Shown: piece after piece, positions 1-50,043 of the stretch | How positions within the stretch are numbered: the stretch's first letter is position 1 | Layout: every line of letters begins with the position of its first letter | Assembly: GCA_964632105.1 (NCBI GenBank) | Contig: CAZWFH010000001.1 | Coordinates: 1-50,043, forward strand | DNA from: an uncultured Atribacterota bacterium | GTDB lineage: Bacteria > Atribacterota > Phoenicimicrobiia > Phoenicimicrobiales > Phoenicimicrobiaceae | Length of the DNA stretch: 50,043 nucleotides | Direction: 5' to 3' | Made by a program: the position numbers and the translations under genes | Notes under the pieces: generated by a model | Databases searched by the model: none | What the model was told of the DNA's origin: nothing | Seen by the model: the letters and a program-made list of their open reading frames with translations, nothing else

Positions 1-5
1 AGGGT

Positions 6-135
6 GTTCACTTTTAAAATTTAAATGGTTCACTTTTAAAATTTAACTAACACTACTTATAGATATTTTTTACTCATTACTATCTAAAAGATAAAACCGG
101 ACTGTTTTTTAATGATTTAAAGTTTAAAAGTGGAC
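6..135. repeat. Transposon-end-like site array: two exact 19-bp direct repeats plus one inverted partial copy
   Basis: GTTCACTTTTAAAATTTAA occurs at 6-24 and 28-46 (22-bp period). TTTAAAAGTGGAC at 123-135 is its reverse complement with 1 mismatch. The array lies just upstream of a truncated transposase-like ORF. Confidence 0.5.
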
Positions 136-202
136 TAACTTAGAACGGTAAAAAAAGATGTAATCTAGAACTAAATCTTAAAGGGGAAAGAGGTTCTAAA
201 TT

Positions 203-517
203 ATGTCCAAACAATTACACAAAAACCTTATCGATTATCAGGTTAAATCATTTTTTAAAGGTTATCTGGATAAAAAAATAAAGATTAATTATATTTTGCA
301 AATGCTTAATATCAAGAGAAGTAGATTATTTGAGTTGTTAGTAAAATATCGTAAAGATCCAGATAGCTTTTCTATCCAATATGAAAAAAAAACAATTAAT
401 CGAAAAATAAATCCAGATATCGAGAAAAATATTATAAAAGAACTAGTCTTTTCCCCGCGCAATGACAGAGGGACTAAAACTAACAATAATTTACCTAAAA
501 ATGGGGAAAGTGTGTAA
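203..517 (+). pseudogene. Truncated transposase/integrase N-terminal HTH fragment
   Basis: 104-aa ORF with RBS AAAGGGGAAAGAGG upstream. The segment IKRSRLFELLVKYRKDPDSFSIQYEKKTINRKINPDIEKNIIKEL resembles the N-terminal HTH and linker of DDE transposases (IS481/Mu-like). No catalytic core follows; the ORF ends in low-complexity sequence. Confidence 0.35.
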
Positions 518-703
518 AACCTGTGGAAAAATAGCTTCTTAAAAGCCTTGTAAACAAAGGGTTTCAGAAAGGGATAAACAGTAACATAGAACCCTATCTA
601 TTTAATTTAAAAGCAAAAAATATTAATTGTCTAAAAAAAATGGGAAGTTTTTCTATTTATTTAAATAAGACAAATAAAACGTCCCTCGTCTTATTCTATT
701 TTT

Positions 704-2191
704 TTAAATCGTTTTATTAATATAATAAGCAACTGGTGCAAAATTATCAGTCAAAATTGGAATATCCGCATCAACCGTCTTTTTCCATAAATGCTGCAAA
801 TATTCATTTAGCTTTGGATCACTGTCATTAAAAGTTTGATCTTTTTCAGATTTTAGGGCTACTAAAATTATGTTTTGAACTATATTGCTGGCCCCCGAAT
901 CTCTCACAGGAAATAAATAAACTTGTGGGAAAAGGCTTTTATATGTTGCGTATTCTGCTCTTAAAAATTTACCTTTTTCGCCTTCTATCGCTGAAATAAT
1001 GTTTAATATAACAATCCCATCATCATTCAAAATATTATATTTTTTTTGCACCGCTTCTTTTGTTGTTAATTGGTATGGCAAAGAATAACGAGAACTAAAA
1101 GCATCTCCAAAAATTACATCATATTTTCCTTGTGTTTTGTTTAAAAATACCCTTCCGTCTTCATGATAAATAGTTAGCCTTGGATTTTCTTCTAATCTAA
1201 AGTATTTTTTTGCGAGCTCGGTCACTTTGGGATCAATTTCAACTACATCAATTGTTGCCTCGGGATATTTATGTAAAAAGTCTTTGGGATATGAATACCC
1301 TGCACCGCCAAGCATCAATGTTTTTTTAAAATTCGGATTAAAATGTTTTGCCAAATGATAATATTTTGTGTATTCGTTAACTAATTCGTCACTATCTAAA
1401 AACATCGACGAATGATTCTCGTTGTTGATTCCCATCATTTTAACTATCTTATTTGTCCTAAAATCAATACGATTATAAATCCAAATACGATTATAGGCCG
1501 TATCAACATCTATAAATCCGCTTTTGGGGAGCATATAATTAAGTCCACTAATTGCAAGCCAACCAATAACAACAATAGCAAAAACAGATAGCTTGATCCT
1601 AGTGTCTTTTTTTGCAGAAAGTGCCAACGAAATAATAATTAATGTTATTGATAAAATAATCAATAATTTATTTGTGCCGAAGTGTGGAATTAAATAAAAA
1701 CCGGCCAAAAATGTTCCGAAGATGCTTCCAGTGGTCGATATTGCATAAAGATTACCTACCGTTGAGGCCGAAGTATTTAAGTTCTTTATTTTTAATTTTA
1801 CAGCATAAGGAGAAACCATTCCCAAAAACACGCTGGCTGGCAAAAATAAACTAAGAGATGCTAAAACCGAGGAAGTTCGGATATCTGTAAAACTATTTTG
1901 CAAAACAAAAAGCCAAAAGTCTTTTATTAAAACCGTCAGGCCAATTGAAATTGCCGCTAAAAAAATAATCAGGGATAAACTTTTAAAACTGGATTTTTTA
2001 TCTGCAATTTTTCCGCCTAAATAGTAACCAAGACTAAGACTCCCCAAAATAATACCTATCAAGCTAGTCCAAACGAAAAGCGATGTTCCAAAATATGGTC
2101 CAAGCACTCTTGAACCAACAAGCTCAAACATCATAACGACCGCTCCACACACGAATACTACAATTTCTAAAAGATATTTACTGATTTTCAT
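704..2191 (-). CDS. Membrane-fused spermidine synthase-like protein
   Basis: 495 aa. The N-terminal ~200 aa are multi-TM. The C-terminal half carries spermidine-synthase-type motifs (LMLGGAGYSYPKDF, VEIDPKV, DVIFGDAFSS). Confidence 0.8.
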   Translation of the reverse strand: MKISKYLLEIVVFVCGAVVMMFELVGSRVLGPYFGTSLFVWTSLIGIILGSLSLGYYLGGKIADKKSSFKSLSLIIFLAAISIGLTVLIKDFWLFVLQNSFTDIRTSSVLASLSLFLPASVFLGMVSPYAVKLKIKNLNTSASTVGNLYAISTTGSIFGTFLAGFYLIPHFGTNKLLIILSITLIIISLALSAKKDTRIKLSVFAIVVIGWLAISGLNYMLPKSGFIDVDTAYNRIWIYNRIDFRTNKIVKMMGINNENHSSMFLDSDELVNEYTKYYHLAKHFNPNFKKTLMLGGAGYSYPKDFLHKYPEATIDVVEIDPKVTELAKKYFRLEENPRLTIYHEDGRVFLNKTQGKYDVIFGDAFSSRYSLPYQLTTKEAVQKKYNILNDDGIVILNIISAIEGEKGKFLRAEYATYKSLFPQVYLFPVRDSGASNIVQNIILVALKSEKDQTFNDSDPKLNEYLQHLWKKTVDADIPILTDNFAPVAYYINKTI

Positions 2192-2830
2192 ATTTTTATC
2201 TTAGGCCTTCCTTTCGGCTTTAACTTAAAAAGCCTCTTAAGCTGTCCTTCAAGTCTTTCTATAAAATCATTGGGTCCAAGAGGTCGGCCTGCTCTGGTCT
2301 TTTCCCTAATCCCTTTCATTTCATCGGGATTATCAGGCGCCTCTATAAATTTCTTCCATTCTTTTGGTTCTTTCTCAATATAATCAAAAAGCTGGTTGGT
2401 TACCAAGGGGTCATCTTGATCGATTCCGCAATGTATTCTTGCGCTTGAGTAGGACCATTGCAACGATTCGGGCTATTCTTGGCATATATAGATTATAGGT
2501 TTTCGCAGAGGTGATGTAAAAGAAAATAGATGTCTATCCCTATTTTCTTCCTGTCACACTTCGATTCCCTACTCAATCCTTGAGTTCATAAACCGTTGAT
2601 GATATATTATATGCAGATTTACCATCAATCAAAGGTTAAAACCTAAACTCAGTCTGGGAGCATACAGGCTAAATAATAAGTTGAGAAGTTTGTAAATAGT
2701 CTCATATAAAATAAGGCTATATTATGCTAAACTCGGTCGCTTTCAACAGAGAAGACCTTAGGTGTTTGGCACTAGGCAAACTGTACAGTTAACCTCATGA
2801 TACTTATCCCTGCCAACAAAGAAGTTGAGG
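2188..2830 (-). pseudogene. Decayed IS200/RAYT-like (COG1943) Y1 transposase
   Basis: ORF 2188-2463 (WSYSSA...RAGRPLGPNDFIERLEGQLKRLFKLKPKGRPK) matches the typical C-terminus of this family. Upstream minus-strand frames hold broken matches (YNLYMPRIARIV; KYHEVNCTVCLVPNT*GLLC, compare AYCLMxNHxHLL) cut by stops and frameshifts. The upstream limit is approximate. Confidence 0.5.
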
Positions 2831-2873
2831 TGGCCGGTTAGCTGCGTTAAAATATTTACATAAGGAGGATTTC

Positions 2874-3131
2874 ATGAATCAGACATTGATTATCCTGGCA
2901 ATTGCAGTAGCGTCGATTATCTCATATTTCTACCGGATAAGGAGTCGTAAGGGAGTGGGAAAACAACGCGCCTTATGGCAGGAATGCCGCCAAAAACTTC
3001 GACTTCCTCTAAAGGTCGCCGATGAAACCATTGAAAGGCATATAAAGAGCTTGAAAAAAAGCCATCCAAACCACCCAGAAGAATGGTACCTGGAAAAGAT
3101 TATTTATGATTTGGACAGGGATCGTAGATAA
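2874..3131 (+). CDS. Hypothetical small membrane-anchored protein
   Basis: 85 aa with RBS TAAGGAGG 7 nt upstream of the ATG. One N-terminal TM helix is followed by a charged soluble tail. Confidence 0.5.
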   Translation: MNQTLIILAIAVASIISYFYRIRSRKGVGKQRALWQECRQKLRLPLKVADETIERHIKSLKKSHPNHPEEWYLEKIIYDLDRDRR

Positions 3132-3154
3132 AAGTTCTTCTGAATCCTTCTTTT

Positions 3155-3754
3155 TCAACGTATATATGTAAACAATATCAGTCCTATTGAAGATAGAGAG
3201 ATTACCGAGGAAATAAACGCTACTATTAAATTGATCTTCTCCTCAACCATGGCAGCTACCGTAGTCCCTATTAATATGAAAACAATACAAAGTACCAGAA
3301 CTGTATTATAAAACCATTCCGGAGTCGAATGAATACAGTCTACGACGATTAGTGGATACCAGGGAGCCCATAGTGAGTAACCGGTCATGATGAGTAAAGC
3401 TTCGAATCTACCGTTTCCACCGAACTGCTTACATAAAATATGAAGTACACCTGTACCTAAGATCCACATCAGGAATACCAGGGGTAGGAGGTAGAAAGCC
3501 TGTACCAGGTAGTAAACATCTTCCGGTAACTTGATCCAGGGTTTCACAAATTGAATAAAACCTCTAAAGTACAACCAGAGTGATCCCATCACATAGATCA
3601 GGCAGTAGACCAGTACACAAAGCCAACTACTGCTCTTTCGTCCCTTAGATATTTCCATATAAAGAGATTTAGGTGAGTAAAAAACTCGAATGAAATCCTT
3701 ATAATGTATTCTTAGTTTCCCTGCCACTCTTATCACCCATCTTCCCTTTGGCAC
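3155..3754 (-). CDS. Yip1-like polytopic membrane protein
   Basis: 199 aa with about 5 TM helices after a short cytoplasmic N-terminus. The family assignment is tentative. Confidence 0.45.
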   Translation of the reverse strand: MPKGRWVIRVAGKLRIHYKDFIRVFYSPKSLYMEISKGRKSSSWLCVLVYCLIYVMGSLWLYFRGFIQFVKPWIKLPEDVYYLVQAFYLLPLVFLMWILGTGVLHILCKQFGGNGRFEALLIMTGYSLWAPWYPLIVVDCIHSTPEWFYNTVLVLCIVFILIGTTVAAMVEEKINLIVAFISSVISLSSIGLILFTYIR

Positions 3755-4129
3755 TCTATCACTAAATTTACGGGGGTCAAATCTTTATTCTTGACAGATA
3801 CATTTCATTCTTTTTAAATAACAACACATCCTATTTTTTCTATGGTTTAGCTTTCCATTTTACGAAGTCTTCCTTTGGGACGTCTATCGAAAATAATATC
3901 TAAAGCCTCAACCATCCGGGCAAGAAACTCCTCAGATCCTATAGGTTTTCCGCTTAAAGATACCGAATTATTGACTTGGTACACCTTCCCTATTTATTCC
4001 CAATTATATTTTTTTATATTTTGTGAACTTGTGAAGCCTGACCCCGCATCCCCTTATTCAAGTATTTATCATTACAGTTTGGCATATCGAAGAAATTTAA
4101 TTATATTTTTTATAATAAGGAGGTTAATT

Positions 4130-4387
4130 ATGCAAATTTATTTAGTTTTAGCGGCGATAATTTCTATTTCTATTGTCATTTTTTCCTTTCAAAATCCCTT
4201 TCCCCTTATGGTTTATTTTCTTAATTGGGAAGTAAAAAGCTCCCTTACATTCATTTTAATTATTACCTTTATTGCCGGAATATTAACCAGCTTTTTAGTA
4301 ACTACTATATCAAGAATAAAAAGAATGCGACTAATTGCACGTCAGAAAAAGAAAATTGCTGAACTAACCAAAGAAGAAATAAGATAA
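4130..4387 (+). CDS. LapA-domain (DUF1049-like) small membrane protein
   Basis: The internal ATG at 4130 is preceded by AAGGAGG. 85 aa: two TM helices, then the basic tail RIKRMRLIARQKKKIAEL. The longer track ORF from 3875 has no RBS. Confidence 0.6.
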   Translation: MQIYLVLAAIISISIVIFSFQNPFPLMVYFLNWEVKSSLTFILIITFIAGILTSFLVTTISRIKRMRLIARQKKKIAELTKEEIR

Positions 4388-4624
4388 GGGAAGAAATAAA
4401 ATATATAGAATATTAAATCATAATAATAGCACTTTTTATTATAAACTTTAATCACCAAATAAAGATTATGAATCATTTATCCTATATTCCACTAAAATCA
4501 AATAGAAGCTGTGACAAAAGGATATAAAAGTACTTTAATTTTTTTGCCTATTATTCAAAAAAATATGCATAAATTAAATTAGATAAAATAAAGAAATTTT
4601 CTTTTTCTTCTCTTTCTACAACTC

Positions 4625-5558
4625 CTACAACCATTTTTTCTTCCTGAAAAAAATTAGCATTATAATACTTACGACTGCCATTATAAACAAAGCAGCAAAA
4701 TATCCCCAACAAAATTGAAGTTCTGGAATATAGAAGTTCATTCCATAAATGCCAGCAATAAAAGTTAAAGGAATAAATATAGTAGCTATTATGGTTAATA
4801 CTTTCATCACTTCATTCATTTTATTGCTAATACTTGAAAGATAAATATCAAGCATCCCAGAAATCATATCTCGGAATGTTTCTATTGTATCAATTACCTG
4901 AATGCTATGGTCGTAAACATCCCTTAGATATATACCGGTAGATTCTTCAATAAGCGATGATTCTGTTCTTTCTAAGCCGCTTATTATTTCTCTTAAAGGC
5001 CAAACTGATTTACGTAAAAATATCATGTCTCTTTTTAAGTTGTGAATTCCTTGTAAGGTATTTGGTGTAGGATTAGCTACTAATTTTTCCTCCATTTCCT
5101 CAATCTTTTCACCAGTTCCTTCTAAGATTACAAAATAGTTATCAACTATGGCATCTATTCAAGGTATATGCAAGATAATCAGCTCCTGATTTTCTCATTC
5201 TTCCCTTTCCTCTTCTAATTCTCTCTCTGATAGAATTGAAAACGTCACCTTCTCTCTCTTGAAAAGAAATAACGAAATTTAAACCAAGAATTAAGCTAAC
5301 TTGCTCGATCTCTATTTCACTCTTTTTTTCATTATAATAAATCATTTTCAAGATAATAAAGATATAATCTCCAAAATCTTCTATTTTGGGACGTTGATCA
5401 GTATTCATAATGTCTTCTAATAGAAGAGGGTGCAAACCTACATATTCTCCGATTTTTCCCATGATTTCAGCGTCGTGAATGCCATTTATGTTTATCCAGG
5501 TAACAGCGGGCTTATCCCCCAAAAGGAAAACATTCCTCCTGCACCTTGCACCTTGCAA
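4625..5558 (-). pseudogene. corA: Magnesium/cobalt transporter CorA, frameshifted and 5'-truncated
   Basis: The C-terminal ORF carries YGMNF and two TM helices. The N-terminal ORF carries VTWININGIHD...HPLLLEDI. Shifting frame near 5150 restores TL-IDAIVDNYFVILEGTGEKIEEMEEKL. About 45 N-terminal residues are missing, and the only 'start' is a TTG inside a TTGCAAGGTGCAAGG repeat word. Confidence 0.8.
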
Positions 5559-5621
5559 CCTGAAACTTACAGCTCTGACCTACACATACTAAATACTAAC
5601 GACCAACAACTGACGACTATT
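5540..5621. repeat. Mosaic word-repeat patch (CAAG words plus ACTAACGACCAAC words)
   Basis: CACCTTGCACCTTGCAACCTG and AAATACTAACGACCAACAACTGACGACTATTTTG. The latter is nearly identical to 38545-38577. Confidence 0.75.
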
Positions 5622-5951
5622 TTGCAAATTGATATCCACCGCCCGGATAGAATCATCTTTTTAAGAAAAGAAGTTAAACTAACTCCTACAGGATTTTCCT
5701 TGCTCTATCTTCTGGCTCAACATAGAGAAAAGGTAGTTAGTTATGAGGACATTTTAAAGGACTTGTGGAAGGGTGAAGAGGATGCAATTTACACCCGGAT
5801 AAATTATCATATGTGTAAAATTAGAAAAGATATTTCAAAAATAATGGATAAAAAAGAAGATAGCATAAAGAAGATTGAAAATATTTTTAAAGCAATCCCC
5901 GGCAGAGGTTTGATGTTAGACATTAAAGAAAGAGAATTAAAGTTAATTTAA
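5622..5951 (+). CDS. Stand-alone OmpR/PhoB-type winged-helix domain protein (possibly a regulator remnant)
   Basis: IDIHRPDRIIFLRKEVKLTPTGFSLLYLLAQHREKVVSYEDILKDLWKG...IPGRGLMLD fits the trans_reg_C pattern. There is no receiver domain, only a TTG start at 5622 and no clear RBS. The track ORF portion 5430-5621 is antisense to corA. Confidence 0.4.
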   Translation: MQIDIHRPDRIIFLRKEVKLTPTGFSLLYLLAQHREKVVSYEDILKDLWKGEEDAIYTRINYHMCKIRKDISKIMDKKEDSIKKIENIFKAIPGRGLMLDIKERELKLI

Positions 5952-5977
5952 AAGTTTAATTTCTCAATCCATATTTT

Positions 5978-6229
5978 TTATTTTTTTTCTTTATATTTTG
6001 AATATAGTTTACAAAACTCTTCTAAGCTTATCTCTAAATCTTCTCTGATTATTGTACGCAAAAGCCCTTTAGGTATATCTTTATTTTTATGAACGGGGAT
6101 AGTAGTCACTCTTTTTTGGTCTTCAGTTCTTAATCTTACATGGGAGCCCTTCGTTCTAACAATTTTAAAACCCAAAGATTGCAAAAATTTTATAAATTCC
6201 CTGCCTTTAATTGTGGGCAATTTATGCAT
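5978..6229 (-). CDS. hicA: HicA-family mRNA interferase toxin
   Basis: 83 aa. GREFIKFLQSLGFKIVRTKGSHVRL...IPVHKNKDIPKGLLRTIIREDL is a typical HicA signature. Confidence 0.85.
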   Translation of the reverse strand: MHKLPTIKGREFIKFLQSLGFKIVRTKGSHVRLRTEDQKRVTTIPVHKNKDIPKGLLRTIIREDLEISLEEFCKLYSKYKEKK

Positions 6230-6443
6230 TTTTAACTATTTCCAATTCTCTAAATCCTATAAATTTATTAATTTCTTCTACATCAGTTTCTTCAAGACAC
6301 ATCTGAATAACTTCTTTTATGTTTTCTAAAGCCTCATCAATAGTTCCGCCATAAGTATGACAGCCTTTAAATAAAGGACAACTTACAATATAATAACCAT
6401 CCTCATCAAGTTCAATAATTATGGGTAAATGTAATTTTTCCAT
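6222..6443 (-). CDS. hicB: HicB-family antitoxin (UPF0150 fold)
   Basis: Start at ATG 6443, preceded by AGGAGG. IIIELDEDGYYIVSCPLFKGCHTYGGTIDEALENIKEVIQMCLEE. Overlaps the hicA start by 8 nt. Confidence 0.8.
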   Translation of the reverse strand: MEKLHLPIIIELDEDGYYIVSCPLFKGCHTYGGTIDEALENIKEVIQMCLEETDVEEINKFIGFRELEIVKNA

Positions 6444-6552
6444 TTTCCTCCTCTTATTATAACAAGATAACACTTTTTTATTAATTATATCATAAAATCA
6501 AATATTTTATTTTCCAAAGTAAAACCATTTTATTCATAGATATTTCATCGGT

Positions 6553-6606
6553 AGAAATTCGGTTGAAATTCATTTGAAATTCAGTAGAAAACAAGGAGAA
6601 AACTCG
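6553..6606 (+). repeat. Five helically phased 11-bp direct repeats (iteron-like)
   Basis: AGAAATTCGGT TGAAATTCATT TGAAATTCAGT AGAAAACAAGG AGAAAACTCGA, about 80 bp upstream of the Rep-like gene. Confidence 0.55.
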
Positions 6607-6685
6607 ATACAGGAAAAATTTTTTATGATGTAATTATAGTGGTTGGCCAACCGATAATGACTATTTTCTACGAAGGAGAAAATCT

Positions 6686-7264
6686 ATGCAAAAAGAAAAA
6701 TTAAATAGACAAACCAAATCATCCAAAGAAGGTTATATCATTATGCCAAATAATTTTTTAGCAGAATGGATAAGGGTAATGGGTAAAGGTCCGGTTTTAC
6801 TCTATATCCAACTGCTTACCTATTGTCATAAAGAAAAAGATATAGCCTGGCCTGCACTGTCCACTTTAGGCGATAGTCTAAATATGTCCAAAAATAGTCT
6901 GATCAGTTATCAAAAAACTCTCCTTGAGTATGGCCTGATTAAAAAGATCACAGGAAGAAGAACTGCTCAGGGAAATTATCGGTCTAACCTCTATAAGGTT
7001 ACTCCTATAAGGAGTCCAAAAAATGGACCCGGCCAGGTCCAAAAAATGGACACGGGAAGTCCAAAAATTGCACTTGACCAGGTCCAAAATTTGCACCCTA
7101 ACAGTACTAATCTTAACATTACCAAATCAACAACAACAAATGGAGAAAATGTTGTTGTTAATTTTAAAAAATTAAAAGAGAAAGGAGAAGAAAAGATACT
7201 GGCAATTAGAGAACAGTTGATTAACTTAGATATTGAAGAAAGCTTAATTGAGAAATTGCTTTAA
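6686..7264 (+). CDS. Replication initiator-like winged-helix protein (phage O / DnaD-like organiser), ended by an in-frame TAA
   Basis: RBS GAAGGAGA. IMPNNFLAEWIRVMGKGPVLLYIQLLTYC...WPALSTLGDSLNMSKNSLISYQKTLLEYGLIKK fits the HTH_36-type Rep N-terminus. The ORF contains four internal iterons. Confidence 0.6.
   Translation: MQKEKLNRQTKSSKEGYIIMPNNFLAEWIRVMGKGPVLLYIQLLTYCHKEKDIAWPALSTLGDSLNMSKNSLISYQKTLLEYGLIKKITGRRTAQGNYRSNLYKVTPIRSPKNGPGQVQKMDTGSPKIALDQVQNLHPNSTNLNITKSTTTNGENVVVNFKKLKEKGEEKILAIREQLINLDIEESLIEKLL
7014..7096 (+). repeat. Four dyad-symmetric 15-bp iterons at 22-23 bp spacing inside the Rep-like ORF (candidate origin)
   Basis: GTCCAAAAAATGGAC at 7014 and 7037, GTCCAAAAATTGCAC at 7059, GTCCAAAATTTGCAC at 7082. 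An AT-rich stretch follows. Confidence 0.6.
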
Positions 7265-7591
7265 AACTATCCTGCTGAAAAGATCGAAGAGAAAATAGAC
7301 CTGCTTCTTATCAAGAGGAATATCCAAAGTCCCGCCGGCTGGCTGATGGCAGCACTTAAGAATGATTATCAGGATTTGGAACAGGAAGGATTTGATGAAG
7401 AACCTGTAGGAGGAAGCGAGGATCTCAAATGTAGGGGCACGATGCATCGTGCCCTCAACGAATCGGGACAGATAAATCCGTCCCCTACAGAAACAAAGAT
7501 AAACTCTGGAGATAATAAAAAAATCCTCTCCAGTGAAGAAGTAATAAGACGGTTTAAACTTCTAAGACAAGAATTAATGGCAATGAATTAA
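7265..7591 (+). pseudogene. In-frame continuation of the Rep-like gene (C-terminal domain), cut off by a TAA stop
   Basis: Same frame as 6686-7264. NYPAEKIEEKIDLLLIKRNIQSPAGWLMAALKNDYQ is a typical Rep/DnaD-like C-terminal motif. It also carries an in-frame palindromic insertion at 7430-7457. Confidence 0.45.
7430..7457. repeat. TGTAG-family palindromic hairpin (copy inside coding sequence)
   Basis: TGTAGGGGCACGATGCATCGTGCCCTCA. The core GGGCACGATGCATCGTGCCC is a perfect 20-nt palindrome. Confidence 0.8.
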
Positions 7592-7603
7592 TGCACAAGA
7601 ATT

Positions 7604-7660
7604 TGTAGAGACACGGCGTGCCGTGTCTTCTTCTTCACCACGGCACGCCGTGGTGCTACA
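7604..7660. repeat. Compound double-hairpin repeat (type B), copy 1
   Basis: TGTAG-AGACACGGCGTGCCGTGTCT-TCTTCTT-CACCACGGCACGCCGTGGTG-CTACA. A near-identical copy lies at 9311-9367. Confidence 0.85.
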
Positions 7661-7707
7661 TTTCGTATCTTGTAACTAAAAACTATTTTGATAAAGGAGA
7701 AAAATAC

Positions 7708-8022
7708 ATGTCCGAATTAAAAGAATTAATCGCTAAAGCCAAACAAAGAAACGTAAAAGCAATGGAGGAACTGTTCAACCAATTTAAACCTCTGTTGAAA
7801 TCAAGAGCCAGGAAGTATTCTCTATACGGTTTAGAATATGAGGATGTTTTTCAGCAGGCCGCCCTGCTCTTTATCCTGGCTGTTTACCATTATAAAGAAA
7901 AACCTCCTACTACCTTTGCCGGTTATATGAAAAAGAGAATCGACTGGGGATTGTGGGTCTATTATCGGGAATATCTTAAACAACAGATAGAAATATCCAG
8001 TGGCCTAAAAATAGGTGATTGA
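7708..8022 (+). CDS. Sigma-70 family region-2-only protein (RsoA-like half sigma)
   Basis: ATG 7708 follows AAAGGAG. ELFNQFKPLLKSRARKY...YEDVFQQAALLFILAVYHYKEKPPTTFAGYMKKRIDWGLWVYYRE fits sigma region 2.1-2.4. There is no region 4. The track ORF start at 7618 lies inside a hairpin repeat. Confidence 0.7.
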   Translation: MSELKELIAKAKQRNVKAMEELFNQFKPLLKSRARKYSLYGLEYEDVFQQAALLFILAVYHYKEKPPTTFAGYMKKRIDWGLWVYYREYLKQQIEISSGLKIGD

Positions 8023-8027
8023 GACTT

Positions 8028-8055
8028 GTAGGGGCGTATTGCCATACGCCCCTAC
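8028..8055. repeat. TGTAG-family palindromic hairpin in the sigma r2/r4 junction
   Basis: GTAGGGGCGTAT-TGCC-ATACGCCCCTAC: 12-bp arms and a 4-nt loop. Confidence 0.85.
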
Positions 8056-8075
8056 CAAATATCAGAAGGAGGATA

Positions 8076-8282
8076 ATGCTTTTGAGTAGATTAGAAAATA
8101 TCTTACTAAACAATAATTTAGAAGAAAATTATAATCTTTTGACTAAAAGAGAAAGAAAAATTATCAATTTGTATTATCTTGAGGGATATAAGGATAAAGA
8201 GATAGCAAAGATTTATGGTGTTTGCCAGCAATCGGTAAACGAAAGTCGTAAAAAAGGAATAAAAAAATTAAAATATTTTTAA
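8076..8282 (+). CDS. Sigma-70 family region-4-only protein (SigO-like half sigma)
   Basis: ATG 8076 follows AGGAGG (8067-8072). LTKRERKIINLYYLEGYKDKEIAKIYGVCQQSVNESRKKGIKKLK is a region 4.2 HTH. Confidence 0.7.
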   Translation: MLLSRLENILLNNNLEENYNLLTKRERKIINLYYLEGYKDKEIAKIYGVCQQSVNESRKKGIKKLKYF

Positions 8283-8437
8283 TTTTTTTTAAAACTACCC
8301 TGTAAAATCACCTCTTTTTTGCTCTTACTAAGTAGAGGAAGTTTTTAGCTATGCTAAAAACTGTGATGAGTAATAAGTAATGAGTGATAAGCCTAATTAT
8401 TTAAGTAATTGTATACTCATTACCTGTCACATATTAC

Positions 8438-8461
8438 GCAATTAACCTACAGGTTAATTGC
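8438..8461. promoter_or_regulatory. Perfect 11-bp inverted repeat just upstream of the RBS of the 8486 gene
   Basis: GCAATTAACCT-AC-AGGTTAATTGC, followed by TAAGAAGGAGGTG. Confidence 0.4.
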
Positions 8462-8485
8462 TAAGAAGGAGGTGAAAAAAATAAG

Positions 8486-8758
8486 ATGGCCAGCGAATTA
8501 GGAGAAGTAACCAGTTATAAGAGACTGTATATGCAGTTTAGAGATAGTGCAGCTAAAACCATAAATCTAACCTTGAATAATCCCAAGAACGTAGATGATG
8601 GAGACTATGCTGACTTTGCGGCACAAGATGTCGCTGTTGAAGGAGTGATGGATACTATCATCGCCAAGAACATCTTCCATAATGATGGTAATGACTTAGT
8701 AGCCAAAGTAAATGCAAGAATCCTTGATTATAAGTCTACTGATGTTATGGATGTGTAG
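8486..8758 (+). CDS. DUF2922/DUF1659-like small protein
   Basis: 90 aa with RBS GAAGGAGG and no signal peptide. The pattern YKRLYMQFRD...KTINLTLNNPK...MDTIIAKNIF...LVAKVNARIL resembles the small DUF1659/DUF2922 proteins that accompany YvrJ in Firmicutes. Confidence 0.4.
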   Translation: MASELGEVTSYKRLYMQFRDSAAKTINLTLNNPKNVDDGDYADFAAQDVAVEGVMDTIIAKNIFHNDGNDLVAKVNARILDYKSTDVMDV

Positions 8759-8760
8759 GA

Positions 8761-8790
8761 AATAATGGTTAACCATTATTTCCAGTTTTT
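8761..8790 (+). terminator. Putative intrinsic terminator
   Basis: The palindrome AATAATGGTTAACCATTATT is followed by TCCAGTTTTTT. Confidence 0.4.
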
Positions 8791-8809
8791 TGTTTATAGT
8801 TTTTAGTTT

Positions 8810-8837
8810 GTAGGGGCGTATAGCGATACGCCCCTAC
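8810..8837. repeat. TGTAG-family palindromic hairpin
   Basis: GTAGGGGCGTAT-AGCG-ATACGCCCCTAC. It differs from the 8028 copy only in the loop. Confidence 0.85.
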
Positions 8838-8910
8838 CACTTGCAACATGCAACCTGTATTTCTAATTGGTCAATCGGTAAATTAACAAACGAGTGAAAG
8901 GAGGAAATCC

Positions 8911-9291
8911 ATGTTAGAAGCAATATTAAGTAAGTATCTACTCAATGCCCTACTATTATCTCTCGTCTCTATCTTTTACAGTTTTCTAAAGAACAAATTA
9001 GGAGAAGACAGAGCAAGTACCATTAAAGAGGCTATTCTTGCTGCCATGCTCTGGGCTGAAGAAGAGCTGGGGATAGGAAATAGTAATCAGAAATGGGATA
9101 TAGCCTGGAAGAATTTAATAGAGATACTGGCTGATAAGAATATCAGTTTAAGAAAGAGCGAGGAGAAAACAGTAAATATGATGATGAAGGCCAATGTGGA
9201 CAGGATCAATCGGCAGACCTATGATGTCCTGTTGAAGAAGAAATTAATAAAAGATAAAGGCCCTATCCAGCAGTCACTGTTGATTAAATAA
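8911..9291 (+). CDS. Holin-like protein (LL-H-type pattern)
   Basis: 126 aa with RBS AAAGGAGG. An N-terminal TM helix is followed by AILAAMLWAEEELGIGNSNQKWDIAWKNLIEILADKNISL, which resembles LL-H family phage holins. It sits directly upstream of a peptidoglycan peptidase gene. Confidence 0.45.
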   Translation: MLEAILSKYLLNALLLSLVSIFYSFLKNKLGEDRASTIKEAILAAMLWAEEELGIGNSNQKWDIAWKNLIEILADKNISLRKSEEKTVNMMMKANVDRINRQTYDVLLKKKLIKDKGPIQQSLLIK

Positions 9292-9310
9292 CCTCTCGTG
9301 AGGAGGATTT

Positions 9311-9367
9311 TGTAGAGACACGGCGTGCCGTGTTTTCTTTTTCACCACGGCACGCTGTGGTGCTACA
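9311..9367. repeat. Compound double-hairpin repeat (type B), copy 2
   Basis: TGTAGAGACACGGCGTGCCGTGTTTTCTTTTTCACCACGGCACGCTGTGGTGCTACA. Confidence 0.85.
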
Positions 9368-9461
9368 CTCACTCCTTGCAACTCATATCTTGTATTTTAA
9401 TTGGTCAATCGGTAAATTAGTGAATTGGTCAATTAACTAACGACTGAAAGGAGTTTGTTCC

Positions 9462-9842
9462 ATGCAAATGTTAAATAGTATAAACAATATAAACATCGCT
9501 CCACACTTCAACTTATCTGAATTTGCCTGTCCCTACTGTAAGAGAATAATGTTACGTCCCCTTCTCTTAGAAAAATTAGAAAAACTAAGAAAGATAATTG
9601 AAAAACCGATTCACATCACTTCCGGATATCGCTGCTCGAGATATAACCATCAAATTGGAGGGGTAACAAACAGCTACCACTGTATCGGACTGGCAGCAGA
9701 TATTAAAGTAAAAGATATCAATCTGATTACCCTTTTGGAGATATGTGAGAATATAGATTTTACTGGAATCGGGTTTTATGAGAAGAAGAACTTCCTGCAT
9801 CTGGATGTGCGGCCTACCGAACGCACCCGCTGGAGGGAATAA
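9462..9842 (+). CDS. Peptidase M15A (Peptidase_M15_3) zinc cell-wall peptidase, endolysin-like, no signal peptide
   Basis: HFNLSEFAC...ITSGYRCSRYNHQIGGVTNSYHCIGLAADI...FLHLDVR supplies the H/D/H zinc ligands of the LAS/M15 fold. Confidence 0.8.
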   Translation: MQMLNSINNINIAPHFNLSEFACPYCKRIMLRPLLLEKLEKLRKIIEKPIHITSGYRCSRYNHQIGGVTNSYHCIGLAADIKVKDINLITLLEICENIDFTGIGFYEKKNFLHLDVRPTERTRWRE

Positions 9843-9843
9843 A

Positions 9844-9884
9844 AAGTTGCCCAAAGGTGCCTGGCACCTTTGGGCAACTTTTTG
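9844..9884 (+). terminator. Strong stem-loop with T-run
   Basis: AAGTTGCCCAAAGGTGCC-T-GGCACCTTTGGGCAACTT followed by TTT. It ends 17 nt before the next start codon. Confidence 0.7.
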
Positions 9885-9900
9885 AGAAAGGAGTGAAGTA

Positions 9901-10170
9901 ATGGATGTTAAAACATTGTCTGAAGTGATCGCTAATCAGGGCTTCCCTATCGCCTTATCGATACTCTTAATCTTTCGCATCGATAGATTTATGCAGGAGA
10001 TAGTAACTGCCCAGAAAGATGGTTATCGTCAAATATTAGAAAATACTAAAGAGATACATAATACAATCACTAGCTTAAACCAGCAAAATCGAGAATACTA
10101 TTCGTTGCGCTTTTCGGAAGTGCAGAAAGAACTCTCCGGAATGAAGATAGAGTTGGGAAAAATTGAATAG
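9901..10170 (+). CDS. YvrJ-like small membrane protein
   Basis: VIANQGFPIALSILLIFRIDRFMQEI matches the YvrJ-family core (N-GFPI-hydrophobic-LL-R-I/E). RBS AAAGGAG. Confidence 0.45.
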   Translation: MDVKTLSEVIANQGFPIALSILLIFRIDRFMQEIVTAQKDGYRQILENTKEIHNTITSLNQQNREYYSLRFSEVQKELSGMKIELGKIE

Positions 10171-10192
10171 AAATAAAAATGCAATAAAATCA

Positions 10193-10243
10193 GGGTAAGC
10201 TATAAAAAAATTAGCGTCTTTTCTTTAGCTTACCCTTTTTTTA
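10193..10243 (+). terminator. Putative terminator closing the island
   Basis: GGGTAAGCTA...TAGCTTACCC followed by TTTTTTT. The loop is long. Confidence 0.5.
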
Positions 10244-10426
10244 TTTTGTCATCAAATTTGCCAATATGTAACTACCTTATAACTATATTTCAAATCATAA
10301 TATAAATTAAGATAAATCCCTTGAGTCTTAGAAATAATTTTAAAAATTTAGCGAATAGATAATATGATTTATATACTGATAGTTAATAATCTAATCTCTC
10401 TTTTCTAAATAATTACAGTCACAGTT

Positions 10427-11323
10427 TTAATCGAATTTTATATATTTCTTGTTAAATTCAGCAACCCCGATTACCGTATCTGCTCCGCCATAATAGACCA
10501 GGATTCTGTCACCAATCTCTACCTGACCACAGCTAAATACCACTTTGGGGATATATCCATTTATTTCCCAATCGAGTTCGGGTTCCAAGATTGGCTGAAT
10601 CTGTCTGGCCAGAACCTTTGAAGGGTCATCTAAATCGAGTAATGCTGCCCCCAGGCAGTAACCTTTTTCCTTGCTTGTGCCGTGGTATATTAAAAACCAA
10701 CCCTGCTCTGTTTTGATGGGAGGACCGGCTATTCCAATTTTATTATATTCCCAATCTGAATCAGGTATGGGCTTCATTATAATCTTATGATCATACCAGG
10801 TCTCTAAATCATCAGAATAGGCTATCCAGATATCCGGTTCCCTTCGGTGAAACATCACATACTTGCCTTTAATCTTCTCGGGGAACAGGGAAGCATCTTT
10901 ATTGGGTTCATCAAGGACTATTCCCTGTCTTTCCCAGTGGATAAGGTTTTTGGAAGTTGCCAGACAAATTCTGAAGTCTTCCGGGAATCTACCCCTATAT
11001 CCGGTATACATCATATAAAATATATCACCTATTTTAATTATTCGGGGGTCTTCGGGACCCCGAGCCTCCTGTTCTACATCATTGGGTAAAATTGGTTGTT
11101 CTAAGCGGTTGAAGTGAATCCCGTCTTTACTTACTGCATAGCCCAAGCGATTAATATAGGGTCCTTCTTTACCATTGGGGGCAATATCGGTAGCTCGGTA
11201 GATCATATGTACCAAACCATTGTCATATATTGCGGCACAGTTAAATACTGCGGTTGCTTCCCAGGGATGCTCTTTTTTTGGTAATAAGATAGGTTGTTTT
11301 GATAGTCTTTTTAGTTTTATCAT
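10427..11323 (-). CDS. GH130 family beta-mannoside phosphorylase/glycosidase (short form)
   Basis: 298 aa. NCAAIYDNGLVHMIYRA, GPEDPRI, YMMYTGY, DASLFPEKI, YHG and YYGGADT are five-bladed propeller GH130 hallmarks. Confidence 0.85.
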   Translation of the reverse strand: MIKLKRLSKQPILLPKKEHPWEATAVFNCAAIYDNGLVHMIYRATDIAPNGKEGPYINRLGYAVSKDGIHFNRLEQPILPNDVEQEARGPEDPRIIKIGDIFYMMYTGYRGRFPEDFRICLATSKNLIHWERQGIVLDEPNKDASLFPEKIKGKYVMFHRREPDIWIAYSDDLETWYDHKIIMKPIPDSDWEYNKIGIAGPPIKTEQGWFLIYHGTSKEKGYCLGAALLDLDDPSKVLARQIQPILEPELDWEINGYIPKVVFSCGQVEIGDRILVYYGGADTVIGVAEFNKKYIKFD

Positions 11324-12534
11324 ATAACTACCTCTCTCAATTTTTGATCATTTTTGATATCTTTTATCATATCTTTCCATAATAAGCGAATTTTAAAATA
11401 TTCTGGAACTAACTTTTTTGCCCTTTCTTTGGCATAATTAATAAACTCTCGGGCTTCCTTTTCAGGTTCTGTTTCAGCTATGTTTTTATCAGATAAGACC
11501 TTTGCAAGTTTCTCCTCTGAATCAGAAAAAACTTTACCCTCGAAAAAACTACCCGGATATGGCATTAATTCCTCAATATCTATATTATTTAAATTATTAT
11601 ATTTTTTTACTTGCTCAATTTTTTCTTTTTCATAAATAAATCGCAAGATATCTTGTTTTAGTTGGGAAATATTAGCTCCATTATGGGTATTTTTATAATC
11701 AGGTTGCAAATGAGTTATATTTAATTCTTTATCTAAAAAGAAATTAAGCCCTTCCATTTTTGCATTTATTAAATAATCAATATCTTCTCCTCTGGTATTG
11801 TAGGGGTCAAAAGATATTCTTTCTATAGTTGTGCGGGGAAATACCATATTTCCACCAAAGACTACAGGGGTTTTAACCAAACGCCCCTCTGTATGGTCTA
11901 ATCTATCATAGGTTAAATCCATAATGTAAGATTTTTTGTCAAAGAGATTTTCTAATTTCTCTTGTCCCTCAACTTTTAATCTATGATTCCCTTCTCTATC
12001 TAAATAGTAGCCAGCTACTCCTGCTATAAAATCTCCTTTGTATTCTTTCCCCACATATTCAGCTGCTTTATATAAATAATTACTATCATTAATTACTTCA
12101 TCATCATCAATGCCAACAACCACATCACTATTATTAATATAAGACACAATCAATTGTAAGTTTCTTATATTATTATAATTTTCCAGGTTAATCTCTTGTA
12201 AAATCTTGTAATGCCCAAGTTCAAATAATCTTTCTCTCAATATCTTTAATTTACTATAGGAAAAATGTTTTATCCCAAATTTATTCTTAAACTTATCAAT
12301 GATTCCCTGAACTCTTTTCTCTACTTTTTCCGCAATCTCCACATTTGTGGAAGCTGTTATTACCAAAATATTAAAATTAGGATAATTTATCTTCCTAAAA
12401 CTTTCCAATGTTCTGGCTAATGTTCCATCTAAATCAAGGGGAGTTGGATGATCGAAAATGAAACTCTCCCTCTTACTCTTAATATCGGTAGGCCAGGTCC
12501 AATAAGTCGGTATAACTACAGTTACTTTCTGCAT
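11320..12534 (-). CDS. GT-A fold glycosyltransferase-like protein (family uncertain)
   Basis: 404 aa. VVIPTYW at the N-terminus, DxD-like GIDDDEV, GGNMVF and RGEDIDY. Overlaps the downstream GH130 start by 4 nt. Confidence 0.4.
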   Translation of the reverse strand: MQKVTVVIPTYWTWPTDIKSKRESFIFDHPTPLDLDGTLARTLESFRKINYPNFNILVITASTNVEIAEKVEKRVQGIIDKFKNKFGIKHFSYSKLKILRERLFELGHYKILQEINLENYNNIRNLQLIVSYINNSDVVVGIDDDEVINDSNYLYKAAEYVGKEYKGDFIAGVAGYYLDREGNHRLKVEGQEKLENLFDKKSYIMDLTYDRLDHTEGRLVKTPVVFGGNMVFPRTTIERISFDPYNTRGEDIDYLINAKMEGLNFFLDKELNITHLQPDYKNTHNGANISQLKQDILRFIYEKEKIEQVKKYNNLNNIDIEELMPYPGSFFEGKVFSDSEEKLAKVLSDKNIAETEPEKEAREFINYAKERAKKLVPEYFKIRLLWKDMIKDIKNDQKLREVVI

Positions 12535-12605
12535 TCTAAATCCTCCAATAAATATATATTTATTAACCGTAACATTTTTTAATTTATCAAAATTTTCTTA
12601 TATAT

Positions 12606-14198
12606 TTAGAGTTCTTTTAAAGGAATAATGTCACATAATCTTGCAGAGGCTACCCCTATTACTTGATCTCCTCCGCCATAATACATCATAAGTTCATCAG
12701 TATCATTAATTATTTGATCTGAATTTTTATTTTTAGGGACAATTCCATTAGTAAATACTACATTAGGAGCCCAGCCATAAAATTCATAATTCTTTTCCGG
12801 AACAAATATTGGCTCAGGAGAACGGTATATTACTTTTGTCGGATCATTCAAATCTAATAATGCTGCACCTATCATATAACTCCTTCTTCCTTTATTAATT
12901 CCAACTCCATGATAAATCAATAGCCATCCATATCTACTCTTTAAAACCTGTGCCCCGGCCCCTACCCGTTCAGAATCCCACATTCTGGGCCGGGTTTTAA
13001 TAATTTCTACAAAATTGTTTTTCCAGGGTGGTTCCAGAGTTTCGGAAAAACTAATGGCGATATTTCGTATTTTTCCCCGTATTGGCCTTCTTAATAATAC
13101 ATATTTTCCATCTATTTTTTCAGGGAATAACACTGCATTTCGATCGTATACATTAGAGAACAAGGGACCATATTTTATCCATTTTTTCTTAATTTCTGAT
13201 TTTGGAGTATTAGGTATTTTAATAAAATCTTGAATCTTAATCGATGCCATTGCTATCTGAAGTACATTACTATAGGCACTATAAGTCATATAAATCCTAT
13301 CGTCAATTAAGGTTAATCTTGGGTCTTCACACCCTCCTTTCTCTCGATCTCGATTTTTCAATACCTCTGTTTCATCAAGTTCATATTCAGTATCTGGTGT
13401 AAAGATAGGATAACTTAACCTTCCATCTATATTAATACCATCTCTACTCCAGGCAAGACCTAAACGAGAGATATTATCATTTCCTAAAGTCCGATATATA
13501 ATATAAGTTACACCATCTATCCGAATTGCAGCAGGATTATAAACTAACTTTGCTTCCCAATAATTCTCTGGAATCGGTTTTAAAATAGGATTTCCTTCAT
13601 ACCTCTTTAAAATTCCAACTTTTTCAAAAAGAATATTCAGTGGTTGATCAAATAGTTTCTTACGAAACTGATAACTTGATCCACTTATATAAAAAACCTC
13701 AAAATTTGAAAACTCTAATAATTTATTAAAGGTTATTTCTCTGCCATCAATATTAAATATTTTATTCTTGATTATTTCACCTACGCTCGAACATACTCTA
13801 ACTTTTCTAATTATTCCTTTATCTAAAATTATCAAATCTGTTAGAAATTGTTCTTTTTCGGTTTTTACTTTTTCTTCATCTAATTGTTCTACCAAAAAAA
13901 GTATACTTTTTGATTTTGCTTCAATTTCCTGTATTATGCAATCAATTATTATAGCGCTTCTTTCTATTTTCCCTTTTAAAATCTTCGTCTTTCCTAATAT
14001 TGCCGCACCTTTCTCTACCTGGACATTTTCTCCTAACTCAACTTCTTTTCCCCAAAGAATTCCACCTTTTAACTCTATCCCTAAACTATTCCTTAGTGCA
14101 GAGTTTTTAAATAATTTTTTTATTTTTTCACGTAATTCCTGGGTTCGATCATAATCTGACTTTTTATTCATGAATTCTGATAAATTTAACTGATCCAT
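12606..14198 (-). CDS. GH130 family phosphorylase with a ~190-aa N-terminal extension
   Basis: 530 aa. The C-terminal ~330 aa carry GH130 motifs (NPAAIRIDGVTYIIYR, GCEDPRL, YMTYSAY, NAVLFPEKI, YHG, YYGGGD). I could not place the N-terminal region. Confidence 0.8.
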   Translation of the reverse strand: MDQLNLSEFMNKKSDYDRTQELREKIKKLFKNSALRNSLGIELKGGILWGKEVELGENVQVEKGAAILGKTKILKGKIERSAIIIDCIIQEIEAKSKSILFLVEQLDEEKVKTEKEQFLTDLIILDKGIIRKVRVCSSVGEIIKNKIFNIDGREITFNKLLEFSNFEVFYISGSSYQFRKKLFDQPLNILFEKVGILKRYEGNPILKPIPENYWEAKLVYNPAAIRIDGVTYIIYRTLGNDNISRLGLAWSRDGINIDGRLSYPIFTPDTEYELDETEVLKNRDREKGGCEDPRLTLIDDRIYMTYSAYSNVLQIAMASIKIQDFIKIPNTPKSEIKKKWIKYGPLFSNVYDRNAVLFPEKIDGKYVLLRRPIRGKIRNIAISFSETLEPPWKNNFVEIIKTRPRMWDSERVGAGAQVLKSRYGWLLIYHGVGINKGRRSYMIGAALLDLNDPTKVIYRSPEPIFVPEKNYEFYGWAPNVVFTNGIVPKNKNSDQIINDTDELMMYYGGGDQVIGVASARLCDIIPLKEL

Positions 14199-14207
14199 AC
14201 TTATTTA

Positions 14208-14714
14208 TTATCCTTTCAACCCCGCTGTTTTTACCCCTTCGATGAAATATTTTTGTGCTAATACAAAGACTATTACTATTGGTAAAATGGACATCGCTGA
14301 GGCTGCCATCATTAATGGCCATTGGGTTAGTCCTTCTCGGAAACCCTTAAAACCAGCAATACCAAGAGCAAGGACTTTCATATTATCCGTGTTTATTACA
14401 ATAAGCGGGTAAGTAAAATCATTCCAGGCAGAACCAAAGGTAAATATAGCCATCGCTGCCAGTGCTGGCTTTACCAATGGTAACATTATACTCCAAAATA
14501 TTCTAAAAGGACTTGCTCCATCTATAATAGCTGCCTCTTCTAATTCCTTAGGTATGGTAAGGAAAAACTGTTTCAATAAAATACACTGAAAGCCCCACCG
14601 AATGCTCCCAGTGCATGAGGAATAATCAGAACCTGATAGGTGTTAATCCAATGTAAATTTTTTTTACTCAAGATGAAAATTAGCAAATTTAAATAGATTC
14701 AGAATTCGTTTCAT
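14208..14714 (-). pseudogene. Carbohydrate ABC permease remnant (internal deletion plus frameshift)
   Basis: The C-terminal half is intact (EAAIIDGASPFRIFWSIMLP...). An upstream frame reads LHWINTYQVLIIPHALGAFGGAFSVFY*. A 16-aa N-terminal stub MKRILNLFKFANFHLE* follows an AGGAGG at 14714. The middle TM segments are missing. Confidence 0.7.
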
Positions 14715-14868
14715 CGCCTCCTTTCCCCCTTTTGTTTGATTCATACTTCCTCAATACTACTTCTAATAATGTAATTTTACTTTTGTATTTACTGTTAAAA
14801 TCTTTTTTCTATATAATTTATATTTTCCCTCCTCTTCTCAAATTCTTTTATATTAATATTCTCCTATA

Positions 14869-15999
14869 TTAACCTAATTTTTTAACGCTCTTCCTAAATA
14901 TCATTTTAGGGATTAATGCTATGTGCACCTTATCATTTTTGTTTTCAACCTTCGTATTAAAATCAAATTTCATCTTTGGAAATTCTTCTAAATAACCTAA
15001 TTCTCTTAATATTATATTCGCTCCTAAAACACCCATATCATATATAGGTTGTGAAAATGTAGTTAAATCAAGATACTCAGATAAGGGGTTATCATCAAAA
15101 CCTATTAATGAAACATCATTTGGTACTTTTAAACCAGCTTCTTCTAAAGCTTTTTCTGCCCCTGCAGCTTGATAATCACTTGCTGCAAAGATTGCTGTTA
15201 ATGAATTAGTATCTTCTTGTAATAAAAATCTTTTCATTGCTTTATTTCCGGCTTTAAAGGTAAAATGATCTATAGAAATAAATTTATTATCTAATGCAAT
15301 TCCTTTGTCTTGGTAAAACTTTTTAACACCTAATAATCTTTCATAACCTGAGGTAGTGGATTGAACCCCCATAATATAACCAATAGATCTATGGCCTTGT
15401 TGAAAAAGATAATTAACCGCGTTATAAGCTGCAGAAACATTATCAATATAAACAGAGGATAAATTATCTCTTTGTGAATCGATTAATACAATGGGATAAT
15501 TTTTGGGAATTAAATCAGGTTTTAATTTAGATTCCGGTAATAAACTGATAATTACACATCCATCAGTTTTGCTCCGAATAGAGAAATTTTGAATTCTTTT
15601 AATAAGTGTTTTCACTTCTTCCGCATTGTCTAACCAGTTTAATATCATGTCAAAGTTAAATTTTCTTAACTCAGTTTGAATGCCTCTAACCACATTCGTT
15701 CTAAAACCTGTAAAATCATGTAATAAATATACTGTTATTGTATTTGTTTTTTTAGAAGAAAGACTCCTGGCTATAGCATGAGGTTGATAACCTAATTCTT
15801 TAATAACTTCAATTACTCTCGCCTTGGTTGCGGAACTTACATGCTCTCTTTTATTTAAAACCCTGGATACTGTTCCTATCCCAACTCCAGCCTTTTTTGC
15901 TACCTCTTTAATCTTTATCCTTCCGATGTTTATCACTCCTTTCAAACTTACTATTTTTTCATTGATTATAAATTGTAGAAAAATTCCCTTAATCATCAA
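14869..15999 (-). CDS. LacI/GalR family transcriptional regulator (start uncertain)
   Basis: IKEVAKKAGVGIGTVSRVLN HTH plus a periplasmic-binding-fold sugar domain. The RBS AAAGGAG lies 8 nt from an ATC codon (GRIKIKEV...). The only canonical start is a TTG-ATG 27 codons upstream, which has no RBS. Confidence 0.85.
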   Translation of the reverse strand: MMIKGIFLQFIINEKIVSLKGVINIGRIKIKEVAKKAGVGIGTVSRVLNKREHVSSATKARVIEVIKELGYQPHAIARSLSSKKTNTITVYLLHDFTGFRTNVVRGIQTELRKFNFDMILNWLDNAEEVKTLIKRIQNFSIRSKTDGCVIISLLPESKLKPDLIPKNYPIVLIDSQRDNLSSVYIDNVSAAYNAVNYLFQQGHRSIGYIMGVQSTTSGYERLLGVKKFYQDKGIALDNKFISIDHFTFKAGNKAMKRFLLQEDTNSLTAIFAASDYQAAGAEKALEEAGLKVPNDVSLIGFDDNPLSEYLDLTTFSQPIYDMGVLGANIILRELGYLEEFPKMKFDFNTKVENKNDKVHIALIPKMIFRKSVKKLG

Positions 16000-16134
16000 G
16001 ATTTTTTAAAATTCCGATGCCACAAAGTATAATTTTATCAAAGTTGTTACTTGGAAACGTTTCCAATTTATCTTAAAAAACAACTATTTATTTTCTATAT
16101 TAACATACTACTAATATAAATTGCAAATTATAAT

Positions 16135-17865
16135 TCAATAAATCTTTAACCATATAATTTGATATGGTTTTAGAGATATTTTTTCTGTATCTATTACTTT
16201 CTCAGAGATTATATCAAAATATTCTTTTTTATTTAACCCGTACTGATTTTTTACAAAACAACATTTCTGTATATTGTCTGTGACATTATGTAAGCTTATT
16301 ATTTTTTCCTTGCCATCCGGAGAAGTCCGTAATAAAGAAAATATTCCTCTCTTCAAAAATAATACTTCTTGTTTTCCATTGGGATGAAAGGCTTTTTCAT
16401 ATTTTCTTTTATTAATTAATTTCATGAACTCTGTAAATATTTTATGTTTTCTGGAATCCGAATTTGCTAAATTCTCTTTTAATTTATCATATTGAAATTT
16501 TCTTCGATTAATAGTTCTTCTCTGACCTGTTTTCTCTACTCCTTCCAGATAATTTTCCGTTCCGAACAGGCTATGGATATAGATTCCCGGAATACCTAAT
16601 AAAGATAATATTATTGCTTGCGAAGCGATAAATTTTTTTATATTTAATTTTTCACTATTTTTAGAATCGGCAATAGCGCTATAATAAGTAGAATTCATTT
16701 CGTATGGTTCTTCAACCCCATTTTTTGCAGTTTTATAAGATACAAATCCACCTCTTTCTTTTATATTATCTGCAATATCTCTTATTTCTTTGTCTGTTAA
16801 AATAGCTTTAACCGGAACAACCCCCAGACCGTCATGGGTAGCAAGCACATTAAAGAAAGCCGTTTTATCAGAAATATTCTCAATGCGGGATGCCCATTCA
16901 AGAAGGTGGGAGGCATCACCAGTACAGAAGGTATGTAATACTAATAAGGGGAGGGCAAATTGATATACCAATTGGACTTCATTGTAGCCATTGCCAAAAT
17001 AACTAATATTCTCTTTGTGCGGTACATTTGTCTGTGTAAGCAATAGTGTATCAGGATAAACTTCATTAAGAATAGCCCTAATTAATTGAATTATATAGTG
17101 CGTTTCTTTTAAGTTAATACAACTTGTCCCTAATATTTTCCAGATATGGCCGATTGCATCCAGGCGTATAACTCCGGCCCTTTTACTGGCATAAAATAAT
17201 ATTACATCGATGATCTCTAGTAGTACATTTTCATTTGCGAGATTAATGTCTATCTGGTCCGGACTATAAGTCGTCCAGAGATAAATTTCTTCCCCTTTTC
17301 TTTTAAATTTTGTTAATAACGGATGGGTTCTTGCCCTTGTAACTGAAGATAGATCAGCATCTTTATCAACACTAATAAAATAGTCATCATATTTGGGGTT
17401 ACCTTTTAGATATTCTTTAAACCATATGCTTTCAGAGGAAATATGATTGGCTACCAGGTCAAACATCAAATTGAATTTTTGACCTATATCCTCAATGTCT
17501 TTCCAATCTCCTAAATCTGGATTAACTTTTTTATAATCTATAACCGAAAATCCATCATCAGAAGAGTAAGGATAAAATGGTAGTATATGAATAATATTTA
17601 TTGCCTGATCAAGATATTCATCTGCAAATTTAAATAAGGATTGAAGGGGGTTTTTGTTGGTTGTTTGAATATTATCTCCATAGGTAATTAAGACAACGTC
17701 TTTTTCATTTAAATAACCAGCTTTTGTAATTTTGCTGGTACTATTCTTCTGATACCTATCGATTAATTCTTTAATTTTTTTATATATATTTTGAGCTCTA
17801 TCCTTACCATAAAGGAACCCCAGTTTGTTTATTATTGTTCCTCGACCTACTTTAGATACTGGCAT
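16135..17865 (-). CDS. GH13_18 sugar phosphorylase, YcjM/glucosylglycerate phosphorylase-like
   Basis: 576 aa. LPFYPYSSDDGFSVIDY, FDLVANHIS, IRLDAIGHIW, NVLATHDGLGV. Length and N-terminal extension resemble the glucosylglycerate phosphorylase clade as I recall it, not the ~490-aa sucrose phosphorylases. Confidence 0.75.
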   Translation of the reverse strand: MPVSKVGRGTIINKLGFLYGKDRAQNIYKKIKELIDRYQKNSTSKITKAGYLNEKDVVLITYGDNIQTTNKNPLQSLFKFADEYLDQAINIIHILPFYPYSSDDGFSVIDYKKVNPDLGDWKDIEDIGQKFNLMFDLVANHISSESIWFKEYLKGNPKYDDYFISVDKDADLSSVTRARTHPLLTKFKRKGEEIYLWTTYSPDQIDINLANENVLLEIIDVILFYASKRAGVIRLDAIGHIWKILGTSCINLKETHYIIQLIRAILNEVYPDTLLLTQTNVPHKENISYFGNGYNEVQLVYQFALPLLVLHTFCTGDASHLLEWASRIENISDKTAFFNVLATHDGLGVVPVKAILTDKEIRDIADNIKERGGFVSYKTAKNGVEEPYEMNSTYYSAIADSKNSEKLNIKKFIASQAIILSLLGIPGIYIHSLFGTENYLEGVEKTGQRRTINRRKFQYDKLKENLANSDSRKHKIFTEFMKLINKRKYEKAFHPNGKQEVLFLKRGIFSLLRTSPDGKEKIISLHNVTDNIQKCCFVKNQYGLNKKEYFDIISEKVIDTEKISLKPYQIIWLKIY

Positions 17866-17932
17866 ATTATAACACTTCTCCGATATGGTTTTTCAAAAAT
17901 AATAGCAGATTATTTAATAAGGTCCTATCGTT

Positions 17933-18946
17933 CTAAGTAGAATTTCTGATAATTAATTTTGGCTGAAAAATAATTCTTTGGTGTGTATAGTTCTCAGGAT
18001 TTTTCAAATGTTGATTCAAAATTTTTATTGCCCCTTCTGCCATCTTTTTTACAGACTGGCTAATTGTTGTCAAGGCTGGATAATAGTACTCTGATAATGG
18101 AATATTATCAATTCCAAGAATTGCAATATCCCGGGGTATTTTTAGTCCTTTTTCCTGAATAGCATGATAAACTCCTATTGCCCTCTGATCACCGGAGACA
18201 AAAAGGGCATCAGGAACTTCTTCTTCTAAAATATTCTTCATTTTTTCATAAGCAAATTTGGGGTTCATAATTCCATAATCAATATGCCTTAATTCACTCT
18301 TGATATGATAATCATTAAAAGCTTGAATAAATCCTTTTGCTCTATCCTGGTTTACCGTAAAATTTTCATCCCCCAAAAAAAATCGAATAGACTTATTCCC
18401 TCTTTTGATAAGATGCTCAGCTCCCAAATAACCTGCTTTAACATTATCAAGGTTAACAAAAGAAGTAGATTCATAGACATTATCCCTACCGACAATAACA
18501 AAAGGAATATCCCTTTCCACAAGATAGTCAATCCGGCGATCAATTTCCCGAGTATCAAAAATTATAGCACCGTCTGCAAAGCCATTTTTAAGCAAATAAA
18601 AACCATCATGTTTATTTTCTTCAACTTTGGAAGCTGAAGACTTTGAAACTATTAATTTATACCCTAATCTATTGGCTTCACTATCTAAAAACCGGATAAA
18701 AACATTATGGAAATTTCCTATATAATTTGCCGCATTTTTTTCTACAAAGACCATCAAAATCCCGGTTGTTTTTTTTCTAAGTGATCTGGCAATAAGATTA
18801 ACCTGGTACCCGGTTGATTTAATGATTTTTAATATTTTATCTCTTGTTTCTTTCTTTACTTTTTTTTCTTCATTTACAACTCTGGAAACCGTCCGTGGGG
18901 AAACGTTGGCGATTTTTGCGATGTCTTTAACAGTATATTCCTTTAT
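17933..18946 (-). CDS. LacI/GalR family regulator whose HTH lies upstream of the track ORF; no canonical start codon
   Basis: The minus frame upstream of 18757 reads KEYTVKDIAKIANVSPRTVSRVVNEEKKVKKETRDKILKIIKSTGYQVNLIARSLRKK, in frame with the track ORF. RBS GGGGGTGA lies 7 nt before an ATA codon at 18946-18944. No ATG, GTG or TTG occurs between the upstream stop and the HTH. Confidence 0.75.
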   Translation of the reverse strand: MKEYTVKDIAKIANVSPRTVSRVVNEEKKVKKETRDKILKIIKSTGYQVNLIARSLRKKTTGILMVFVEKNAANYIGNFHNVFIRFLDSEANRLGYKLIVSKSSASKVEENKHDGFYLLKNGFADGAIIFDTREIDRRIDYLVERDIPFVIVGRDNVYESTSFVNLDNVKAGYLGAEHLIKRGNKSIRFFLGDENFTVNQDRAKGFIQAFNDYHIKSELRHIDYGIMNPKFAYEKMKNILEEEVPDALFVSGDQRAIGVYHAIQEKGLKIPRDIAILGIDNIPLSEYYYPALTTISQSVKKMAEGAIKILNQHLKNPENYTHQRIIFQPKLIIRNST

Positions 18947-18969
18947 TTCAAATCACCCCCATAAAATCA

Positions 18970-20313
18970 TTATACAATCATTTTTAATTTTTCTTCTAAG
19001 CTTTCATGGGAAAAAAATTTCCTTCCTAATTGGAAATTTTTTTCAACTATCTTTCCTCTGTAATATTTATCTATAAGTAATTTTATACATTCTCCAGCAG
19101 CACGCTTTATTACTCCTTCACTTACCTTTGCCAGGCCGTATTTATCAAGCTCGTATTTGTCTCCTAAAGAAATGACTTTAAATCCTTTTCCTTTGATATC
19201 TTCTTTGTAAACATTGTATTCAAATACTAACATCGGTTTTTTAGCAAATAAATCTTCTAAAAACTGATTTCCCCATCCCTCCTGAATGCTCGGATAGGTT
19301 ACTATATCTGCAAAAACATACGTATCCCATAAGGAATATATCTTGTTATTGTTTTTTGTACATCTTGAATGTTCAACCAGACTATTGACAAACAGCAATT
19401 CTACATTGCTTTCTTTGGCCCTGGTTTTAAGCCTTTCAACATAATCATCTGCAGTCTCTATCATCCCCGCTAAAACGAGTACGATCCTGCTATTCTCTTC
19501 AAAACTTTGCCCATTATATAATTTTGCTTCTTCGAGTTTCTTCCTATTTTCTTTTTTCTGCATTTCCTCAACCACATCTATAGCCAGTTCAATTGCTTTT
19601 CTATTAGTTACCCTAGTTGCCTGCAGCATAAGAATATCATTATCTTTAATGCCTAATTTTTCTCTAAAATCTTTATTGTAATTATCAGTTTCCCATAACT
19701 TCTCATTAAAATCAAATACATTAGGTATAATAACAGAATCCAAACCTCTTCTCGCTTTTAATTCCTTTTGGACAATACTATTAATTACTACATGTGAAAT
19801 CAAATCATCTTTTGGGGGATAGTATTCCTCCAGAGCTTTGCGAACGAAATTGCATGTTGGATGAGAAAAATTTTTCCTTTCCCAGTAAAAATCATGATGA
19901 TGTCCGATACATCTAATACCCAATTCCTTAATGACGTTAGTGAACGCCATAGCAGTAGGGATGCTTCTGCCGATTGATAAAATATTATTGGGAATAATTA
20001 AATCTATCTTATTTTCTATTAAGATTTTTTTCAAATTTTCTTCAATTTTCAAAGTTTGCCTTCTTATGGCTTCTATTAATTCGTCCTCATCCTGATAGTC
20101 TTCTAATTTTAAATAGGCATTTCTTTCAATTTTCAAATCCTCTTTAAACCTATAATTCATTTCCGGTATAATATAACCATCAGATGTCCCTGTACTGCCG
20201 GCAATAAAATATACTTTATGTCCCATATTTTCTAAAACTTTTTTCCATTTATCCATCTCCAGGGAAACCCCATCAGTTTCACCAACCCGGTAATGACATA
20301 ACGCTATATTCAT
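18970..20313 (-). CDS. GT4-like (GT-B fold) glycosyltransferase
   Basis: 447 aa with two Rossmann-like halves. C-terminal FADIVTYPSIQEGWGNQFLED resembles the E-x7-E region of retaining GT4 enzymes. Confidence 0.65.
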   Translation of the reverse strand: MNIALCHYRVGETDGVSLEMDKWKKVLENMGHKVYFIAGSTGTSDGYIIPEMNYRFKEDLKIERNAYLKLEDYQDEDELIEAIRRQTLKIEENLKKILIENKIDLIIPNNILSIGRSIPTAMAFTNVIKELGIRCIGHHHDFYWERKNFSHPTCNFVRKALEEYYPPKDDLISHVVINSIVQKELKARRGLDSVIIPNVFDFNEKLWETDNYNKDFREKLGIKDNDILMLQATRVTNRKAIELAIDVVEEMQKKENRKKLEEAKLYNGQSFEENSRIVLVLAGMIETADDYVERLKTRAKESNVELLFVNSLVEHSRCTKNNNKIYSLWDTYVFADIVTYPSIQEGWGNQFLEDLFAKKPMLVFEYNVYKEDIKGKGFKVISLGDKYELDKYGLAKVSEGVIKRAAGECIKLLIDKYYRGKIVEKNFQLGRKFFSHESLEEKLKMIV

Positions 20314-20338
20314 GCTATCCTTCCTTTATATAATAATT

Positions 20339-21424
20339 CTATATCTCCTCATGACTTTCATAATTAAAAAATAATATTTTTTCCTGCTTAAAATTAATAA
20401 AAAATATGTCCTCAGGTTTGATTTTTGTTTCACCCGAAATAACTAATTTTGCTATTTTACCATTAATCTTAAAAACAATTACTTGATGGGACCCTTGAGG
20501 CTCAACTAATAAACACTTTACTTTCATAATAGCATCCTTTTCGTCAGCAACCATTATATTTTCAGGTCTGATACCGATTATCATTTTTCCATTATTATAA
20601 TCTTTTAATTGGTGAGCTATTTTATCATTTAAGATAATTTTAAAATCAGGATTAACCAGATTATATTTGCCATCTTTTATGGTTATAGTGACCTCTATAA
20701 AATTAGTAGGAGGCATACCTATAAAATTAGCTACAAACATATTTTTGCAATTGTGATAGACCTCATCAGTTGTTCCGGTCTGAACAATCTCCCCATCCTT
20801 CATAATCACAATTCTATCAGCCAGGCTCATAGCTTCAGATTGGTCATGTGTTACAAAAATTGTGGTTGCCTTTGTCTTTTTATGAATTTCCTTAAGTTCT
20901 GTTCGCATATAAACTCTTAATATAGCATCAAGATTGGATAAAGGTTCATCCATTAAAAAGATTCTAGGTTTAACTGCAACTGCTCTTGCTACAGCAACAC
21001 GCTGTCTTTGGCCACCCGATAATTGATTCGGGTAACGTTCAAGATATATAGATATGTCAGTCATTTCTGCGACTTCTTTAACAATTTTATCAATCTCCTT
21101 TTTAGACATCTTTTTTAATTTTAAGGCATAAGCTATGTTTTGATAAACCGTCATATGAGGCCAAACTGCATAACTTTGAAAAATCATACTCATATTCCTC
21201 TTCCAGGGTGGTAAATTTGTTATATCCTCTTCATCTATGGTAATTCTTCCCTTAGTAACCTCTTCAAGGCCAGCGATCATTCGTAAAGTTGTCGTTTTAC
21301 CACATCCCGATGGACCTAATAAAACCAGGAATTCTCCATCATGAACTTCCAGGCTTATATCTTTCACAGCTAAAATATTTTTACCAAATCTCTTGGTGAT
21401 ATGGTTTAATTTTAAATTAGCCAT
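20339..21424 (-). CDS. Sugar ABC transporter ATP-binding protein (MalK/UgpC/MsmX type)
   Basis: Walker A GPSGCGKTT, signature LSGGQRQRVA, Walker B IFLMDEP, and a C-terminal TOBE-like domain. Confidence 0.9.
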   Translation of the reverse strand: MANLKLNHITKRFGKNILAVKDISLEVHDGEFLVLLGPSGCGKTTTLRMIAGLEEVTKGRITIDEEDITNLPPWKRNMSMIFQSYAVWPHMTVYQNIAYALKLKKMSKKEIDKIVKEVAEMTDISIYLERYPNQLSGGQRQRVAVARAVAVKPRIFLMDEPLSNLDAILRVYMRTELKEIHKKTKATTIFVTHDQSEAMSLADRIVIMKDGEIVQTGTTDEVYHNCKNMFVANFIGMPPTNFIEVTITIKDGKYNLVNPDFKIILNDKIAHQLKDYNNGKMIIGIRPENIMVADEKDAIMKVKCLLVEPQGSHQVIVFKINGKIAKLVISGETKIKPEDIFFINFKQEKILFFNYESHEEI

Positions 21425-21452
21425 AATTCTCTCCTTTTAATAAGTAATTTTT

Positions 21453-22514
21453 TTAAATTTTAACTCCACCCCACATCTGATTAATATACTTGCGAATAAA
21501 TAAGGTAAAGAGTACCATCGGTATGGCCATTAAGATTCCCCCTGCTGCCGCTAAATTTACCTGATCGACAGCACCAAGTACGCTTTGATAGACAACAACA
21601 GCAAAAGTAGGATTAAATTGGGTTAAAATAATCGCTGAAACAGTTTCGTTCCATGCCCCTATAAAGGCAAACATTGCACATGCTGCTAAACCAGGCAAAG
21701 CAAGTGGTATGGTAATATTAATAAAAGTCCTTAATTTCGTTGCTCCAAATATCTGTGCTACTTCTTCTAATTCAACAGGGATACCCAAAAAAATACTCGC
21801 AGTAATCCAGATGGTAAGAGCAATGGTTCCTACCGAATATACCAGTGATAAGCCAATCGGTTTATCATAAAACCCTATTGTAGCAAGGATTATAACCATA
21901 GGCATAGCAATGGCAACAGCCGGAAAAACCCTTACAAATAGAACGCTGACTTTCAAGGCGTTCTTCCCTATAAAAATATATCTGGCAAAAGCATATCCTG
22001 CCATTCCTCCGATTGATAAAGAGATAAGAATTGTAAGGCCCGCTACCTGAAGGCTTCTAATTAGGGCGGGGATAGCATCGCGAGTTATAGCAAAAAATGT
22101 TTTATAATTATGTAGAAGTCCTTTATAGCTTTTAAAATAAACCTCATTTTGCTGATCTAATTTCGAAATATAATTTTCCAGCTTTTCTACAGAAACATCC
22201 ACACTTAACTGCAATTTCATATATCTTGACATTTTTTCTATATTCTTGGTATCAATCATAGTTTGATATTCTCTATCCCCTTTCTCGTAAATGGATAGTA
22301 AATAACCTTTATCCCCTTTTTCTAATTTAAATTCAGAAGAAATTGCCGGTACCAGCGGGAGAGGATATTGATAGGCTTCTCTTGAGGATAAAAACGATAA
22401 AGAAACCAGAAAATATAATGGCGTAATTATTATTATGCCTATGCCTGTTATTAAAATATAAAAAAGAGTTTTTTTAGCAAATTTAGAGACAGTACTTTCC
22501 CACATTTTTTTCAC
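21453..22514 (-). CDS. Carbohydrate ABC permease with a ~100-aa extracytoplasmic insertion after TM1
   Basis: 353 aa with an EAA-like loop (LEEVAQIFGATKLRTFINITIPLALPG). Overlaps the upstream permease by 4 nt. Confidence 0.85.
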   Translation of the reverse strand: MKKMWESTVSKFAKKTLFYILITGIGIIIITPLYFLVSLSFLSSREAYQYPLPLVPAISSEFKLEKGDKGYLLSIYEKGDREYQTMIDTKNIEKMSRYMKLQLSVDVSVEKLENYISKLDQQNEVYFKSYKGLLHNYKTFFAITRDAIPALIRSLQVAGLTILISLSIGGMAGYAFARYIFIGKNALKVSVLFVRVFPAVAIAMPMVIILATIGFYDKPIGLSLVYSVGTIALTIWITASIFLGIPVELEEVAQIFGATKLRTFINITIPLALPGLAACAMFAFIGAWNETVSAIILTQFNPTFAVVVYQSVLGAVDQVNLAAAGGILMAIPMVLFTLFIRKYINQMWGGVKI

Positions 22515-23458
22515 ACCACTTCCTTCTTGCTTATATCAAATGCACCTGAAACTTTTAAATAGACTACTGCCGCTATAGTTACGATTATAGAAGTTATGAC
22601 CGCATAGGTCGAAGCTATTTGATAGCTGTTGTCGAGGCGTGATAATTCCTCTTTATAATAGATTACCCTTTCCAGTAAAAGTGGAATTCTGTCAAATCCA
22701 AAAAGTATGACCACAATAAGCCAGATTTGAATGGCCGAAATTAATCTCAAGATAACTGCTGTTATAATGGTTGGTTTAAGCATCGGTATGGTAATCTGTC
22801 TTAAAACTGTTAATCCATTTCCTCCGAAAATATATCCTGCTTCCTTAGCTTCTTTAGATAAATTTTGTAATCCGGCAAGTAAGATTATCATCATCGATGG
22901 TATTACCTGCCAGGTATCAATAATAATAATTAACCACAAAATCGAAAATTTAGATCCGGATAAAAATAATAATTTCTCCCCTTTTTCTAAAAAACCTAAA
23001 TAATAAAGTAGGCTATTCATCCAACCATATGTGGTTAGCCCGGTTTTCCATATTGCAGCGGCTCCAACAGCTGGAATCGCCATGGGGACCATGGCAATAA
23101 ATAGGAAAATCGCTGAACCTTTAAATTTTTTATTAATCAATAAAGCCAGAGCTAAAGCGAAAAAAAACTCTATCACAATCGAGATACCCGCAATAAAAGC
23201 AGTATTCCCAAATGCTTCCCCAAAAGAAGTAGTAGTGAAAACATTAATGTAGTTCTGTAAAGTAAAACTTCCATCTACACCCTTAAAGCTACTATAAATA
23301 GAGGTGATAACCGGGTTAAGCCAGAAGAAGATATAGTAAATTACAGTCGGAGCAATTAACAAATAGGGGGTCCAGTTTTTATTTTTCTTCAAATTCGAAA
23401 GGTTAATTGTGTCCACTCCTTTCAATAAATTAGACGGGGGGATTATAATTTCTGTCAC
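22511..23458 (-). CDS. Carbohydrate ABC permease
   Basis: 315 aa, 6 TM, EAA loop KEAKEAGYIFGGNGLTVLRQITIPMLKP. Confidence 0.85.
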   Translation of the reverse strand: MTEIIIPPSNLLKGVDTINLSNLKKNKNWTPYLLIAPTVIYYIFFWLNPVITSIYSSFKGVDGSFTLQNYINVFTTTSFGEAFGNTAFIAGISIVIEFFFALALALLINKKFKGSAIFLFIAMVPMAIPAVGAAAIWKTGLTTYGWMNSLLYYLGFLEKGEKLLFLSGSKFSILWLIIIIDTWQVIPSMMIILLAGLQNLSKEAKEAGYIFGGNGLTVLRQITIPMLKPTIITAVILRLISAIQIWLIVVILFGFDRIPLLLERVIYYKEELSRLDNSYQIASTYAVITSIIVTIAAVVYLKVSGAFDISKKEVV

Positions 23459-23475
23459 ATATAACTTATCAAATA

Positions 23476-23510
23476 ATATAACCGAGGAAATTATGTTTCC
23501 TCGGTTATAT
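23476..23510 (-). promoter_or_regulatory. Intercistronic stem-loop between the binding-protein and permease genes
   Basis: ATATAACCGAGGAAA-TTATG-TTTCCTCGGTTATAT: a 15-bp perfect stem. Confidence 0.5.
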
Positions 23511-23549
23511 TATTTTTATGAAATGAGAAAATATCTAAAACTGATTTAT

Positions 23550-24791
23550 CTACTTCCTCAAAGCATCTAATTTGACTTTTGCTTCATCTAAAAGGGTTTT
23601 ATTCACAGTTCCATCACCATTTAAGACCATTTCAACAAAGACATCATCAAATACTTGCTTAACTGCTCCCCAATCCTGGAAATCCCCACCGGGAACACCA
23701 GAGACCCTGCCTTTACTTAGAACCATAACAGCCTTTGCAACTACTTCATCTTCCGGGTCATCACCTAAATAATTAAGCGCTTCTTCTACTGGAGGGATAA
23801 ACCCACCGGTACCTTTAGCAATTTTAACCTGCATATCAGGTCTGGTAATATATTCAAGGAATTTTATTGCCAAGTCTTTATGTGGGGCATTTTTCAAAAT
23901 ACCGTATCCACTGACTCCTGCAATACTACCGATACCTGCAGGACCTTCCGGTACTGGAGCTACTACAAAATTAGCTGGATTCGAACTATAGACCTGGCCG
24001 GCACGGGCACAATGCATCCAGCTTAACCATGCTTCTTGCCTTTTCATAGGGGCAACACAAGAATCTATGTTTAATACAGCGGGAATAAAGTCATCTTTCA
24101 TTGAAACCAATACTTCCCACGCCTTTATTGCTTCAGGAGTATTGATATCCGGGAAAGTTGCCCCATAAGATAAGGATATTGCTCCAAATTGGTATACAAG
24201 AGATTTCATCGGAATACCTGTTACCACAGTTTTTCCTTCGCCTTCACCTTTAGCAATAGCATTTGACCATTTTGCAAAATCTTCCCAGGTTAACTTATCC
24301 AGGTCAGCATCTTTGGATAAATATTTTACGGCTTTCTTATTAGCAATGGTAAGATAAACATCAGCGCCTACCGGGATAAAATACTGTTTGCCTTCAAAGT
24401 TTGTACCATATTCAAATGTTGGACTAAAATGCCGGTCATTCCATGATTTAACATTGGAAGTTAAATCTTCTATATATCCGTTCTCAATCCACTCAGGCAT
24501 ATTAGCAACATAGGCACAAACAATATCCATGGTGGGATGATCAGTTTTTAGTTGAAGCTCTGCTCTTTCTAATAGCTTTTTATCATCCAGGATTTGAAAA
24601 TTAACTATGCAATTGTTTTCTTTCTCGAAAGGTTTAATTACATAGTCGATGATAAATTCCTGTTCCGCAGGAGGGCTCCATAATCTTGAAGAAAATGAAA
24701 GCACCTCTTTGTCAGCAGCCAGAGCAAAAGTACCTAAAACCATCACCAGCAAAATACTAATAAATACTACCGAAAACAATCTACTCTTCAT
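23550..24791 (-). CDS. Extracellular solute-binding protein of a sugar ABC importer
   Basis: ATG 24791 follows AAGGAGG. Signal peptide MKSRLFSVVFISILLVMVLGTFALA, then a family-1 SBP-like sequence. Confidence 0.85.
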   Translation of the reverse strand: MKSRLFSVVFISILLVMVLGTFALAADKEVLSFSSRLWSPPAEQEFIIDYVIKPFEKENNCIVNFQILDDKKLLERAELQLKTDHPTMDIVCAYVANMPEWIENGYIEDLTSNVKSWNDRHFSPTFEYGTNFEGKQYFIPVGADVYLTIANKKAVKYLSKDADLDKLTWEDFAKWSNAIAKGEGEGKTVVTGIPMKSLVYQFGAISLSYGATFPDINTPEAIKAWEVLVSMKDDFIPAVLNIDSCVAPMKRQEAWLSWMHCARAGQVYSSNPANFVVAPVPEGPAGIGSIAGVSGYGILKNAPHKDLAIKFLEYITRPDMQVKIAKGTGGFIPPVEEALNYLGDDPEDEVVAKAVMVLSKGRVSGVPGGDFQDWGAVKQVFDDVFVEMVLNGDGTVNKTLLDEAKVKLDALRK

Positions 24792-24976
24792 AACAATTAT
24801 CCTCCTTAAATTAATATATTTTATCAGCGACAACATTTAAATACAATTTTAGTGTGTAATTTTTAATAATGCCATCGTTGACATTATTCATATTAACATA
24901 GTGATAAATAAATTGCAAATTTTAAATCACTTTTTTTCTGCAGAACGAATTTTATAGTAGTTAGTACAATTTAAGA

Positions 24977-26212
24977 TTATTTAAACTTATTACTCCCCTG
25001 ATATATCCTCATTTTTAAAGCTAACCTCAGTTGCACTGCATCATCAAACTTTTTTGGGTCTAAACTAGTTATCTCTTTAACCCTTCTTAATCTATAAAGC
25101 AAAGTATTACGATGTACATAGATAGCTTGAGCAGTTTTTGAAATACTTAAATTATTATCAAAAAAGGCTTTTAAAGTTTCTAATAATGTTTCGTTTATTT
25201 TCTTCTCTTTATTATTTTTTGTAGAATAAATAGTTTTTCCCATAAATTCTTGTTGACTTTCTTCTCTTATTTCTGCTAACAGCTTGCCTACACCCAGATT
25301 GTCTACATGATAAATATCTCCCGCCCCTTCCAATTTAGTCCCTACATCTAATGCCTGGGTAGCTTCTTTAAATGATTTATTTAAACCTTGAATACCTCCA
25401 TGATATTCTCCGATTCCGATGGTTACTTTAAATTTCATTTTCTGAGAAATGGTATCTTTTATTCTCTTTCCAATTCTAAATAATTTTCTTCTTAGAATTT
25501 CATCTGAATCTTTAAGATAAATAGTTTTCAGAACTACAAATCTATCCCCCCCCGTATAAGTTACAATTTCCTGGGGGGTATCCACAAATATCCCTTGAAT
25601 AGTTTTTAATACATCATTCTTTAATCTTTGTAAATGAATTTCTCCTTCTTTCGACCCTTTGAATACCTGCAAACTCTGCTTAGCGGTCTTTTCAAACTGA
25701 TAAATATCCATAACTAAGGCTACTCGGGGAATTAGGATATCATACCCCACAATTTGCCCTCGAGTTAAAAATAAATCTGAATCATTTCCAATTCTTCCGG
25801 AGATTAAATCTTGAATAAAATTTTCTCGAGCTTGTTGCTCTAATTGTAATTCCTTTAATAAAAATTCCTGCTCTAGCATCATCTCAACAGTCATCTTTAT
25901 CACTTCACCAAAAGGGCTAACTTCGTTTGGCTCACCGGTAATACCCACCACCCCAATAATTTTGTTATTATGTTCTATGGGGAGATTAATCCCTGGCTTT
26001 GCTCCTACTAAATGATTTATATCTTTGGAATAGATTTCTAACTTCTTCCCTTCTTTAATTACCTGAGCTGCCCCTTCATGAAATTGATTTAAACGACTTT
26101 TATCTCCTGAACCGATAATTACTCCTTCTTCGTTCATAATATTAATGTTTTTCCCCAAAATACTCATGGTTTTATCAACTATATCTTGTGCTAATTGATG
26201 GATAATCTTCAT
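24977..26212 (-). CDS. CdaR/PucR-type sugar-diacid regulator
   Basis: N-terminal diacid-recognition-like domain (IAQDIVDKTMSILGKNINIMNEEGVIIGSGDKSRLNQFHEGA). C-terminal PucR HTH (ISKTAQAIYVHRNTLLYRLRRV). Confidence 0.8.
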   Translation of the reverse strand: MKIIHQLAQDIVDKTMSILGKNINIMNEEGVIIGSGDKSRLNQFHEGAAQVIKEGKKLEIYSKDINHLVGAKPGINLPIEHNNKIIGVVGITGEPNEVSPFGEVIKMTVEMMLEQEFLLKELQLEQQARENFIQDLISGRIGNDSDLFLTRGQIVGYDILIPRVALVMDIYQFEKTAKQSLQVFKGSKEGEIHLQRLKNDVLKTIQGIFVDTPQEIVTYTGGDRFVVLKTIYLKDSDEILRRKLFRIGKRIKDTISQKMKFKVTIGIGEYHGGIQGLNKSFKEATQALDVGTKLEGAGDIYHVDNLGVGKLLAEIREESQQEFMGKTIYSTKNNKEKKINETLLETLKAFFDNNLSISKTAQAIYVHRNTLLYRLRRVKEITSLDPKKFDDAVQLRLALKMRIYQGSNKFK

Positions 26213-26240
26213 CAGTTACCACCTCCCTTTTAATAAAATT

Positions 26241-27230
26241 TGTATCGAGTATCGAGTTAAGAAAGAGAAAGAAAAGAAAAGAAATTAAAAAAACAGTATT
26301 GTAGCAGATGTATCGTTAAGAAAGAAAAACAATAATACTGTATTAAGTATATAATATCGAGTTAAGAAGATAAAATTCGTATCTCGTATATAGTATCGAG
26401 TATCGAGTATCGTGTATCGAGTCAAGAAAGAAAAAGAAAAGAAATAAAAAACAGTATTGCACTAAATATATTGTATTAAGTATATAATATCGAGTTAAGA
26501 AGATAAAATTCGTATCTCGTATCTCGTGAATCGTATCTCGCAAAGATAATAAAAACTAAGAATCAGAATAAATTTCTATTGCATATATAGTATATAGTAT
26601 CGAGTAACGTGTATCGTGTATCGTGTAAAGAAAGAGAAAGAAAAGAGATTAAAAAACAATATAGTACCAAATGTATCGTCAAGAAAGAGAAAGAAAAAAA
26701 CCATTCTACTTTTTATCTACCTCAATAAAGTTTATATCAGAAAATTGTCTTTTACAATTATCTTATTCGATAGAATAGGCAAAAATCCTTCTTTAATTAT
26801 ATATGATGATTTAAAAATTACAACATTAGACAAAAAAAGTATTATATAGTATCGAGTTAAGAAAGAGAAAGAAAAAAAATTAAAAGACAGTATCGTGCCA
26901 AATATATCGTTGAGGAAGAGAAAGAAAAATACTATTCTGCTTTTTATCTAAAAACTATAAACTAAAAACTAAAAACTTGTATTTATACTAACGACTAATT
27001 TAACCGGCAAACTGGTTAACCAGGTAACTGGATAACTAATATCCTATACGCTAAACGCTGATTAAATACTATCGACTATTTTAATTGGCAAATTTTTGTA
27101 TCTTGCATATTGTGGTTTTAATTGGTGAATTGGTAAATTGGTCAATTAATTTATTTTCTTTCCCTTTCTTAACTCGATACTATATACTCAATACTCGATA
27201 CTGTTTTTTAAATCGGTAAATTAATTACAA
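26241..27230. repeat. ~1 kb mosaic word-repeat array (four ~100-nt U units, two ~50-nt V units, then a chain of 7-8-nt tandem words)
   Basis: U copies start near 26241, 26391, 26587 and 26844 ((GTATCGA)n-AAGAAAGAGAAAGAAAAG-AAAAAACAGTAT...). V copies lie at 26339-26390 and 26471-26522. Words at 26945-27215: CTAAAAA, ACTAACGAC, CCAGTT/AACTGG, TACGCTAAACGC, AATTGGTN. An inverted U-type end lies at 27150-27208. Confidence 0.85.
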
Positions 27231-27488
27231 ATATTTTAATAAAAAAAGAGGAATTTGCTTTAAAAAATAGAATATATATAATATAAAATAGAAAAGTCTT
27301 TAATTCTTAAACTAAAAAATTAAAATAATTCGGTTCAAAAATGATATAATAAAAATAAGTTAAAAAAATTTTAATAAAAAAAGAGGAATTTTAAAAGTAA
27401 TGTTGAATATATAATTATTAAGTGTAAATTCTTTTAGTCGATTTTTTCGATTTTATCCGTAAAATTATAAAATAATAAAAAAGAAAGG

Positions 27489-28601
27489 ATGGTAGATATG
27501 TATAGAGAAAATTTGAAATTAAGTTTTGTAATCTTTTTAATAATTTTATTAGCCCTTTTTACTACCACTGTCTTTGCCAGCAGTGAAACAGAAAAATTAT
27601 TGCAAGAAATCATAGAAGGCAAAACCATGAAACCTGACATCTTTGCTTTCATCAATATGGGAAACTTTTATTGTTCGTTAGACCTATATGAACCTGCGGA
27701 AAAAGAATACGAAAAAGCTTTGGGTTTAGATGAAACGAATATATTGGCCGGGATAAATCAGAGTTATGCTTTGTACAAAATGGGGGAAAAAGAATCAGCT
27801 CTTACCAATCTATCTCAAATTATTATCGAAGACTCCAATAATGCCTTTGCCTATTTTGTAAAGGGAATGATATACAAAGAAACACTCGAATATGACTTAG
27901 CTATAAATGAATACGAAAAAGTTGTTGAACTCATTCCCCAAAATGACAAGCTTATTTCCGAATTAGCCCAGCTCTACCAGGATAATGACCAACTAATTGA
28001 AGCTACGGAAACATATATAAAATTGGGTAAACTTAAACCCAGCCCTTATATCCTGGACAATTTTTTAGCTTACCAGGAAAGTGCTGCCTGTTATTTGAAT
28101 TTGGGTGATTATTATAGTAGTGTGGGAAACATTGATCAAGCTGTATTTGCCTATAATAAAGTTACTCAATTTACCGAAGATAAACGGTCAATAGCTATAG
28201 CCCATTATCGATTAGGACTTATTAATCTAAAAGGTAAAAAATACGAACAAGCCATAATGGAAAAAGTATTATCCCAAAAATTTTACCCATTATACATCAA
28301 AGATTTTACTTTTGATAATTTTGCCCAGGCTTTTATTGAAATAGGCAACATGCATTATAATGCGGGAGAACTCCAAAAGGCTTATCAAAATTATGAACTG
28401 GCTCTCCAATTAGCAGATTCAAATTATATCCTCTCAGAAGCACATTATAAATTAGGACTATCTTATTACCGCAGCCAGGATTACGAAAATGCTGTAAGAG
28501 AAGGAGAAATTGCCTTAAGTCTAAATCCCGAATATTTATCTGACCAACAAAGATTAATTGACCTTTTGATTGCTAATGCTTGGTCTAATTTTACTAAATA
28601 A
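27489..28601 (+). CDS. Secreted tetratricopeptide (TPR) repeat protein
   Basis: Signal-like N-terminus, then repeated A-x3-Y-x(n)-G TPR units (GNFYCSLDLYEPAEKEYEKALGLD and others). The start is either 27489 or 27498. Confidence 0.75.
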   Translation: MVDMYRENLKLSFVIFLIILLALFTTTVFASSETEKLLQEIIEGKTMKPDIFAFINMGNFYCSLDLYEPAEKEYEKALGLDETNILAGINQSYALYKMGEKESALTNLSQIIIEDSNNAFAYFVKGMIYKETLEYDLAINEYEKVVELIPQNDKLISELAQLYQDNDQLIEATETYIKLGKLKPSPYILDNFLAYQESAACYLNLGDYYSSVGNIDQAVFAYNKVTQFTEDKRSIAIAHYRLGLINLKGKKYEQAIMEKVLSQKFYPLYIKDFTFDNFAQAFIEIGNMHYNAGELQKAYQNYELALQLADSNYILSEAHYKLGLSYYRSQDYENAVREGEIALSLNPEYLSDQQRLIDLLIANAWSNFTK

Positions 28602-28860
28602 AGAATAAAATAGTATCGAGTATATAGTATACCGTATGATAGAGTAGAGCGGATAGGATATTAGTTATGCAGTTACCCGGTTAACCAGTTTGCCAGTTAA
28701 TAAGTTTCGAGTTACAAGTTTCTGGTTTCAAGTTTACAGAGAGAGGTAGGGGCTTGATTTATCAAGCCCGCAAAACTCGAGACAGATAACCCGTATACTA
28801 TAAACTGTTTTTTTACTAACGACTATTCACTAACGACTATTAAAATAAATTCGAGGTGAA
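28602..28860. repeat. Mosaic word-repeat patch with a TGTAG-type hairpin
   Basis: GTATCGAGTATATAGTAT; CCGGTTAACCAGTTTGCCAGTT; GTTACAAGTTTCTGGTTTCAAGTTTACAG; hairpin GTAGGGGCTTGATTTATCAAGCCC (28747-28771); ACTAACGACTATTCACTAACGACTATT. Confidence 0.8.
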
Positions 28861-28863
28861 AAA

Positions 28864-29883
28864 ATGAAATCGAATAAAATAATTAATGGTTTAACCTTAT
28901 TGCTTATTGGAATAATCCTTTTAGCCAATACTTTAAATATATTAGAGTGGTCTGTTTGGTCAAATATAATTAAACTATGGCCTTTGCTTTTGGTAAGTTG
29001 GGGTATATCTTTAATCTTCAGAGGAAAGAGTCTTTCATTTATGGGACCACTAATTGTTTTCCTGGCAATTATATTGGGAGTGGGAGCAAGTTATATGGGA
29101 ATTGGTTTAGAAAGAGAAATGGTAAGGGAAGTAAAAACTCTAAGCCGAGAAATAGTTATTGAAGCTGAAAAAGTTCCTGAAACTGAAGTAGCACCAGAAG
29201 TTGAAATAACCCCAGAAACCGAAGCGGCTCCGGAAACCGAAATAACTCCCGAAACAGAAACATCTTTAGAAACGAAAGAATATCCCAAAATCGAAAGAGC
29301 TTCAATTGAATTAAATCTTGATGTAGGGAAACTTGCTCTAGGCGAATCCACCCCTCTACTTTATGAATGCATCTCTCAATATCGATATAAAGAATTTGAG
29401 CCTTTTGAAAAATTCTCCCATACCGAAAAAGAGGCCGACATACTTATCTACCATTCGCCGGTAACAAAAAAAGTGATATCTAATAATATTAAAAATAACT
29501 GGCAGTTAAAATTAAACAATGAAATAATATATAATCTATCAGTTGAAACAGGTGCTATCAATACAGATTGTAACTTATCAGGTTTTAAAGTAGAAAAACT
29601 ATATATTGAAAGTGGAGCAAGTAATATTAACTTGGTTTTACCTCAATATAATTCTAAGATAATTATAGATACCGGAGTATCTAATATCGATATCGCTATA
29701 CCTAAAAATGTGGGAGCAACAGTGAATATTGATTCGGGAATTGCTATAAAAAACTTAGATAATTTTATCAAGAGAAATGACACCTACATTTCCCAAAATT
29801 ATAATGACTCAGAATTCAAAACAGATATAGAGATTGACTGTGGGGTTTCCCACATAAACATTCATTATACAGATATTCCCTAA
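28864..29883 (+). CDS. LiaF-like / DUF4097 (toastrack) membrane protein with a PETE-rich linker
   Basis: N-terminal 3-4 TM helices; acidic repeat PETEVAPEVEITPETEAAPETEITPETETSLETKE; C-terminal beta-rich repeats (IESGASNINLVLP, DTGVSNIDIAIP, DCGVSHINIHY). Confidence 0.5.
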   Translation: MKSNKIINGLTLLLIGIILLANTLNILEWSVWSNIIKLWPLLLVSWGISLIFRGKSLSFMGPLIVFLAIILGVGASYMGIGLEREMVREVKTLSREIVIEAEKVPETEVAPEVEITPETEAAPETEITPETETSLETKEYPKIERASIELNLDVGKLALGESTPLLYECISQYRYKEFEPFEKFSHTEKEADILIYHSPVTKKVISNNIKNNWQLKLNNEIIYNLSVETGAINTDCNLSGFKVEKLYIESGASNINLVLPQYNSKIIIDTGVSNIDIAIPKNVGATVNIDSGIAIKNLDNFIKRNDTYISQNYNDSEFKTDIEIDCGVSHINIHYTDIP

Positions 29884-30052
29884 AATAAATAATTATTTTT
29901 TTAACAAATTATCTTATATTTAAAAAAATATTCAAGATATGGGATAGAAATAATTTCGTTTTGAGACTCTAATAAAATAGTTCTTGTGTGATTATTGGAA
30001 AATTCTAAAAAAGAATTAAAAGTAAATTTTAAATGCATTTAAAATAATATCT

Positions 30053-30931
30053 CTATTTAACTTCTTCTTTTCTTAGATAGACTACCTGTCTGGGGAAGGG
30101 AATTTCTATTCCTTCTTTATCAAAAGCATCTTTAATTCTTCGTTTAAGTTCTCTCTCTGCTCCCCAATGAGTCATTGGCTTAACTTTAATTGCTATTCTT
30201 AAAATAACATCTGAAGAACCGAGAGATAATACCCCTTGAATAATTGGAGGTTCTAAAACAATATTTTTATTCTCCTCAGCCCATTTATTGGCAATTTCTT
30301 CTAAGGCTTTCATTCCTCTTTCTACATCTTGTTCATAGGCTACCCCTACTTCAACAATGGCTCTCATATACCCTTTATTAAAATTACCAAAACTAGCAAT
30401 TTCTCCATAAGGGATTACTCTTAACTCGCCTGAAAACTTCCTTAAATGAATATTCCTTAAACCAATAACTTCCACTGTTCCAGAATGTTCTCCTACGTTA
30501 ATAGAATCTCCCACCGAAATCACCCCTTCAAAAAGTAGAAAGACACCTGAAATAACATCTTTCACTAGAGATTGAGCTCCAAAACCAACTGCTAAACCAA
30601 CAACTCCGGCACTGGCAATAATCGCGGTAGTATCTATCCCTAATTCTCTTAATACTATTACTCCGGTAATAAAATAAATTACATATTTAGAAACACTCTG
30701 CAAAAGCGGAATAAGAGTATTCGCTCGAGAAATTTTCTTCTGATAATTTTTAGATTTTTCTAAAGGGGTTAAAGATTTTTCTATTAGTTTATTAATTACA
30801 GATAAAGCTATCTTTGCTACCACTAATATTATAATAATTGTTATAAATTTTCCCCACCACAGAATAAGATTTTCCGGACTAAAAATACTTAATACCGCTT
30901 GCCAAAAACTGTTCATATATTGCATAAACAT
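30053..30931 (-). CDS. Small-conductance mechanosensitive channel (MscS family)
   Basis: ATG 30931 lies 8 nt after AAGGAG. Three TM helices, then GAQSLVKDVISGVFLLFEGVISVGDSINV of the MscS pore/beta domain. Confidence 0.85.
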   Translation of the reverse strand: MFMQYMNSFWQAVLSIFSPENLILWWGKFITIIIILVVAKIALSVINKLIEKSLTPLEKSKNYQKKISRANTLIPLLQSVSKYVIYFITGVIVLRELGIDTTAIIASAGVVGLAVGFGAQSLVKDVISGVFLLFEGVISVGDSINVGEHSGTVEVIGLRNIHLRKFSGELRVIPYGEIASFGNFNKGYMRAIVEVGVAYEQDVERGMKALEEIANKWAEENKNIVLEPPIIQGVLSLGSSDVILRIAIKVKPMTHWGAERELKRRIKDAFDKEGIEIPFPRQVVYLRKEEVK

Positions 30932-30964
30932 TAAAGTCTCTCCTTTACAATTTATATTTGTCAA

Positions 30965-31137
30965 TAAATTAATTTACCAATTTACCGATTAGTCGATAGT
31001 ATTTAATTAGCGTATAGCGTACAGCGGGTAGCGTATAGGCACGGGGAACAATTGCGGGAAAAAATACGAATACTAAAGACGCAAAAATTTCCCACAGTCT
31101 GCCCGTAGGACAGGCGTCTCGCCTGTCTAAAGTAAAT
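30965..31137. repeat. Mosaic word-repeat patch plus hairpins downstream of clpB
   Basis: TTACCAATTTACCGATT; GTCGATAGTATTT; AGCGTATAGCGTACAGCGGGTAGCGTATAGG; hairpin GACAGGCG-TCTC-GCCTGTC. Confidence 0.75.
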
Positions 31138-33732
31138 TTATATTTTTTTGAAAATTATTTTCTCATTTTTTTCATCCAAATCGGTTTCTAATTTATCCCC
31201 CTCTTTAAAAACTCCTTCTAAAATTTGCAAGGCCAAGGGGTCTTGAATGTACCTTTGAATGGTTCTCTTTAAAGGTCGAGCACCATAATGAGGGTCATAT
31301 CCTTTTTCAGCTAAAAATTCTTTTGTTTTTTGAGTAATTTTTAAATAAACTTTTTTAGTTACTAATCTCTTTTTTAAAATATTGAGCTGGATATCCACGA
31401 TTTTAATAATCTGCTCTTTATCTAAATTGTTAAAGATAATTATCTCATCAAGTCTATTTAAAAATTCTGGCTTAAAGTACTCACGAAGAGAATCGTTTAC
31501 TTTTTGCATAACAGACTCTCTATTCCCCTCATTCATTTCGTAGATCCACTGACTACCAATATTCGAAGTCATAATCAAAATAGAATTTTTAAAATTAACT
31601 ACCCTTCCCTGTCCGTCAGTTAGACGGCCATCATCTAAAATCTGCAACAAAACATTAAAAACATCGGGATGAGCTTTCTCAATTTCATCAAAGAGAATAA
31701 CTGAATAAGGTTTGCGCCTGACAATTTCAGTAAGTTGACCACCTTCTTCATATCCTACATAGCCTGGCGGAGCCCCGATTAACCGGGCTACACTGTGTCT
31801 CTCCATATATTCAGACATATCGATACGCACTAGAAAATTTTCATCATTAAATAAAAAATCAGCCAAACTACGAGCGAGCTCAGTTTTACCTACTCCTGTA
31901 GGCCCCATAAAGATAAATGATCCTACTGGTCTATTGGGATCCGCTATCCCCACTCGGGATCTCCTGATAGCATTAGAAACTAACCTAATCGCCTCATCTT
32001 GTCCAACAACTCTTTGTTTAAGCTCTTCTTCAATCCTGACTAATTTATTTGCTTCCCCCTCCATAAGTCGGCCAATAGGGATGCCGGTCCATTTGGAAAT
32101 AATTTCTGTAATATCCTCTTCATCAACTTCTTCTTTAAGCATTTTATGTTCTTTTTGCAAAGTAATTAGTTTTTTATTCTCTTCCGCTAAATCTTTTTGT
32201 AGTTGAGGGAACTTTCCATATTTTAATTCTGCTACTCGATTAAGATTACCTTCTCTCTCTTCTTTCTCAGCTTCTATTTTATTCTTTTCAATACTACTTT
32301 TTATTTTTCGTATTCTCTGGATTGATTCCTTCTCATTCTTCCATTTTAATTTCATCCCATCTCTTTTTTCTTTTAAAGAACTTAGTTCCTTTTCTATTTT
32401 ATTTAAATGTTCCTGAGAAATAGAATCTTTTTCTTTCTTTAAAGCATGCTTTTCTATTTCTAATTGAATAATTTTTCTTTCCACTTCATCTATCTCTATA
32501 GGCATACTATCGATTTCCATCCTCAAACGGGAGGAAGCTTCATCTATCAGATCAATTGCCTTATCTGGCAAAAATCTATCGGTAATATAGCGATTAGATA
32601 ATATGGCTGCAGCAACTAAAGCTGAATCTTTAATTCTTATTCCATGATACACTTCATATTTCTCTTTTAATCCTCTTAAAATGGCAATAGTATCTTCTAC
32701 TGAGGGTTCCTTTACTAACACTGGTTGGAATCTTCTCTCCAATGCAGCATCTTTTTCGATATATTTTCTATATTCCTTTAAAGTTGTAGCTCCGATACAA
32801 TGCAATTCGCCCCGAGCTAAAGCCGGCTTTAACATATTGGAAGCATCTATTGCTCCTTCAGCTGCTCCTGCTCCCACTAAAGTATGGAGTTCATCAATAA
32901 AAACAATTATTTTACCTTCCGCTTTTTGGATCTCTTTTAAAACTGCTTTTAAACGATCTTCAAATTCACCTCTATATTTTGCGCCAGCTACCATAGAACT
33001 AATATCTAAAACCAGTACCTTTTTATTTTTTAATCCTTCCGGAATATCTCCACTTACAATTCTCTGGGCTAAACCTTCAGCAATTGCTGTCTTACCTACT
33101 CCCGGTTCACCAATTAAAACAGGATTATTTTTAGTACGCCGTAAAAGTATTTGCATAACCTGTCGTATTTCATCATCCCGCCCAATTACCGGATCAAGTT
33201 TCCTTTCTCTAGCTAAATCAGTTAGATCACGAGCATATCTTTCTAAAGCTTGATATTTTTCCTCTGGATTTTGATCAGTTACCCGCTGATTTCCTCTAAT
33301 ATTCACTAAAGCCTGATAGATTTTATCTTTATTAATCCCTTCTTTTTTTAATAAATCACTAACTATGGTTCCTTCTGCTTCAACCAAAGCAATAAATAAA
33401 TGTTCCGTACTAACATATTCATCTTTTACTTTTTGGGCTTCTTGTTGAGCTGTATTCAATATATTATTAAGTTTATTCCCTATATGTTGTCCTCCTGTTG
33501 CTCCATAAACCTGAGGAATTTTTTCTAGCAGCCTTTCTAATTTAACTTTGAGTTGTTCAAAATTAATTTCTAACTTCTGCAATATCGAAGGCACAACTCC
33601 GTCTTTTTGATTAATTAAAGCCAGTAAAAGATGCTCCCCCCTAATCTCTTGGTGATTATAACTACTGGCAATTTGTTGAGCTTCTCCAATAGCTTCTTGA
33701 GCTTTTACTGTAAACTTATCAAATTTAATCAT
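31138..33732 (-). CDS. clpB: ATP-dependent chaperone/disaggregase ClpB
   Basis: Two AAA+ modules ([18 protein letters not shown]) with a long coiled-coil middle domain between them. ATG 33732 follows AAGGTGG. Confidence 0.95.
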
Positions 33733-33786
33733 CTTATTCACCACCTTCTTAACTATAAGGATATTAAAAAATAATTCATTGACAAA

Positions 33787-34881
33787 TTAGATTTTAAAAT
33801 ATCTTTGACAGCTTTTCAACCCATCAATTAAAATATCATTCTCCTCTTTATTCCCTACAGTTATACGTAAAAAATATCTGGAGCTTGAAAAAACGGGATC
33901 CGAAACCGTTTGGACTAAAATTCCTTGTTCTAATAAATTATTATAAACTAAGTCTGTATCTTCTTTAGAGCCCGCCTCAACCAAAACAAAGTTGGTCTGA
34001 GAAGGATGAGTTTTAAAAGGGGTAATTTCGTTTATTCTGTCTGTTAATCTTTCGCGTTCTTTAATAATCTTCTCTATGTTATTTTTTAAAATTTCTTTAT
34101 TTTCAAAAACCACCTGGGCTGCTAGTTGGGAAAAAGTATTTACATTAAAAGGATTTTTTACTTTTCTCACTTCATTAATAATTTCAGGATTAGAAAGTAA
34201 ATATCCCACCCGTAAACTGGCTATACTGTAAGCTTTAGAAAAAGTTCTAAGAATAACTAAATTGTCGTAACGAGATATAAGGGGTACAAAAGTCTTTTTT
34301 CCAAACTCATAGTAAGCTTCGTCCACTACTACCAGACAACCTGATTCTTCAATTATCTTTATAATCTTATCCTCGGCAAAATAGTTTCCGGTGGGGGCAT
34401 TGGGATAAGCTAAAAAAATTATGGAAGAATCATCCTTTTTTGCTTCCTCTAAAATTTTATCCTCATTTAAACTAAAATTGCTCTGACTTAAAGGAATCTG
34501 TACAAAATTAGATCCATTAACAATTGAATAAATTTTATACATGGCAAAAGAGGGTGCAGTAGTAATAACCTTTCTCCCTTTTTCTGAGAAAGCCTTAATT
34601 AAATAATCAATAAGTTCATCAGAACCATTTCCTATAACTATATTATCTCTGGTTAAACCCCAAAAAGCAGAAACGGCTTCACTTAATTTCACAGAATTTG
34701 CGTTAGGGTAACGAGAATATTTTAAATTTTTAGCTTTTCTTAATATTTCTTCAATAATCCCTTCTGGTAAACCATAAGGATTTTCATTAGCATTTAATTT
34801 CACTTTATAAGGAACTTCATGAGGGTCGTAAGGCTTTAGTCCCTTTATACTATCACGATAAAATTTATTATTTTTTTCCAT
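33787..34881 (-). CDS. hisC: Histidinol-phosphate aminotransferase
   Basis: LNANENPYG, GNGSDELI, YPNAPTG, VVVDEAYYEF, RTFSKAYSIASLRVGY (PLP lysine motif). Confidence 0.85.
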   Translation of the reverse strand: MEKNNKFYRDSIKGLKPYDPHEVPYKVKLNANENPYGLPEGIIEEILRKAKNLKYSRYPNANSVKLSEAVSAFWGLTRDNIVIGNGSDELIDYLIKAFSEKGRKVITTAPSFAMYKIYSIVNGSNFVQIPLSQSNFSLNEDKILEEAKKDDSSIIFLAYPNAPTGNYFAEDKIIKIIEESGCLVVVDEAYYEFGKKTFVPLISRYDNLVILRTFSKAYSIASLRVGYLLSNPEIINEVRKVKNPFNVNTFSQLAAQVVFENKEILKNNIEKIIKERERLTDRINEITPFKTHPSQTNFVLVEAGSKEDTDLVYNNLLEQGILVQTVSDPVFSSSRYFLRITVGNKEENDILIDGLKSCQRYFKI

Positions 34882-34945
34882 ATCTTATATTATTGCTCCC
34901 TTCTTACTATTCTTACTATATTAAATAAATATCTCCTGATGCAAT

Positions 34946-35650
34946 TTAAAAATCTATTTTAATCTCTCTATTATTTCGATTCAATAAATCAGTAGTTAAT
35001 TCTGCTTTGCACTGCTCGATTAACAATTTTGCCAATTCATCTCTTGCTTCCTCTATAATCGATTGAGGAACTGCCCCGATTCCATCAATATTAATAACCA
35101 TTCTTTTGGTATTTTCAGTAATTTTACTAAAATCACCATTTCGCCAATTCCATCTCCTACACATCACCTTCAAAGTTTTATCATCAAAATAAATTACCTC
35201 TCCGGGTTGAGGATTTTCTTCTTCTTCACTACCCAAAGCAACAAACCATTCATTCCCCTTGGCAAAGCAAAGATGCAAATTTCCTTCTATTTTATCTGCA
35301 TCATCACCGCCGCAAGGGATAAGATATTTTATAGAAATATAATTAAATAAGGCAACTACTGAGTTAATAAAAGGAAACCCTCCACCTTGTTTTATTCTTT
35401 TTAAAAGTGCTGTTATCGAAGGTGGAAACTTGTGCGGATCAGAACCAAACTTTAAATGTGCTTCATTCCAGGCCTTTACAAAAGGATGTTCAATTAAATC
35501 TTCCTTCATCCTCTTTTCAATCTCTTTATTTAAAGGTTTCTTTATTCTTTTGTTACCAAGCGCATTTTCTACATCTCTAACAATTATAATCCCTCTTTTA
35601 AAATCAGGAAATTGAACAAAAATTTCTGGATCTATTATTACTTTTCTCAT
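34946..35650 (-). CDS. B3/B4 tRNA-binding domain protein (COG3382-like)
   Basis: 234 aa whose overall pattern resembles stand-alone PheT B3/4-domain proteins. Assigned from memory only. Confidence 0.55.
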   Translation of the reverse strand: MRKVIIDPEIFVQFPDFKRGIIIVRDVENALGNKRIKKPLNKEIEKRMKEDLIEHPFVKAWNEAHLKFGSDPHKFPPSITALLKRIKQGGGFPFINSVVALFNYISIKYLIPCGGDDADKIEGNLHLCFAKGNEWFVALGSEEEENPQPGEVIYFDDKTLKVMCRRWNWRNGDFSKITENTKRMVINIDGIGAVPQSIIEEARDELAKLLIEQCKAELTTDLLNRNNREIKIDF

Positions 35651-35806
35651 AATCTATTTATTTTCACTTTTCACTTAAAATTTATGTATTTTGCTTAATT
35701 TATTTTCCTTAAAATGTTCTTCCAATCTTGATTAATTTGATGCTTTTTTGTTTTAATAATCTGGTATGAGCTAATAGTTTTTGGAGAAAATGAAGGGAAC
35801 AAAAAA

Positions 35807-36334
35807 TTATTTCTTTTCTAAGCTCCTGATTTGATCCCGTAATTTAGCAGCTTCCTCGTAATTTTCTATCTCTATTGCTTTCTGCATCTTTTGTTGTAAC
35901 TCGACAAGTTTTACTTCTTTTTCATTCTCTAAGGTAACTTTCTCTGTAGAAGCCTTATTTAATACTTCTTCGGTTACGTAAATAGGGGCGTTTGCCCTCA
36001 GGGCTAAAGCAATAGCGTCACTCGGTCTGGCATCAATTTCTTTTTCCGTTTGATTTGTTTTTAATCTAACTGAAGCAAAATAAGTATTATCTTTAATATT
36101 GCAAATTACTACTCTTGTTACAACTACGCCAAGGGAATCTAAAATATTTTTTATTAAATCATGGGGTAAAGGTCTTACTGGTTTTACTTTTTCCAAAGCT
36201 AAAGAAATCATCTTTGCTTCGTAATGCCCTACCCAGATAGGAAGCCACCTTTTTTCAGTTTCATCTTTTAAAATTACCACAAAACCTTTTGTCACCGGGT
36301 CAATTGCTACACCGGAAATTTTTACCCTTATCAT
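35807..36334 (-). CDS. Bifunctional nuclease (DUF151) with a C-terminal UVR motif
   Basis: LPIWVGHYEAKMISLAL, RPLPHDL, DARPSDAIALALR, and the C-terminal EIENYEEAAKLRDQIRSLE. Confidence 0.8.
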   Translation of the reverse strand: MIRVKISGVAIDPVTKGFVVILKDETEKRWLPIWVGHYEAKMISLALEKVKPVRPLPHDLIKNILDSLGVVVTRVVICNIKDNTYFASVRLKTNQTEKEIDARPSDAIALALRANAPIYVTEEVLNKASTEKVTLENEKEVKLVELQQKMQKAIEIENYEEAAKLRDQIRSLEKK

Positions 36335-36485
36335 TTTTATCCCTCTTTTTTATTTTGTATTTTACCATATTTTACTTTTAATTTTAAGAGTTTTTCTTTT
36401 TCTCTATATATTATATTCTACAACAAATGTAAAATCCCTGCATAAATTTTATTTTTTTTCAAAATTTTTTCAGTTATAAATTAAT

Positions 36486-36990
36486 TCACCAATTCTCCAA
36501 TTTGCCAATTTGCCAATTTAAAAAACAGTATCGAGTATTGAGTATATAGTATCGAGTTAAAAAAGGGGAAGAAAATAAATTAATTGACCAATTTGACAAT
36601 TCTCCAATTAATAAAATTTGTAAGATATAATATGCGAGATTCAATAAAAAGATGCAAGATACAAAGATTACAATTAACCGATTAAGCAATATAGTAATTT
36701 GCCAATTTGCCGCTTAGCCAATTAAATTAGTCGTTAGCAATAAACCTAGCGTATAGTGTATATTGTTTAGCGTATAGTAATTTAGAATCGTATATTGTGT
36801 ATTAGTTACCCAGTTACCTTGTTCACCAGTTTCCAGTTTCTTTAAGATAAAATCTTCTCTAACTTCTATCTCTATTTGCCAGATTCTCAAATCTTGAAAG
36901 TTTTTTATCTTCTCAGTCATTCTTCTCTTTCTTTTTCCTTCTTTGCTCGATACTCGATACTATATACTCGATACTATCTTTATATCAATT
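36486..36990. repeat. Mosaic word-repeat region holding two long dispersed-repeat copies
   Basis: 36521-36612 is ~90% identical to the reverse complement of 27116-27208. 36745-36872 is ~87% identical to the reverse complement of 43281-43408, with a ~50-nt perfect core. Track ORFs 36486-36689 and 36714-36920 and the first ~55 codons of 36943-38109 are repeat artefacts. Confidence 0.85.
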
Positions 36991-37107
36991 GATTACCCTT
37001 TAAAGAAATGTTATAATTTTTTAAGTTATAAAGATAATATTTTTTATTATATTACAATTAATTTTATAAAAATAAAATACTTCGGCCTTGGGAGGAATAT
37101 ACTACAT

Positions 37108-38109
37108 TTGCTCAATTTATGGCTCTTATTTTTAATATGTGCCCTGATAATTATTTTTACGGGAACTAAACTGACCCGCTACGGAGATATAATTGCTGAA
37201 AAAACCGGATTGGGAAGGGTCTGGATTGGAGCTGCATTAATCCCATTAGCTACCTCTCTTCCTGAACTTACTTCCAGTTCCGGTGCCGCCTGGATCAATG
37301 CCCCTAATTTAGCTATTGGAAATATCTTCGGCAGTATTATGTTCAACTTATTAATTATCGCTATAGCAGATTTTGCTCATGGTCCCGGTCCACTCCTTAG
37401 AGAAGTATCTTCCGGCCAAATTCTAACTGCTATTTTAGGAATATTTCTATGTGCAATTGCTGCCTTGAGTATGTTGATAAAACCACCATTTCTCCTTGCA
37501 GGGGTCGGCATAGATTCTCTAATTTTAATAATTCTGTACTTTTTAGGTATTTTAGTAATATTCAAATATAGTAAAAGAAATAAACCCGATGATGTCCTGG
37601 GAGTCCCTGAGGAAAATTATGCTACCTATTCTTTACCCTTAACCAATATCAAATTTTTAATAGCAGCTATAATTATAATCTTTGCCGCCATGAAGTTAGC
37701 ACAAGTAGCCAATAGTTTAGCAGACCTTACCGGATGGGGAACAACTTTTATGGGCACTATAATGTTAGCCATCATTACTTCTTTACCAGAATTAGTTACC
37801 GCCCTTGCGGCTATTAGAATAAAGGCTTATGACCTTGCGGTAGGCATTGTCCTGGGAGCAAATATTCTTAATATGACTATACCATTCTTCTCAGATATAT
37901 TTTATGATGGCCCACCAATTTTAAGTGTAGTCTCACCCCAGCATATTATTAGTGCTCTAATAGCTATAATTCTCACCAGTATTGCTATTACCAGTGTGGT
38001 ATACAGACCTAAAAAATCATTATTTAATTTAGGGGTAGCTGGCTGGTTAATTTTTATAGTATATTTCCTGGGAATTTTCTTAATCTTTAAAATAGGAATA
38101 AAAATATAA
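37108..38109 (+). CDS. Ca2+/cation antiporter (CaCA, YrbG-like) membrane protein
   Basis: Two alpha-repeat Na_Ca_ex motifs (ATSLPELTSS, ITSLPELVTA) and about 10 TM helices. The probable TTG start at 37108 lies downstream of GGAGG (37091-37095), but the start is uncertain. Confidence 0.75.
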   Translation: MLNLWLLFLICALIIIFTGTKLTRYGDIIAEKTGLGRVWIGAALIPLATSLPELTSSSGAAWINAPNLAIGNIFGSIMFNLLIIAIADFAHGPGPLLREVSSGQILTAILGIFLCAIAALSMLIKPPFLLAGVGIDSLILIILYFLGILVIFKYSKRNKPDDVLGVPEENYATYSLPLTNIKFLIAAIIIIFAAMKLAQVANSLADLTGWGTTFMGTIMLAIITSLPELVTALAAIRIKAYDLAVGIVLGANILNMTIPFFSDIFYDGPPILSVVSPQHIISALIAIILTSIAITSVVYRPKKSLFNLGVAGWLIFIVYFLGIFLIFKIGIKI

Positions 38110-38183
38110 AGAATTTTTGACTTTTTCTAATATATATGTTATCTTATTAAAAATTTAATATTTGTACCTCACTTTTTTCTTAA

Positions 38184-38368
38184 GTGAGGTGGAGGCGCGA
38201 GCAATAATCAGTACTGGTGATGAGATGAGCATCTTTGATTCGCCAGGAAAGGCATTCTCGCCGAAGCGTTAAAGATAACAGCTCTAATCTTTATGCTGGG
38301 TTTATGGTTAAAAGCCATAAGACTGTCATCAGAATCTATACCCTGGTTTCTGATGGAGCGCTATCTCA
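38184..38368 (+). promoter_or_regulatory. Lysine riboswitch (L-box) aptamer
   Basis: Conserved blocks in order: GGAGGCGCGAGC, GGAAAGGC, TCGCCGAAGCG, CTGGG, GACTGTCA, TGGAGCGCTATC. P1 pairs TGAGGT (38184-38189) with ATCTCA (38363-38368). It lies upstream of lysA. Confidence 0.85.
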
Positions 38369-38413
38369 TCTGATGAGAGAAATGGGAGTAAATTTAATTG
38401 TTAGATTAATTTC

Positions 38414-38456
38414 AGGCAATTGATGAGCATAGCGTTTGTCAATTGCCTTTTTTTTA
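38414..38456 (+). terminator. Riboswitch expression-platform intrinsic terminator
   Basis: AGGCAATTGA...TCAATTGCCT followed by TTTTTTT. Confidence 0.75.
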
Positions 38457-38580
38457 TTTATGAATTTGAATTGCCTGTCTATACAAATGTAGGGATTTGA
38501 TTTATCAAACCCTCTTATACCTTATGCCATTGCAGCTTAAAACTAAATACTAACGACCAACGACTAACAACTATTTTAAG
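38457..38580. repeat. Mosaic repeat patch between the riboswitch terminator and the lysA RBS
   Basis: Hairpin TGTAGGGATTTGATTTATCAAACCCT (38488-38514) and AAATACTAACGACCAACGACTAACAACTATTTT (compare 5591-5624). Confidence 0.8.
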
Positions 38581-38589
38581 GAGGAATTA

Positions 38590-39927
38590 ATGAATAATCA
38601 AAACAATATAACACCTCGAATTAATCGAGAAGGTCTTTCCCTAAATAAATCTGGAAATTTAGAATTCGACCGATGTGAGCTTGTAAAATTAGCCCAAAAA
38701 TATGGAACCCCCTGTTATATTTTTTCGGAAAGTATAATTAGAAAAAAATGTCGGCAATATACTTCTGCTTTTTCTAAAAGAAACATTGATTTTGAAATAA
38801 TTTATGCTGGTAAAGCCTTTTTGGTTAAAGCAATGTGTAATGTCTTAAAGGAAGAGGATTTAAGTCTGGATGTTTCTTCTGGCGGAGAATTATATACTGC
38901 CCTTTCAGTAGGATTCCCACCGGAAAAAATATTTTTCCATGGGAATAACAAATCCAAAAAAGAAATAGAATTCTCTCTTAAAGAAAAAATTGGCACCATG
39001 ATGGTAGATAGTGAGTATGAACTCAACGTAATTAGCCAGGTTGCAGAAAGTTTAAATACGAAGGTGGAAATAATTCTCCGGGTAACTCCGGGAATAGATA
39101 CTCATACTCATAAATATATTCAAACCGGACAGGTAGATTCAAAATTTGGAATCAGTATTGATAGTATCCCTGATTTCATAAAAAAAGTTCTTTCTATGAA
39201 AAATATTTCATATAAGGGTCTGCATTTTCATCTCGGTTCACAAATTTTTGATCTATTTCCTTATGTCCTAGCTATCAAGGAAATGGCAAAACTTATTAAG
39301 CAAATAAAAGATCTTTGGGGAATAGATACCCCTAATCTAAATTTGGGTGGAGGTTTAGGGGTGAAATACCTTGAATCTGATCAACCTCCTTCCGTAGAAT
39401 ATTTTGTAAATTTAATTGTTGATAATCTTGCAAAAGAAATAAAAGAAAATAATTTAGTAATGCCTAAGATATTGATAGAACCAGGAAGGTCTATAGTGGC
39501 GGAAGCAGGCATTACTCTCTATACTATCGGTAACATAAAAGAAATACCGGGAATTAGAAAATACCTTATTGTAGATGGAGGTATGGCTGATAATCCTCGA
39601 CCAATCCTTTATCAAGCAAAATATGAAGCTGTTTTAGTAAATAAAGTAAATGATAATCTTCCTAAGGAATTGGTAACTATTGCCGGGAAATGTTGTGAAT
39701 CAGGAGATATTTTAATAAAAAATTTGAAACTTCCTTCAGCTTCACCGGGGGATCTTTTAGCAGTATTTACCACTGGGGCTTATCATTATTCTATGTCCAG
39801 CAATTATAACCGACTTCCCCGGCCAGCGGTCGTCCTGGTAAATCAAGGAAAAGATGGTTTAATGGTAAAAAAAGAAACTTATAGTGATATTGTAAGAAAC
39901 GATACCATACCAGAGTGGTTTAAATAA
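38590..39927 (+). CDS. lysA: Diaminopimelate decarboxylase
   Basis: 445 aa. YAGKAF (PLP lysine), HFHLGSQ, EPGRSIVA, CESGD and AYHYSMSSNYN are typical LysA blocks. Confidence 0.9.
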   Translation: MNNQNNITPRINREGLSLNKSGNLEFDRCELVKLAQKYGTPCYIFSESIIRKKCRQYTSAFSKRNIDFEIIYAGKAFLVKAMCNVLKEEDLSLDVSSGGELYTALSVGFPPEKIFFHGNNKSKKEIEFSLKEKIGTMMVDSEYELNVISQVAESLNTKVEIILRVTPGIDTHTHKYIQTGQVDSKFGISIDSIPDFIKKVLSMKNISYKGLHFHLGSQIFDLFPYVLAIKEMAKLIKQIKDLWGIDTPNLNLGGGLGVKYLESDQPPSVEYFVNLIVDNLAKEIKENNLVMPKILIEPGRSIVAEAGITLYTIGNIKEIPGIRKYLIVDGGMADNPRPILYQAKYEAVLVNKVNDNLPKELVTIAGKCCESGDILIKNLKLPSASPGDLLAVFTTGAYHYSMSSNYNRLPRPAVVLVNQGKDGLMVKKETYSDIVRNDTIPEWFK

Positions 39928-39951
39928 AAAAATATACATAAGGTGATATTT

Positions 39952-41187
39952 ATGAGAATAATCGTAAAATTTGGCGGAACCAGCGTTCAGGATCCTGAAA
40001 GGATTAAAAAAGCCGCCCAATCAATAATTCAACAAGCAAAAAAAGGATATGAAATAGTAGCTGTTGTTTCAGCAATGGGTAATACCACTGACACTTTAAC
40101 TTCTTTACTTAAAGATTCTGTTAAAGACCGTATAGAGGATAGAGATTATGCTGATTTTGTTTCTATGGGAGAGCGGATAAGTACCAGGGTTCTTGCGGCA
40201 ACCATTAAATCTATGGGATTTTCTTCGAGATATTTTGACCCGGCAGATAAGGATTTTCCTATTATTACTGATGTAAATTTTAGTCAAGCTAAAATACTGT
40301 TTGAGGAGAGCAAAAAAAAGTGTCAAAAAATAATCGAACCATTGCTAAAAAAGGGTGTTATTCCTATAGTATGCGGTTTTTTAGGTAGAAGTTATGAAGA
40401 TGGAAGCATAACAACTCTTGGCCGGGGCGGTAGCGATATCACTGCTTTTGCCCTGGGAAACTTTTTAGAAGCCGATGAAGTAATAATCGTAACTGATGCA
40501 GTAGGAGTTTTAAGTGCTGATCCCCGAATAATAAAAGAACCCGTAACTTTAAAAAAAATAAGTGTGGAAGAGATGGGAGTCCTTGCTGAAGGTGGAGCAA
40601 AAGTTTTACATCCACAGGCCTTAAAATATAAAACTGATAGAATGAAAGCAAAAATTATTCATTTTCAAAACGGAAATTTATCCGCAGAAGGAACAGAGAT
40701 AATAGGGGCTTTTAAAAGTAAATTAACTCTTTTCAAAGAAAAACTAACTATGTTAACTATTCTGGGAACGGAAATTTTTAATACCCCAGGACTCTTAAAA
40801 AAGACGATTACCCCTATTTCCGATAATCATATTAGTCTATATGGAGTTTCCATCGGGACAAAACATATCGGAATCTATGTTATGGAGAATTATGCCCAGC
40901 AATCTTATGATTTGATTCATCCTACTGTAATTGAAGATGAAAGGCTAAAGTCAGTTACTTTAAAAAATAATATTGCTTTAATCATTGCCAGAAGCAGGGA
41001 TTTTATAGAAACACCTGGTATTATCGAGAGGATTACCCGGCCCTTAGCTGAAAATAATATAAATATAATTGAAATGACTACTATCAAAACAGATATTTTA
41101 ATCTTTTTGGAATGGAAAGATAGAGAATTTGCCTACCAAATAATAAATAAATCATTGAAAGAGGCAGGAATCAAGGTAAATAATTGA
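39952..41187 (+). CDS. lysC: Aspartate kinase
   Basis: ATG 39952 follows AAGGTGA. KFGGTSV, VVSAMGNTTD, and tandem C-terminal ACT-like domains. Confidence 0.9.
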   Translation: MRIIVKFGGTSVQDPERIKKAAQSIIQQAKKGYEIVAVVSAMGNTTDTLTSLLKDSVKDRIEDRDYADFVSMGERISTRVLAATIKSMGFSSRYFDPADKDFPIITDVNFSQAKILFEESKKKCQKIIEPLLKKGVIPIVCGFLGRSYEDGSITTLGRGGSDITAFALGNFLEADEVIIVTDAVGVLSADPRIIKEPVTLKKISVEEMGVLAEGGAKVLHPQALKYKTDRMKAKIIHFQNGNLSAEGTEIIGAFKSKLTLFKEKLTMLTILGTEIFNTPGLLKKTITPISDNHISLYGVSIGTKHIGIYVMENYAQQSYDLIHPTVIEDERLKSVTLKNNIALIIARSRDFIETPGIIERITRPLAENNINIIEMTTIKTDILIFLEWKDREFAYQIINKSLKEAGIKVNN

Positions 41188-41470
41188 ATTTGGCACAAGC
41201 CAAATTCGTATCGCGTATCGAGTATCGAGTATTGCGTAAAGAGAAAAAGGAGTTACAAGATACAAGGTGCAAGTTGCAAGTAGGGGCGTATTGCATACGC
41301 CTTAATAGCGTATAGCGTATAGTTAAGAAAGAAGGAGTCAGAATATAGAAACCAAATTAATATGTGGTGTATATAGTAAATAAAAAAGAAATCAGGAGGC
41401 AAAATTCAGGAATCAAAATAAATTCGTACGCGATACGCAATGCGATATACGATATACGAAAATAAAAAAG
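41188..41470. repeat. Mosaic word-repeat patch inside the lysine operon
   Basis: CGTATCGCGTATCGAGTATCGAGTATTGCG; CAAGATACAAGGTGCAAGTTGCAAG; degenerate hairpin GTAGGGGCGTATTGCATACGCC; AGCGTATAGCGTATAG; TACGCGATACGCAATGCGATATACGATATACG. Confidence 0.8.
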
Positions 41471-41482
41471 GAGGAAACAAAA

Positions 41483-42367
41483 ATGTTTAAAGGATCCTTA
41501 GTAGCTATGATTACCCCATTTACCAAAAATGATGAGGTCGATGAAAAAGGAATAAAAGAATTGGTGGAGTTTCATATCAAAAATGGAACCAATGGTATTG
41601 TCCCCTGTGGTACTACCGGGGAATCCCCTACTCTTTCTCATGAAGAACATAAAAGAGTTGCGGAGTTAACCATAAAAGCAGTAGCGGGAAGAGTCCCGGT
41701 AATTGCCGGAACCGGCTCCAATTGCACTCGAGAGGCCTTAGATCTAACTTCTCATGCTAAAGAAGCAGGGGCAGTCGGTGCTCTCATAATCACCCCTTAT
41801 TACAATAAACCAACTCAGAAAGGATTGTATCTGCATTTTAAAAAGATAGCAGAAGAAGTAGATATACCAATTGTAGTCTATAATGTCCCCTCCCGAACCG
41901 GAGTAAATATGTTACCTGAAACATTAGCGGAATTAGCTGAATTAAAAAATATTGTGGCGGTAAAAGAAGCCAGCGGGAATTTAGATCAGATGACTCAAAT
42001 AGTTGAATTGTGCGGAGATAAAATAACTCTTTTATCTGGAGATGATAAGTTGTTACTTCCATTATTATCTATTGGAGGGAAAGGGGTAATCTCGGTTGTT
42101 GCCAATATTATCCCCCGGGATGTATCTGATGTAGTCAGGGAATTTGAAGAAGGAAATTACCAAAAGGCTAAAGATATTTTCCTATCTAAAGTCTATCCCT
42201 TAAGTAATGCTATGTTTTACGAAACCAATCCCATCCCGGTTAAAACCAGTACCCGGTTAATGGGGTTGCCTTCCGGTAATCTACGATTACCTTTGAGTCC
42301 AATGAGTGAAAATAATCTGGCAAAATTAAAGGCGGACTTAATAAAATTTGGTTTACTGGAGGAATAA
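41483..42367 (+). CDS. dapA: 4-hydroxy-tetrahydrodipicolinate synthase
   Basis: GTTGES, YYNKPTQ, and VAVKEASG (active-site lysine). 294 aa. Confidence 0.95.
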   Translation: MFKGSLVAMITPFTKNDEVDEKGIKELVEFHIKNGTNGIVPCGTTGESPTLSHEEHKRVAELTIKAVAGRVPVIAGTGSNCTREALDLTSHAKEAGAVGALIITPYYNKPTQKGLYLHFKKIAEEVDIPIVVYNVPSRTGVNMLPETLAELAELKNIVAVKEASGNLDQMTQIVELCGDKITLLSGDDKLLLPLLSIGGKGVISVVANIIPRDVSDVVREFEEGNYQKAKDIFLSKVYPLSNAMFYETNPIPVKTSTRLMGLPSGNLRLPLSPMSENNLAKLKADLIKFGLLEE

Positions 42368-42370
42368 TAA

Positions 42371-43171
42371 ATGATTAATGTCATTATCTGTGGCGGCTGT
42401 GGAAAAATGGGTTCCGCAGTAGCTCGGTTAATTCATCAGAATGAAGATATGAAATTAGTAGGCATAATTGAATCCCCTTCTCATCCAGATAAAGGAAAAG
42501 ATTGGGGAATAGTAGCGGGCTTGGGAGAAACTGGAATAATTATCAAAGATAATTTGGAAGAGATAATTCAAAATACCGACCAGGTAGTTGAATTTACTAA
42601 TCCCCAAGTTTCTCTAAAACATCTGGAAATTATCTCAAAATATAAAAAAGCTATGATTATGGGAACTACCGGGTTCTCCTCAGAAGAAATCGAAAAAATC
42701 AATAAATTAGCTCAAGGCATTCCTTTTCTTCTTTCACCAAATATGTCTTTGGGAGTAAATTTACTATTTAAACTTGCAGCTGAAACTGCTGCTGCTTTGG
42801 GCGATGATTACGATATAGAAATTGTGGAGGCACATCATCGGTTTAAAAAAGATGCCCCTAGTGGTACAGCAAAAAAGTTGGCTCAAGAAATTGCAAAAGC
42901 TAAAGGGGTGAACCTGGATGAGGTAGCAATTTATGGCAGAGAAGGAATAACCGGAGAAAGAAAAAGAGGAGAGATTGGTATCCACTCAATTAGGAGCGGA
43001 GATATTACCGGTGAACATACAGTGATGTTCACTGCCTTAGGCGAGAGATTAGAATTAACTCATAAAGCCCACAGTCGGGATACTTTTGCCTATGGGACCA
43101 TCCAGGCAATAAAATTTATGAAAGGCAAACCCGCAGGTTTTTATGAAATGAAAGATGTGCTGAACATATAA
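42371..43171 (+). CDS. dapB: 4-hydroxy-tetrahydrodipicolinate reductase
   Basis: N-terminal GGCGKMG nucleotide-binding loop, EAHHRFKKDAPSGTA, HSIRSGDITGEHTV. Confidence 0.95.
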   Translation: MINVIICGGCGKMGSAVARLIHQNEDMKLVGIIESPSHPDKGKDWGIVAGLGETGIIIKDNLEEIIQNTDQVVEFTNPQVSLKHLEIISKYKKAMIMGTTGFSSEEIEKINKLAQGIPFLLSPNMSLGVNLLFKLAAETAAALGDDYDIEIVEAHHRFKKDAPSGTAKKLAQEIAKAKGVNLDEVAIYGREGITGERKRGEIGIHSIRSGDITGEHTVMFTALGERLELTHKAHSRDTFAYGTIQAIKFMKGKPAGFYEMKDVLNI

Positions 43172-43425
43172 AACAGAAGTCAGGAGCCAGAATAAAATCG
43201 TATCTCGTATCTCGTGAATCGTATCTCGTTGAGAAATAAGTATCGAGTATATAGTATAGAATATTTAGTTAAGGAAATAAGAGATAGAGGTTGGAGAAGA
43301 TATCATCTCAAAGCAACTGGTAAACTGGTGAACAAGGTAACTGGGTAACTAATACACAATATACGATTCTAGATTATTATACGTTAAACGCTGTATGCTA
43401 TACGCTAGTAAAGGAAAAAATCATT
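43172..43425. repeat. Mosaic word-repeat patch between dapB and dapF
   Basis: CGTATCTCGTATCTCGTGAATCGTATCTCG (43199-43228) is identical to 26511-26540. 43281-43408 is the long repeat shared with 36745-36872. Confidence 0.85.
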
Positions 43426-44286
43426 ATGAAAATTGATTTTGTAAAAATGCATGGATTAGGGAATGATTTTATTTTAATCGATTGTATAAATAAATCATTG
43501 GGTGACTCTTTATTTCTCTCTTATCTGGCAAAAAAACTTTGCAACCGTAACTTTGGAATTGGTGCAGATGGACTAATACTTATCTTGCCCTCATCTAAGG
43601 CAGATTTAAAAATGAGAATTTTTAACTATGATGGTAGCGAAGCCCAGATGTGTGGAAATGGAATTAGATGTTTTGCTAAATATGCCTATGAAAATAATTT
43701 AATTTCAAAAAATAAATTTGCTGTAGAAACCTTAGCAGGTATAATCACTCCTGAACTAATTTTTCAAAATTTAAAAGATAAAAAAGTTTTAAGAATCAAA
43801 GTAAATATGGGAACCCCAAAATTAAGAAGAAGAGAAATACCTATGACCGGTGAAGATACTCCCACAGTAGTGGATGAAACATTGAAGATAAATTCCGAGC
43901 AGACTTTTAAAGTCACCTGTGTCTCTATGGGAAACCCTCATTGTATAGTCTTTGTAGATGATGTACAATCTATACCAGTAGATAAAATTGGCCCAAAAAT
44001 TGAAAATCATCCCCTCTTCCCTGAAAAAACTAACGTAGAATTTATTCAAGTTATAAATAAGAAAGAGATAAACTTCAGAGTATGGGAAAGAGGAGTAGGA
44101 GAAACTTTGGCTTGCGGAACCGGAGCATGTGCAGCTTTGATAGCTGCAGTTTTGAATAAAAAGACCGATCGGAAAGCTACAATTCATTTATCTGGTGGAG
44201 ATTTAGATATCCTATGGGCTGATGATGGATATGTCTATATGACTGGCCCAGCAGAATTAGTATTCAAGGGAGAAATAATTATTTAA
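43426..44286 (+). CDS. dapF: Diaminopimelate epimerase
   Basis: KMHGLGNDF, MCGNGIRC and ACGTGACA (the two catalytic cysteines). Confidence 0.9.
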   Translation: MKIDFVKMHGLGNDFILIDCINKSLGDSLFLSYLAKKLCNRNFGIGADGLILILPSSKADLKMRIFNYDGSEAQMCGNGIRCFAKYAYENNLISKNKFAVETLAGIITPELIFQNLKDKKVLRIKVNMGTPKLRRREIPMTGEDTPTVVDETLKINSEQTFKVTCVSMGNPHCIVFVDDVQSIPVDKIGPKIENHPLFPEKTNVEFIQVINKKEINFRVWERGVGETLACGTGACAALIAAVLNKKTDRKATIHLSGGDLDILWADDGYVYMTGPAELVFKGEIII

Positions 44287-44350
44287 TTGACCAATTCACC
44301 AATTAATTTTAGTTAGCCAGTTTGCCGGTTAACCAGTTTACCAGTCGAAT
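44287..44350. repeat. Word-repeat patch (CCAATT/CCAGTT words) between dapF and dapL
   Basis: TTGACCAATTCACCAATTAATTTTAGTTAGCCAGTTTGCCGGTTAACCAGTTTACCAGTCG. Confidence 0.8.
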
Positions 44351-44413
44351 GCACATTAAAAAATATTAAAATAAAATAATGATAAAATTTATTAACAAAA
44401 GGAGAAATTGTAG

Positions 44414-45583
44414 ATGAAAATCGCACAAAGGATACAAACCATTCCACCTTATCTATTTGCAGAAATTGATAAGAAAAAAGAAGAAGCTATAAAAAGAGGA
44501 GTCGATATTATTAACTTAGGCATAGGCGACCCTGACCAACCTACACCTAATAATATAATTAAAAAATTAAGAGAAAGCGTTAAAGACCCTAAAACCCATA
44601 ATTACCCACCCTATGCGGGAACAGCTGAATTTAGGCAGGCAGTTGCCTTATGGTATAAAAATAGATTTGGTGTTGACTTAGACCCAGATAAAGAAGTAAT
44701 GGCTCTTATCGGCTCTAAAGAGGGAATAGCTCATATCTTTCTGGCTTTTATTGACCCGGGAGACTTTAGTCTTATACCTGACCCTGCTTATCCGGTTTAT
44801 AAAACAGGAACTTTATTTGCCAATGGCTTCCCTTATATTATGCCTCTATTAGAAGAAAATAATTTTCTGCCTGATTTAGAAAAAATAGATGAAGAAATCG
44901 CACAAAGAGCTAAATTAATGTTTGTAAGCTACCCTAACAACCCTACTGCTGCAGTGGCTAATAAAGATTTTTTTGAAAAGGTAGTAAAATTTGCTAAAAA
45001 ATATGATATCTTAGTCTGCCATGATTTCGCTTATTCCGAGATGACCTTTGATGGTTATAAAGCTAACAGTTTTTTAGAAATAGATGGAGCCAAAGAGGCA
45101 GGAATTGAATTTCATTCTTTATCCAAAACTTATAATATGACCGGCTGGAGACTTGCTTTTGTAGTAGGAAATAAGGATGCTATTTCCGCTCTCTCTATCA
45201 TAAAAACCAATATTGATTCTGGAATCTTTAAAGCTATCCAACAAGCCGGAATAGAAGCCTTAACTGGCCCGCAGGACAATATAGAGAAGATGAATAAAAT
45301 TTATACCGGTAGACGAAATGTAGTGATAAATGGACTAAATAAATTAGGATGGAATTTAAAGCCAACTAAAGCTACTTTTTATATCTGGCTTCCCACTTTG
45401 AACAAAATGGATTCTATGGAGTTTTCTAATCTCTTATTAGAAAAAACGGGAATAATTGTAACTCCGGGAATCGGCTACGGAGATTACGGAGAAGGATATG
45501 TAAGAATTGCCCTAACCGTAGAAGAAAAAAGATTAGAAGAGGCAATAGAAAGAATAAAAAAAGCTGTTCTTAGCCAGGAATAG
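44414..45583 (+). CDS. dapL: LL-diaminopimelate aminotransferase (class I/II aminotransferase)
   Basis: PPYLFAEIDKKK, INLGIGDPDQPTP, SYPNNPT, HSLSKTYNMTGWRLAF. Operon context with dapA, dapB, dapF and lysA and without dapD, dapC or dapE. Confidence 0.75.
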   Translation: MKIAQRIQTIPPYLFAEIDKKKEEAIKRGVDIINLGIGDPDQPTPNNIIKKLRESVKDPKTHNYPPYAGTAEFRQAVALWYKNRFGVDLDPDKEVMALIGSKEGIAHIFLAFIDPGDFSLIPDPAYPVYKTGTLFANGFPYIMPLLEENNFLPDLEKIDEEIAQRAKLMFVSYPNNPTAAVANKDFFEKVVKFAKKYDILVCHDFAYSEMTFDGYKANSFLEIDGAKEAGIEFHSLSKTYNMTGWRLAFVVGNKDAISALSIIKTNIDSGIFKAIQQAGIEALTGPQDNIEKMNKIYTGRRNVVINGLNKLGWNLKPTKATFYIWLPTLNKMDSMEFSNLLLEKTGIIVTPGIGYGDYGEGYVRIALTVEEKRLEEAIERIKKAVLSQE

Positions 45584-46832
45584 AAGATAAAGGTACAACT
45601 GTATTCCCCGAGGGAAGAATATAGGCCTGAAAATCTTCGCCATATTTTTCTTTAATATATTCTATGGCTTGTGAAATATCCTCCATAGGAATAAAAAATA
45701 ATTTACGAACTTTATCCGAAGGAAGGGAAGAAATTAAAATCACTTCCACTTCTTTTGTTAATTTTGCTATAGCATAGGCTTTGTGCCCACCTAAAACAAA
45801 TTTTTTCTGCAAGCGCTTGATTATATCATCAGGAATATTTGCTTCTTCTATCCACTTTTCAAAAGTAGGTTCTCCATAACCCTCAGAACACTCAGCAAGT
45901 AGTATAATTGTTCCTCCGGGTATTATCGCCTGATAGGCATTATTCAAAGCTTTCTGAGCTTGATAGACATTAATATCTTTAGGGTAACCTCCAGCACTGG
46001 CAATTACCACCTCTGCTTCCTGTTTGATGGGGCAAAGATATATCTTCTTACAAACTTCTACACCTTTTTGCCATGATTTATACAATTCGCCCGCAACAAT
46101 TTCAATAATTTCATGGTTTTCATTAGTTACTACATTGATGTTAAAATCTACTCCTACCTTTTCTGCCGCTTCCTGCATCTCTTGGTGAACAGGATTGCCT
46201 TTAAGATTTCCTGAGCAGGCATTAGGATGAACCATATTAGAATGATTAGCTTCAATAGTCTTTCTCCCGCAAATACCGGGAAGGATGGATTTTCTTCCTC
46301 CGGAAAAACCGGAAAAATAATGAGGAACTATTACCCCGGTAGTAATTATAAAATCTGAATTAGATATTATTGGGTTAATCCAAAGTTCGTTACCACTTTT
46401 TAATTTTCCCAAATATTTCAAATTTGGATTATCGCAATCATGGTTAATAAACTTATAATTTAAAAATATATCTTTCCCGAATATTTCCTTTACTTCTTCT
46501 GGGGAGTTACTGCGGTGTATGCCAGTTGCAATTATAAAAATTATATTTTCTTTTTTAATCCCAATCTGCCTTAATTCATCTATGAGTAGAGGTAAAATTA
46601 CTTCATAAGGCGTAGGTCTGGTTATATCGTTTACAATAATTAAAACCTTTTTGGCTTTTTTCTGAATAATTAAATCTCTCAAAGAAGAACTATTAATCGG
46701 GTTTTTAAAAAGTTCTTTTAAACTATTTTCCGGATTTAACAGAGCTTTTTGTTTTTTTAAATTTAGTATTTTTATTATATTTTTATCTTCAATTAGTAAT
46801 CGAACTTTCCCTTTACCATATTTTAATTTCAT
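45570..46832 (-). CDS. LarA-like (DUF2088) nickel-pincer-dependent racemase/epimerase family protein
   Basis: 420 aa. IVNDITRPTP and the overall pattern resemble the lactate racemase N-terminal domain. Substrate unknown. Confidence 0.65.
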   Translation of the reverse strand: MKLKYGKGKVRLLIEDKNIIKILNLKKQKALLNPENSLKELFKNPINSSSLRDLIIQKKAKKVLIIVNDITRPTPYEVILPLLIDELRQIGIKKENIIFIIATGIHRSNSPEEVKEIFGKDIFLNYKFINHDCDNPNLKYLGKLKSGNELWINPIISNSDFIITTGVIVPHYFSGFSGGRKSILPGICGRKTIEANHSNMVHPNACSGNLKGNPVHQEMQEAAEKVGVDFNINVVTNENHEIIEIVAGELYKSWQKGVEVCKKIYLCPIKQEAEVVIASAGGYPKDINVYQAQKALNNAYQAIIPGGTIILLAECSEGYGEPTFEKWIEEANIPDDIIKRLQKKFVLGGHKAYAIAKLTKEVEVILISSLPSDKVRKLFFIPMEDISQAIEYIKEKYGEDFQAYILPSGNTVVPLSSIPG

Positions 46833-46929
46833 TTTTTGTCCTTATTAAAATACTAATTAATTCTATATTAATATTTTCTATTATTGTATTTTTACAATAC
46901 TACAACTATAAAATTCTTTACTATTTATT

Positions 46930-48105
46930 TTAGATTCTTGCTACTCCGCTTTTTATTGCCGCCTGAGCTACCGCTTCTGATTCTACTTTTACTACTCGGG
47001 GGTCAAAGGCATTGGCAATAATAATACCTTTATCTAAATCCTCTTCACTTATTAGAGAAGCAAGAGCATAAGATGCAGCTAATTTCATCTCTTCGTTTAT
47101 CTGGCTGGCTCTTACTTTTAGCGCTCCTTTGAAAATAGCGGGGAAACCAAGGCAGTTATTGACCTGGTTGGGGAAGTCAGAACGGCCAGTAGCTATGATA
47201 CGAGCTCCGGCTTCTTTGGCTTCATCAGGCATAATCTCAGGAGTGGGGTTAGCCATAGCAAAGATAATGGGGTCAGAGGCCATCGATCTTACCATTTCTT
47301 TACTTAAGGCTCCAGCTACCGATAGTCCGAGGAACACATCGGCTTCAATTATGGCATCAGCCAGGGTGCCTTTTAGGAGTTCTCTATTAGTAACCTTAGC
47401 CATTCCTTCTTTGACCGGATTCATATTCTCTTTTCTGCCTTCATAAATAATCCCTTTAGAATCACAAAGAATGGCATTTTTCACTCCTGCAGACATAAGA
47501 AATTTTAATACCGCTATAGCTGCTGCACCAGCACCATTTACCGTTATCTTAATCTCTTTTATATCTTTACCTACTATTTTTAAGGCATTAATCAGACCGG
47601 ATAAAACAATTACCGCAGTACCATGCTGGTCATCATGGAATACAGGGATATCCAGTATCTTTTTAAGTCTTTCTTCTATTTCAAAACAACGAGGGGCACT
47701 GATATCCTCTAAGTTGATTCCTCCAAAGCTGGGAGCTATTAAAGTTACAGCCTCCACAATCTTATCCGGGTCTTTAGTAGCCAGACAGATAGGAAAGGCA
47801 TCTATCCCGGCAAAGTGCTTAAAGAGAACGGCTTTACCTTCCATTACCGGTAGAGCTGCCTCCGGACCTATATCTCCCAGACCTAAGACTGCGGTTCCGT
47901 CACTTACTACTGCTACCATGTTTCCTTTGGAAGTATACTTGTATACTTCTGAAGTTTTATCATGAATCTTTCTACAGGGTTCAGCTACCCCGGGGGTATA
48001 GACTACAGCTAAATCATGCAGATCTTTTACTTCCGTTTTACTTATTACTTCAATTTTACCTTTGTTCTCTTCGTGCAGCTTTAAGGACTCTTCATAAATA
48101 TTCAT
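46930..48105 (-). CDS. NAD(P)-dependent malic enzyme (short form)
   Basis: LAVVYTPGVA, VVSDGTAVLGLGDIG, FGGINLEDI, GAGAAAIA. Confidence 0.9.
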   Translation of the reverse strand: MNIYEESLKLHEENKGKIEVISKTEVKDLHDLAVVYTPGVAEPCRKIHDKTSEVYKYTSKGNMVAVVSDGTAVLGLGDIGPEAALPVMEGKAVLFKHFAGIDAFPICLATKDPDKIVEAVTLIAPSFGGINLEDISAPRCFEIEERLKKILDIPVFHDDQHGTAVIVLSGLINALKIVGKDIKEIKITVNGAGAAAIAVLKFLMSAGVKNAILCDSKGIIYEGRKENMNPVKEGMAKVTNRELLKGTLADAIIEADVFLGLSVAGALSKEMVRSMASDPIIFAMANPTPEIMPDEAKEAGARIIATGRSDFPNQVNNCLGFPAIFKGALKVRASQINEEMKLAASYALASLISEEDLDKGIIIANAFDPRVVKVESEAVAQAAIKSGVARI

Positions 48106-48139
48106 TTTACAATCTCCTTTTTTAGTTAAATTTATTTAA

Positions 48140-48694
48140 TTATTTTTTATATTTTGGTGGTTCTGTTTCATATAAATTATTTCCTGCTGAATCTATCACC
48201 ACTATTGCAGGAAAATCCTCTACATAAAATCTAAAAACTGCTTCTGCCCCTAAATCTTCATAAGCTATTACTTCAGATTTTTTAACCCTTCGAGCAATTA
48301 AAGCTGCTGCCCCTCCTACTGCTGCAAAATATACTGCTTTATTCTTTTTCATACTATCAATTACTTCTTTAGAGCGAAACCCTTTACCAATCATACCTTT
48401 AAGTCCTCTTTCTAATAAAGAAGGCGTATAGGGATCCATGCGATAAGAAGTGGTAGGTCCTACTGAACCACATGGATATCCGGGCTTAGCTGGAGTCGGT
48501 CCAGCATAGAAAATGATCTGTCCTTTAATTTGAATTGGAAGTTTTTGACCTTTCATAATTAATTCAAAAATTCTTTTATGAGCAGCATCTCTGACGGCAT
48601 AAATATTCCCGGTTATTTTTACTAAATCTCCAGCTTTTAATTGGATAACTTTTTCTTCATCTAAAGGAGTGGTTATTTTTATCGCTTTTTTCAT
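48140..48694 (-). CDS. Fe-S type hydro-lyase beta subunit (class I fumarate hydratase / tartrate dehydratase)
   Basis: Start at MKKAIKITTPL (48694). GNIYAVRDAAHKR, GPTTSYRMD and AVGGAAAL are typical of the beta subunit. Confidence 0.8.
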   Translation of the reverse strand: MKKAIKITTPLDEEKVIQLKAGDLVKITGNIYAVRDAAHKRIFELIMKGQKLPIQIKGQIIFYAGPTPAKPGYPCGSVGPTTSYRMDPYTPSLLERGLKGMIGKGFRSKEVIDSMKKNKAVYFAAVGGAAALIARRVKKSEVIAYEDLGAEAVFRFYVEDFPAIVVIDSAGNNLYETEPPKYKK

Positions 48695-48725
48695 AGATTT
48701 TATTCCTGGTTTAAAATATTTCTTT

Positions 48726-49571
48726 TTATAATATTCCTTCTGCATGCCGGGCTGCATGACAGCACACATTTACTGCTACCGGCATACCGGCTATATGGGT
48801 AGGTAAATAATCTATATGTACTGCCAAACAAGTAATATTCCCTCCTAAGCCTGCTGGGCCAATACCTAAATTATTTATTTTAGTTAAAATTTCATTTTCC
48901 AAGGTAGCATATTTTGAGTTTTTATTAGATTGACCAATTTTGCGAATAATTGCTTTTTTAGCTATTACCATTGCTTTATCGATAGTACCTCCGATGCCTA
49001 CACCGATTATAGTTGGAGGACAAGGGTTAGGACCGGCCTTTTTTACCGTTTCTACCACAAAATCTACAATTCCTTCCTCTCCATCAGCTGGTTTTAACAT
49101 GGCTATGGTACTCATATTCTCACTGCCAAATCCTTTGGGCGTTACTAATAATTTAATCTTATCTCCAGGGACTATATCAGTATAGATAATCGCTGGAGTG
49201 TTGGTTTTGGTATTCTTTCTTTCAAAGACCGGGTCATCCACTACTGATTTTCTAAGATATCCTTCCTGGTAGGCTTCTTTAACTCCCTGGTTTATGGCTT
49301 CGGTAAAGTCACCACCTACTAAATGAACTTCCTGACCCACTTCCACAAATACTACCGCTAGTCCGGTATCCTGACAGATGGGCACCTCTTCTCTTGAGGC
49401 AATCTTATTATTTTCTATAATCATCTTTAAGACATATTTCCCTATAGGAGAAGTCTCCTCTTCTAAGGCCTTTTTCAGCCGTTGCATAAGATCTGGGTTT
49501 ATATAAAAATTAGCCTTGAGGAATAGCTCTTTCACTTTATTTTTAATCTGATTAGCTTTAATTTCTGTCAT
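48726..49571 (-). CDS. Fe-S type hydro-lyase alpha subunit (class I fumarate hydratase / tartrate dehydratase)
   Basis: ATG 49571 follows AAGGGG. ICQDTGLAVVFVE, GFGSENMS and CPPTIIGVGIGG are typical of the alpha subunit. Confidence 0.8.
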   Translation of the reverse strand: MTEIKANQIKNKVKELFLKANFYINPDLMQRLKKALEEETSPIGKYVLKMIIENNKIASREEVPICQDTGLAVVFVEVGQEVHLVGGDFTEAINQGVKEAYQEGYLRKSVVDDPVFERKNTKTNTPAIIYTDIVPGDKIKLLVTPKGFGSENMSTIAMLKPADGEEGIVDFVVETVKKAGPNPCPPTIIGVGIGGTIDKAMVIAKKAIIRKIGQSNKNSKYATLENEILTKINNLGIGPAGLGGNITCLAVHIDYLPTHIAGMPVAVNVCCHAARHAEGIL

Positions 49572-49734
49572 CCTATACCCCTTATACACTTAAGACACTT
49601 TTTAAATAATTAATAATTAATTAGGTTTATTTATTATAATATACTATATTTATTTGAAAAATTCTTATTTTTTGGAAATTTTTTTGGAAATTTTCTGTAA
49701 GCCTTGTTTTAGCTGCTCTTTTTGATAAGAGAAA

Positions 49735-49950
49735 AAAATGGGGAAACACGGTGGTTTCCTTCTTCCGCGGGAACGACAAAGGAAAGATACAAAAATAATA
49801 ATGAAAAGACGAAATAGTGTATCGCATACAATTTTATAATAATTTTTGGTTTATTGGTTGTAACTGGTTGTAGGGGCACAATGAATTGTGTCCTCGCCAT
49901 ATTACTGCCTGATTTTTTTCTGCGGGCACGATGCATCGTGCCCCTACATC
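49735..49950. repeat. Hairpin repeat cluster (TGTAG family and related)
   Basis: GGAAACACGGTGGTTTCC; TGTAGGGGCACAATGAATTGTGTCC (degenerate); GGGCACGATGCATCGTGCCCCTACA (49924-49948), which has the same core as 7430-7457. Confidence 0.75.
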
Positions 49951-49995
49951 ACTGTTTTATTTACTTTTTAGGTTATAATCATACTAATTTAATTA

Positions 49996-50043
49996 TTATT
50001 CTTTTTTTAATATCTTTTTTGCTTTCTGGATAGATTCTCTTAC
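49996..50043 (-). CDS. 3' end of an unidentified gene running off the window
   Basis: The minus frame reads ...VRESIQKAKKILKKE*. It is too short to identify. Confidence 0.2.
   Translation of the reverse strand, partial: VRESIQKAKKILKKE

Follow-up and report, generated by a model that had tools for sequence, protein, structure and literature searches.

A compact cassette family of Atribacterota that combines a split sigma factor with DUF2922, holin-like and endopeptidase genes

The window analysed here is a stretch of 50,043 nucleotides from the genome of an uncultured Atribacterota bacterium. At positions 5574-10250 it contains an island of genes beside a corA gene that is broken by a single frameshift. 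Profile searches with Pfam and PHROGs recovered every gene that a first-pass annotation had listed for this island and, as it had also reported, detected no capsid, portal, terminase, tail or integrase genes in the region. All genes from 6686 onward point in the same direction and carry AGGAG-type ribosome-binding sites. The hairpin repeats in the gaps were confirmed, and they are enriched here: the 50 kb window has seven perfect, GC-rich hairpins of at least 9 bp, of which five lie within 7435-8837, and terminator-like sites number 8, compared to 3.2±1.8 in shuffles. Direct repeats on both sides of the island, which the annotation had suggested as a check, were searched for, and none flank it. 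We also found no integrase, transposase, att repeats, terminal repeats or adjacent tRNA, so that any mobility would lack a mechanism. The same gene order occurs with different flanks in other Atribacterota, as long and short copies to which we compared the window copy.

The left part of the island is decayed. The gene annotated as a winged helix-turn-helix (wHTH) fragment is present and proves to be the C-terminal stump of a helicase of 950-990 aa. It encodes the wHTH domain of a Hel308-like protein (5574-5951 in ORF 5430-5951, forward strand; Pfam Trans_reg_C, 8.9e-13), of which about 800 N-terminal residues are deleted. Homology to the 3' end of the helicase genes of L011 and L041 (933-992 aa) and of the shorter ones of L032 and L035 starts, in nucleotides and in protein alike, at about 5574-5588. 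Full-length helicases consist of DEAD, Helicase_dom4_arc and Trans_reg_C domains (Hel308 NCBIfam, 2.3e-58), and intact ORFs of 933-982 aa exist in three lineages (L011, L041 and L049). Next to the stump, on the reverse strand, are hicA (5978-6229; Pfam HicA_toxin, 2.8e-20) and hicB (6222 to about 6443, in ORF 6222-6473; Pfam HicB_lk_antitox, 4.3e-9). This pair separates the helicase stump from rep and is a secondary insertion; it does not occur in the helicase-rep spacer of L011, L032, L041 or L064.

The rep gene (6686-7591, forward strand) encodes a Rep/DnaD-like initiator that matches PHROG replication initiators (186 at 8.9e-13, 26369 and 270) and HTH_36. Its N-terminal domain resembles Bacillus and Paenibacillus plasmid proteins annotated as HTH or DnaA N-terminal domain-containing. 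The gene is inactivated by an in-frame TAA (7262-7264) that splits a 192 aa N-terminal ORF (6686-7264) from a 108-codon C-terminal remainder. The reading frame is unchanged across this codon, for which the 326 aa Rep of L011 has K. The ORF at 7346-7591 was thus rejected as a separate gene, as it is the severed C-terminus of Rep. Iterons, which had been noted beside the initiator, are present, but the clearest ones lie inside the Rep ORF. A repeat search detected four GTCCAAAAA(A)TGGAC/TGCAC units at 22-23 nt spacing (7013-7096, forward strand), which form a putative origin. Upstream of rep (6554-6650, forward strand), three GAAATTC copies at 11-nt spacing (6554-6582) precede a conserved block (6585-6650), and blastn matches to this region lie just 5' of rep in L018, L032, L035, L041 and L048. 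Of the seven rep genes examined, six have an iteron array in a comparable place, with a lineage-specific repeat sequence; the exception is L018. Helicase and Rep have dN/dS values of about 0.16-0.45. With the helicase stump, the hicAB insertion and the rep nonsense codon, the replication module of the window copy is dead.

Downstream of rep, a sigma factor is encoded in two pieces on the forward strand. A stand-alone sigma-70 region 2 protein of 104 aa (σ2, 7708-8022; Sigma70_r2, 1.8e-5) is followed by a stand-alone region 4 protein of 68 aa with its own ribosome-binding site (σ4, 8076-8282; Sigma70_r4_2, 8.8e-9; Sigma70_r4, 4.7e-8; TIGR02937 match above its cutoff). The two halves align, one after the other, to a single phage sigma profile (phrog_351), and most of the closest relatives outside the family are sigmas of about 160-260 aa in a single chain. 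In all 12 of 12 distinct long loci, σ2 ends in a stop and σ4 has a separate ORF, with all three relative frames represented. Among the matches listed for σ2 (120 of 803 homologous clusters), all have 100-115 aa. The dN/dS is 0.07-0.09 for σ2 and 0.24-0.36 for σ4. An alignment of 10 long loci revealed a promoter-like block (AAAATCACCTCTTTTTTG..TAAGTAGAGG; 8304-8338, or 8304-8361 with its hairpin, forward strand), followed by a 5' hairpin (GTTTTTAGC-TAT-GCTAAAAAC, 8341-8361) that shows a compensatory change in L011. Where matched, the block occurs once per long locus and always right after σ4, and it never occurs in short copies; in the L050-55 variant it stands directly before the YvrJ-like gene of L050. 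Its hexamers match no known σ consensus. Conservation and position suggest that it is promoter-like and may serve the downstream operon.

The next gene encodes a DUF2922 protein (SroB-like; 8486-8758, forward strand; Pfam, 8.5e-16). No other gene of the cassette is as conserved: identity is 83-97% among the matches listed (120 of 416 clusters), and dN/dS is 0.03-0.09. It is preceded by a leader (8415-8485, forward strand) with ACTCATTAC-type heptads, an RNA hairpin (GCAATTAACC-TACA-GGTTAATTGC, 8438-8461) and a perfect Shine-Dalgarno sequence. The hairpin is 99% paired, includes G-U pairs and has compensatory changes in 5 of 11 pairs, a covariation score that was reached in 0 of 500 shuffles. 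Intact copies have a DUF1659 gene between σ4 and DUF2922, which is missing from the window copy; the deletion point lies just upstream of the leader. In L079 one leader copy precedes DUF1659 and another precedes DUF2922, and the loss of DUF1659 thus fits recombination between leader repeats. Directly 3' of DUF2922 is a terminator- or attenuator-like hairpin with a T-run (8758-8793, forward strand); several other long loci have one at this place with a different sequence.

Three further genes on the forward strand complete the island. The holin-like protein (8911-9291, 126 aa) has one N-terminal transmembrane helix (residues about 4-23 by hydropathy) and a dN/dS of 0.07-0.16. Its assignment is borderline in Pfam (Phage_holin_6_1, 3.9e-5; Holin_LLH-like at 24.4 bits, just below the cutoff of 24.9), and it matches the holin family PHROG 6918 (2.4e-6). 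The M15 zinc peptidase (9462-9842; dN/dS 0.14-0.20) is of the endolysin type (Peptidase_M15_3, 6.8e-24; PHROG 894 endolysin, 1.6e-35) and about 40% identical to phage endolysins; its SxHxxGxAxD and HLD motifs are intact, and hydropathy revealed no signal peptide or hydrophobic N-terminus. The last gene (9901-10170) encodes a YvrJ-like membrane protein of 89 aa with one transmembrane helix at 9-27, probably followed by a long, polar, helical tail, and a dN/dS of 0.03-0.14. Its Pfam YvrJ score of 20.5 bits is below the cutoff of 29.5, which the orthologue in L044 exceeds (31.8 bits). A terminal terminator-like hairpin, detected as an inverted repeat (10183-10245, forward strand), marks the right end; homology to the other long copies stops at 10145-10169, and L046 alone continues to 10247.

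REP-like hairpins are dispersed between these genes. A GC-rich GTAG...CTAC hairpin is inserted in the rep 3' region (7431-7490), where it encodes 'RGTMHRA'; the element is also found within rep of L011, and an identical core lies at window positions 49924-49943. A double hairpin occurs at 7599-7660 and, 94% identical, at 9306-9367, with zero chance matches in shuffles. Another element with a 12-bp stem (8026-8057) in the σ2-σ4 spacer is shared with L049 and L050. Ahead of the holin-like gene, a hairpin (8808-8839) is joined to a CTTGCAAC...AATTGGTCAATCGGTAAATTA leader (together 8808-8903, forward strand), and this leader is duplicated ahead of M15, together with the second double hairpin (9306-9453, forward strand). 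Between M15 and the YvrJ-like gene, a perfect palindrome with 21-nt arms and A and T tracts (9841-9883) forms a bidirectional terminator-like hairpin.

We found no description of this cassette family in the literature that we could search. Intact long copies span about 7.5-8.3 kb and encode, in order, a Hel308-like helicase-wHTH, Rep/DnaD-like protein, σ2 (~104 aa), σ4 (~68 aa), DUF1659, DUF2922, holin-like, M15 and YvrJ-like proteins; no intact copy has a capsid, tail, terminase or integrase gene. Short copies of about 2.1 kb contain the last five genes alone, preceded by a σ70-type consensus promoter (TTGACT-17-TAATAT with TG). The split σ is thus not required for the five-gene core, and simple constitutive lysis cannot be its output. 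Between long and short forms, identity is 76-97% for DUF2922 and DUF1659, compared to about 50% for holin and M15. The seven genes from σ to YvrJ are under purifying selection, with dN/dS of about 0.03-0.26 (σ4 up to 0.36). There are two copies in a Phoenicimicrobium MAG, and copies on five contigs of the single-cell genome SAG AAA255-G05 are 58-93% identical in nucleotide sequence and are thus old paralogues.

The first-pass annotation had set one gene string, conserved at one position under purifying selection, against a mobile origin. The selection is evident; the place is only partly shared. We compared 36 related loci whose sequence extends 1 kb or more beyond the GH130 gene. In 14 of them the cassette lies past GH130 in the same place and orientation, in every state between a complete copy and a YvrJ gene alone, but 22 have no part of it, and the cassette occurs at many other genomic positions too. 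DUF2922, σ2 and the YvrJ-like protein have no close relative in 2.9 M IMG/VR contigs, DUF2922 has no tblastn match in 50,697 phage or 72,556 plasmid records, and Rep has none in phage records. An episomal or viral form is thus unsupported.

Taken together, we consider it somewhat more probable than not that 5574-10250 is a partly decayed copy of a compact, Atribacterota-specific cassette family, in which a split σ drives a feedback pair and a holin/endopeptidase/YvrJ output. The window copy retains an intact promoter block and intact σ2, σ4, DUF2922, holin, M15 and YvrJ genes, while the helicase is cut to its wHTH tail, hicAB is inserted, rep carries the in-frame TAA and DUF1659 is deleted. 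The earlier idea of a reduced prophage or plasmid remnant agrees with a replicon-type (plasmid- or phage-like) origin, the lack of structural and integrase genes and the decay of the left part. It does not hold for an extremely reduced prophage, since the relatives L011, L041, L064, L032 (with a truncated helicase) and L049 (left part) are equally compact and have no structural genes; this absence is thus native to the family and not a product of decay. The annotation's alternative, a regulatory-plus-lysis/export module, comes close to the comparative picture. Helicase and iteron-binding Rep would be the replication module of a small replicon-derived element. Once made, both σ subunits would bind together to core RNA polymerase and activate the promoter just downstream of σ4, which would head an operon of DUF1659, DUF2922, holin-like, M15 and YvrJ-like genes. 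As a hairpin follows DUF2922, DUF1659 and DUF2922 would be the most abundant products; read-through would yield the holin-like protein, which might let the signal-less cytoplasmic M15 reach the wall for lysis or local wall opening, with YvrJ as a membrane partner in this step.

The intact right part can also be read as a domesticated chromosomal operon for non-lytic wall remodelling or for holin/endopeptidase-dependent protein release, likened to type 10 secretion. The core would perhaps have been joined with a stress-response regulatory pair, and Rep, helicase and σ of long copies would be left over from a delivery vehicle. The short copies (four in one genome) with a σ70-type promoter and no replication or σ genes, the selection on all five core genes and the retention beside GH130 in 14 related populations are in line with this, and the far stronger conservation of DUF2922 and DUF1659 fits an interaction with conserved host machinery. 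We nevertheless consider it rather unlikely, because complete loss from 22 of 36 related populations, with mere stumps in several others, is unlike an essential host operon, several lineages retain an intact helicase and Rep with co-varying iterons, many copies are flanked by variable regions rich in defence genes or IS elements, and no encoded cargo has an obvious secreted role. That the island is instead an inert remnant of a prophage or plasmid, a replication module and lysis cassette drifting toward loss, appears quite improbable. The truncated helicase, the rep nonsense codon, the DUF1659 deletion, the hicAB and REP-like insertions, the neighbouring corA frameshift and the presence of every deletion stage among related loci would all be expected of a relic; yet seven intact ORFs have strong ribosome-binding sites, the copy still has its promoter block and its two RNA hairpins, and no larger prophage is available as a source, as complete relatives also lack structural genes. 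The family-wide low dN/dS and the conservation of DUF2922 led us to reject σ2, σ4, DUF2922, holin, M15 and YvrJ as remnants.

Two further readings take the output genes as part of a phage interaction. In an abortive-infection island, the HamB/Hel308-like helicase-wHTH would sense phage DNA and, through the split σ, trigger holin/endolysin suicide. The helicase matches HamB profiles of Hachiman (6.5e-26), long copies adjoin AbiE, Schlafen-like ATPase, PLD nuclease, R-M and hicAB genes, and the output genes could plausibly kill the cell. However, the HamA partner of Hachiman is absent here, a comparison with 5,027 PADLOC models gave no match for any core gene, a Rep with iterons in its own gene suggests replication rather than sensing, and short copies lack helicase and σ, which makes this reading very improbable. 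Hardly credible is a phage satellite or capsid-less virus-like element that brings its own replication, late σ and lysis genes and is packaged by a helper phage: such genes without structural ones, in multiple copies with a patchy distribution, would suit it, but there are no integrase, packaging or capsid-redirecting genes and no att sites, and the searches of IMG/VR (DUF2922, σ2, YvrJ-like) and of phage records (DUF2922, Rep) gave no relatives.

The favoured reading, a σ-driven cassette, may matter because a two-piece sigma factor, itself rare, is here tied to a wall-breaching gene pair and to three protein families that have long gone unexplained. The parts of the cassette have counterparts in two known circuits. 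In Staphylococcus aureus, SigS directly drives sroAB (DUF1659 and DUF2922), which feed back on sigS mRNA (bioRxiv 10.1101/2022.10.19.512975). The DUF1659/DUF2922 pair of the cassette resembles SroA/SroB, and its two proteins could likewise feed back on the σ circuit as antagonists; as the SroA-like partner is missing from the window copy, its circuit may be locked off or non-functional. The two-subunit SigO-RsoA drives yvrJ (PMC8103513; PMC10028694), and similarly, the cassette has a YvrJ-like gene downstream of its split σ.

Our best reading of window positions 5574-10250 is that they hold a half-dead copy of a compact replicon-derived element, and that the conserved payload of this element is an operon driven by a two-subunit σ. 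All genes named in the first-pass annotation were recovered by ORF listing and profile searches. The left flank is a frameshifted corA gene on the minus strand (4625-5558), which is split by a single frameshift near 5140-5150, between '...ADYLAYTLN' and 'IDAIVDNYF...'. Gene calls on an independent metagenome contig (L003) have the same split, so that corA is probably a genuine pseudogene rather than the product of misassembly. Next to it lie a Trans_reg_C wHTH fragment (ORF 5430-5951) and, on the minus strand, hicA and hicB (Pfam 2.8e-20 and 4.3e-9), which are adjacent, overlap by 8 nt and form a HicAB-type toxin-antitoxin pair. As hicAB is missing from the helicase-rep spacer of other copies, we consider it a later insertion. 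The plus strand then carries a Rep/DnaD-like initiator (6686-7264), a σ70 region-2-only ORF (σ2; true start 7708, end 8022), a σ70 region-4-only ORF (σ4; 8076-8282), DUF2922 (8486-8758), a Holin_LLH-like protein (8911-9291), an M15 peptidase (9462-9842) and a YvrJ-like protein (9901-10170), and a terminator-like hairpin (10183-10245) lies in the right end region. From 6686 on, the genes are indeed co-directional with AGGAG-type ribosome-binding sites, and the gaps are filled with GC-rich GTAG...CTAC hairpins. Base composition does not set the island apart; only the GC skew flips sign, which is explained by genes switching strand.

Relatives were gathered by looking up gene contexts and by scanning GTDB genomes and JGI metagenomes, and were mapped by tblastn. 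They form a cassette family with three forms. The long form (~7.5-8.3 kb) consists of helicase-wHTH, Rep, σ2, σ4, DUF1659, DUF2922, holin-like, M15 and YvrJ-like genes; examples are the Candidatus Phoenicimicrobium locus L011 and the loci L041 and L064, while the helicase is shortened in L032 and the contig of L049 stops after σ4. The short form (~2.1 kb) comprises only DUF1659 to YvrJ and has a conserved consensus σ70-type promoter (TTGACT-17-TAATAT, with TG upstream). In a third form (L050-55), helicase, Rep, σ2 and σ4 are directly followed by the YvrJ-like gene, and the segment from DUF1659 to M15 is wholly absent. These loci come from one species and are polymorphic: helicase and Rep lie upstream of σ2-σ4-YvrJ in some samples and are partly or wholly gone in others, with an IS21 IstB gene where the module is gone in L051-L053. 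Another locus, L017, has an IS5/IS1182-like DDE transposase in place of rep and helicase upstream of σ2, and two YvrJ-like genes stand tail to tail there (11801-12873), so that two cassettes abut. The flanking genes differ in almost every locus. In the single-cell genome SCGC AAA255-G05, five contigs carry one copy with σ2 and σ4 and four copies without; nucleotide identities of 58-93% indicate that these are old paralogues. Many cassette matches lie on short contigs or in bins of other phyla, as is expected from what a multi-copy element does to assemblies.

The first-pass annotation had proposed iterons together with a Rep-like initiator. Both are present, but the best iterons sit within rep, and rep itself is a nonsense pseudogene: ORF 7346-7591 shares the rep frame, only the in-frame TAA at 7262-7264 lies between the two, and the orthologues, which have 283-331 aa when full length, are uninterrupted at this position. 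The array consists of four GTCCAAAAAATGGAC-type units with 22-23 nt spacing (7013-7096). An array is found at a similar position in six of the seven rep genes examined, with a repeat sequence that differs per lineage. With its wHTH initiator and at least three direct repeats in helical phase, the element has the make-up of an iteron-controlled replicon. The window copy has neither an intact initiator, owing to the TAA, nor an intact helicase, which is cut to 5574-5951. This stump, the wHTH fragment, corresponds to the last ~125 residues of a Hel308-like helicase-wHTH protein of 933-992 aa that is whole in other loci. The helicase in L011 (3907-6855) is Hel308/Ski2-like and matches the Hachiman HamB profile (6.5e-26); it is unusual to find a helicase of this kind fused to an OmpR-type wHTH domain. 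When Rep was searched against plasmids, the match was limited to the N-terminal wHTH domain, and no match was found among GenBank phages.

The σ is encoded in two pieces throughout the family. A σ2 stop codon and a separate, adjacent σ4 ORF are found in 12/12 distinct long loci, where spacer lengths vary and all three relative frames occur; by Pfam, one ORF has only region 2 and the other only region 4. Homologues of σ2 fall into 803 clusters, and all 120 of the matches listed have 100-115 aa. A HMMER scan of 1.84 billion representatives returned 14 close σ2 matches, each of at most 110 aa; the next tier (23-43% identity) is made up mostly of single-chain sigmas of about 160-260 aa. One phage sigma profile covers the σ2 and σ4 halves in order, and the best NCBIfam matches of the σ genes are limited to SigH/SigF and the generic ECF superfamily. 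The window shows no recoding route by which a fused product could arise. Frameshifting or read-through was rejected, with a stop in the σ4 frame directly before 8019 and long, other-frame spacers elsewhere. Since the two genes stay separate in all 12 distinct long loci and no recoding route is seen, we take σ2 and σ4, from their gene arrangement, as a putative genuine two-subunit σ, analogous to SigO-RsoA.

A conserved block, AAAATCACCTCTTTTTTG-(n)-CTA(TA)TAAGTAGAGG (window 8304-8338), lies directly 3' of the σ4 stop in all long copies; in most of them it is followed by a hairpin, GTTTTTAGC-loop-GCTAAAAAC (8341-8361), with a compensatory pair change in L011. A pattern search over 15 long loci recovered the block once each in 12, the other three having slight sequence variants, and never in short copies. 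In L050, it lies immediately 5' of YvrJ. From its position and conservation, we infer that the block may be the cognate promoter, with a 5' stabiliser hairpin. A minus-strand ORF behind the block was rejected, as it has no conserved start codon. Just 5' of the first SD sequence, a leader hairpin (8438-8461) is 99% paired, with compensatory changes in 5 of 11 pairs and with G-U pairs, and its covariation score was reached by 0/500 shuffles; these features argue for an RNA structure. Another hairpin directly follows the DUF2922 stop and recurs at the same position, with a different sequence, in several other long loci. This arrangement is consistent with high levels of a DUF1659-DUF2922 transcript and with attenuated read-through to the holin, M15 and YvrJ genes.

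Variable REP/MITE-like insertions account for the remaining intergenic hairpins. Of the seven perfect GC-rich hairpins in the 50 kb window, five fall in 7435-8837, and terminator-like sites are enriched over shuffles (8 vs 3.2±1.8). The M15-YvrJ spacer in L023 and L046, as well as the holin-M15 spacer in L023, has only 15-16 nt and no hairpins. No Rfam family matched within 5300-10500. Similar GTAG/GC-rich elements also occur outside the island (28750-28769, 41280-41310 and 49924-49943), and the core of the hairpin at 49924 is identical to the copy in rep (7435-7454); the elements are thus genome-wide yet concentrated in the cassette. Furthermore, a 36-nt motif, ACTAAATACTAACGACCAACAACTGACGAC, occurs at 5588-5623 and 38542-38577 with 92% identity, and short tandem motifs of a similar kind (TAGTCGTTAG, ACTCATTAC, GGTTAGCTGG and CTTGCAAC) fill spacers in many Atribacterota loci.

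In intact copies, a DUF1659 gene lies between σ4 and DUF2922, so that the family has an adjacent, SroAB-type pair; DUF1659 is deleted from the window copy and DUF2922 alone is left. The locus L079 has one leader copy before DUF1659 and one before DUF2922, and the window DUF2922 leader matches the DUF2922-proximal copy at 92%. This fits a loss of DUF1659 via recombination between two leader copies. DUF2922 matches 416 clusters, with 83-97% identity among the 120 listed, and the named matches are mostly Candidatus Atribacteria or Atribacterota. Between long and short forms, DUF1659 and DUF2922 retain 76-97% identity, and holin, M15 and YvrJ fall to 36-58%. Recent gene conversion was rejected as a cause of the DUF2922 conservation, with a long-short dS of 1.3-1.4, near saturation, and a dN/dS of ~0.05; as synonymous divergence is still high, the conservation reflects constraint at the protein level. 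An AlphaFold2 model of DUF2922 with 46 close homologues reached a pLDDT of 54.8 and was thus too poor for a fold search, and sequence searches of the PDB with DUF2922 and DUF1659 gave no meaningful match.

The output genes are a candidate lysis-type pair. The M15 peptidase lacks a hydrophobic N-terminus and a signal peptide, and its zinc motifs SxHxxGxAxD and H-L-D are retained, read as SYHCIGLAAD and HLD, as expected of the hydrolase in a phage-type holin-endolysin pair. It is ~40% identical to phage endolysins, matches PHROG 894 and Pfam (6.8e-24), and has a distant match to the 1lbu carboxypeptidase. The holin-like protein scores 24.4 bits against a Holin_LLH cutoff of 24.9 and matches a PHROG holin at 2.4e-6; like the YvrJ-like protein, it has a single N-terminal TM helix. 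As short copies use a housekeeping-type promoter and several copies occur per genome, plain constitutive lysis by the pair is excluded; its activity has to be attenuated or triggered, or else it does not lyse.

A synteny comparison, suggested in the first-pass annotation, gave a divided picture. It covered 36 metagenome loci that have a GH130 orthologue (85-94% identical) followed by 1 kb or more of sequence after the stop codon. Of these, 14 have cassette genes at the same locus, convergent as in the window, and 22 have none. The 14 include a complete cassette (L064), copies that run from YvrJ back to σ4 or DUF1659, where the contig ends, YvrJ with an M15 stump (L122 and L071; the same state is seen in L075, a locus outside the 36 with only 888 nt of sequence downstream), YvrJ alone (L080), rep fragments alone (L059, L089 and L127) and a helicase fragment alone (L125). 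With all these states present, the cassette is old at the GH130 site in this lineage and is undergoing piecemeal loss. An empty-site comparison failed because the flank that loci with and without the cassette share (L064 9175-9668) is a dispersed repeat. This repeat of ~450 nt, which has GTCATTGCGAG...GCAATC and GGGGGACATTCTTCTTTTGTATTCCCGCACTTA modules, also occurs in L019, L033, L062, L085 and L102; it adjoins cassettes and GH130 and looks MITE-like. In the window, the glycan locus (10427-14198, minus strand) encodes GH130 phosphorylase paralogues of 298 aa and 530 aa on either side of a GT2-like protein of 404 aa. Related populations have 3-6 kb of extra DNA between GH130 and cassette (L079, L082 and L102) and ~6.6 kb between the GT gene and GH130 (L059 and L082), and this stretch is therefore a variable chromosome region.

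Two rival readings are an inert relic and a domesticated wall-remodelling or secretion operon. Pairwise Nei-Gojobori estimates across the family, with dS near saturation for all seven σ-to-YvrJ genes and one mis-aligned σ4 pair (window vs L041) dropped, gave a dN/dS of 0.07-0.09 for σ2, 0.24-0.36 for σ4, 0.08-0.16 for DUF1659, 0.03-0.09 for DUF2922, 0.07-0.20 for the holin-like protein, 0.14-0.20 for M15 and 0.03-0.14 for the YvrJ-like protein. Helicase and Rep evolve faster (~0.16-0.45) and are intact in several lineages. Both the inert relic and the domesticated operon fit less well than our best reading.

The other alternatives concern phages and defence. The view of the island as a reduced prophage or plasmid remnant holds in that the replication part has decayed, but it is not a prophage, since complete relatives also lack structural and integrase genes. 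The first-pass annotation saw no capsid, portal, terminase, tail or integrase genes in the island, and we likewise found no capsid, portal, terminase or tail genes in the window or in complete relatives, and no integrase or att sites in the window or in intact long copies. The flanking direct repeats that it suggested searching for did not materialise: at the ends of five copies, the window copy and four full ones, only AT-rich chance matches came up for tRNA targets and for att-type direct or terminal inverted repeats, and no integrase or transposase was found as a means of spread. In L011, the long cassette (12113-19439) lies ~7 kb from a tRNA-Pro gene, with a short integrase fragment, an HTH gene and a HinfI-type R-M system in between; this copy may be cargo of a larger tRNA-linked island. 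A phage satellite also fits less well. The tblastn searches with DUF2922 against GenBank phages and PLSDB plasmids gave no match, and no relative turned up when IMG/VR was scanned with DUF2922 (as single sequence and as alignment), with σ2 and with the YvrJ-like protein. Long copies frequently neighbour defence or IS genes (AbiE, Schlafen-like ATPase, PLD nuclease, R-M, IS5-like and IS21). As an abortive-infection island, the cassette fits less well, because the HamA (DUF1837) nuclease gene that would complete a Hachiman HamAB system is absent from every locus examined and PADLOC gave no match for the cassette core genes.

We thus retain the half-dead, replicon-derived element with a σ-driven operon. 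By analogy with S. aureus SigS-SroAB and B. subtilis SigO-RsoA-yvrJ, this operon would link a feedback pair, DUF1659/DUF2922, to an envelope output made up of holin, peptidase and YvrJ. In a wider reading, which we put forward as speculative and rather unlikely, Atribacterota would harbour an undescribed class of 'σ-lysis islands', self-replicating but with neither capsid nor integrase and under the control of a natural two-subunit sigma; their core (DUF1659, DUF2922 and YvrJ with holin/M15) would be the ancestral, complete σ-feedback-plus-envelope-breaching module, of which Firmicutes keep fragments (sigO-rsoA-yvrJ in B. subtilis and sigS-sroAB in S. aureus). To our knowledge, DUF1659, DUF2922 and YvrJ are orphan families, known only as SigS or SigO-RsoA targets. 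If the ancestral-module reading is true, it gives all three a concrete function. The cassette unites them in an operon that also encodes a holin-like protein and a peptidoglycan peptidase, and so offers a testable hypothesis on what is controlled by the σ circuits. Hundreds of natural σ2/σ4 pairs from another phylum, and with them a candidate cognate promoter, also become available through the family; they would be useful for studying σ-domain cooperation and as orthogonal AND-gate parts. Atribacterota are abundant in subsurface sediments and almost uncultured, and a multi-copy, assembly-breaking cassette with extremely conserved small proteins matters for their genomics. The searchable literature yielded no description of the cassette and nothing further on Atribacterota.

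Several known systems resemble parts of the cassette. Like lambda O/ori-type replicons, it has an array of 3-4 helical-phase repeats within the coding sequence of its own wHTH initiator, and, as in these and in DnaD-like phage or plasmid replication organisers, the repeat sequence co-varies with the initiator between lineages. In contrast, the initiator is paired with a wHTH-tailed, Hel308-like SF2 helicase and not with a DnaB/DnaC-type system, and the window copy is inactivated. The hairpins are REP elements by their 5' GTAG, GC-rich imperfect palindrome and CTAC end; they are scattered genome-wide in intergenic spacers, and their presence differs between orthologous spacers, whereas one window copy lies within the rep reading frame. 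The pairing of a small TM protein with a signal-less M15-type peptidoglycan peptidase is shared with phage holin-endolysin cassettes and with holin/endopeptidase type 10 secretion, such as Serratia ChiWX. Unlike in the phage cassettes, there is no surrounding phage, no spanin is recognised in the cassette, and multiple chromosomal copies exist, some behind a consensus σ70-type promoter. Clostridia have σ-controlled, holin-dependent release loci, UviA-UviB-Bcn on plasmid pIP404 and TcdR-TcdE in the PaLoc (in part PMC8103513). Like the cassette, these loci combine a holin-like protein with a small σ of their own and belong to a small replicon or island, and here too holin/endolysin genes are co-opted and not part of a complete phage. 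However, the cassette has no large toxin or bacteriocin cargo, its M15 endopeptidase is intact, and its σ, likened to TcdR by context, is in two pieces.

The closest parallels are regulatory. In Staphylococcus aureus, the DUF1659 and DUF2922 pair (sroAB) is the top direct target of SigS and feeds back on σ mRNA stability (bioRxiv 10.1101/2022.10.19.512975). As there, a small alternative σ lies directly upstream of the DUF1659-DUF2922 pair, with perfect SD sequences. The cassette differs in its split σ, in the holin, M15 and YvrJ genes that come after the pair, and in the window copy without the SroA-like partner DUF1659; feedback in the cassette is proposed from this likeness. In Bacillus subtilis, SigO-RsoA (YvrI-YvrHa) is a two-subunit sigma factor with yvrJ as a target (PMC8103513, PMC10028694); it is the only two-subunit bacterial sigma characterised, and reviews describe split sigmas as an open area (PMC7826278). 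The cassette, from the phylum Atribacterota, has the order σ2 then σ4, adds DUF1659, DUF2922, holin and M15 to the operon, has no oxalate decarboxylase and, in its long form, is tied to a replication module. What the two have in common is that adjacent genes encode σ2 and σ4 domains as separate polypeptides (PMC8103513) and that the locus includes a YvrJ-family gene, which is always last in the cassette and, in L050-55, is the first gene behind the promoter block.

Follow-up and report, generated by a model that had tools for sequence, protein, structure and literature searches.

A small sigma factor probably encoded as separate sigma2 and sigma4 polypeptides in Atribacterota

The DNA considered here, a stretch of 50,043 nucleotides from an uncultured Atribacterota bacterium (referred to below as the window), contains a compact cassette in which the two main domains of a small sigma factor are found on different polypeptides. 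The sigma2 half (gene A) is followed by the sigma4 half (gene B), a promoter-like motif and a short series of small genes, and several palindromic elements are located between them. The features of the locus are as follows:

6686-7264, + strand: DnaD-like/HTH_36 gene, which precedes A in relatives and is shortened here (Pfam HTH_36; PHROG DnaD-like helicase loader, E=9e-13; synteny and alignment)
7604-7660, + strand: second palindrome type, a TGTAG...CTACA double hairpin upstream of A, with a second copy at 9311-9367
7708-8022, + strand: gene A, sigma2-only subunit, 104 aa (Pfam, AF2, fold matches, homologues)
8023-8075, + strand: A-B spacer of 53 nt, with a GC-rich palindrome and the SD of B (from the sequence)
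8076-8282, + strand: gene B, sigma4-only subunit, 68 aa (Pfam, TIGR02937, AF2, fold matches)
8293-8308, + strand: 16-nt block AACTACCCTGTAAAAT that varies among loci, putative -35 region that would be read by B (association with helix classes)
8309-8337, + strand: constant part of the motif, with the 17-nt spacer CACCTCTTTTTTGCTCT (8309-8325), the -10-like TACTAA (8326-8331) and GTAGAG (8332-8337) (conservation)
8340-8362, + strand: hairpin AGTTTTTAGC-TAT-GCTAAAAACT immediately 3' of the motif, perhaps the transcript's 5' end
8486-8758, + strand: DUF2922 gene, the first after the motif (Pfam DUF2922, E=8.5e-16)
8808-8839, + strand: second copy of the junction palindrome (sequence comparison)
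8911-9291, + strand: holin-like gene (Pfam Phage_holin_6_1, 24.4, just below the cutoff of 24.9; PHROG holin, E=2.4e-6)
9462-9842, + strand: Peptidase_M15_3 (endolysin-like) gene (Pfam, E=6.8e-24; PHROG endolysin, E=1.6e-35)
9901-10170, + strand: YvrJ-like membrane protein, 89 aa, conserved as the final gene in the cassette (sub-threshold Pfam YvrJ, 20.5 bits, cutoff 29.5)

Gene A runs from an ATG at 7708 to a TGA at 8020-8022 and is preceded by the SD AAGGAG at 7694-7699. Its product matches Pfam Sigma70_r2 with 25.5 bits (cutoff 24), sigma2 being its sole sigma domain, and spans positions 2-69 of TIGR02937. The AF2 model (pLDDT 93.4) consists of four helices, and the top 50 fold matches in the PDB obtained with Foldseek are all sigma2 domains (50/50), SigH and pro-sigmaK reaching a TM of 0.76. 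There are 768 homologues, and the 120 listed are mostly of 100-115 aa, with one of 124 aa. Compared with full-length sigmas, A retains the region 2.2 motif (D46, Q49), and the aromatic residues F70, Y73, W80, W83, Y85 and Y89 are invariant in the family.

Gene B starts with an ATG at 8076, ends with a TAA at 8280-8282 and has its own SD, AAGGAGG, at 8066-8072; both SD and start codon are present in 70 of 72 unique loci. The protein matches Pfam Sigma70_r4 with 33.7 bits (cutoff 24.1), its sole sigma domain being sigma4, and TIGR02937 with 43.3 bits (cutoff 42.9) at model positions 103-162. Its AF2 model has a pLDDT of 84.7, the best fold matches are nearly all sigma4 domains and the predicted recognition helix comprises residues 51-66. 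The homologues of B amount to 688, those listed (120) being of 59-92 aa. A and B map in order onto one profile, phrog_351 (PHROGs), as they do onto TIGR02937, and Pfam, NCBIfam, PHROGs, AF2 and Foldseek are concordant on the sigma identity of both. The NCBIfam matches listed are to generic sigma models only, below family cutoffs apart from that of B to TIGR02937, and no SigO- or RsoA-named model appears among the best 25 of the 51 matches of B. The original prediction, made by reading the DNA alone, was of a sigma2-only gene at 7708-8022 and a sigma4-only gene at 8076-8282, each with its own ribosome-binding site and in different frames (7708 mod 3 = 1; 8076 mod 3 = 0); all of this was found as described, and Pfam agrees.

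The genes around A and B belong in part to families known from phages. In relatives, DUF2922 is preceded by DUF1659, a partner that is absent from the window. The Pfam YvrJ match of the last gene is sub-threshold (about 21 bits versus 29.5) and N-terminal, covering about 22 aa, in three diverged members of the cassette. Minimal cassettes in relatives consist of A, B and the YvrJ-like gene, the latter directly 3' of B. A helicase located upstream in relatives resembles HamB-type helicases (PADLOC). No viral or plasmid relatives were found in a scan of IMG/VR or by tblastn against phage and plasmid collections, and PADLOC gave no defence-system match among the cassette proteins.

Related to the origin of the two genes, a sister family known from metagenomic sequences (L108, L111 and L112) encodes a fused sigma with 35% identity to A over sigma2. 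In L108 and L111 this sigma has about 190 aa, and the genes after it are DUF1659, DUF2922 and one that Pfam recognises as a true YvrJ; the link to YvrJ that had been proposed from a YvrJ-like gene 1.6 kb downstream holds for both the minimal split cassettes and the fused sister. A related TAnTAAGT element and a hairpin precede DUF1659 in this family. The sister family differs from the A-B cassette in having a single polypeptide, and just four sequences of it are known, but the downstream gene families are the same. When the fused sigma is aligned, A corresponds to residues 6-82 and the HTH of B to residues 136-181. Among relatives that share these neighbours, the closest is an ordinary fused sigma, and its sigma2-sigma4 linker is where the break between A and B falls; whether it would do so was a question put to the alignment with unsplit homologues. 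The sigma gene would have been split at this linker in an ancestor of these bacteria. L108 was considered as a second split family and rejected, the apparent break being a single in-frame TGA in an otherwise fused sigma, and the overlapping halves of L109 are probably an error in a contig of 0.58x coverage. The contexts of two full-length matches (P0136 and P0138) contained no DUF1659, DUF2922 or YvrJ genes, and cluster look-ups of short sigma2-only matches gave no names.

The motif at 8293-8337 is found once per locus, always directly 3' of B, and is unique in the 50-kb window. Across loci its constant part comprises the 17-nt spacer, TAnTAA and GTAGAG, and the variable block lies at a fixed distance from the -10-like element. 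The 17-nt spacer and GTAGAG are conserved to the degree seen in coding sequence, more than would be called for in an ordinary promoter spacer. Of 54 unique loci, 28 carry the hairpin that follows, and its stem occurs in two alternative sequences. The motif has no copy upstream of A, a generic sigma70 promoter scan returned nothing at its position, and a search of the window for the -35-like block or the -10-like element gave no additional occurrences beyond chance.

Seven classes of the B helix can be distinguished, each with its own 16-nt block and with 0 mismatches in 52 unique combinations, an association that linkage alone would yield at the level of classes because the 3' end of B is less than 60 nt from the block. 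At this distance, only the pattern within classes argues beyond linkage. Three classes (I, II and V) contain both states, and in each of them Gln51 pairs with TA and Arg51 with CG. Among the 172 columns of A plus B, none but residue 51 separates TA from CG in all three; in the window, Gln51 of B goes with TA at 8303-8304. The covarying residues of B (51, 53 and 55-57) are located in the N-terminal half of the recognition helix predicted from the AF2 model. The class of B is effectively random once the identity of A falls below 93%, and L076 and L077 have identical A and different B classes. From these comparisons, B and its block shuffle together relative to a nearly invariant A.

The best explanation, with a probability of about 0.7, is that A and B, each translated on its own, are the subunits of a small sigma-70-family factor that probably drives the promoter at 8293-8337 and the operon downstream. 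A would supply the sigma2 functions (core binding, -10 recognition and melting) and B the sigma4 function of -35 recognition, and both together with RNA polymerase core would most likely start transcription at the candidate promoter directly downstream of B. The recognition helix of B would read the variable 16-nt block, A would read the constant TAnTAA/GTAGAG, and the genes driven would be DUF1659 (where present), DUF2922 and those for the holin-like, M15 endolysin-like and YvrJ-like proteins. Core binding and promoter-specific initiation are suggested indirectly by the region 2.2 motif, the invariant aromatic residues and the covariation between helix and DNA. Several points count against this explanation: the degree of conservation of the 17-nt spacer and GTAGAG, the register taken up below, the motif having no copy upstream of A, the long hairpin-filled A-B spacers, and the minimal cassettes, whose only candidate target would be the YvrJ-like gene.

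It is also conceivable, but unlikely, that A and B are independent, B being a free HTH regulator (activator or repressor) with an operator 3' of its own gene and A a separate sigma2-like protein on RNA polymerase, for instance a -10-only initiation factor like T4 gp55 or a decoy. B matches YlxM/UPF0122 and GerE/LuxR-type HTH families too, some A-B spacers are very long, and the covariation indicates that B reads the block without showing the context of RNA polymerase. Residue R584 of sigma70 reads position -31; if residue 51 of B acts like R584, the distance from TA/CG to TACTAA would be about 21 nt and not 17, so the register is awkward and an imperfect fit to the 17-bp sigma70 geometry. On the other hand, A and B are always adjacent and in the order of a single sigma, both halves map in order onto a single sigma profile, the nearest relative sharing the downstream genes is a fused sigma and the block keeps its fixed distance from a constant -10-like element, all of which argues against independence.

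The junction element is a 32-nt GC-rich palindrome (8026-8057) with GTAG/CTAC ends. It contains the 28-nt perfect hairpin that had been noticed in the 53-nt junction: GTAGGGGCGTAT-TGCC-ATACGCCCCTAC at 8028-8055 forms a perfect stem of 12 bp with a loop of 4 nt. The palindrome recurs in the corresponding spacer of about 15 related loci, which, together with the second copy at 8808-8839, indicates that it is not due to chance; other relatives have different palindromes or none. The second palindrome type (that of 7604-7660) is located upstream of A in L008 too, and within 1.8 kb of the window there are two types with two copies each. At least five palindrome families recur across 68 unique spacers, several of them stacked in spacers, and they are concentrated from about -1.5 to +3 kb around A, with only two stray copies in the other ~47 kb of the window. 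The junction element shares with REP/BIME sequences a palindromic, GC-rich make-up, an intergenic position, multiple copies, GTAG/CTAC ends and the stacking of families, but the elements described here are concentrated in the cassette instead of being evenly spread, and no RAYT-type transposase was seen in the ten flanking ORFs (1-5.6 kb and 10.4-14.6 kb) and the cassette ORFs scanned. Rfam contains no family for the hairpins or leaders across 7300-10500. The palindromes appear to be secondary colonisers of the intergenic spacers of the cassette, the one at the junction being among several such elements that would have entered later. The hairpin-filled A-B spacers, of up to 1.1 kb, may uncouple the expression of A and B.

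B is separate and downstream of A in 94 of the 108 A-bearing Atribacterota loci and fused in none; the other 14 are 13 contigs that end within 400 nt of A and one deletion (L035). The gene order is sigma2 then sigma4 in every informative locus (94/94). An exhaustive search of 1.84 billion representatives gave 14 matches at E<=1e-10, all of them of 110 aa or less, whereas the next tier (E ~5e-7) consists mostly of ordinary sigmas of 160-230 aa with 27-40% identity. The dN/dS values are 0.11 for A and 0.24 for B, both well below 1, at a dS of about 1.1 that is described as saturated. From these data, both genes are under purifying selection, and the split is an old one that is conserved across Atribacterota. 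The proposal that the halves of one small sigma are kept separate is therefore well sustained by the survey of relatives.

The idea that the split arose by insertion of a palindrome into a normal sigma gene did not survive the comparison. A dead sigma gene broken by a palindromic repeat (pseudogenisation) is very improbable: it would account for the repeat at the junction and for the different frames of the halves, but the TGA of A precedes the hairpin by 5 nt and would stay in place if the palindrome were removed. Deletion of the 32 nt does bring B into the frame of A, yet TGA 8020-8022 remains, and frame repair by this means was rejected. Moreover, several loci are split without such a palindrome, namely L001 (a 74-nt spacer without GTAG palindrome), L060 and L091 (spacers of 5 and 7 nt) and L016, which overlaps (TTGA) as do two other loci; apart from L001, these loci have no palindrome of any kind at the junction. 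The frame relations vary, every informative locus is split, the selection on both halves is at odds with decay, and the SD and start codon of B are kept. Just as improbable is a single fused protein produced by recoding, through a frameshift or a hairpin bypass in the style of T4 gene 60. A stop with a stable hairpin right behind it, the whole gap being some 50 nt, is superficially like the T4 gene 60 bypass site, but the A-B spacers range from -4 to ~1100 nt with all three frame relations (0, 1, 2) and many stops inside, B has its own translation signals, and landing at the matching GAT (8072-8074) meets a stop after four codons. Least probable of all is an assembly or sequencing artefact creating the stop and the frame change. 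Nothing specific to this locus speaks for it; low-coverage contigs of the sister family do contain such errors. Against it stands the same split architecture in about 90 independent assemblies (ENA, JGI, NCBI, Logan), including one single-cell genome.

As for why the two-subunit factor is split, an adaptive reading can be put forward tentatively, with somewhat less than even odds. B and its cognate -35 block would form a small exchangeable module for specificity, lying between the sigma2 gene and the -10 region, both of them conserved. Exchange of the module by recombination would re-address the same sigma2 to orthogonal promoters. At least seven classes would then be circulating in Atribacterota, making up a natural sigma4 recognition code with Gln51-TA and Arg51-CG as examples of its correspondence between amino acids and bases.

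To our knowledge, SigO-RsoA is the one well-known cellular two-protein sigma factor. In this Bacillus subtilis system (YvrI-YvrHa), two neighbouring genes encode sigma2 and sigma4 as distinct polypeptides, and yvrJ belongs to the regulon (PMC8103513, PMC7826278); the sigma4 gene (sigO) comes first and the sigma2 gene (rsoA) second (PMC8103513), and the proteins are of about 22.5 kDa (SigO) and 9 kDa (RsoA) (PMC10141391). A and B are likewise adjacent, co-oriented and divided between sigma2 and sigma4, with the YvrJ-like gene as a conserved downstream target candidate. They differ, as far as descriptions can be compared, in the order sigma2 then sigma4 and in subunits of about 12 kDa (sigma2) and 8 kDa (sigma4). 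They also belong to another phylum, and their cassette lacks oxdC-type targets and has holin-like and endolysin-like genes. The reversed gene order and the different subunit sizes fit an origin of the split independent of SigO-RsoA.

Other small sigma factors offer partial parallels. Xpf of Bacillus subtilis turns on the late operon of the prophage PBSX, which ends in holin and lysin genes. This small sigma has been connected with PBSX and with induced cell death (PMC10141391). T4 gp55/gp33 may be regarded as a sigma divided in two (PMC12867686). The present locus has phage-type neighbours too (DnaD-like initiator, holin and endolysin). However, it contains no structural phage genes, and relatives are absent from the viral, phage and plasmid collections. 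Besides, gp33 is not homologous to sigma4 and a -35 element is missing from T4 late promoters, whereas B is a genuine sigma4 domain whose site apparently resembles a -35 element. In Staphylococcus aureus, SigS is reported to induce the DUF1659/DUF2922 pair sroAB about 1000-fold (bioRxiv 10.1101/2022.10.19.512975). The likeness consists of a small alternative sigma tied to this gene pair, but SigS is a single polypeptide and sroAB is apparently a distinct SigS-induced locus outside the sigS locus.

The 2021 reclassification of ECF sigmas named split-domain sigmas as an unexplored area (PMC7826278). The locus described here would add a second lineage of split sigmas, numbering hundreds of variants within one phylum, with natural domain order, minimal subunits and close relatives that are unfused. 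The comparative data predict a promoter and contacts between residues and bases, and suggest that splitting permits the modular exchange of promoter specificity; these predictions can be tested with few proteins and short DNA fragments. AND-gate circuits have already been built from SigO-RsoA (PMC10028694), and A/B pairs could supply compact orthogonal parts for them. Finally, the recurrent small-protein genes of the DUF1659, DUF2922 and YvrJ families would be tied to dedicated sigmas outside Firmicutes as well.

Two adjacent genes, called A and B, encode the two halves of a sigma factor, and the following features are found at their junction and just 3' of B:

7708-8022, forward strand: gene A, 104 aa, with AAGGAG 8 nt 5' of the start
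8028-8055: junction hairpin with a 12-bp perfect stem and a 4-nt loop, inside the A-B spacer
8076-8282, forward strand: gene B, 68 aa, in a frame different from that of A, with AAGGAGG 3 nt 5' of the start
8293-8308: variable block of 16 nt, AACTACCCTGTAAAAT
8309-8325: constant stretch of 17 nt, CACCTCTTTTTTGCTCT
8326-8331: -10-like hexamer TACTAA (TTATAA, TAATAA or ATATAA in relatives)
8332-8337: GTAGAG, directly after the -10-like hexamer

The separate ribosome binding sites, the different frames and the 53-nt spacer with its perfect hairpin are all present as the original prediction described them. A matches Sigma70_r2 and B matches Sigma70_r4 in Pfam, both above the curated cutoffs. Besides, A covers positions 2-69 and B positions 103-162 of the 165-position NCBIfam model TIGR02937, and both fall in order on phrog_351, one phage sigma profile of PHROGs (A at 489-575, B at 661-724). 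AlphaFold predicts both structures with confidence (pLDDT 93.4, A; 84.7, B); the top 50 fold matches of A are all sigma2 domains from solved sigma factors, and the top ones of B are almost all sigma4 domains. The proposal that A carries region 2 only and B region 4 only is thus borne out by Pfam, NCBIfam, PHROGs and AlphaFold, and the presence of two separate ORFs is confirmed.

A query made of concatenated A and B gave 768 matches; those listed, 120 in number, contain region 2 only and show 79-94% identity, and most of them have 100-115 aa (one has 124 aa). B gave 688 matches, with sizes of 59-92 aa among the 120 listed. When 1.84 billion cluster representatives were scanned exhaustively with HMMER, 14 matches had E<=1e-10, every one of 110 aa or less; after a gap came a tier at E about 5e-7 consisting mostly of ordinary sigmas of 160-230 aa (27-40% identity); no fused close relative of A or B was found among these representatives. 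The relatives are all from Atribacterota. In the set of 108 loci (107 related loci plus the window) no A-B fusion was found: B is a separate ORF downstream of A in 94 of them and the contig ends less than 400 nt from A in 13, while locus L035 (902-2179) is a deletion variant with the holin-like gene directly after A and with B, the motif, DUF1659 and DUF2922 all gone. The A-B spacer ranges from a 4-nt overlap (TTGA, locus L016) to 334 nt, plus one of 1.1 kb, and all three frame relations are seen (24, 34 and 36 loci). In pairwise comparison, with dS about 1.1, A has a dN/dS of 0.11 and B of 0.24, and the start codon and Shine-Dalgarno sequence of B persist in 70 of the 72 unique loci. Judged from these comparisons, the split is ancient, conserved and under selection. 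Pseudogenisation, assembly error and recoding are excluded for practical purposes, because the split is conserved and selected, the frame relations vary and B retains its own translation signals.

The original prediction also suggested that the split could have arisen by insertion of a repeat into a normal sigma gene, and this origin has been rejected. The TGA stop of A precedes the hairpin by 5 nt, and excising the conserved junction element (32 nt, 8026-8057) therefore does not remove this stop. Some spacers, moreover, have no palindrome: five unique ones are free of them, since A and B overlap or stand almost end to end (L016, -4 nt; L060, 5 nt; L091, 7 nt) or the spacer is just 43 nt long, and the 74-nt spacer of locus L001 has no GTAG palindrome.

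Outside the family, A is best matched by P0135 (35% identity), encoded on L108, a contig from a digester; P0135 belongs to an unsplit sister sigma of about 190 aa shared with locus L111. A aligns with its residues 6-82 and the HTH of B with 136-181, which places the Atribacterota break in the sigma2-sigma4 linker. Downstream of the sister sigma come DUF1659, DUF2922 and a true Pfam YvrJ gene, and its family has a related TAnTAAGT element and a hairpin 5' of DUF1659. A second split family, apparent in L108 (170-739), was discarded, the break being a single in-frame TGA (…NLT*KNTY…) in a fused sigma; the codon is Arg in L111, where the gene reads through. A genuine nonsense mutation, recoding of the stop or an error in sequencing could each explain this TGA.

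GC-rich palindromes of at least five recurring families, often stacked, occur in 48 of 68 unique spacers, and the junction element of the window is common to about 15 spacers, at the same place. They cluster around A, between about -1.5 and +3 kb, and the outer flanks are without them. The window has seven family matches (five distinct elements) within 7435-9367 and only two elsewhere, at 31109-31127 (GACAGGCG...CGCCTGTC) and 49924-49943 (GGGCACGAT...ATCGTGCCC). They behave like REP/BIME-type elements colonising the intergenic spacers of the cassette, with candidate roles such as mRNA stabilisation or setting of the A:B ratio. The 1.1-kb A-B spacer of locus L039 (1454-3072) consists of stacked palindromes without a credible ORF. 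Many metagenomic contigs (L007, L027, L045, L101 and others) stop within tens of bases 3' of the stop codon of A, which suggests assembly failure at the palindrome-rich spacer or at the variable B module; assemblies breaking at palindromic repeats probably account for several of these ends.

In relatives, the full cassette has the following order:

1: ResIII/DEAD helicase carrying an OmpR-type winged helix (Trans_reg_C) at its C-terminus
2: DnaD-like/HTH_36 protein
3-4: A, then B
5-6: DUF1659, then DUF2922
7: holin-like gene
8: Peptidase_M15_3 gene, endolysin-like (PHROG E=1.6e-35)
9: YvrJ-like gene of 89 aa

The minimal cassette is A, B and the YvrJ-like gene, and the flanking genes vary from genome to genome. 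The helicase gene of relatives (680-995 aa, 5' of the cassette), whose core is similar to defence helicases of the HamB type (PADLOC E=8e-32), is represented in the window by a C-terminal remnant, a 173-aa ORF with Trans_reg_C (5430-5951, forward; 36-39% identity). Between this remnant and the DnaD-like gene lies an inserted hicA/hicB-like toxin-antitoxin pair (5978-6473, reverse), called by eye from the translations of two overlapping 83-aa ORFs; no such pair was found at the corresponding position in loci L001, L019 and L020. The DnaD-like/HTH_36 gene (6686-7264, forward) has 192 aa versus 283-330 aa in relatives, and the 81-aa ORF at 7346-7591 (forward), with an in-frame GC palindrome GGGCACGATGCATCGTGCCC at 7435-7454, looks like its detached C-terminus. 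DUF1659, located between B and DUF2922 in L001 and L025, is missing, with 8283-8485 in its place; in these 200 nt there are 7-nt AGTAATA-type repeats (8369-8391) and, directly 5' of the DUF2922 Shine-Dalgarno sequence, a palindrome GCAATTAACC-TACA-GGTTAATTGC (8438-8461), a palindrome-plus-SD module that L013 and L014 also have, 5' of A or B. Just 5' of the M15 peptidase gene there is a tandem repeat with an 8-nt unit, AATTGGTC (9399-9434, 4.5 copies). A 43-nt perfect palindrome with 21-nt arms (9841-9883), between the M15 peptidase and YvrJ-like genes, is conserved in L001 (6331-6371) and could be a terminator, attenuator or operator. Two reverse-strand ORFs beside the cassette's left edge, 4625-5095 (Pfam CorA positions 139-292) and 5142-5558 (positions 4-108), are the pieces of a disrupted gene for a corA-like Mg2+ transporter; either the gene is a pseudogene with a frameshift or the break is an error in sequencing.

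The bipartite motif, composed of the variable block and the constant part, is a candidate promoter for the A-B pair. One copy stands directly 3' of the stop of B in every locus with enough sequence, and it is single-copy in the 50-kb window. The stretch CACCTCTTTTTTGCTCT and GTAGAG (8309-8337) are as conserved as coding sequence across all related loci (dS about 1). A generic sigma70 scan returned no promoter at the motif. About half of the unique loci have a hairpin 2-3 nt further on (8340-8362 in the window), with two alternative stem sequences. Complementary CCTCT and AGAGG flank the -10-like element.

Residues 53 and 55-57, in the predicted recognition helix (51-66), define seven classes of B proteins. 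Each class pairs with a block of its own, and the 52 unique combinations include no mismatch.

Residues 53-57 of the helix of B and the associated block
SVNES: ACTACCCTG
AINYI: TTTCTTTTG
NVNRQ: TGACTGTAG
VINRL / IITRL: GGGTGSTG
AVNKS: GGTAGGTTG
NIFKI: AGGTTTCTTTT
NIYKL: AGGTTACTTTT

This class-level association is expected from linkage alone, because the helix codons lie less than 100 nt from the block. Classes I, II and V each include both Gln51 and Arg51 (the latter with several different codons), and block positions 11-12 are always TA with Gln51 and CG with Arg51; among 68 B columns and 104 A columns, residue 51 alone tells TA and CG apart in each of the three classes. Intermediates are also seen (His with CA, Arg with CA, Gln with TG). 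The recurrence of these pairings in three backgrounds would not easily be explained by linkage. Arginine usually prefers guanine and glutamine adenine, and the pairing of residue 51 matches these preferences. From an alignment by eye and the sigma70 contacts in the literature, we take residue 51 to correspond to R584 of sigma70, and the class-defining residues, which track bases upstream of the residue-51 bases, to R586, R588, Q589 and I590. The orientation of helix and block would fit sigma4 on a -35 element. With a transcription start immediately 3' of GTAGAG, TACTAA would be at -12 to -7 and TAAAAT at -35 to -30, with a 17-nt spacer; alternatively, the R584 analogy would put TA/CG near -31, with a spacer of about 21 nt.

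A is nearly invariant and the B classes are shuffled against it, so B and the block move as one unit between the conserved A and the constant part of the motif. Loci L013 and L014 have identical A and different B proteins, L076 and L077 identical A and different B classes, and the window and L028, which are 97% identical in A, carry B of class I and II, respectively. Below 93% A identity, a pair shares its B class about 15% of the time (random expectation 0.17).

In B. subtilis SigO-RsoA, sigma4 and sigma2 are also on separate proteins, and this factor transcribes its own operon along with oxdC-yvrL and yvrJ (PMC8103513, PMC7826278). The Atribacterota pair would in principle work alike; the order of the genes, the sizes of the subunits, the phylum and the content of the cassette are different. 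The term split sigma has also been applied to T4 gp33/gp55 (PMC12867686), and a preprint describes about 1000-fold induction of sroAB, a DUF1659/DUF2922 pair, for S. aureus SigS (bioRxiv 10.1101/2022.10.19.512975). No report of split sigmas in Atribacterota was found in the literature searched. Of the original reading, the repeat-insertion origin falls and the two-subunit sigma formed by A and B is well supported by comparison; what is added to it is a testable candidate promoter together with a putative recognition code.

Follow-up and report, generated by a model that had tools for sequence, protein, structure and literature searches.

A conserved Atribacterota gene cassette with the layout of a phage lysis module: candidate machinery for protein release or programmed lysis

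What does a gene string resembling a phage lysis module do behind a sigma factor of its own, with no virion genes beside it? The question was raised by an earlier note on the window (the whole stretch of DNA analysed here, 50,043 nucleotides), which had proposed holin/endopeptidase export or programmed lysis. The source organism is an Atribacterota bacterium of marine or subsurface sediment. The four open reading frames of the cassette, all on the + strand, were found where the note had placed them, and the split sigma factor directly 5' of them consists of two separate genes:

7708..8022, + strand: sigma subunit with region 2 only, 104 aa (Pfam Sigma70_r2, 24.9 bits, cut-off 24)
8076..8282, + strand: sigma subunit with region 4 only, 68 aa (Pfam Sigma70_r4_2, 8.8e-9)
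8486..8758, + strand: DUF2922 protein gene (Pfam PF11148, 58.1 bits against a cut-off of 25.5)
8911..9291, + strand: LL-H-type holin-like protein gene (Pfam, PHROGs, hydropathy, AlphaFold2)
9462..9842, + strand: gene for a predicted M15A (Peptidase_M15_3) zinc peptidoglycan peptidase, 126 aa, single domain
9901..10170, + strand: YvrJ-like single-pass membrane protein gene (Pfam YvrJ, PF12841, 20.5 bits, cut-off 29.5)

Pfam annotation was run on all four cassette products and placed DUF2922 and Peptidase_M15_3 above their cut-offs. The peptidase scored 84.5 bits with Peptidase_M15_3 (cut-off 23.2) and matched phrog_894, annotated 'endolysin', in PHROGs (E 1.6e-35). It aligned with the M15A holotype 1LBU across the SxHxxGxAxD motif, and the zinc ligands H72, D79 and H113 (H-x6-D plus a C-terminal H) were identical in 23 of 24 cassette copies, the sole exception (L027) being a frameshifted M15 copy. 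Peptidoglycan is the predicted substrate. By hydropathy the peptidase has no hydrophobic N-terminus and no signal peptide. Intact zinc ligands together with a missing export signal count in favour of release or lysis; cytoplasmic enzymes such as VanX belong to the wider M15 family, however, so the missing signal peptide is no proof that the peptidase needs export.

The holin-like protein scored 24.4 bits with Phage_holin_6_1 (Holin_LLH, PF09682, holin superfamily VI; cut-off 24.9, E 3.9e-5) and matched phrog_6918 'holin' (E 2.4e-6). Precomputed PF09682 matches exist for many homologues 84-92% identical to it, more distant relatives scored above the cut-off (27.0, 31.9 and 27.4 bits), and a Caldatribacterium homologue from the same gene neighbourhood scored 48.8 bits. 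Hydropathy windows above the cut-off covered residues 1-23, a single N-terminal transmembrane segment; the AlphaFold2 model (pLDDT 76) has a helix at residues 2-30 and then three further helices, and an invariant WAEEELGIG motif lies within this three-helix domain. A BFVD structure search with the model returned top matches named Holin or LL-H family, all with E>1e-3, and no PDB sequence relatives of the protein were found. The Pfam score just below the cut-off and the weak structural matches count against release or lysis. The LL-H family is named holin mainly on gene position. In the window the next gene 3' is that of the M15 peptidase, and in the second form of the cassette (type 2, described below) the holin stop abuts the M15 start codon, which counts for release or lysis. 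We regard the LL-H-type protein as a candidate holin, predicted from its sequence. Two giant proteins among the representative matches (P0260 and P0261) are repeat-rich surface proteins and were taken as spurious.

The YvrJ-like protein has one transmembrane segment (residues 9-27 by hydropathy) and a coiled-coil-like C-terminal tail. Its motif ANxGFPxxLS is invariant in both cassette types, a homologue (L081) is on record as a weak PF12841 match, and the type 2 homologue matches phrog_4898 'holin', as does the YvrJ of Geobacillus. BLASTP produced no alignment between the window protein and Geobacillus YvrJ; by eye, the hydrophobic core motif GFPxxLS seems common to the two. The cassette contains no lipoprotein-type reading frame, and the YvrJ-like protein matched no spanin family in Pfam or PHROGs. 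That three of the proteins resemble phage lysis families is a further argument for release or lysis.

The DUF2922 protein is small and acidic (pI 4.45), without a hydrophobic N-terminus or signal peptide by hydropathy. Its gene is preceded by a perfect Shine-Dalgarno sequence (AAGGAGGTGA) and has the lowest dN/dS of the cassette, 0.059. The AlphaFold2 model (pLDDT 85.8) shows a beta-beta-alpha-beta fold for which there was no match at E<=0.001 in the PDB (best E 0.46) or in BFVD (best E 7.8e-3, an uncharacterised protein), and no PDB sequence relatives were found. Atribacterota members differ from those of Bacillota by a 9-residue insert and an N-terminal extension. The usual partner of DUF2922, a DUF1659 (PF07872) gene, is absent 5' of DUF2922 in the window and in near-identical strain copies and present in 20 other compared loci. 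Because the DUF1659 leader is joined straight to the DUF2922 leader in the window sequence, we infer that the gene was deleted there. The earlier description of the locus was incomplete in this respect, and the absence counts against a release function. Profile-profile comparison gave no sign that the two DUF families are paralogues (probability 0.3%).

The earlier description had also left out decayed replication genes upstream (5430-7591), which form part of the locus:

5430..5951, + strand: helicase remnant, C-terminal Trans_reg_C winged-helix part only (Pfam Trans_reg_C, E 8.9e-13)
5978..6473, - strand: hicA/hicB toxin-antitoxin pair (Pfam HicA_toxin, E 2.8e-20)
6686..7591, + strand: DnaD/lambda-O-like replication-initiator pseudogene (HTH_36; PHROGs)

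The helicase remnant is 49% identical to residues 756-891 of an intact 892-aa ResIII/DEAD helicase in another locus (L007), and the hicA/hicB pair has been inserted between it and the initiator-like gene; HicB_lk_antitox is recorded for the corresponding gene in L003. In PHROGs the initiator-like gene matched a DnaD-like helicase loader (8.9e-13) and a replication initiation protein (7e-11). It is interrupted by an in-frame TAA at 7262-7264, which falls at a Lys of the uninterrupted 298-aa frame of L007, and by a GC hairpin inserted at 7430-7489; iterons of 22-23 bp (family D2) lie within it at 7013-7096. Both sigma genes and all four cassette genes have stayed intact in the window, in contrast to these decayed replication genes and the deleted DUF1659 gene.

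Comparison across genomes, which the earlier note had suggested, confirmed that the genes occur together. The window holds DUF2922, LL-H-type holin-like, M15A peptidase and YvrJ-like genes; the full order, DUF1659-DUF2922-holin-M15-YvrJ, was constant in more than 30 loci from two classes of Atribacterota, the highest copy number being four, in a single-cell genome (SAG AAA255-G05). Two forms were distinguished. Type 1, the form of the window, comes with a replication module of phage/plasmid type (helicase and DnaD/O-like initiator with iterons) as well as the split sigma. In type 2 the genes form a compact operon behind a sigma-70-like promoter, with no sigma gene nearby; this operon is situated between housekeeping genes and has no replication or mobility genes. 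The small proteins are 80-90% identical between the two types, whereas the holin and peptidase have drifted to about 50%, a pattern that would be unusual for secreted effectors and counts against release. All cassette genes showed dN/dS of 0.06-0.24, indicating purifying selection, at a dS of about 1 with synonymous sites near saturation. These ratios, together with 1172 homologues of the holin-like protein, place the cassette reading frames far beyond chance, and the constant order in two classes under such selection speaks for a release or lysis function.

The same data bear on whether the genes are what remains, without function, of an old prophage's lysis cassette. Although its proteins resemble phage lysis proteins and the adjoining replication genes are decayed in the window, the selection analysis already contradicts this reading, as do the constant order across two classes with several copies per genome, the best 120 of the 1172 holin-like homologues (all at least 84% identical) and the low frequency of frameshifted M15 copies (1 in 24). 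We consider it scarcely credible.

Prophage embedding had been set beforehand as a finding that would speak against a release system. The cassette genes were not embedded in prophages: tblastn with the holin-like and DUF2922 proteins gave no match in 50,697 phage records, and two IMG/VR scans were empty, so a prophage origin of the locus was rejected. The absence of virion genes claimed earlier held for the annotated parts of the window and around cassette copies elsewhere; the surroundings of each inspected copy, out to about 10 kb, held no gene for a capsid, portal, terminase or tail protein. Chromosomal neighbours vary by locus, and about 15 inspected contexts were housekeeping genes or toxin-antitoxin islands. 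The lack of phage and IMG/VR relatives and of nearby virion genes argues for a release system that does not belong to a phage.

Alternatively, lysis and its regulation might be the cassette's contribution to a mobile element without virions (a satellite or integrated plasmid). Such an element would replicate with a helicase and initiator of its own and lyse its host to escape, perhaps in the particles of a helper phage, and the cassette would serve it rather than the cell. In type 1 loci a sigma factor does accompany a helicase and a DnaD/O-like initiator with iterons; their flanks vary from genome to genome, often with many toxin-antitoxin genes, the L007 island has fragments of yvrJ-like genes on its flanks, a LexA/S24-type gene lies upstream in L078, and the Geobacillus versions are plasmid-borne beside integrase genes. 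We nevertheless think this improbable, since no integrase was found beside the inspected type 1 loci and no packaging or virion genes were seen, type 2 copies sit between housekeeping genes without replication or mobility genes, the replication genes of the window are dead while its cassette is intact, and a dS of about 1 under strong purifying selection points to long-term retention.

Islands rich in toxin-antitoxin genes, where the cassette lies in some genomes, also bring to mind abortive-infection defence, in which phage attack would trigger the sigma factor or a sensor, and the cell would be killed early by the holin and peptidase. The parts would be capable of suicide, and the helicase resembles HamB-type DEAD-box helicases of Hachiman. 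PADLOC models, however, matched none of the four cassette proteins, which led us to reject a known defence system, and the similarity of the helicase is of a generic kind. Rapid evolution and a patchy distribution are usual for defence genes, whereas the cassette is lineage-wide and highly conserved, and type 2 copies lie outside toxin-antitoxin islands. We judge defence highly improbable.

Related gene sets in other lineages also bear on release or lysis. The hot-spring loci L062-L064 belong to Caldatribacterium, of the same phylum, where holin, peptidase and small proteins are associated through non-orthologous parts; an LL-H gene lies there among housekeeping genes, near ftsEX and an M23 peptidase gene. 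Plasmids of Geobacillus and Parageobacillus carry an independent analogue, annotated and uncharacterised, in the order ComK-like, DUF1659, DUF2922, YvrJ, M15 (VanY type), integrase; 11 of 11 Geobacillus-type metagenome loci fit this layout as far as their contigs extend. Its YvrJ matched phrog_4898 'holin' (3.4e-5) and its signal-less peptidase matched endolysin PHROGs (1.7e-46). The analogue has in common with the cassette the small-protein pair and, 3' of it, genes for a small single-pass protein and a LAS peptidase without signal peptide, and it too is non-phage. It differs in that its peptidase comes from a different M15 subfamily (VanY/M15_4), it lacks an LL-H-type protein, a ComK-like regulator stands beside it where the window has a sigma factor, and YvrJ lies 5' of the peptidase gene instead of 3' as in Atribacterota. 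This independent assembly counts for release or lysis.

Control of the cassette differs between its two types. In every type 1 locus covering that part the sigma halves were separate, with spacing that ranged from an overlap to about 350 nt, and in the window the region-4 gene has its own Shine-Dalgarno sequence (GAAGGAGGA, 6 nt 5' of the ATG). The region-2 gene matched phrog_351 sigma factor (4e-9; dN/dS 0.09), the region-4 gene scored 43.3 bits with TIGR02937 against 42.9 (dN/dS 0.24), and region-4-only sigma reading frames are present in Caldatribacterium too. NCBIfam returned generic sigma-70/ECF matches, with nothing pointing to the TcdR/UviA group. No sigma-70-like site was found 5' of the four window genes, and no convincing -35/-10 pair could be derived as a shared promoter motif for the split sigma; type 2 copies, which have no sigma gene, carry a conserved TTGACT-N17-TGnTAATAT. 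A sigma-70-like promoter in the sigma-less form and the lack of such a site in the window count for release or lysis as the best explanation. The strong housekeeping-type promoter of type 2 also counts against it, since constitutive holin and endolysin would be lethal unless gated or non-lytic. Repeated CTTGCAAC and AATTGGT-type tandem repeats and a palindrome are visible ahead of ribosome-binding sites.

The closest precedent for the split sigma, absent from the earlier note, is SigO-RsoA of B. subtilis. In gene layout both have sigma regions 2 and 4 divided between the products of adjacent genes, with a YvrJ-family gene nearby, and yvrJ is within the SigO-RsoA regulon (PMC8103513). They differ in that the B. 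subtilis regulon is centred on oxalate decarboxylase and acid stress. They also differ in gene order, which is region 2 then region 4 in the window and sigO (region 4) then rsoA in B. subtilis. We know of no holin, M15 peptidase or DUF pair in the B. subtilis regulon.

Three terminator-like structures punctuate the cassette:

8758..8783, + strand: intrinsic-terminator-like hairpin directly 3' of DUF2922, an 11-bp stem followed by AGTTTTTTGT
9841..9883, no strand assigned: perfect 21-bp inverted repeat (I4) between the M15 and yvrJ-like genes, 100% complementary
10183..10245, + strand: terminator-like inverted repeat (I3) closing the cassette, 27-nt arms, 85% complementary

The hairpin after DUF2922 has a folding energy of -14.3 kcal/mol (z -4.4). 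Every locus examined had a hairpin or terminator between the DUF2922 and holin genes, formed by at least four unrelated sequences across the loci, and we count this recurrence for release or lysis. In colicin operons the lysis protein is kept scarce by a terminator placed before its gene. The repeat between the M15 and yvrJ-like genes, which includes a terminator-like site at 9858-9876, looks like a bidirectional terminator.

Taken together, these results point to a conserved, multi-copy cassette whose make-up is that of a phage lysis module and which may serve protein release or programmed lysis. The parts list of the earlier note proved real (a dedicated sigma, holin-like membrane proteins, a signal-less LAS-type peptidase and signal-less small proteins, all in a non-phage setting), and the release or lysis that it had proposed is partly supported, by those parts, by the non-phage context and by recurrence with non-orthologous parts. 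Our tentative view, held at a little under an even chance, is that the Atribacterota cassette is a phage-derived but non-phage holin/endolysin system for release or lysis. On this view the type 1 form of the window would have arrived attached to a phage/plasmid-type replication module and a two-subunit sigma; the replication genes have since decayed, and selection would have kept the sigma and the cassette. In such a system the region-2 and region-4 proteins would act jointly to bring RNA polymerase to the cassette. Its small acidic protein or proteins would be made in excess, aided by the perfect ribosome-binding site, and the hairpin or terminator after DUF2922 would let only a fraction of transcripts reach the genes for the membrane proteins and the peptidase. 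The signal-less peptidase would then cross the cytoplasmic membrane with the help of the single-pass proteins of LL-H and YvrJ type and may cut peptidoglycan stem peptides; local opening of the wall, or lysis of a subpopulation of cells, would release cytoplasmic products, for which the DUF1659/DUF2922 proteins would be the best candidates.

That last step is where a different reading enters. In S. aureus, SroA and SroB (DUF1659/DUF2922) are reported to be intracellular modulators of sigS mRNA stability (bioRxiv 10.1101/2022.10.19.512975). The loci are alike in having DUF1659 and DUF2922 in tandem, driven in S. aureus by the atypical sigma SigS; they differ in that the reported function is control of mRNA stability and that no membrane protein or peptidase partner is described in the preprint. 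By analogy, the report points to regulators rather than cargo for the DUF pair, and action inside the cell counts against a cargo role. With yvrJ placed in the SigO-RsoA regulon as well, the earlier statement that no function is known for DUF2922, DUF1659 or YvrJ is partly outdated. The cassette might then be a sigma-controlled envelope or stress module without cargo, in which the DUF pair would regulate the sigma factor by feedback from within the cytoplasm, the peptidase and membrane proteins would remodel peptidoglycan or process a precursor, and nothing would be released. The relation of SroA/SroB to SigS and the control of yvrJ by SigO-RsoA (PMC8103513) fit this reading, as do the very strong conservation of the DUF pair, its standing as an invariant core often found without any holin or peptidase (in Clostridium, Lactobacillus and other loci), and the Caldatribacterium LL-H gene near ftsEX and the M23 peptidase gene. 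Against it, type 2 keeps the pair with no sigma factor nearby, a signal-less peptidase acting on peptidoglycan still needs a route across the membrane, and the recruitment of two M15 subfamilies and two holin-like families beside the pair fits lysis or export better than a metabolic step. We find this alternative doubtful, though it deserves to be taken seriously.

Release or lysis has known parallels. The type 10 systems (the Serratia ChiW holin with the ChiX L-Ala-D-Glu endopeptidase, and those of Salmonella and Yersinia entomophaga) likewise use holin/endolysin pairs of phage origin outside prophages, a likeness seen here by homology and context, and place a signal-less zinc LAS-type endopeptidase beside a holin-like protein with a further small membrane protein (PMC9527704; PMC10847048). 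The known systems differ in being proteobacterial, with large identified cargo (chitinases, toxins), whereas the candidate cargo in Atribacterota is only a protein pair of 8-10 kDa. Spanin-like components, part of several described systems, have no lipoprotein counterpart in the cassette; its holin families are of the LL-H and YvrJ types, its control lies with a two-gene sigma or a housekeeping-type promoter, and there are several copies per genome. A sigma factor, holin, endolysin and signal-less product are also the layout of the large clostridial toxin and Bcn5 loci, namely the C. difficile PaLoc (TcdR/TcdE/TcdL) and C. perfringens UviA/UviB-Bcn5, which share with the cassette an alternative sigma, a holin, a peptidoglycan hydrolase or fragment and signal-less products, and some of which are plasmid-borne (PMC9527704). 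The Atribacterota sigma differs in being split into two proteins, the holin families differ, and the candidate cargo is tiny and highly conserved, neither toxin nor bacteriocin. A broader proposal, which we think unlikely, is that DUF1659/DUF2922 are the cargo or timing switch of an ancient holin/endopeptidase release machine common to Atribacterota and Bacillota, forming with YvrJ and a branch of 'LL-H holins' a cellular, non-viral pathway of type-10-like secretion or programmed lysis. In Atribacterota a two-subunit sigma would switch this pathway, with several copies in each genome, and regulated lysis or release would then be a routine trait of a lineage that is among the most abundant bacteria of subseafloor sediment.

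If release or lysis is confirmed, DUF1659, DUF2922 and YvrJ would gain their first functional context, that of holin/endolysin-type release, and type-10-like systems would extend past proteobacterial pathogens and clostridial toxin loci to environmental anaerobes and to plasmids of thermophilic bacilli. The split sigma would be a second natural example of a sigma factor made of two polypeptides. Atribacterota, which dominate many deep marine sediments, would hold several copies of a gated wall-opening device; given that dominance, such a device would matter for how cells turn over and release their contents in those sediments. The Parageobacillus plasmid version would offer a genetically tractable model for the idea.

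One further family of structures is spread through the locus:

7604..7660, + strand: GC-rich TGTAG...CTACA hairpin element, with a second copy at 9311-9367

Related single GC hairpins lie at 8028-8055 and 8810-8837, the latter after the terminator-like hairpin of DUF2922, and the insertion at 7430-7489 is a variant. The TGTAG...CTACA hairpins occur nowhere else in the 50-kb window, with none expected by chance. Rfam, which matched only a lysine riboswitch in the whole window, assigned none of them to a known RNA family. Their folding energies were -22 to -39 kcal/mol (z -4.6 to -7.3), and three other loci (L007, L010 and L012) hold the same GC hairpin elements at other intergenic positions.

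All four open reading frames that the earlier note had called at 8486-10170 were recovered on the + strand with the same coordinates. The split sigma factor placed directly upstream of them was also borne out, with regions 2 and 4 (104 and 68 aa) encoded by separate genes. The features are as follows.

7708-8022, sigma region 2 gene, directly upstream of the cassette, own ribosome-binding site
8076-8282, sigma region 4 gene, directly upstream of the cassette, own ribosome-binding site
8486-8758, + strand, DUF2922 gene (Pfam, 58.1 bits against a cut-off of 25.5)
8911-9291, + strand, LL-H holin-like gene (Holin_LLH, also Phage_holin_6_1, 24.4 bits against 24.9, E 3.9e-5)
9462-9842, + strand, M15 peptidase gene (Peptidase_M15_3, 84.5 bits)
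9901-10170, + strand, YvrJ-like gene (YvrJ, 20.5 bits against 29.5, below threshold)

Among PHROGs, the peptidase matched phrog_894 'endolysin' (1.6e-35), and its SxHxxGxAxD motif aligns with the M15A holotype 1LBU. The holin-like protein matched phrog_6918 'holin' (2.4e-6); with a family score below the cut-off, its assignment as a holin is marginal. By hydropathy, the holin-like and YvrJ-like proteins each have a single membrane segment at the N-terminus, and the DUF2922 protein and the peptidase begin without a hydrophobic stretch, in agreement with the earlier view that the latter two lack a signal peptide.

Mapping by tblastn of nine query proteins against all loci revealed one fixed gene order: DUF1659, DUF2922, holin-like, M15 and YvrJ-like. 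Upstream of this cassette in type 1, the form found in the window, come genes for a large ResIII/DEAD helicase that has a winged helix at its C-terminus and for a DnaD/lambda-O-like initiator (HTH_36), and then the two sigma genes. Type 2 is a compact operon in which the M15 start codon abuts the holin stop codon; its copies lack the sigma and replication genes and are flanked by ordinary genes, as at the type 2 locus L037 (TRAP transporter and cupin genes on one side, IclR and KDPG aldolase on the other). Identity of type 2 proteins to those of the window was ~50% for the holin, ~50% for the peptidase and ~36% for the YvrJ-like protein; DUF1659 and DUF2922 remain 80-90% identical to type 1. 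The sequence TTGACT-N17-TGnTAATAT is conserved ~60 nt 5' of DUF1659 in type 2, and no sigma-70-like site was found upstream of any of the four window genes. One single-cell genome, AAA255-G05, carries four copies on different contigs, one of type 1 and three of type 2. Every cassette gene is under purifying selection (median dN/dS 0.06-0.24, dS ~1), with the lowest value for DUF2922.

The DUF2922 protein was modeled confidently (pLDDT 85.8) as two long strands followed by a helix and a third long strand, and neither the PDB nor BFVD yielded a significant relative. The model of the holin-like protein (pLDDT 76) has a membrane helix and a three-helix domain; its top BFVD matches bear the names holin or LL-H holin, none of them statistically significant. 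Between types 1 and 2, the most conserved stretch of this protein, KEAILAAMLWAEEELGIGNG, is virtually unchanged. The DUF pair shows a comparable level of conservation, and the stretch may be a contact surface.

The DUF pair also occurs with other partners. Plasmid tblastn hits of DUF2922 were weak, and all fell on genes annotated DUF2922. On Geobacillus and Parageobacillus plasmids the order is ComK-like, DUF1659, DUF2922, YvrJ (48-49 aa), a VanY-type M15 peptidase without a signal and a small integrase, and all 11 of the 11 Geobacillus-type metagenome loci fit this layout as far as the contigs reach. The Geobacillus peptidase matched endolysin PHROGs at 1.7e-46 and the Geobacillus YvrJ matched phrog_4898 'holin' (3.4e-5), to which the YvrJ-like protein of Atribacterota type 2 also has a weak match (0.004). 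In Caldatribacterium, the thermophilic class of Atribacterota, region-4-only sigma ORFs are followed by the DUF1659-DUF2922 pair, then by a membrane protein of 72 aa and another protein of 179 aa, and finally by an unambiguous Holin_LLH (48.8 bits). Clostridium-type and Lactobacillus loci carry the DUF pair without holin or peptidase partners, often doubled and beside a tyrosine recombinase. Since the same pair is found with varied partners, the DUF pair is the core, to which lineages attached different holin-like proteins and LAS peptidases. In our view, such non-orthologous partner replacement is the strongest argument for a functional pairing.

Several of these loci have further features. 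The Clostridium-type loci L043, L048 and L065-L070 have a tandem-duplicated DUF1659-DUF2922 with an adjacent divergent tyrosine recombinase and without YvrJ or peptidase; a short integrase also closes the Geobacillus cassettes, so that the link to recombinases recurs. In Ca. Caldatribacterium saccharofermentans (CP187957.1, locus L085), a two-gene unit at 9465-10306 encodes the 179-aa protein and an LL-H holin. This unit lies among housekeeping genes, with an FGGY kinase gene on one side and gltX on the other, and ftsEX, an M23 peptidase gene and ctpB within a few kilobases. No DUF1659 or DUF2922 genes were called near it, and its 179-aa protein had no family match. In L062-L064 the gene for this same protein separates the DUF pair from the holin.

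The earlier note had seen no virion genes near the cassette, and the annotated parts of the window indeed hold housekeeping genes only (spermidine synthase, CorA, GH130, LacI, ABC transporters, ClpB and others). The pattern it had set against its own reading, the same genes always lying within prophages, was not found. The holin-like and DUF2922 proteins had no tblastn match among 50,697 phage records, two scans of IMG/VR gave none, and in ~15 other contexts the cassette lies among housekeeping genes or in toxin-antitoxin islands, and none of these contexts contains a capsid, portal, terminase or tail gene. Prophage membership was rejected on these grounds. PADLOC defence models had no match to the cassette proteins, and abortive infection is in our estimate a very unlikely role.

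The window copy of the island is damaged. Of the helicase only the final ~170 codons remain (5430-5951), a hicAB pair is inserted at 5978-6473, and the initiator-like gene is interrupted both by a GC hairpin insertion and by an in-frame TAA at 7262-7264, where the type 1 locus L007 has a lysine codon. DUF1659 is missing and its leader is joined straight to the near-identical DUF2922 leader, from which we infer a deletion between leader repeats. Both sigma genes and all four cassette genes are intact. That the replication part decayed while sigma and cassette were kept argues that the latter matter to the cell, or at any rate to selection. We consider it highly improbable that the locus is a dead remnant, and rather unlikely that it serves a virion-less mobile element.

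Other irregularities were noted around the island. At its left edge corA (- strand) is split into ORFs 4625-5095 and 5142-5558, reflecting pseudogenization or misassembly, and the island ORF starting at 5430 overlaps the 5' end of corA. Window positions 8000-8290 differ from L001 and from L003 (3085-3400), on contigs otherwise 98.7% identical: sharp divergence affects the last part of the region-2 gene and the hairpin after it, and the region-4 proteins (76% amino-acid identity) differ in the recognition helix. The pattern resembles gene conversion with another copy of the cassette as donor; such a change might alter promoter specificity. In L007, yvrJ-like fragments 83-95% identical to the window protein (1856-1969, 3086-3256 and 12215-12304) lie on either side of an intact type 1 island with toxin-antitoxin genes between, which suggests that insertion or recombination has recurred here.

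A sigma factor, a holin-like protein, a signal-less peptidase and small proteins in a non-phage setting lead us to favour a gated holin/endopeptidase system, and we tentatively read the cassette as serving release or subpopulation lysis. In type 1 loci, the two-subunit sigma factor would switch this system. The same set of parts has been described for type 10 secretion, for the large clostridial toxin loci and for the UviA/UviB-Bcn5 loci (PMC9527704; PMC10847048). For the split sigma the nearest precedent is SigO-RsoA of B. subtilis, whose regulon includes yvrJ (PMC8103513). Other points cut against release. The holin assignment is marginal, and the housekeeping-type promoter on type 2 rules out an ungated lethal cassette. 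The M15 family takes in cytoplasmic enzymes, and the DUF1659/DUF2922 pair of S. aureus (SroA/SroB) is reported to be intracellular and to act on sigS mRNA. The main rival seems to us unlikely, though less so than the other alternatives: under it, the locus would be an envelope module linked to the sigma factor, the DUF pair would act as regulators, and there would be no release.

Expression signals bear on the release reading. The window DUF2922 gene has a perfect Shine-Dalgarno sequence and a terminator-like hairpin directly 3' (8758-8783), and a stable hairpin or canonical terminator occupies the DUF2922-holin interval in every other locus folded, in at least four unrelated sequences. This arrangement predicts that far more of the small proteins would be made than of holin and peptidase. 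In colicin operons, a terminator ahead of the lysis gene gives the same imbalance.

Five GC-rich TGTAG...CTACA hairpins (7430-7489, 7604-7660, 8028-8055, 8810-8837 and 9311-9367; -22 to -39 kcal/mol) are confined within the 50-kb window to the cassette locus; one of them interrupts the dead initiator gene, and another separates the sigma genes. They occupy other intergenic positions in L007, L010 and L012, spacers are far shorter in compact loci such as L078, and the hairpins behave like small mobile insertions. Tandem repeats of an AATTGGT(N)-type heptamer or octamer lie just 5' of the holin and M15 ribosome-binding sites (8864-8885 and 9398-9453), with similar runs elsewhere in the window at 27119-27140, 30970-30991 and 44284-44305. 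In related loci, the positions immediately 5' of cassette-gene ribosome-binding sites carry short tandem repeats of other sequence (ACTCATT, AAAACT, CTTGCAA) and also the palindrome GCAATTAACC-N4-GGTTAATTGC.

Identical copies of the window holin-like protein were present on JGI metagenome contigs. A GTDB scan for this protein, with one genome per species, gave 30 loci, mostly in Atribacterota MAGs and single-cell genomes; the remainder were mostly short contigs in bins assigned to other phyla, which we read as mis-binned. Databases contain 1172 homologues, with identity of at least 84% in all of the best 120, few of which bear a source name; those named are marine-sediment or subsurface metagenomes. 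Clustering at 50% left only 23 representatives among 1.84 billion proteins, so that the family is narrow yet very abundant. Among the papers searched, none described the cassette, and just one, an unrelated review, mentioned Atribacteria together with holin. Non-phage holin/endolysin systems are a known kind; new here are the phylum, the split sigma factor, the multiple copies per genome and the link to three families of unknown function.

In five type 2 loci, among those compared, a ~1.4 kb conserved non-coding element lies 1-7 kb 5' of the cassette in two blocks (74-84% identity, GC 38%); the others had no match.

Blocks of the ~1.4 kb element in type 2 loci
L037: 1226-1856 and 2234-2610
L039: 5265-5896 and 7655-8064
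L032: 4991-5545 and 6464-6869
L031: 1-582 and 1006-1388
L026: 1-360 and 1748-2152

The element has long invariant G/C-rich stretches, no long ORFs and no Rfam match, and could be a large unknown RNA. Riboswitches lie just 3' of two type 2 cassettes (L039, 11511-11910; L031, 4951-5038): c-di-GMP-I at both, and a tandem glycine riboswitch at L039, where both lie ahead of the gene for a 1108-aa protein that carries Ig-like (He_PIG) domains. In the window, a lysine riboswitch at 38182-38371 (109.9 bits), unrelated to the cassette, lies ahead of the ORF at 38590-39927.

Follow-up and report, generated by a model that had tools for sequence, protein, structure and literature searches.

What is more than a kilobase of repetitive DNA doing between two divergently transcribed genes of a bacterium? 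In the stretch of an uncultured Atribacterota genome that we analysed (contig CAZWFH010000001.1, positions 1 to 50,043; hereafter the window), the gene for a PucR/CdaR-type regulator (24977-26212, minus strand; Pfam Diacid_rec, GGDEF_2 and HTH_30) and the gene for a TPR protein (27489-28601, plus strand) are separated by a divergent intergenic region of 1276 nt (26213-27488) with no credible ORF. An earlier note had described a 1-kb non-coding array of nested repeats in this region and had implied that it might serve the locus itself. We consider it fairly probable that the array is instead a stack of ORF-less terminal modules from a dispersed, probably selfish family of hairpin cassettes spread throughout the non-coding DNA of JS1-type Atribacterota.

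The array and its parts

The array is real and is as first described, and both its position and its content are borne out by a self-repeat search and by TRF. The region is non-coding, as its ORFs reach only 46-77 aa and read through the repeats, giving low-complexity peptides without a Pfam match; a search of 26213-27488 against Rfam gave no match at E ≤ 1, no tRNA was found in the region and no rRNA match in the window. Its repeats are four ~100-nt units in direct orientation, a pair of 60-nt units, a single inverted unit and chains of words 7-8 nt long. The self-repeat search returned three to four direct copies (43-102-nt units starting near 26242, 26392, 26597 and 26849, 61-88% identity), in keeping with the four ~100-nt units of the earlier note. 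The interleaved pair is also present in two copies (26335-26394 and 26468-26527, 95% identity), at a length of 60 nt rather than the ~50 nt first given. TRF recovered the chain of tandem words (GTATCGA, TCGTATC, CTAAAAA, TTAACCAG/CAAACTGG and AATTGGTA), and the inverted copy said to end the array lies at 27146-27213, where it is 76-91% complementary over 38-68 nt to every direct copy. In this self-comparison the repeats stand far above dinucleotide shuffles: the 27-mer GTATCGAGTTAAGAAAGAGAAAGAAAA occurs six times with ≤3 mismatches against 0.00 in 100 shuffles, and the 19-mer AGTATCGAGTATATAGTAT eight times with ≤2 mismatches against 0.00. Chance is therefore excluded as their source.

Each ~100-nt unit resolves into two tandem modules of one type, in which every array is followed by a purine run. 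The basic module order is AAAACAGTAT, then (CGAGTAT/ATAGTAT)n with heptamers such as GTATCGA and GTATATA, then the purine run. Unit A (26242-26334, plus strand), which starts 29 nt upstream of the regulator start codon, consists of two such end-modules, (GTATCGA)2 with the purine run AGTTAAGAAAGAGAAAGAAAAGAAAAG followed by AAAAAAACAGTATTG..ATGTATCGT and a second purine run. The first 60-nt unit, X1 (26335-26394, plus strand), is a variant end-module, GTATTAA GTATATA ATATCGA and AGTTAAGAAGATAAAA, that continues into TCGTATC words and carries a weak promoter-like site, TCGATA-17-TATTAT, on its minus strand. Unit B (26386-26467, plus strand) has five heptamers of the AGTATCG type, a purine run and AAAAAACAGTATTGC, and is followed by the second 60-nt unit, X2, with its (TCGTATC)n array (26468-26540, plus strand; repeat search and TRF). 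Together, segment 26335-26467 and unit X2 can be read as a partial tandem duplication with a 133-nt period. Unit C (26584-26740, plus strand) comprises a GTATATA/GTATCGA/GTATCGT array, a purine run and a second module, and ends in a degenerate copy of a phylum-wide 'core' element (26682-26737, nhmmer E=5e-6).

A unique segment (26741-26842, minus strand), ~97% conserved in the divergent allele L005, separates these units from the remainder of the array and holds the best sigma-70-like promoter facing the regulator (26823->26796, TTGTAA-16-TATAAT, 10/12), so that modules A-C lie between this promoter and the regulator start codon. Beyond it lies unit D (26843-26960, plus strand), whose array end lies upstream of the 26823 promoter, 24 nt from its -35 box, and whose second module holds another degenerate core (26913-26951, E=6e-3). 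The tandem-word chain that follows (26946-27147, plus strand) runs through (CTAAAAA)4, ACTAACG, the 8-mers TTAACCGG/CAAACTGG/GTAACTGG, TATACGC/TAAACGC and (AATTGGNN)3-4, and is mostly kept in allele L005. Module E (27151-27212, minus strand) is an inverted end-module with a pyrimidine run, an ACTCGAT/ACTATAT array and ACTGTTTTTT.

In a long-range hairpin that D can form with E, the left part of D is the left arm: the two arms (from 26843 and 27213) are 91% complementary over 46 nt, with the potential for a stem of ~55 bp, and enclose a D-E unit of 371 nt, compared with ~110-130 nt for the core derivative. When 26835-27220 is folded, its ends pair and the predicted energy is -94.6 kcal/mol against -58.2 ± 4.4 for shuffles (z=-8.3).

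Dispersed modules and four-helix-bundle cassettes

The modules are not specific to this locus. At least 10 further intergenic regions of the window contain them, beside unrelated genes, among them sites at 28610, 36480-36977, 41207, 43198 and 44285. The array at 28610-28631 (plus strand) begins 9 nt beyond the TPR stop codon; that at 41207-41238 (plus strand, (CGTATCG/AGTATCG)n) starts 20 nt after a stop codon and leads into a purine run, (AGTTACA)n and a REP-like hairpin; and the (TCGTATC)n and AGTATCGAGTATATAGTAT arrays at 43198-43257 (plus strand) occupy an intercistronic spacer orthologous to those of loci L081 and L115 in other Atribacterota species. All 12 period-7 arrays in the window are intergenic, where 21% of the sequence is (p=6e-9). 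Beyond the window, the 19-mer AGTATCGAGTATATAGTAT turns up in at least 109 contigs, nearly all from Atribacterota (JS1-type) and from many species, in which the combination of array and purine run is conserved. Loci L007-L115 were picked by this 19-mer, and counts made on them are biased accordingly. Over 666 kb, arrays of period 7 number 489 and those of period 6 number 53, and the heptamer words of this lineage are GTATCGA, GTATATA, TCGTATC, TAGCGTA and similar. Region 26213-27488 is the largest local pile-up of this genome-wide repeat family. The size and internal order that the earlier note had called unusual are unusual for bacteria in general and the norm in this lineage. The locus-specific role that it had implied (a dedicated sRNA or lncRNA gene, or a binding array for the CdaR-type regulator) is not supported, as the modules adjoin unrelated genes within the window and recur in more than 100 contigs from many Atribacterota species.

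[quoted passage not shown] Five intact cassettes (L072, L104, L089, L039 and L066) share one layout. After a stop codon come an array and a purine run, then the four-helix-bundle gene from its ATG, and then a pyrimidine run and an inverted array before the next gene. The cassette gene encodes ~119 aa (PF05635 E=1.9e-39; also TIGR02436), its Shine-Dalgarno (SD) region is the purine run of the cassette, and the cassette as a whole sits between a stop codon and the SD or promoter of the next gene. Loci L123-127, at three insertion sites, were located through the protein alone and are thus unbiased by the 19-mer; they have the same layout, with z-scores of 8-11 for the inverted repeats of their flanks. 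The L072 cassette folds with z=-3.6. Consistent with inverted ends, 30 pairs of neighbouring arrays converge and 6 diverge (p=7e-5); the gap between neighbours has a median of 244 nt.

The window itself holds a decayed example. A cassette shell at 36519-36977 (minus strand), bounded by inverted end-modules at 36977-36925 and 36575-36519, encloses the first 29 codons of the four-helix-bundle gene (36920-36837, tblastn E=1.8e-7) and then decays into word chains. No remnant of this gene was found by tblastn inside 26213-27488, so the link of that region to the cassettes rests on module homology and, with the PF05635 ORF absent, the region is an ORF-less derivative rather than a full cassette. No transposase or other mobility enzyme was found associated with the cassettes, and the four-helix-bundle gene is the sole cargo found. 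Taken together, the array units are probably the inverted ends of selfish cassettes. The earlier note could not have seen the units as terminal inverted repeats of four-helix-bundle cassettes.

In the model that we favour, the intact element would run from a module through the ~119-aa four-helix-bundle gene to an inverted module, forming a ~0.5-kb hairpin, and most copies would have lost the gene. The modules would multiply locally by slippage and unequal recombination, and also as discrete insertions. At the present locus, A-C and both X units are direct-oriented, in a probable long 5′ leader of the regulator gene; D and the inverted E bracket the space between the two divergent promoters and could pair in the ~55-bp stem. 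By likeness to rRNA intervening sequences we infer RNase-III-type processing, in which co-transcribed inverted ends would form dsRNA that RNase III removes, so that cistrons could tolerate an element inserted between them. The element is likely neutral or selfish, and any effects that it has on genes nearby would be secondary at most. Causality could also run the opposite way, with four-helix-bundle genes inserting into pre-existing arrays.

Gene signals, alleles and alternative readings

Arrays are placed flush against gene signals. They begin a median of 12 nt after a co-directional stop codon, and a strong -35/-10 pair follows 39 of the 180 array ends at a distance of 8-20 nt (mode 12), where shuffled flanks predict 2.1 and an offset window holds 2. 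In the window, the array at 36946-36977 stops 13 nt short of the promoter of a Na/Ca-exchanger gene, TTGATT-17-TGTTATAAT, and D likewise precedes the 26823 promoter. In 27 of 28 cases (p=2e-7), the gene next to the short core derivative is transcribed in the direction leading away from the array end, and the gene-sense strand of the core shows a hairpin followed by TTTTCTTTCGCTTTCTT. Such tight spacing to the -35 box could mean a promoter-related function rather than neutrality: a co-opted promoter-upstream module, with the array oriented ...ACTCGATACT-> and with its hairpin and T-rich run, would act as an insulator or terminator or as a platform for a protein or alpha-CTD, and the stack would tune both divergent genes. 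We regard this as unlikely. The same arrays also occur in the opposite orientation, directly after stop codons and inside operons, and flush placement is equally expected if a selfish element fills unconstrained DNA. Terminator scans of the window and of consensus copies were negative and did not flag the core hairpin, which is 12 bp long and 83% paired, no better than column shuffles and with no covariation beyond composition. Finally, allele L005 and species L036 have their modules replaced and their promoters kept. As a separate observation, some Atribacterota word arrays end just before an SD.

The strain-level contigs bear on how the array changes. Across the array, three of the four (L001, L002 and L116) match the window exactly; a metagenome scan for strain variants yielded just one further contig, identical over the array. 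With three of four identical, turnover is not fast, which counts against rapid hypervariability. Allele L005 shares its sample of origin with the window-type allele L116 and has a rearranged leader that is ~110 nt shorter; its unique segments diverge by 3-8%, making it a diverged allele rather than a slippage variant. It lacks E and has a single 12-mer where, in the window, E forms a 62-nt insertion between the 12-nt direct repeats GGTCAATTAATT and GGTAAATTAATT, the one insertion with a clear flanking duplication, a candidate target-site duplication. Its D arm is vestigial. Because L005 keeps most of the D-E interior without E, D-E did not arrive as a single insertion; modules are gained and lost one at a time. 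Elsewhere, L028 carries a 128-nt element, with no clear flanking duplication, where the window is empty at ~16134. Extra DNA in related species at window positions ~14680 and ~38110, considered as candidate cassettes, proved to be ordinary transporter genes.

These data also speak to a pure slippage product, that is, long simple-sequence repeats that arose in situ and then diverged, with no cassette or mobile element involved. Words of period 7 and 8 do dominate, array copy number varies among alleles and species, and among the long simple-sequence repeats of prokaryotes the heptamers are the commonest class (PMC4679880). Slippage by itself is nevertheless an improbable account. Unrelated loci and different species share identical composite modules of 60-110 nt, and E and module F, nearly identical over ~105 nt, point to shared descent, which slippage in situ cannot produce. 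Nor does it predict the strong convergent pairing of arrays, the discrete insertions (including the one with a flanking duplication) or the consistent tie of arrays to PF05635 genes.

If the array were a contingency or tuning locus, the number of modules in the 5′ leader or promoter region would set expression of the PucR/CdaR-type regulator, as heptamer repeats upstream of hmw1A do in H. influenzae. The position of modules A-C between promoter and start codon, the rearranged leader of L005 within one sample and the precedent (PMC12721329, PMC8262952) agree with this. The identity of most contigs across the array and the divergence of L005 by means other than slippage do not, and the modules flank many unrelated genes, which together make such a locus quite improbable.

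It is very unlikely that the array holds one or more dedicated genes for non-coding RNA, sRNA or long ncRNA. The D-E unit folds far better than its shuffles, as such a gene would; this fold is, however, the inverted repeat only, no covariation was seen, RNAalifold gave essentially no consensus structure (-0.23 kcal/mol), promoter-like sites in the array are not enriched (11 found, 10.9 expected), no terminator or Rfam match accompanies them, and modules are swapped wholesale between alleles and species. An operator array for the regulator, a degenerate CRISPR or a replication origin can practically be set aside: the region adjoins the regulator gene and has repeated units with irregular 'spacers', yet its modules are dispersed across genome and phylum, its spacings are irregular (158-363 nt, identities 61-88%), the spacers are themselves repeats and no cas genes lie nearby, which upholds the earlier view that it is not a CRISPR. 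As for an origin, changes in GC skew follow gene orientation and the region has no DnaA boxes (window-wide 15, against 15.8 by chance).

Comparison with known systems

Inverted heptamer arrays also flank PF05635 genes in Nostoc, Anabaena (plasmids), Stanieria, Geminocystis and Riemerella and an Azospirillum 23S intervening sequence (IVS), in what is a small sample. We put forward, tentatively and somewhat short of an even expectation, that inverted heptamer arrays may be the native arms of one very widespread class of selfish hairpin cassettes with PF05635 (S23p/Avd-like) cargo. A large share of bacterial intergenic heptamers (cyanobacterial STRRs, Xanthomonas GGGAATC pairs, Bacteroidota arrays and Atribacterota words) would then be ORF-less remains, 23S IVSs a special case in rRNA and PF05635 genes in cas operons insertions, and the pentameric protein might recognise the 7-nt-periodic arms. 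To our knowledge, the cyanobacterial heptamers have been known since 1990 without an accepted origin or function, and the S23p four-helix-bundle protein of rRNA IVSs is equally unexplained. Heptamers and an S23p-type gene appear here as components of a single element, seen first in an uncultured phylum, which may explain the origin of bacterial 7-base tandem repeats. If true, this offers a concrete model, open to test, in which inverted arms, processing of dsRNA and recognition of the arms by the protein would account for both puzzles; it would explain why so much of the non-coding DNA in JS1 Atribacterota consists of repeat chains, which break assemblies and confuse binning; and it advises caution against locus-specific readings of PF05635 genes in cas loci or of arrays near regulators. 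The literature searched yielded no paper on Atribacterota repeats, no description of the Nostoc/Anabaena plasmid link of PF05635 with heptamers and, apart from the description of the Coxiella IVS (PMC4990558), no link between PF05635 and heptamers.

Among known systems, MITEs, REPs and BIMEs are likewise short, non-autonomous, dispersed and intergenic, with inverted ends and presence/absence polymorphism, and the mosaic, modular build of the present family resembles BIMEs. Terminal inverted repeats and small size fit a MITE; in contrast to a MITE, the family has no related transposase-bearing parent element, carries a four-helix-bundle cargo and ends in tandem arrays rather than unique TIRs. 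The GTAG-headed, GC-rich, REP-like palindromes of the window (7431, 8028, 8810, 9312, 28746, 31105, 41280 and 49870; none in 26213-27488) are a family separate from the array modules.

The TAACTGA repeats of marine Beggiatoaceae, Cyanobacteria and Bacteroidetes (MacGregor 2015, PMC4679880) are, as here, abundant intergenic heptamers within a few nucleotides of gene boundaries. They consist of a single word, mostly direct, lie just upstream of start codons and have been proposed as a site for a translational regulator, whereas in the Atribacterota family the words are many, arrays form inverted pairs and there is a cargo gene. Of the GGGAATC arrays of Xanthomonas, 70-75 per genome form closely spaced convergent inverted pairs, and array positions are conserved between species (Rehm et al. 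2015, PMC4692102). Both are intergenic heptamers in convergent pairs; the Xanthomonas arrays are G-rich and read as G-quadruplex formers, with no cargo gene noted (PMC4692102), while those of Atribacterota are AT-rich and cannot form G4.

Cyanobacterial STRRs and other long simple-sequence repeats share with the present arrays a tandem 7-nt period, a strictly intergenic location, many dispersed copies, lineage-specific words and the lack of a known function. The STRR heptamers were reportedly described by Mazel in 1990. The Atribacterota arrays differ in phylum and in words, with no STRR1-3 consensus words, and in forming the arms of cassettes that have inverted repeats and a defined cargo gene. 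In the account that PMC4679880 gives of it, Mrazek 2007 proposed that heptamers are favoured by polymerase slippage.

Also close is the 23S IVS with an S23p ORF (Leptospira, Coxiella burnetii, Xanthomonas; PF05635). In the Coxiella 23S IVS, terminal inverted repeats are cut by RNase III, and an AG-rich SD and strain-variable tandem heptamers lie upstream of the S23p ORF (PMC4990558). IVS and cassette are both ~0.4-0.5 kb with inverted repeats and a long stem, both have an AG-rich SD and tandem heptamers of strain-variable number, and they share cargo of the same protein family, frequent decay of the ORF and ORF-less versions; the Azospirillum IVS has the same heptamer-type inverted arms as the cassettes. 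Of these features, region 26213-27488 has the long-stem inverted repeats and the AG-rich SD with heptamers, and lacks the PF05635 ORF and a location in rRNA. Unlike 23S IVSs, the Atribacterota elements lie between protein-coding genes rather than in rRNA helices, probably number in the hundreds and are mostly ORF-less, occur also solo and stacked, and have arms built from long arrays of GTATNNN heptamers with a purine run.

The intergenic array and its recurrence

The region (window 26213-27488, 1276 nt) separates two divergent genes, a PucR/CdaR-type regulator (24977-26212, minus strand; Diacid_rec + GGDEF_2 + HTH_30) and a TPR protein (27489-28601, plus strand). Our repeat search bears out the architecture described in the earlier note, namely four copies of a ~100-nt unit in direct orientation, starting near 26242, 26392, 26597 and 26849, two interleaved copies of a second unit (60 nt, 95% identical, at 26335 and 26468), several 7-8-nt tandem words reported by TRF, and an inverted terminal copy at 27146-27213 with a complementarity of 76-91% to each direct copy. 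The repeats are above chance, as a diagnostic 19-mer occurs 8 times and a second diagnostic sequence, a 27-mer, 6 times in the window against 0.00 in dinucleotide shuffles. The absence of a credible ORF likewise holds, the small ORFs being read-throughs of the repeats without a family match; no Rfam family, tRNA or terminator was found in the region, and its promoter-like sites are not in excess. Two 39-nt direct repeats (27218-27256 and 27353-27391, 90% identical, both ending AAAAAAAGAGGAATTT) sit in conserved DNA upstream of the TPR gene and could be a duplicated SD- or promoter-like sequence.

A locus-specific interpretation is not supported, as the words and composite units recur between genes at many other places in the window (9399, 28610-28850, 30960-31040, 36480-36977, 38541, 41207-41460, 43198-43400 and 44285-44345, by k-mer sharing and TRF). 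The ~105 nt surrounding the inverted module E match a stretch at 36490-36600 with ~93% identity, and under a strict definition 12/12 period-7 arrays in the window are intergenic though the intergenic share is 21% (p=6e-9). A search of one genome per species returned exact AGTATCGAGTATATAGTAT matches in at least 109 contigs, almost all of them from MAGs or SAGs of Atribacterota (among them Ca. Sediminicultor, Ca. Oleincola and SCGC AAA255-G05), which assigns the window to a JS1-type Atribacterota. These loci contain 489 period-7 arrays vs 53 of period 6, most words having the form GTATNNN. Five contigs labelled Actinomycetota or Saccharibacteria (L019, L041, L055, L060, L078) have a low GC content (0.33-0.38) and carry the Atribacterota-type element; they probably represent DNA of Atribacterota that was mis-binned, and in bin curation the repeat could act as a lineage marker.

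A distinct repeat family in the window consists of GTAG-headed GC-rich palindromes such as GTAGGGGCGTATTGCCATACGCCCCTAC, several of them REP/REPIN-like inverted doublets, which often come next after the heptamer modules in word chains (7431-7488, 7605-7659, 8028-8055, 8810-8837, 9312-9366, 28746-28770, 31105-31128, 38489-38513, 41280-41302 and 49870-49947). Two small ORFs (8070-8280 and 8486-8758) lie between REP-like hairpins, the former looking by eye like a sigma-70 region-4/LuxR-type HTH peptide. Upstream of the gene at 38590-39927 lies a lysine riboswitch (Rfam RF00168, 109.9 bits; 38182-38371, plus strand); next come a REP-like hairpin and an (ACTAACG)n array, the latter ending shortly ahead of the SD.

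Arms and gene of the cassette

The conserved composite around the 19-mer, the sequence by which the Atribacterota loci were collected, runs from heptamers into the purine run AGTTAAGAAAG(C/A)GAAAGAAAAG, followed in ~30 copies by a short derivative element, the core, with a sharp end at ...ACTACCCCACTAAAGTTTACACTAA; degenerate core copies are present in units C (E=5e-6) and D (E=6e-3) of the region. At window 36900->36660 (minus strand) an ORF beginning MTEKIKNFQDLRIWQIEIEV decays into word chains, and its full-length versions in five other loci (L072, L104, L089, L039, L066) encode a protein of 116-119 aa that matches PF05635 (23S rRNA-intervening sequence protein, E=1.9e-39) and TIGR02436 ('four helix bundle protein'). 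The layout is identical in all five: an upstream stop codon and ~6 nt, AAACAGTAT with the heptamer array, the purine run as SD region of the gene, the four-helix-bundle gene from ATG to TAA, a pyrimidine run, the inverted array ending ...ATACTGTTTT, and ~25 nt holding the SD of the next gene. This layout identifies the array and purine-run module as the terminal inverted repeat of a small cassette that carries a gene. Since these loci had been chosen via the 19-mer, we fetched further contexts through the protein alone, which yielded 3 more independent insertion sites (in a pilin operon, alaS-ruvX and HD-GYP-T2SSF) with the same arms (inverted-repeat z of the flanks 8.1-10.9, 0/200 shuffles reaching the score). 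Neighbouring arrays, counted over all Atribacterota loci, converge in 30 cases and diverge in 6 (p=7e-5, median gap 244 nt). One ~110-nt composite, built from different words (GAGATAGAGGTTGGAGAAGAT..AACTGGTAAACTGGTGAAC..ATACACAATATACGATTC) and with a beginning that resembles the 'EIEV' codons of the gene, occurs in two intergenic regions, at window 36768-36873 and, in inverted relative orientation, at 43270-43386, and also in a locus of another species (L115, 91.6%).

Read as modules, the region comprises A, X1, B, X2 and C (26242-26740) in direct orientation and of left-end type, followed by a unique segment (26741-26842) that is ~97% conserved in a divergent allele (L005). This segment contains the best promoter directed towards the regulator gene (26823->26796, TTGTAA-16-TATAAT), so modules A-C probably lie within a ~577-nt leader of that gene. 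Module D (26843-) lies on one side of the interval between the divergent promoters and the inverted E (-27213) on the other, and in the predicted RNA fold of 26835-27220 the ends pair as a ~55-bp stem (-94.6 kcal/mol vs -58.2 ± 4.4 shuffled, z=-8.3); the ends of the intact L072 cassette likewise pair in its predicted fold (z=-3.6). No four-helix-bundle remnant was found in the region, which is a stack of ORF-less ends, and several right-end modules in a tandem stack at L127 represent the same phenomenon. We consider it likely that these are end modules from a family of hairpin cassettes of the four-helix-bundle/IVS type, which would be selfish or neutral and might secondarily affect neighbouring promoters; the main point of interest is that the heptamer repeats are tied to the S23p cassette.

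Placement and turnover of the modules

Read in the AGTATCG-> orientation, arrays begin at a median distance of 12 nt past the stop codon of a co-directional gene (≤14 nt in 27/44). In the opposite reading a strong -35/-10 pair is located 8-20 nt (mode 12) beyond 39/180 array ends, vs 2.1 for shuffled flanks and 2 for an offset window, an example being the array at window 36946-36977 with TTGATT-17-TGTTATAAT. For the core derivative, the gene is transcribed away from the array end in 27/28 cases. At L062 (~6540) a core element and adjacent promoter (TTGACA-17-TAACAT) lie directly upstream of a tRNA gene, so upstream placement is not confined to protein genes. One reading of this placement is that the element takes up whatever DNA is free of constraint, as far as the next signal. 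Alternatively, the promoter-facing orientation might through co-option serve as an insulator or an upstream module, but the hairpin lacks covariation and the terminator scans are negative, and we therefore hold this improbable explanation as a rival only.

The modules turn over. The whole array is identical to the window in L001, L002 and L116, from three metagenomes. L005, from the same sample as L116 (JGI sample 3300031575) and with a 99.9% identical regulator gene, carries a different allele; two array alleles co-exist in one metagenome. L005 retains the unique segments at 92-97% identity with the modules rearranged, the A..X/B..X' pair being present once, D vestigial and E absent. Relative to L005, E is a clean 62-nt insertion with a 12-nt flanking duplication (empty site ...AATTGGTAAATTAATT/ATAAAT, occupied site ...GGTCAATTAATT, 62 nt, GGTAAATTAATT/ACAAAT). 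CSMAG_886, a species ~90% identical, has a complete 128-nt array and core element in an intergenic position at which the window lacks one, and at the 36335-37099 spacer a different word chain with conserved promoter-proximal flanks. These allele and species differences indicate that modules are gained, lost and duplicated one by one, a turnover slower than at contingency loci. Mismatches between near-identical contigs fall in block clusters (e.g. 27611-27686, 28236-28430, 30614-31143), which suggests recombination mosaics in the population.

Putative arms in other phyla and known relatives

A tblastn search of plasmids with the Atribacterota protein gave 39 records, mostly Nostoc, Calothrix, Anabaena and Trichormus, and 12 loci were fetched for flank analysis (130-nt flanks, 200 shuffles). 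In 8/12 the flanks are significantly inverted-complementary (0/200 shuffles reach the score) and built of tandem heptamers: Nostoc edaphicum ((GGGAACA)n/(TGTTCCC)n, z=15.2), Anabaena 90 (GGTGACA, z=12.9), Geminocystis (z=11.2), Riemerella (AAGGTTY, z=10.7), Stanieria (z=8.8), Picosynechococcus (z=6.5), Leptolyngbya (z=6.2) and Azospirillum lipoferum plasmid AZO_p2 (L133, 14392-14730, z=14.9). The last is an unannotated PF05635 homologue within a 23S rRNA gene, with inverted repeats of the GGACGGA/GGACAGA type on both sides of it; it represents a classical intervening sequence whose arms follow the same style. Of the 37 CDS in a 50-kb segment of a Nostoc plasmid, the four-helix-bundle gene alone shows inverted flanks (z=18.6, the rest ≤3.4), and the segment holds further ORF-less convergent heptamer pairs. 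GTAT-type heptamer arms also surround a 52%-identical homologue on a Levyibacteriota-labelled contig (L070). In this small sample the data support, but do not prove, that heptamer arrays are arms of PF05635 cassettes across phyla.

Several four-helix-bundle copies lie between cas genes (cas6-X-cas4, cas10-X-cmr3), where the family was previously taken as having a cas-associated function (PMC3936711); these copies look like selfish insertions, not cas genes. Cas-locus copies in Pseudanabaena (L122), Anabaena 90 (L131) and Picosynechococcus (L130) have heptamer-array flanks.

Our literature search, thin on subscription journals, found nothing on Atribacterota repeats and, the Coxiella IVS description apart, no link between a PF05635 gene and heptamer arrays. 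Relatives in kind are the cyanobacterial STRRs and long heptamer SSRs (reviewed in PMC4679880), the TAACTGA repeats, and the Xanthomonas GGGAATC arrays (70-75 per genome in convergent pairs, PMC4692102), and the papers on these leave the four-helix-bundle gene unmentioned. Among known systems, the intervening sequence of 23S rRNA that carries an S23p ORF comes closest. In Coxiella this is a selfish element of 428 nt with terminal inverted repeats that RNase III cuts, an AG-rich SD, then strain-variable tandem heptamers (GACAGAT) upstream of a decaying ORF (PMC4990558). The Atribacterota elements have all sequence-level features in common with it, and by analogy their transcripts may be processed by RNase III; they differ in lying between protein genes, in being massively multiplied and mostly ORF-less, and in occurring as solo or stacked ends.
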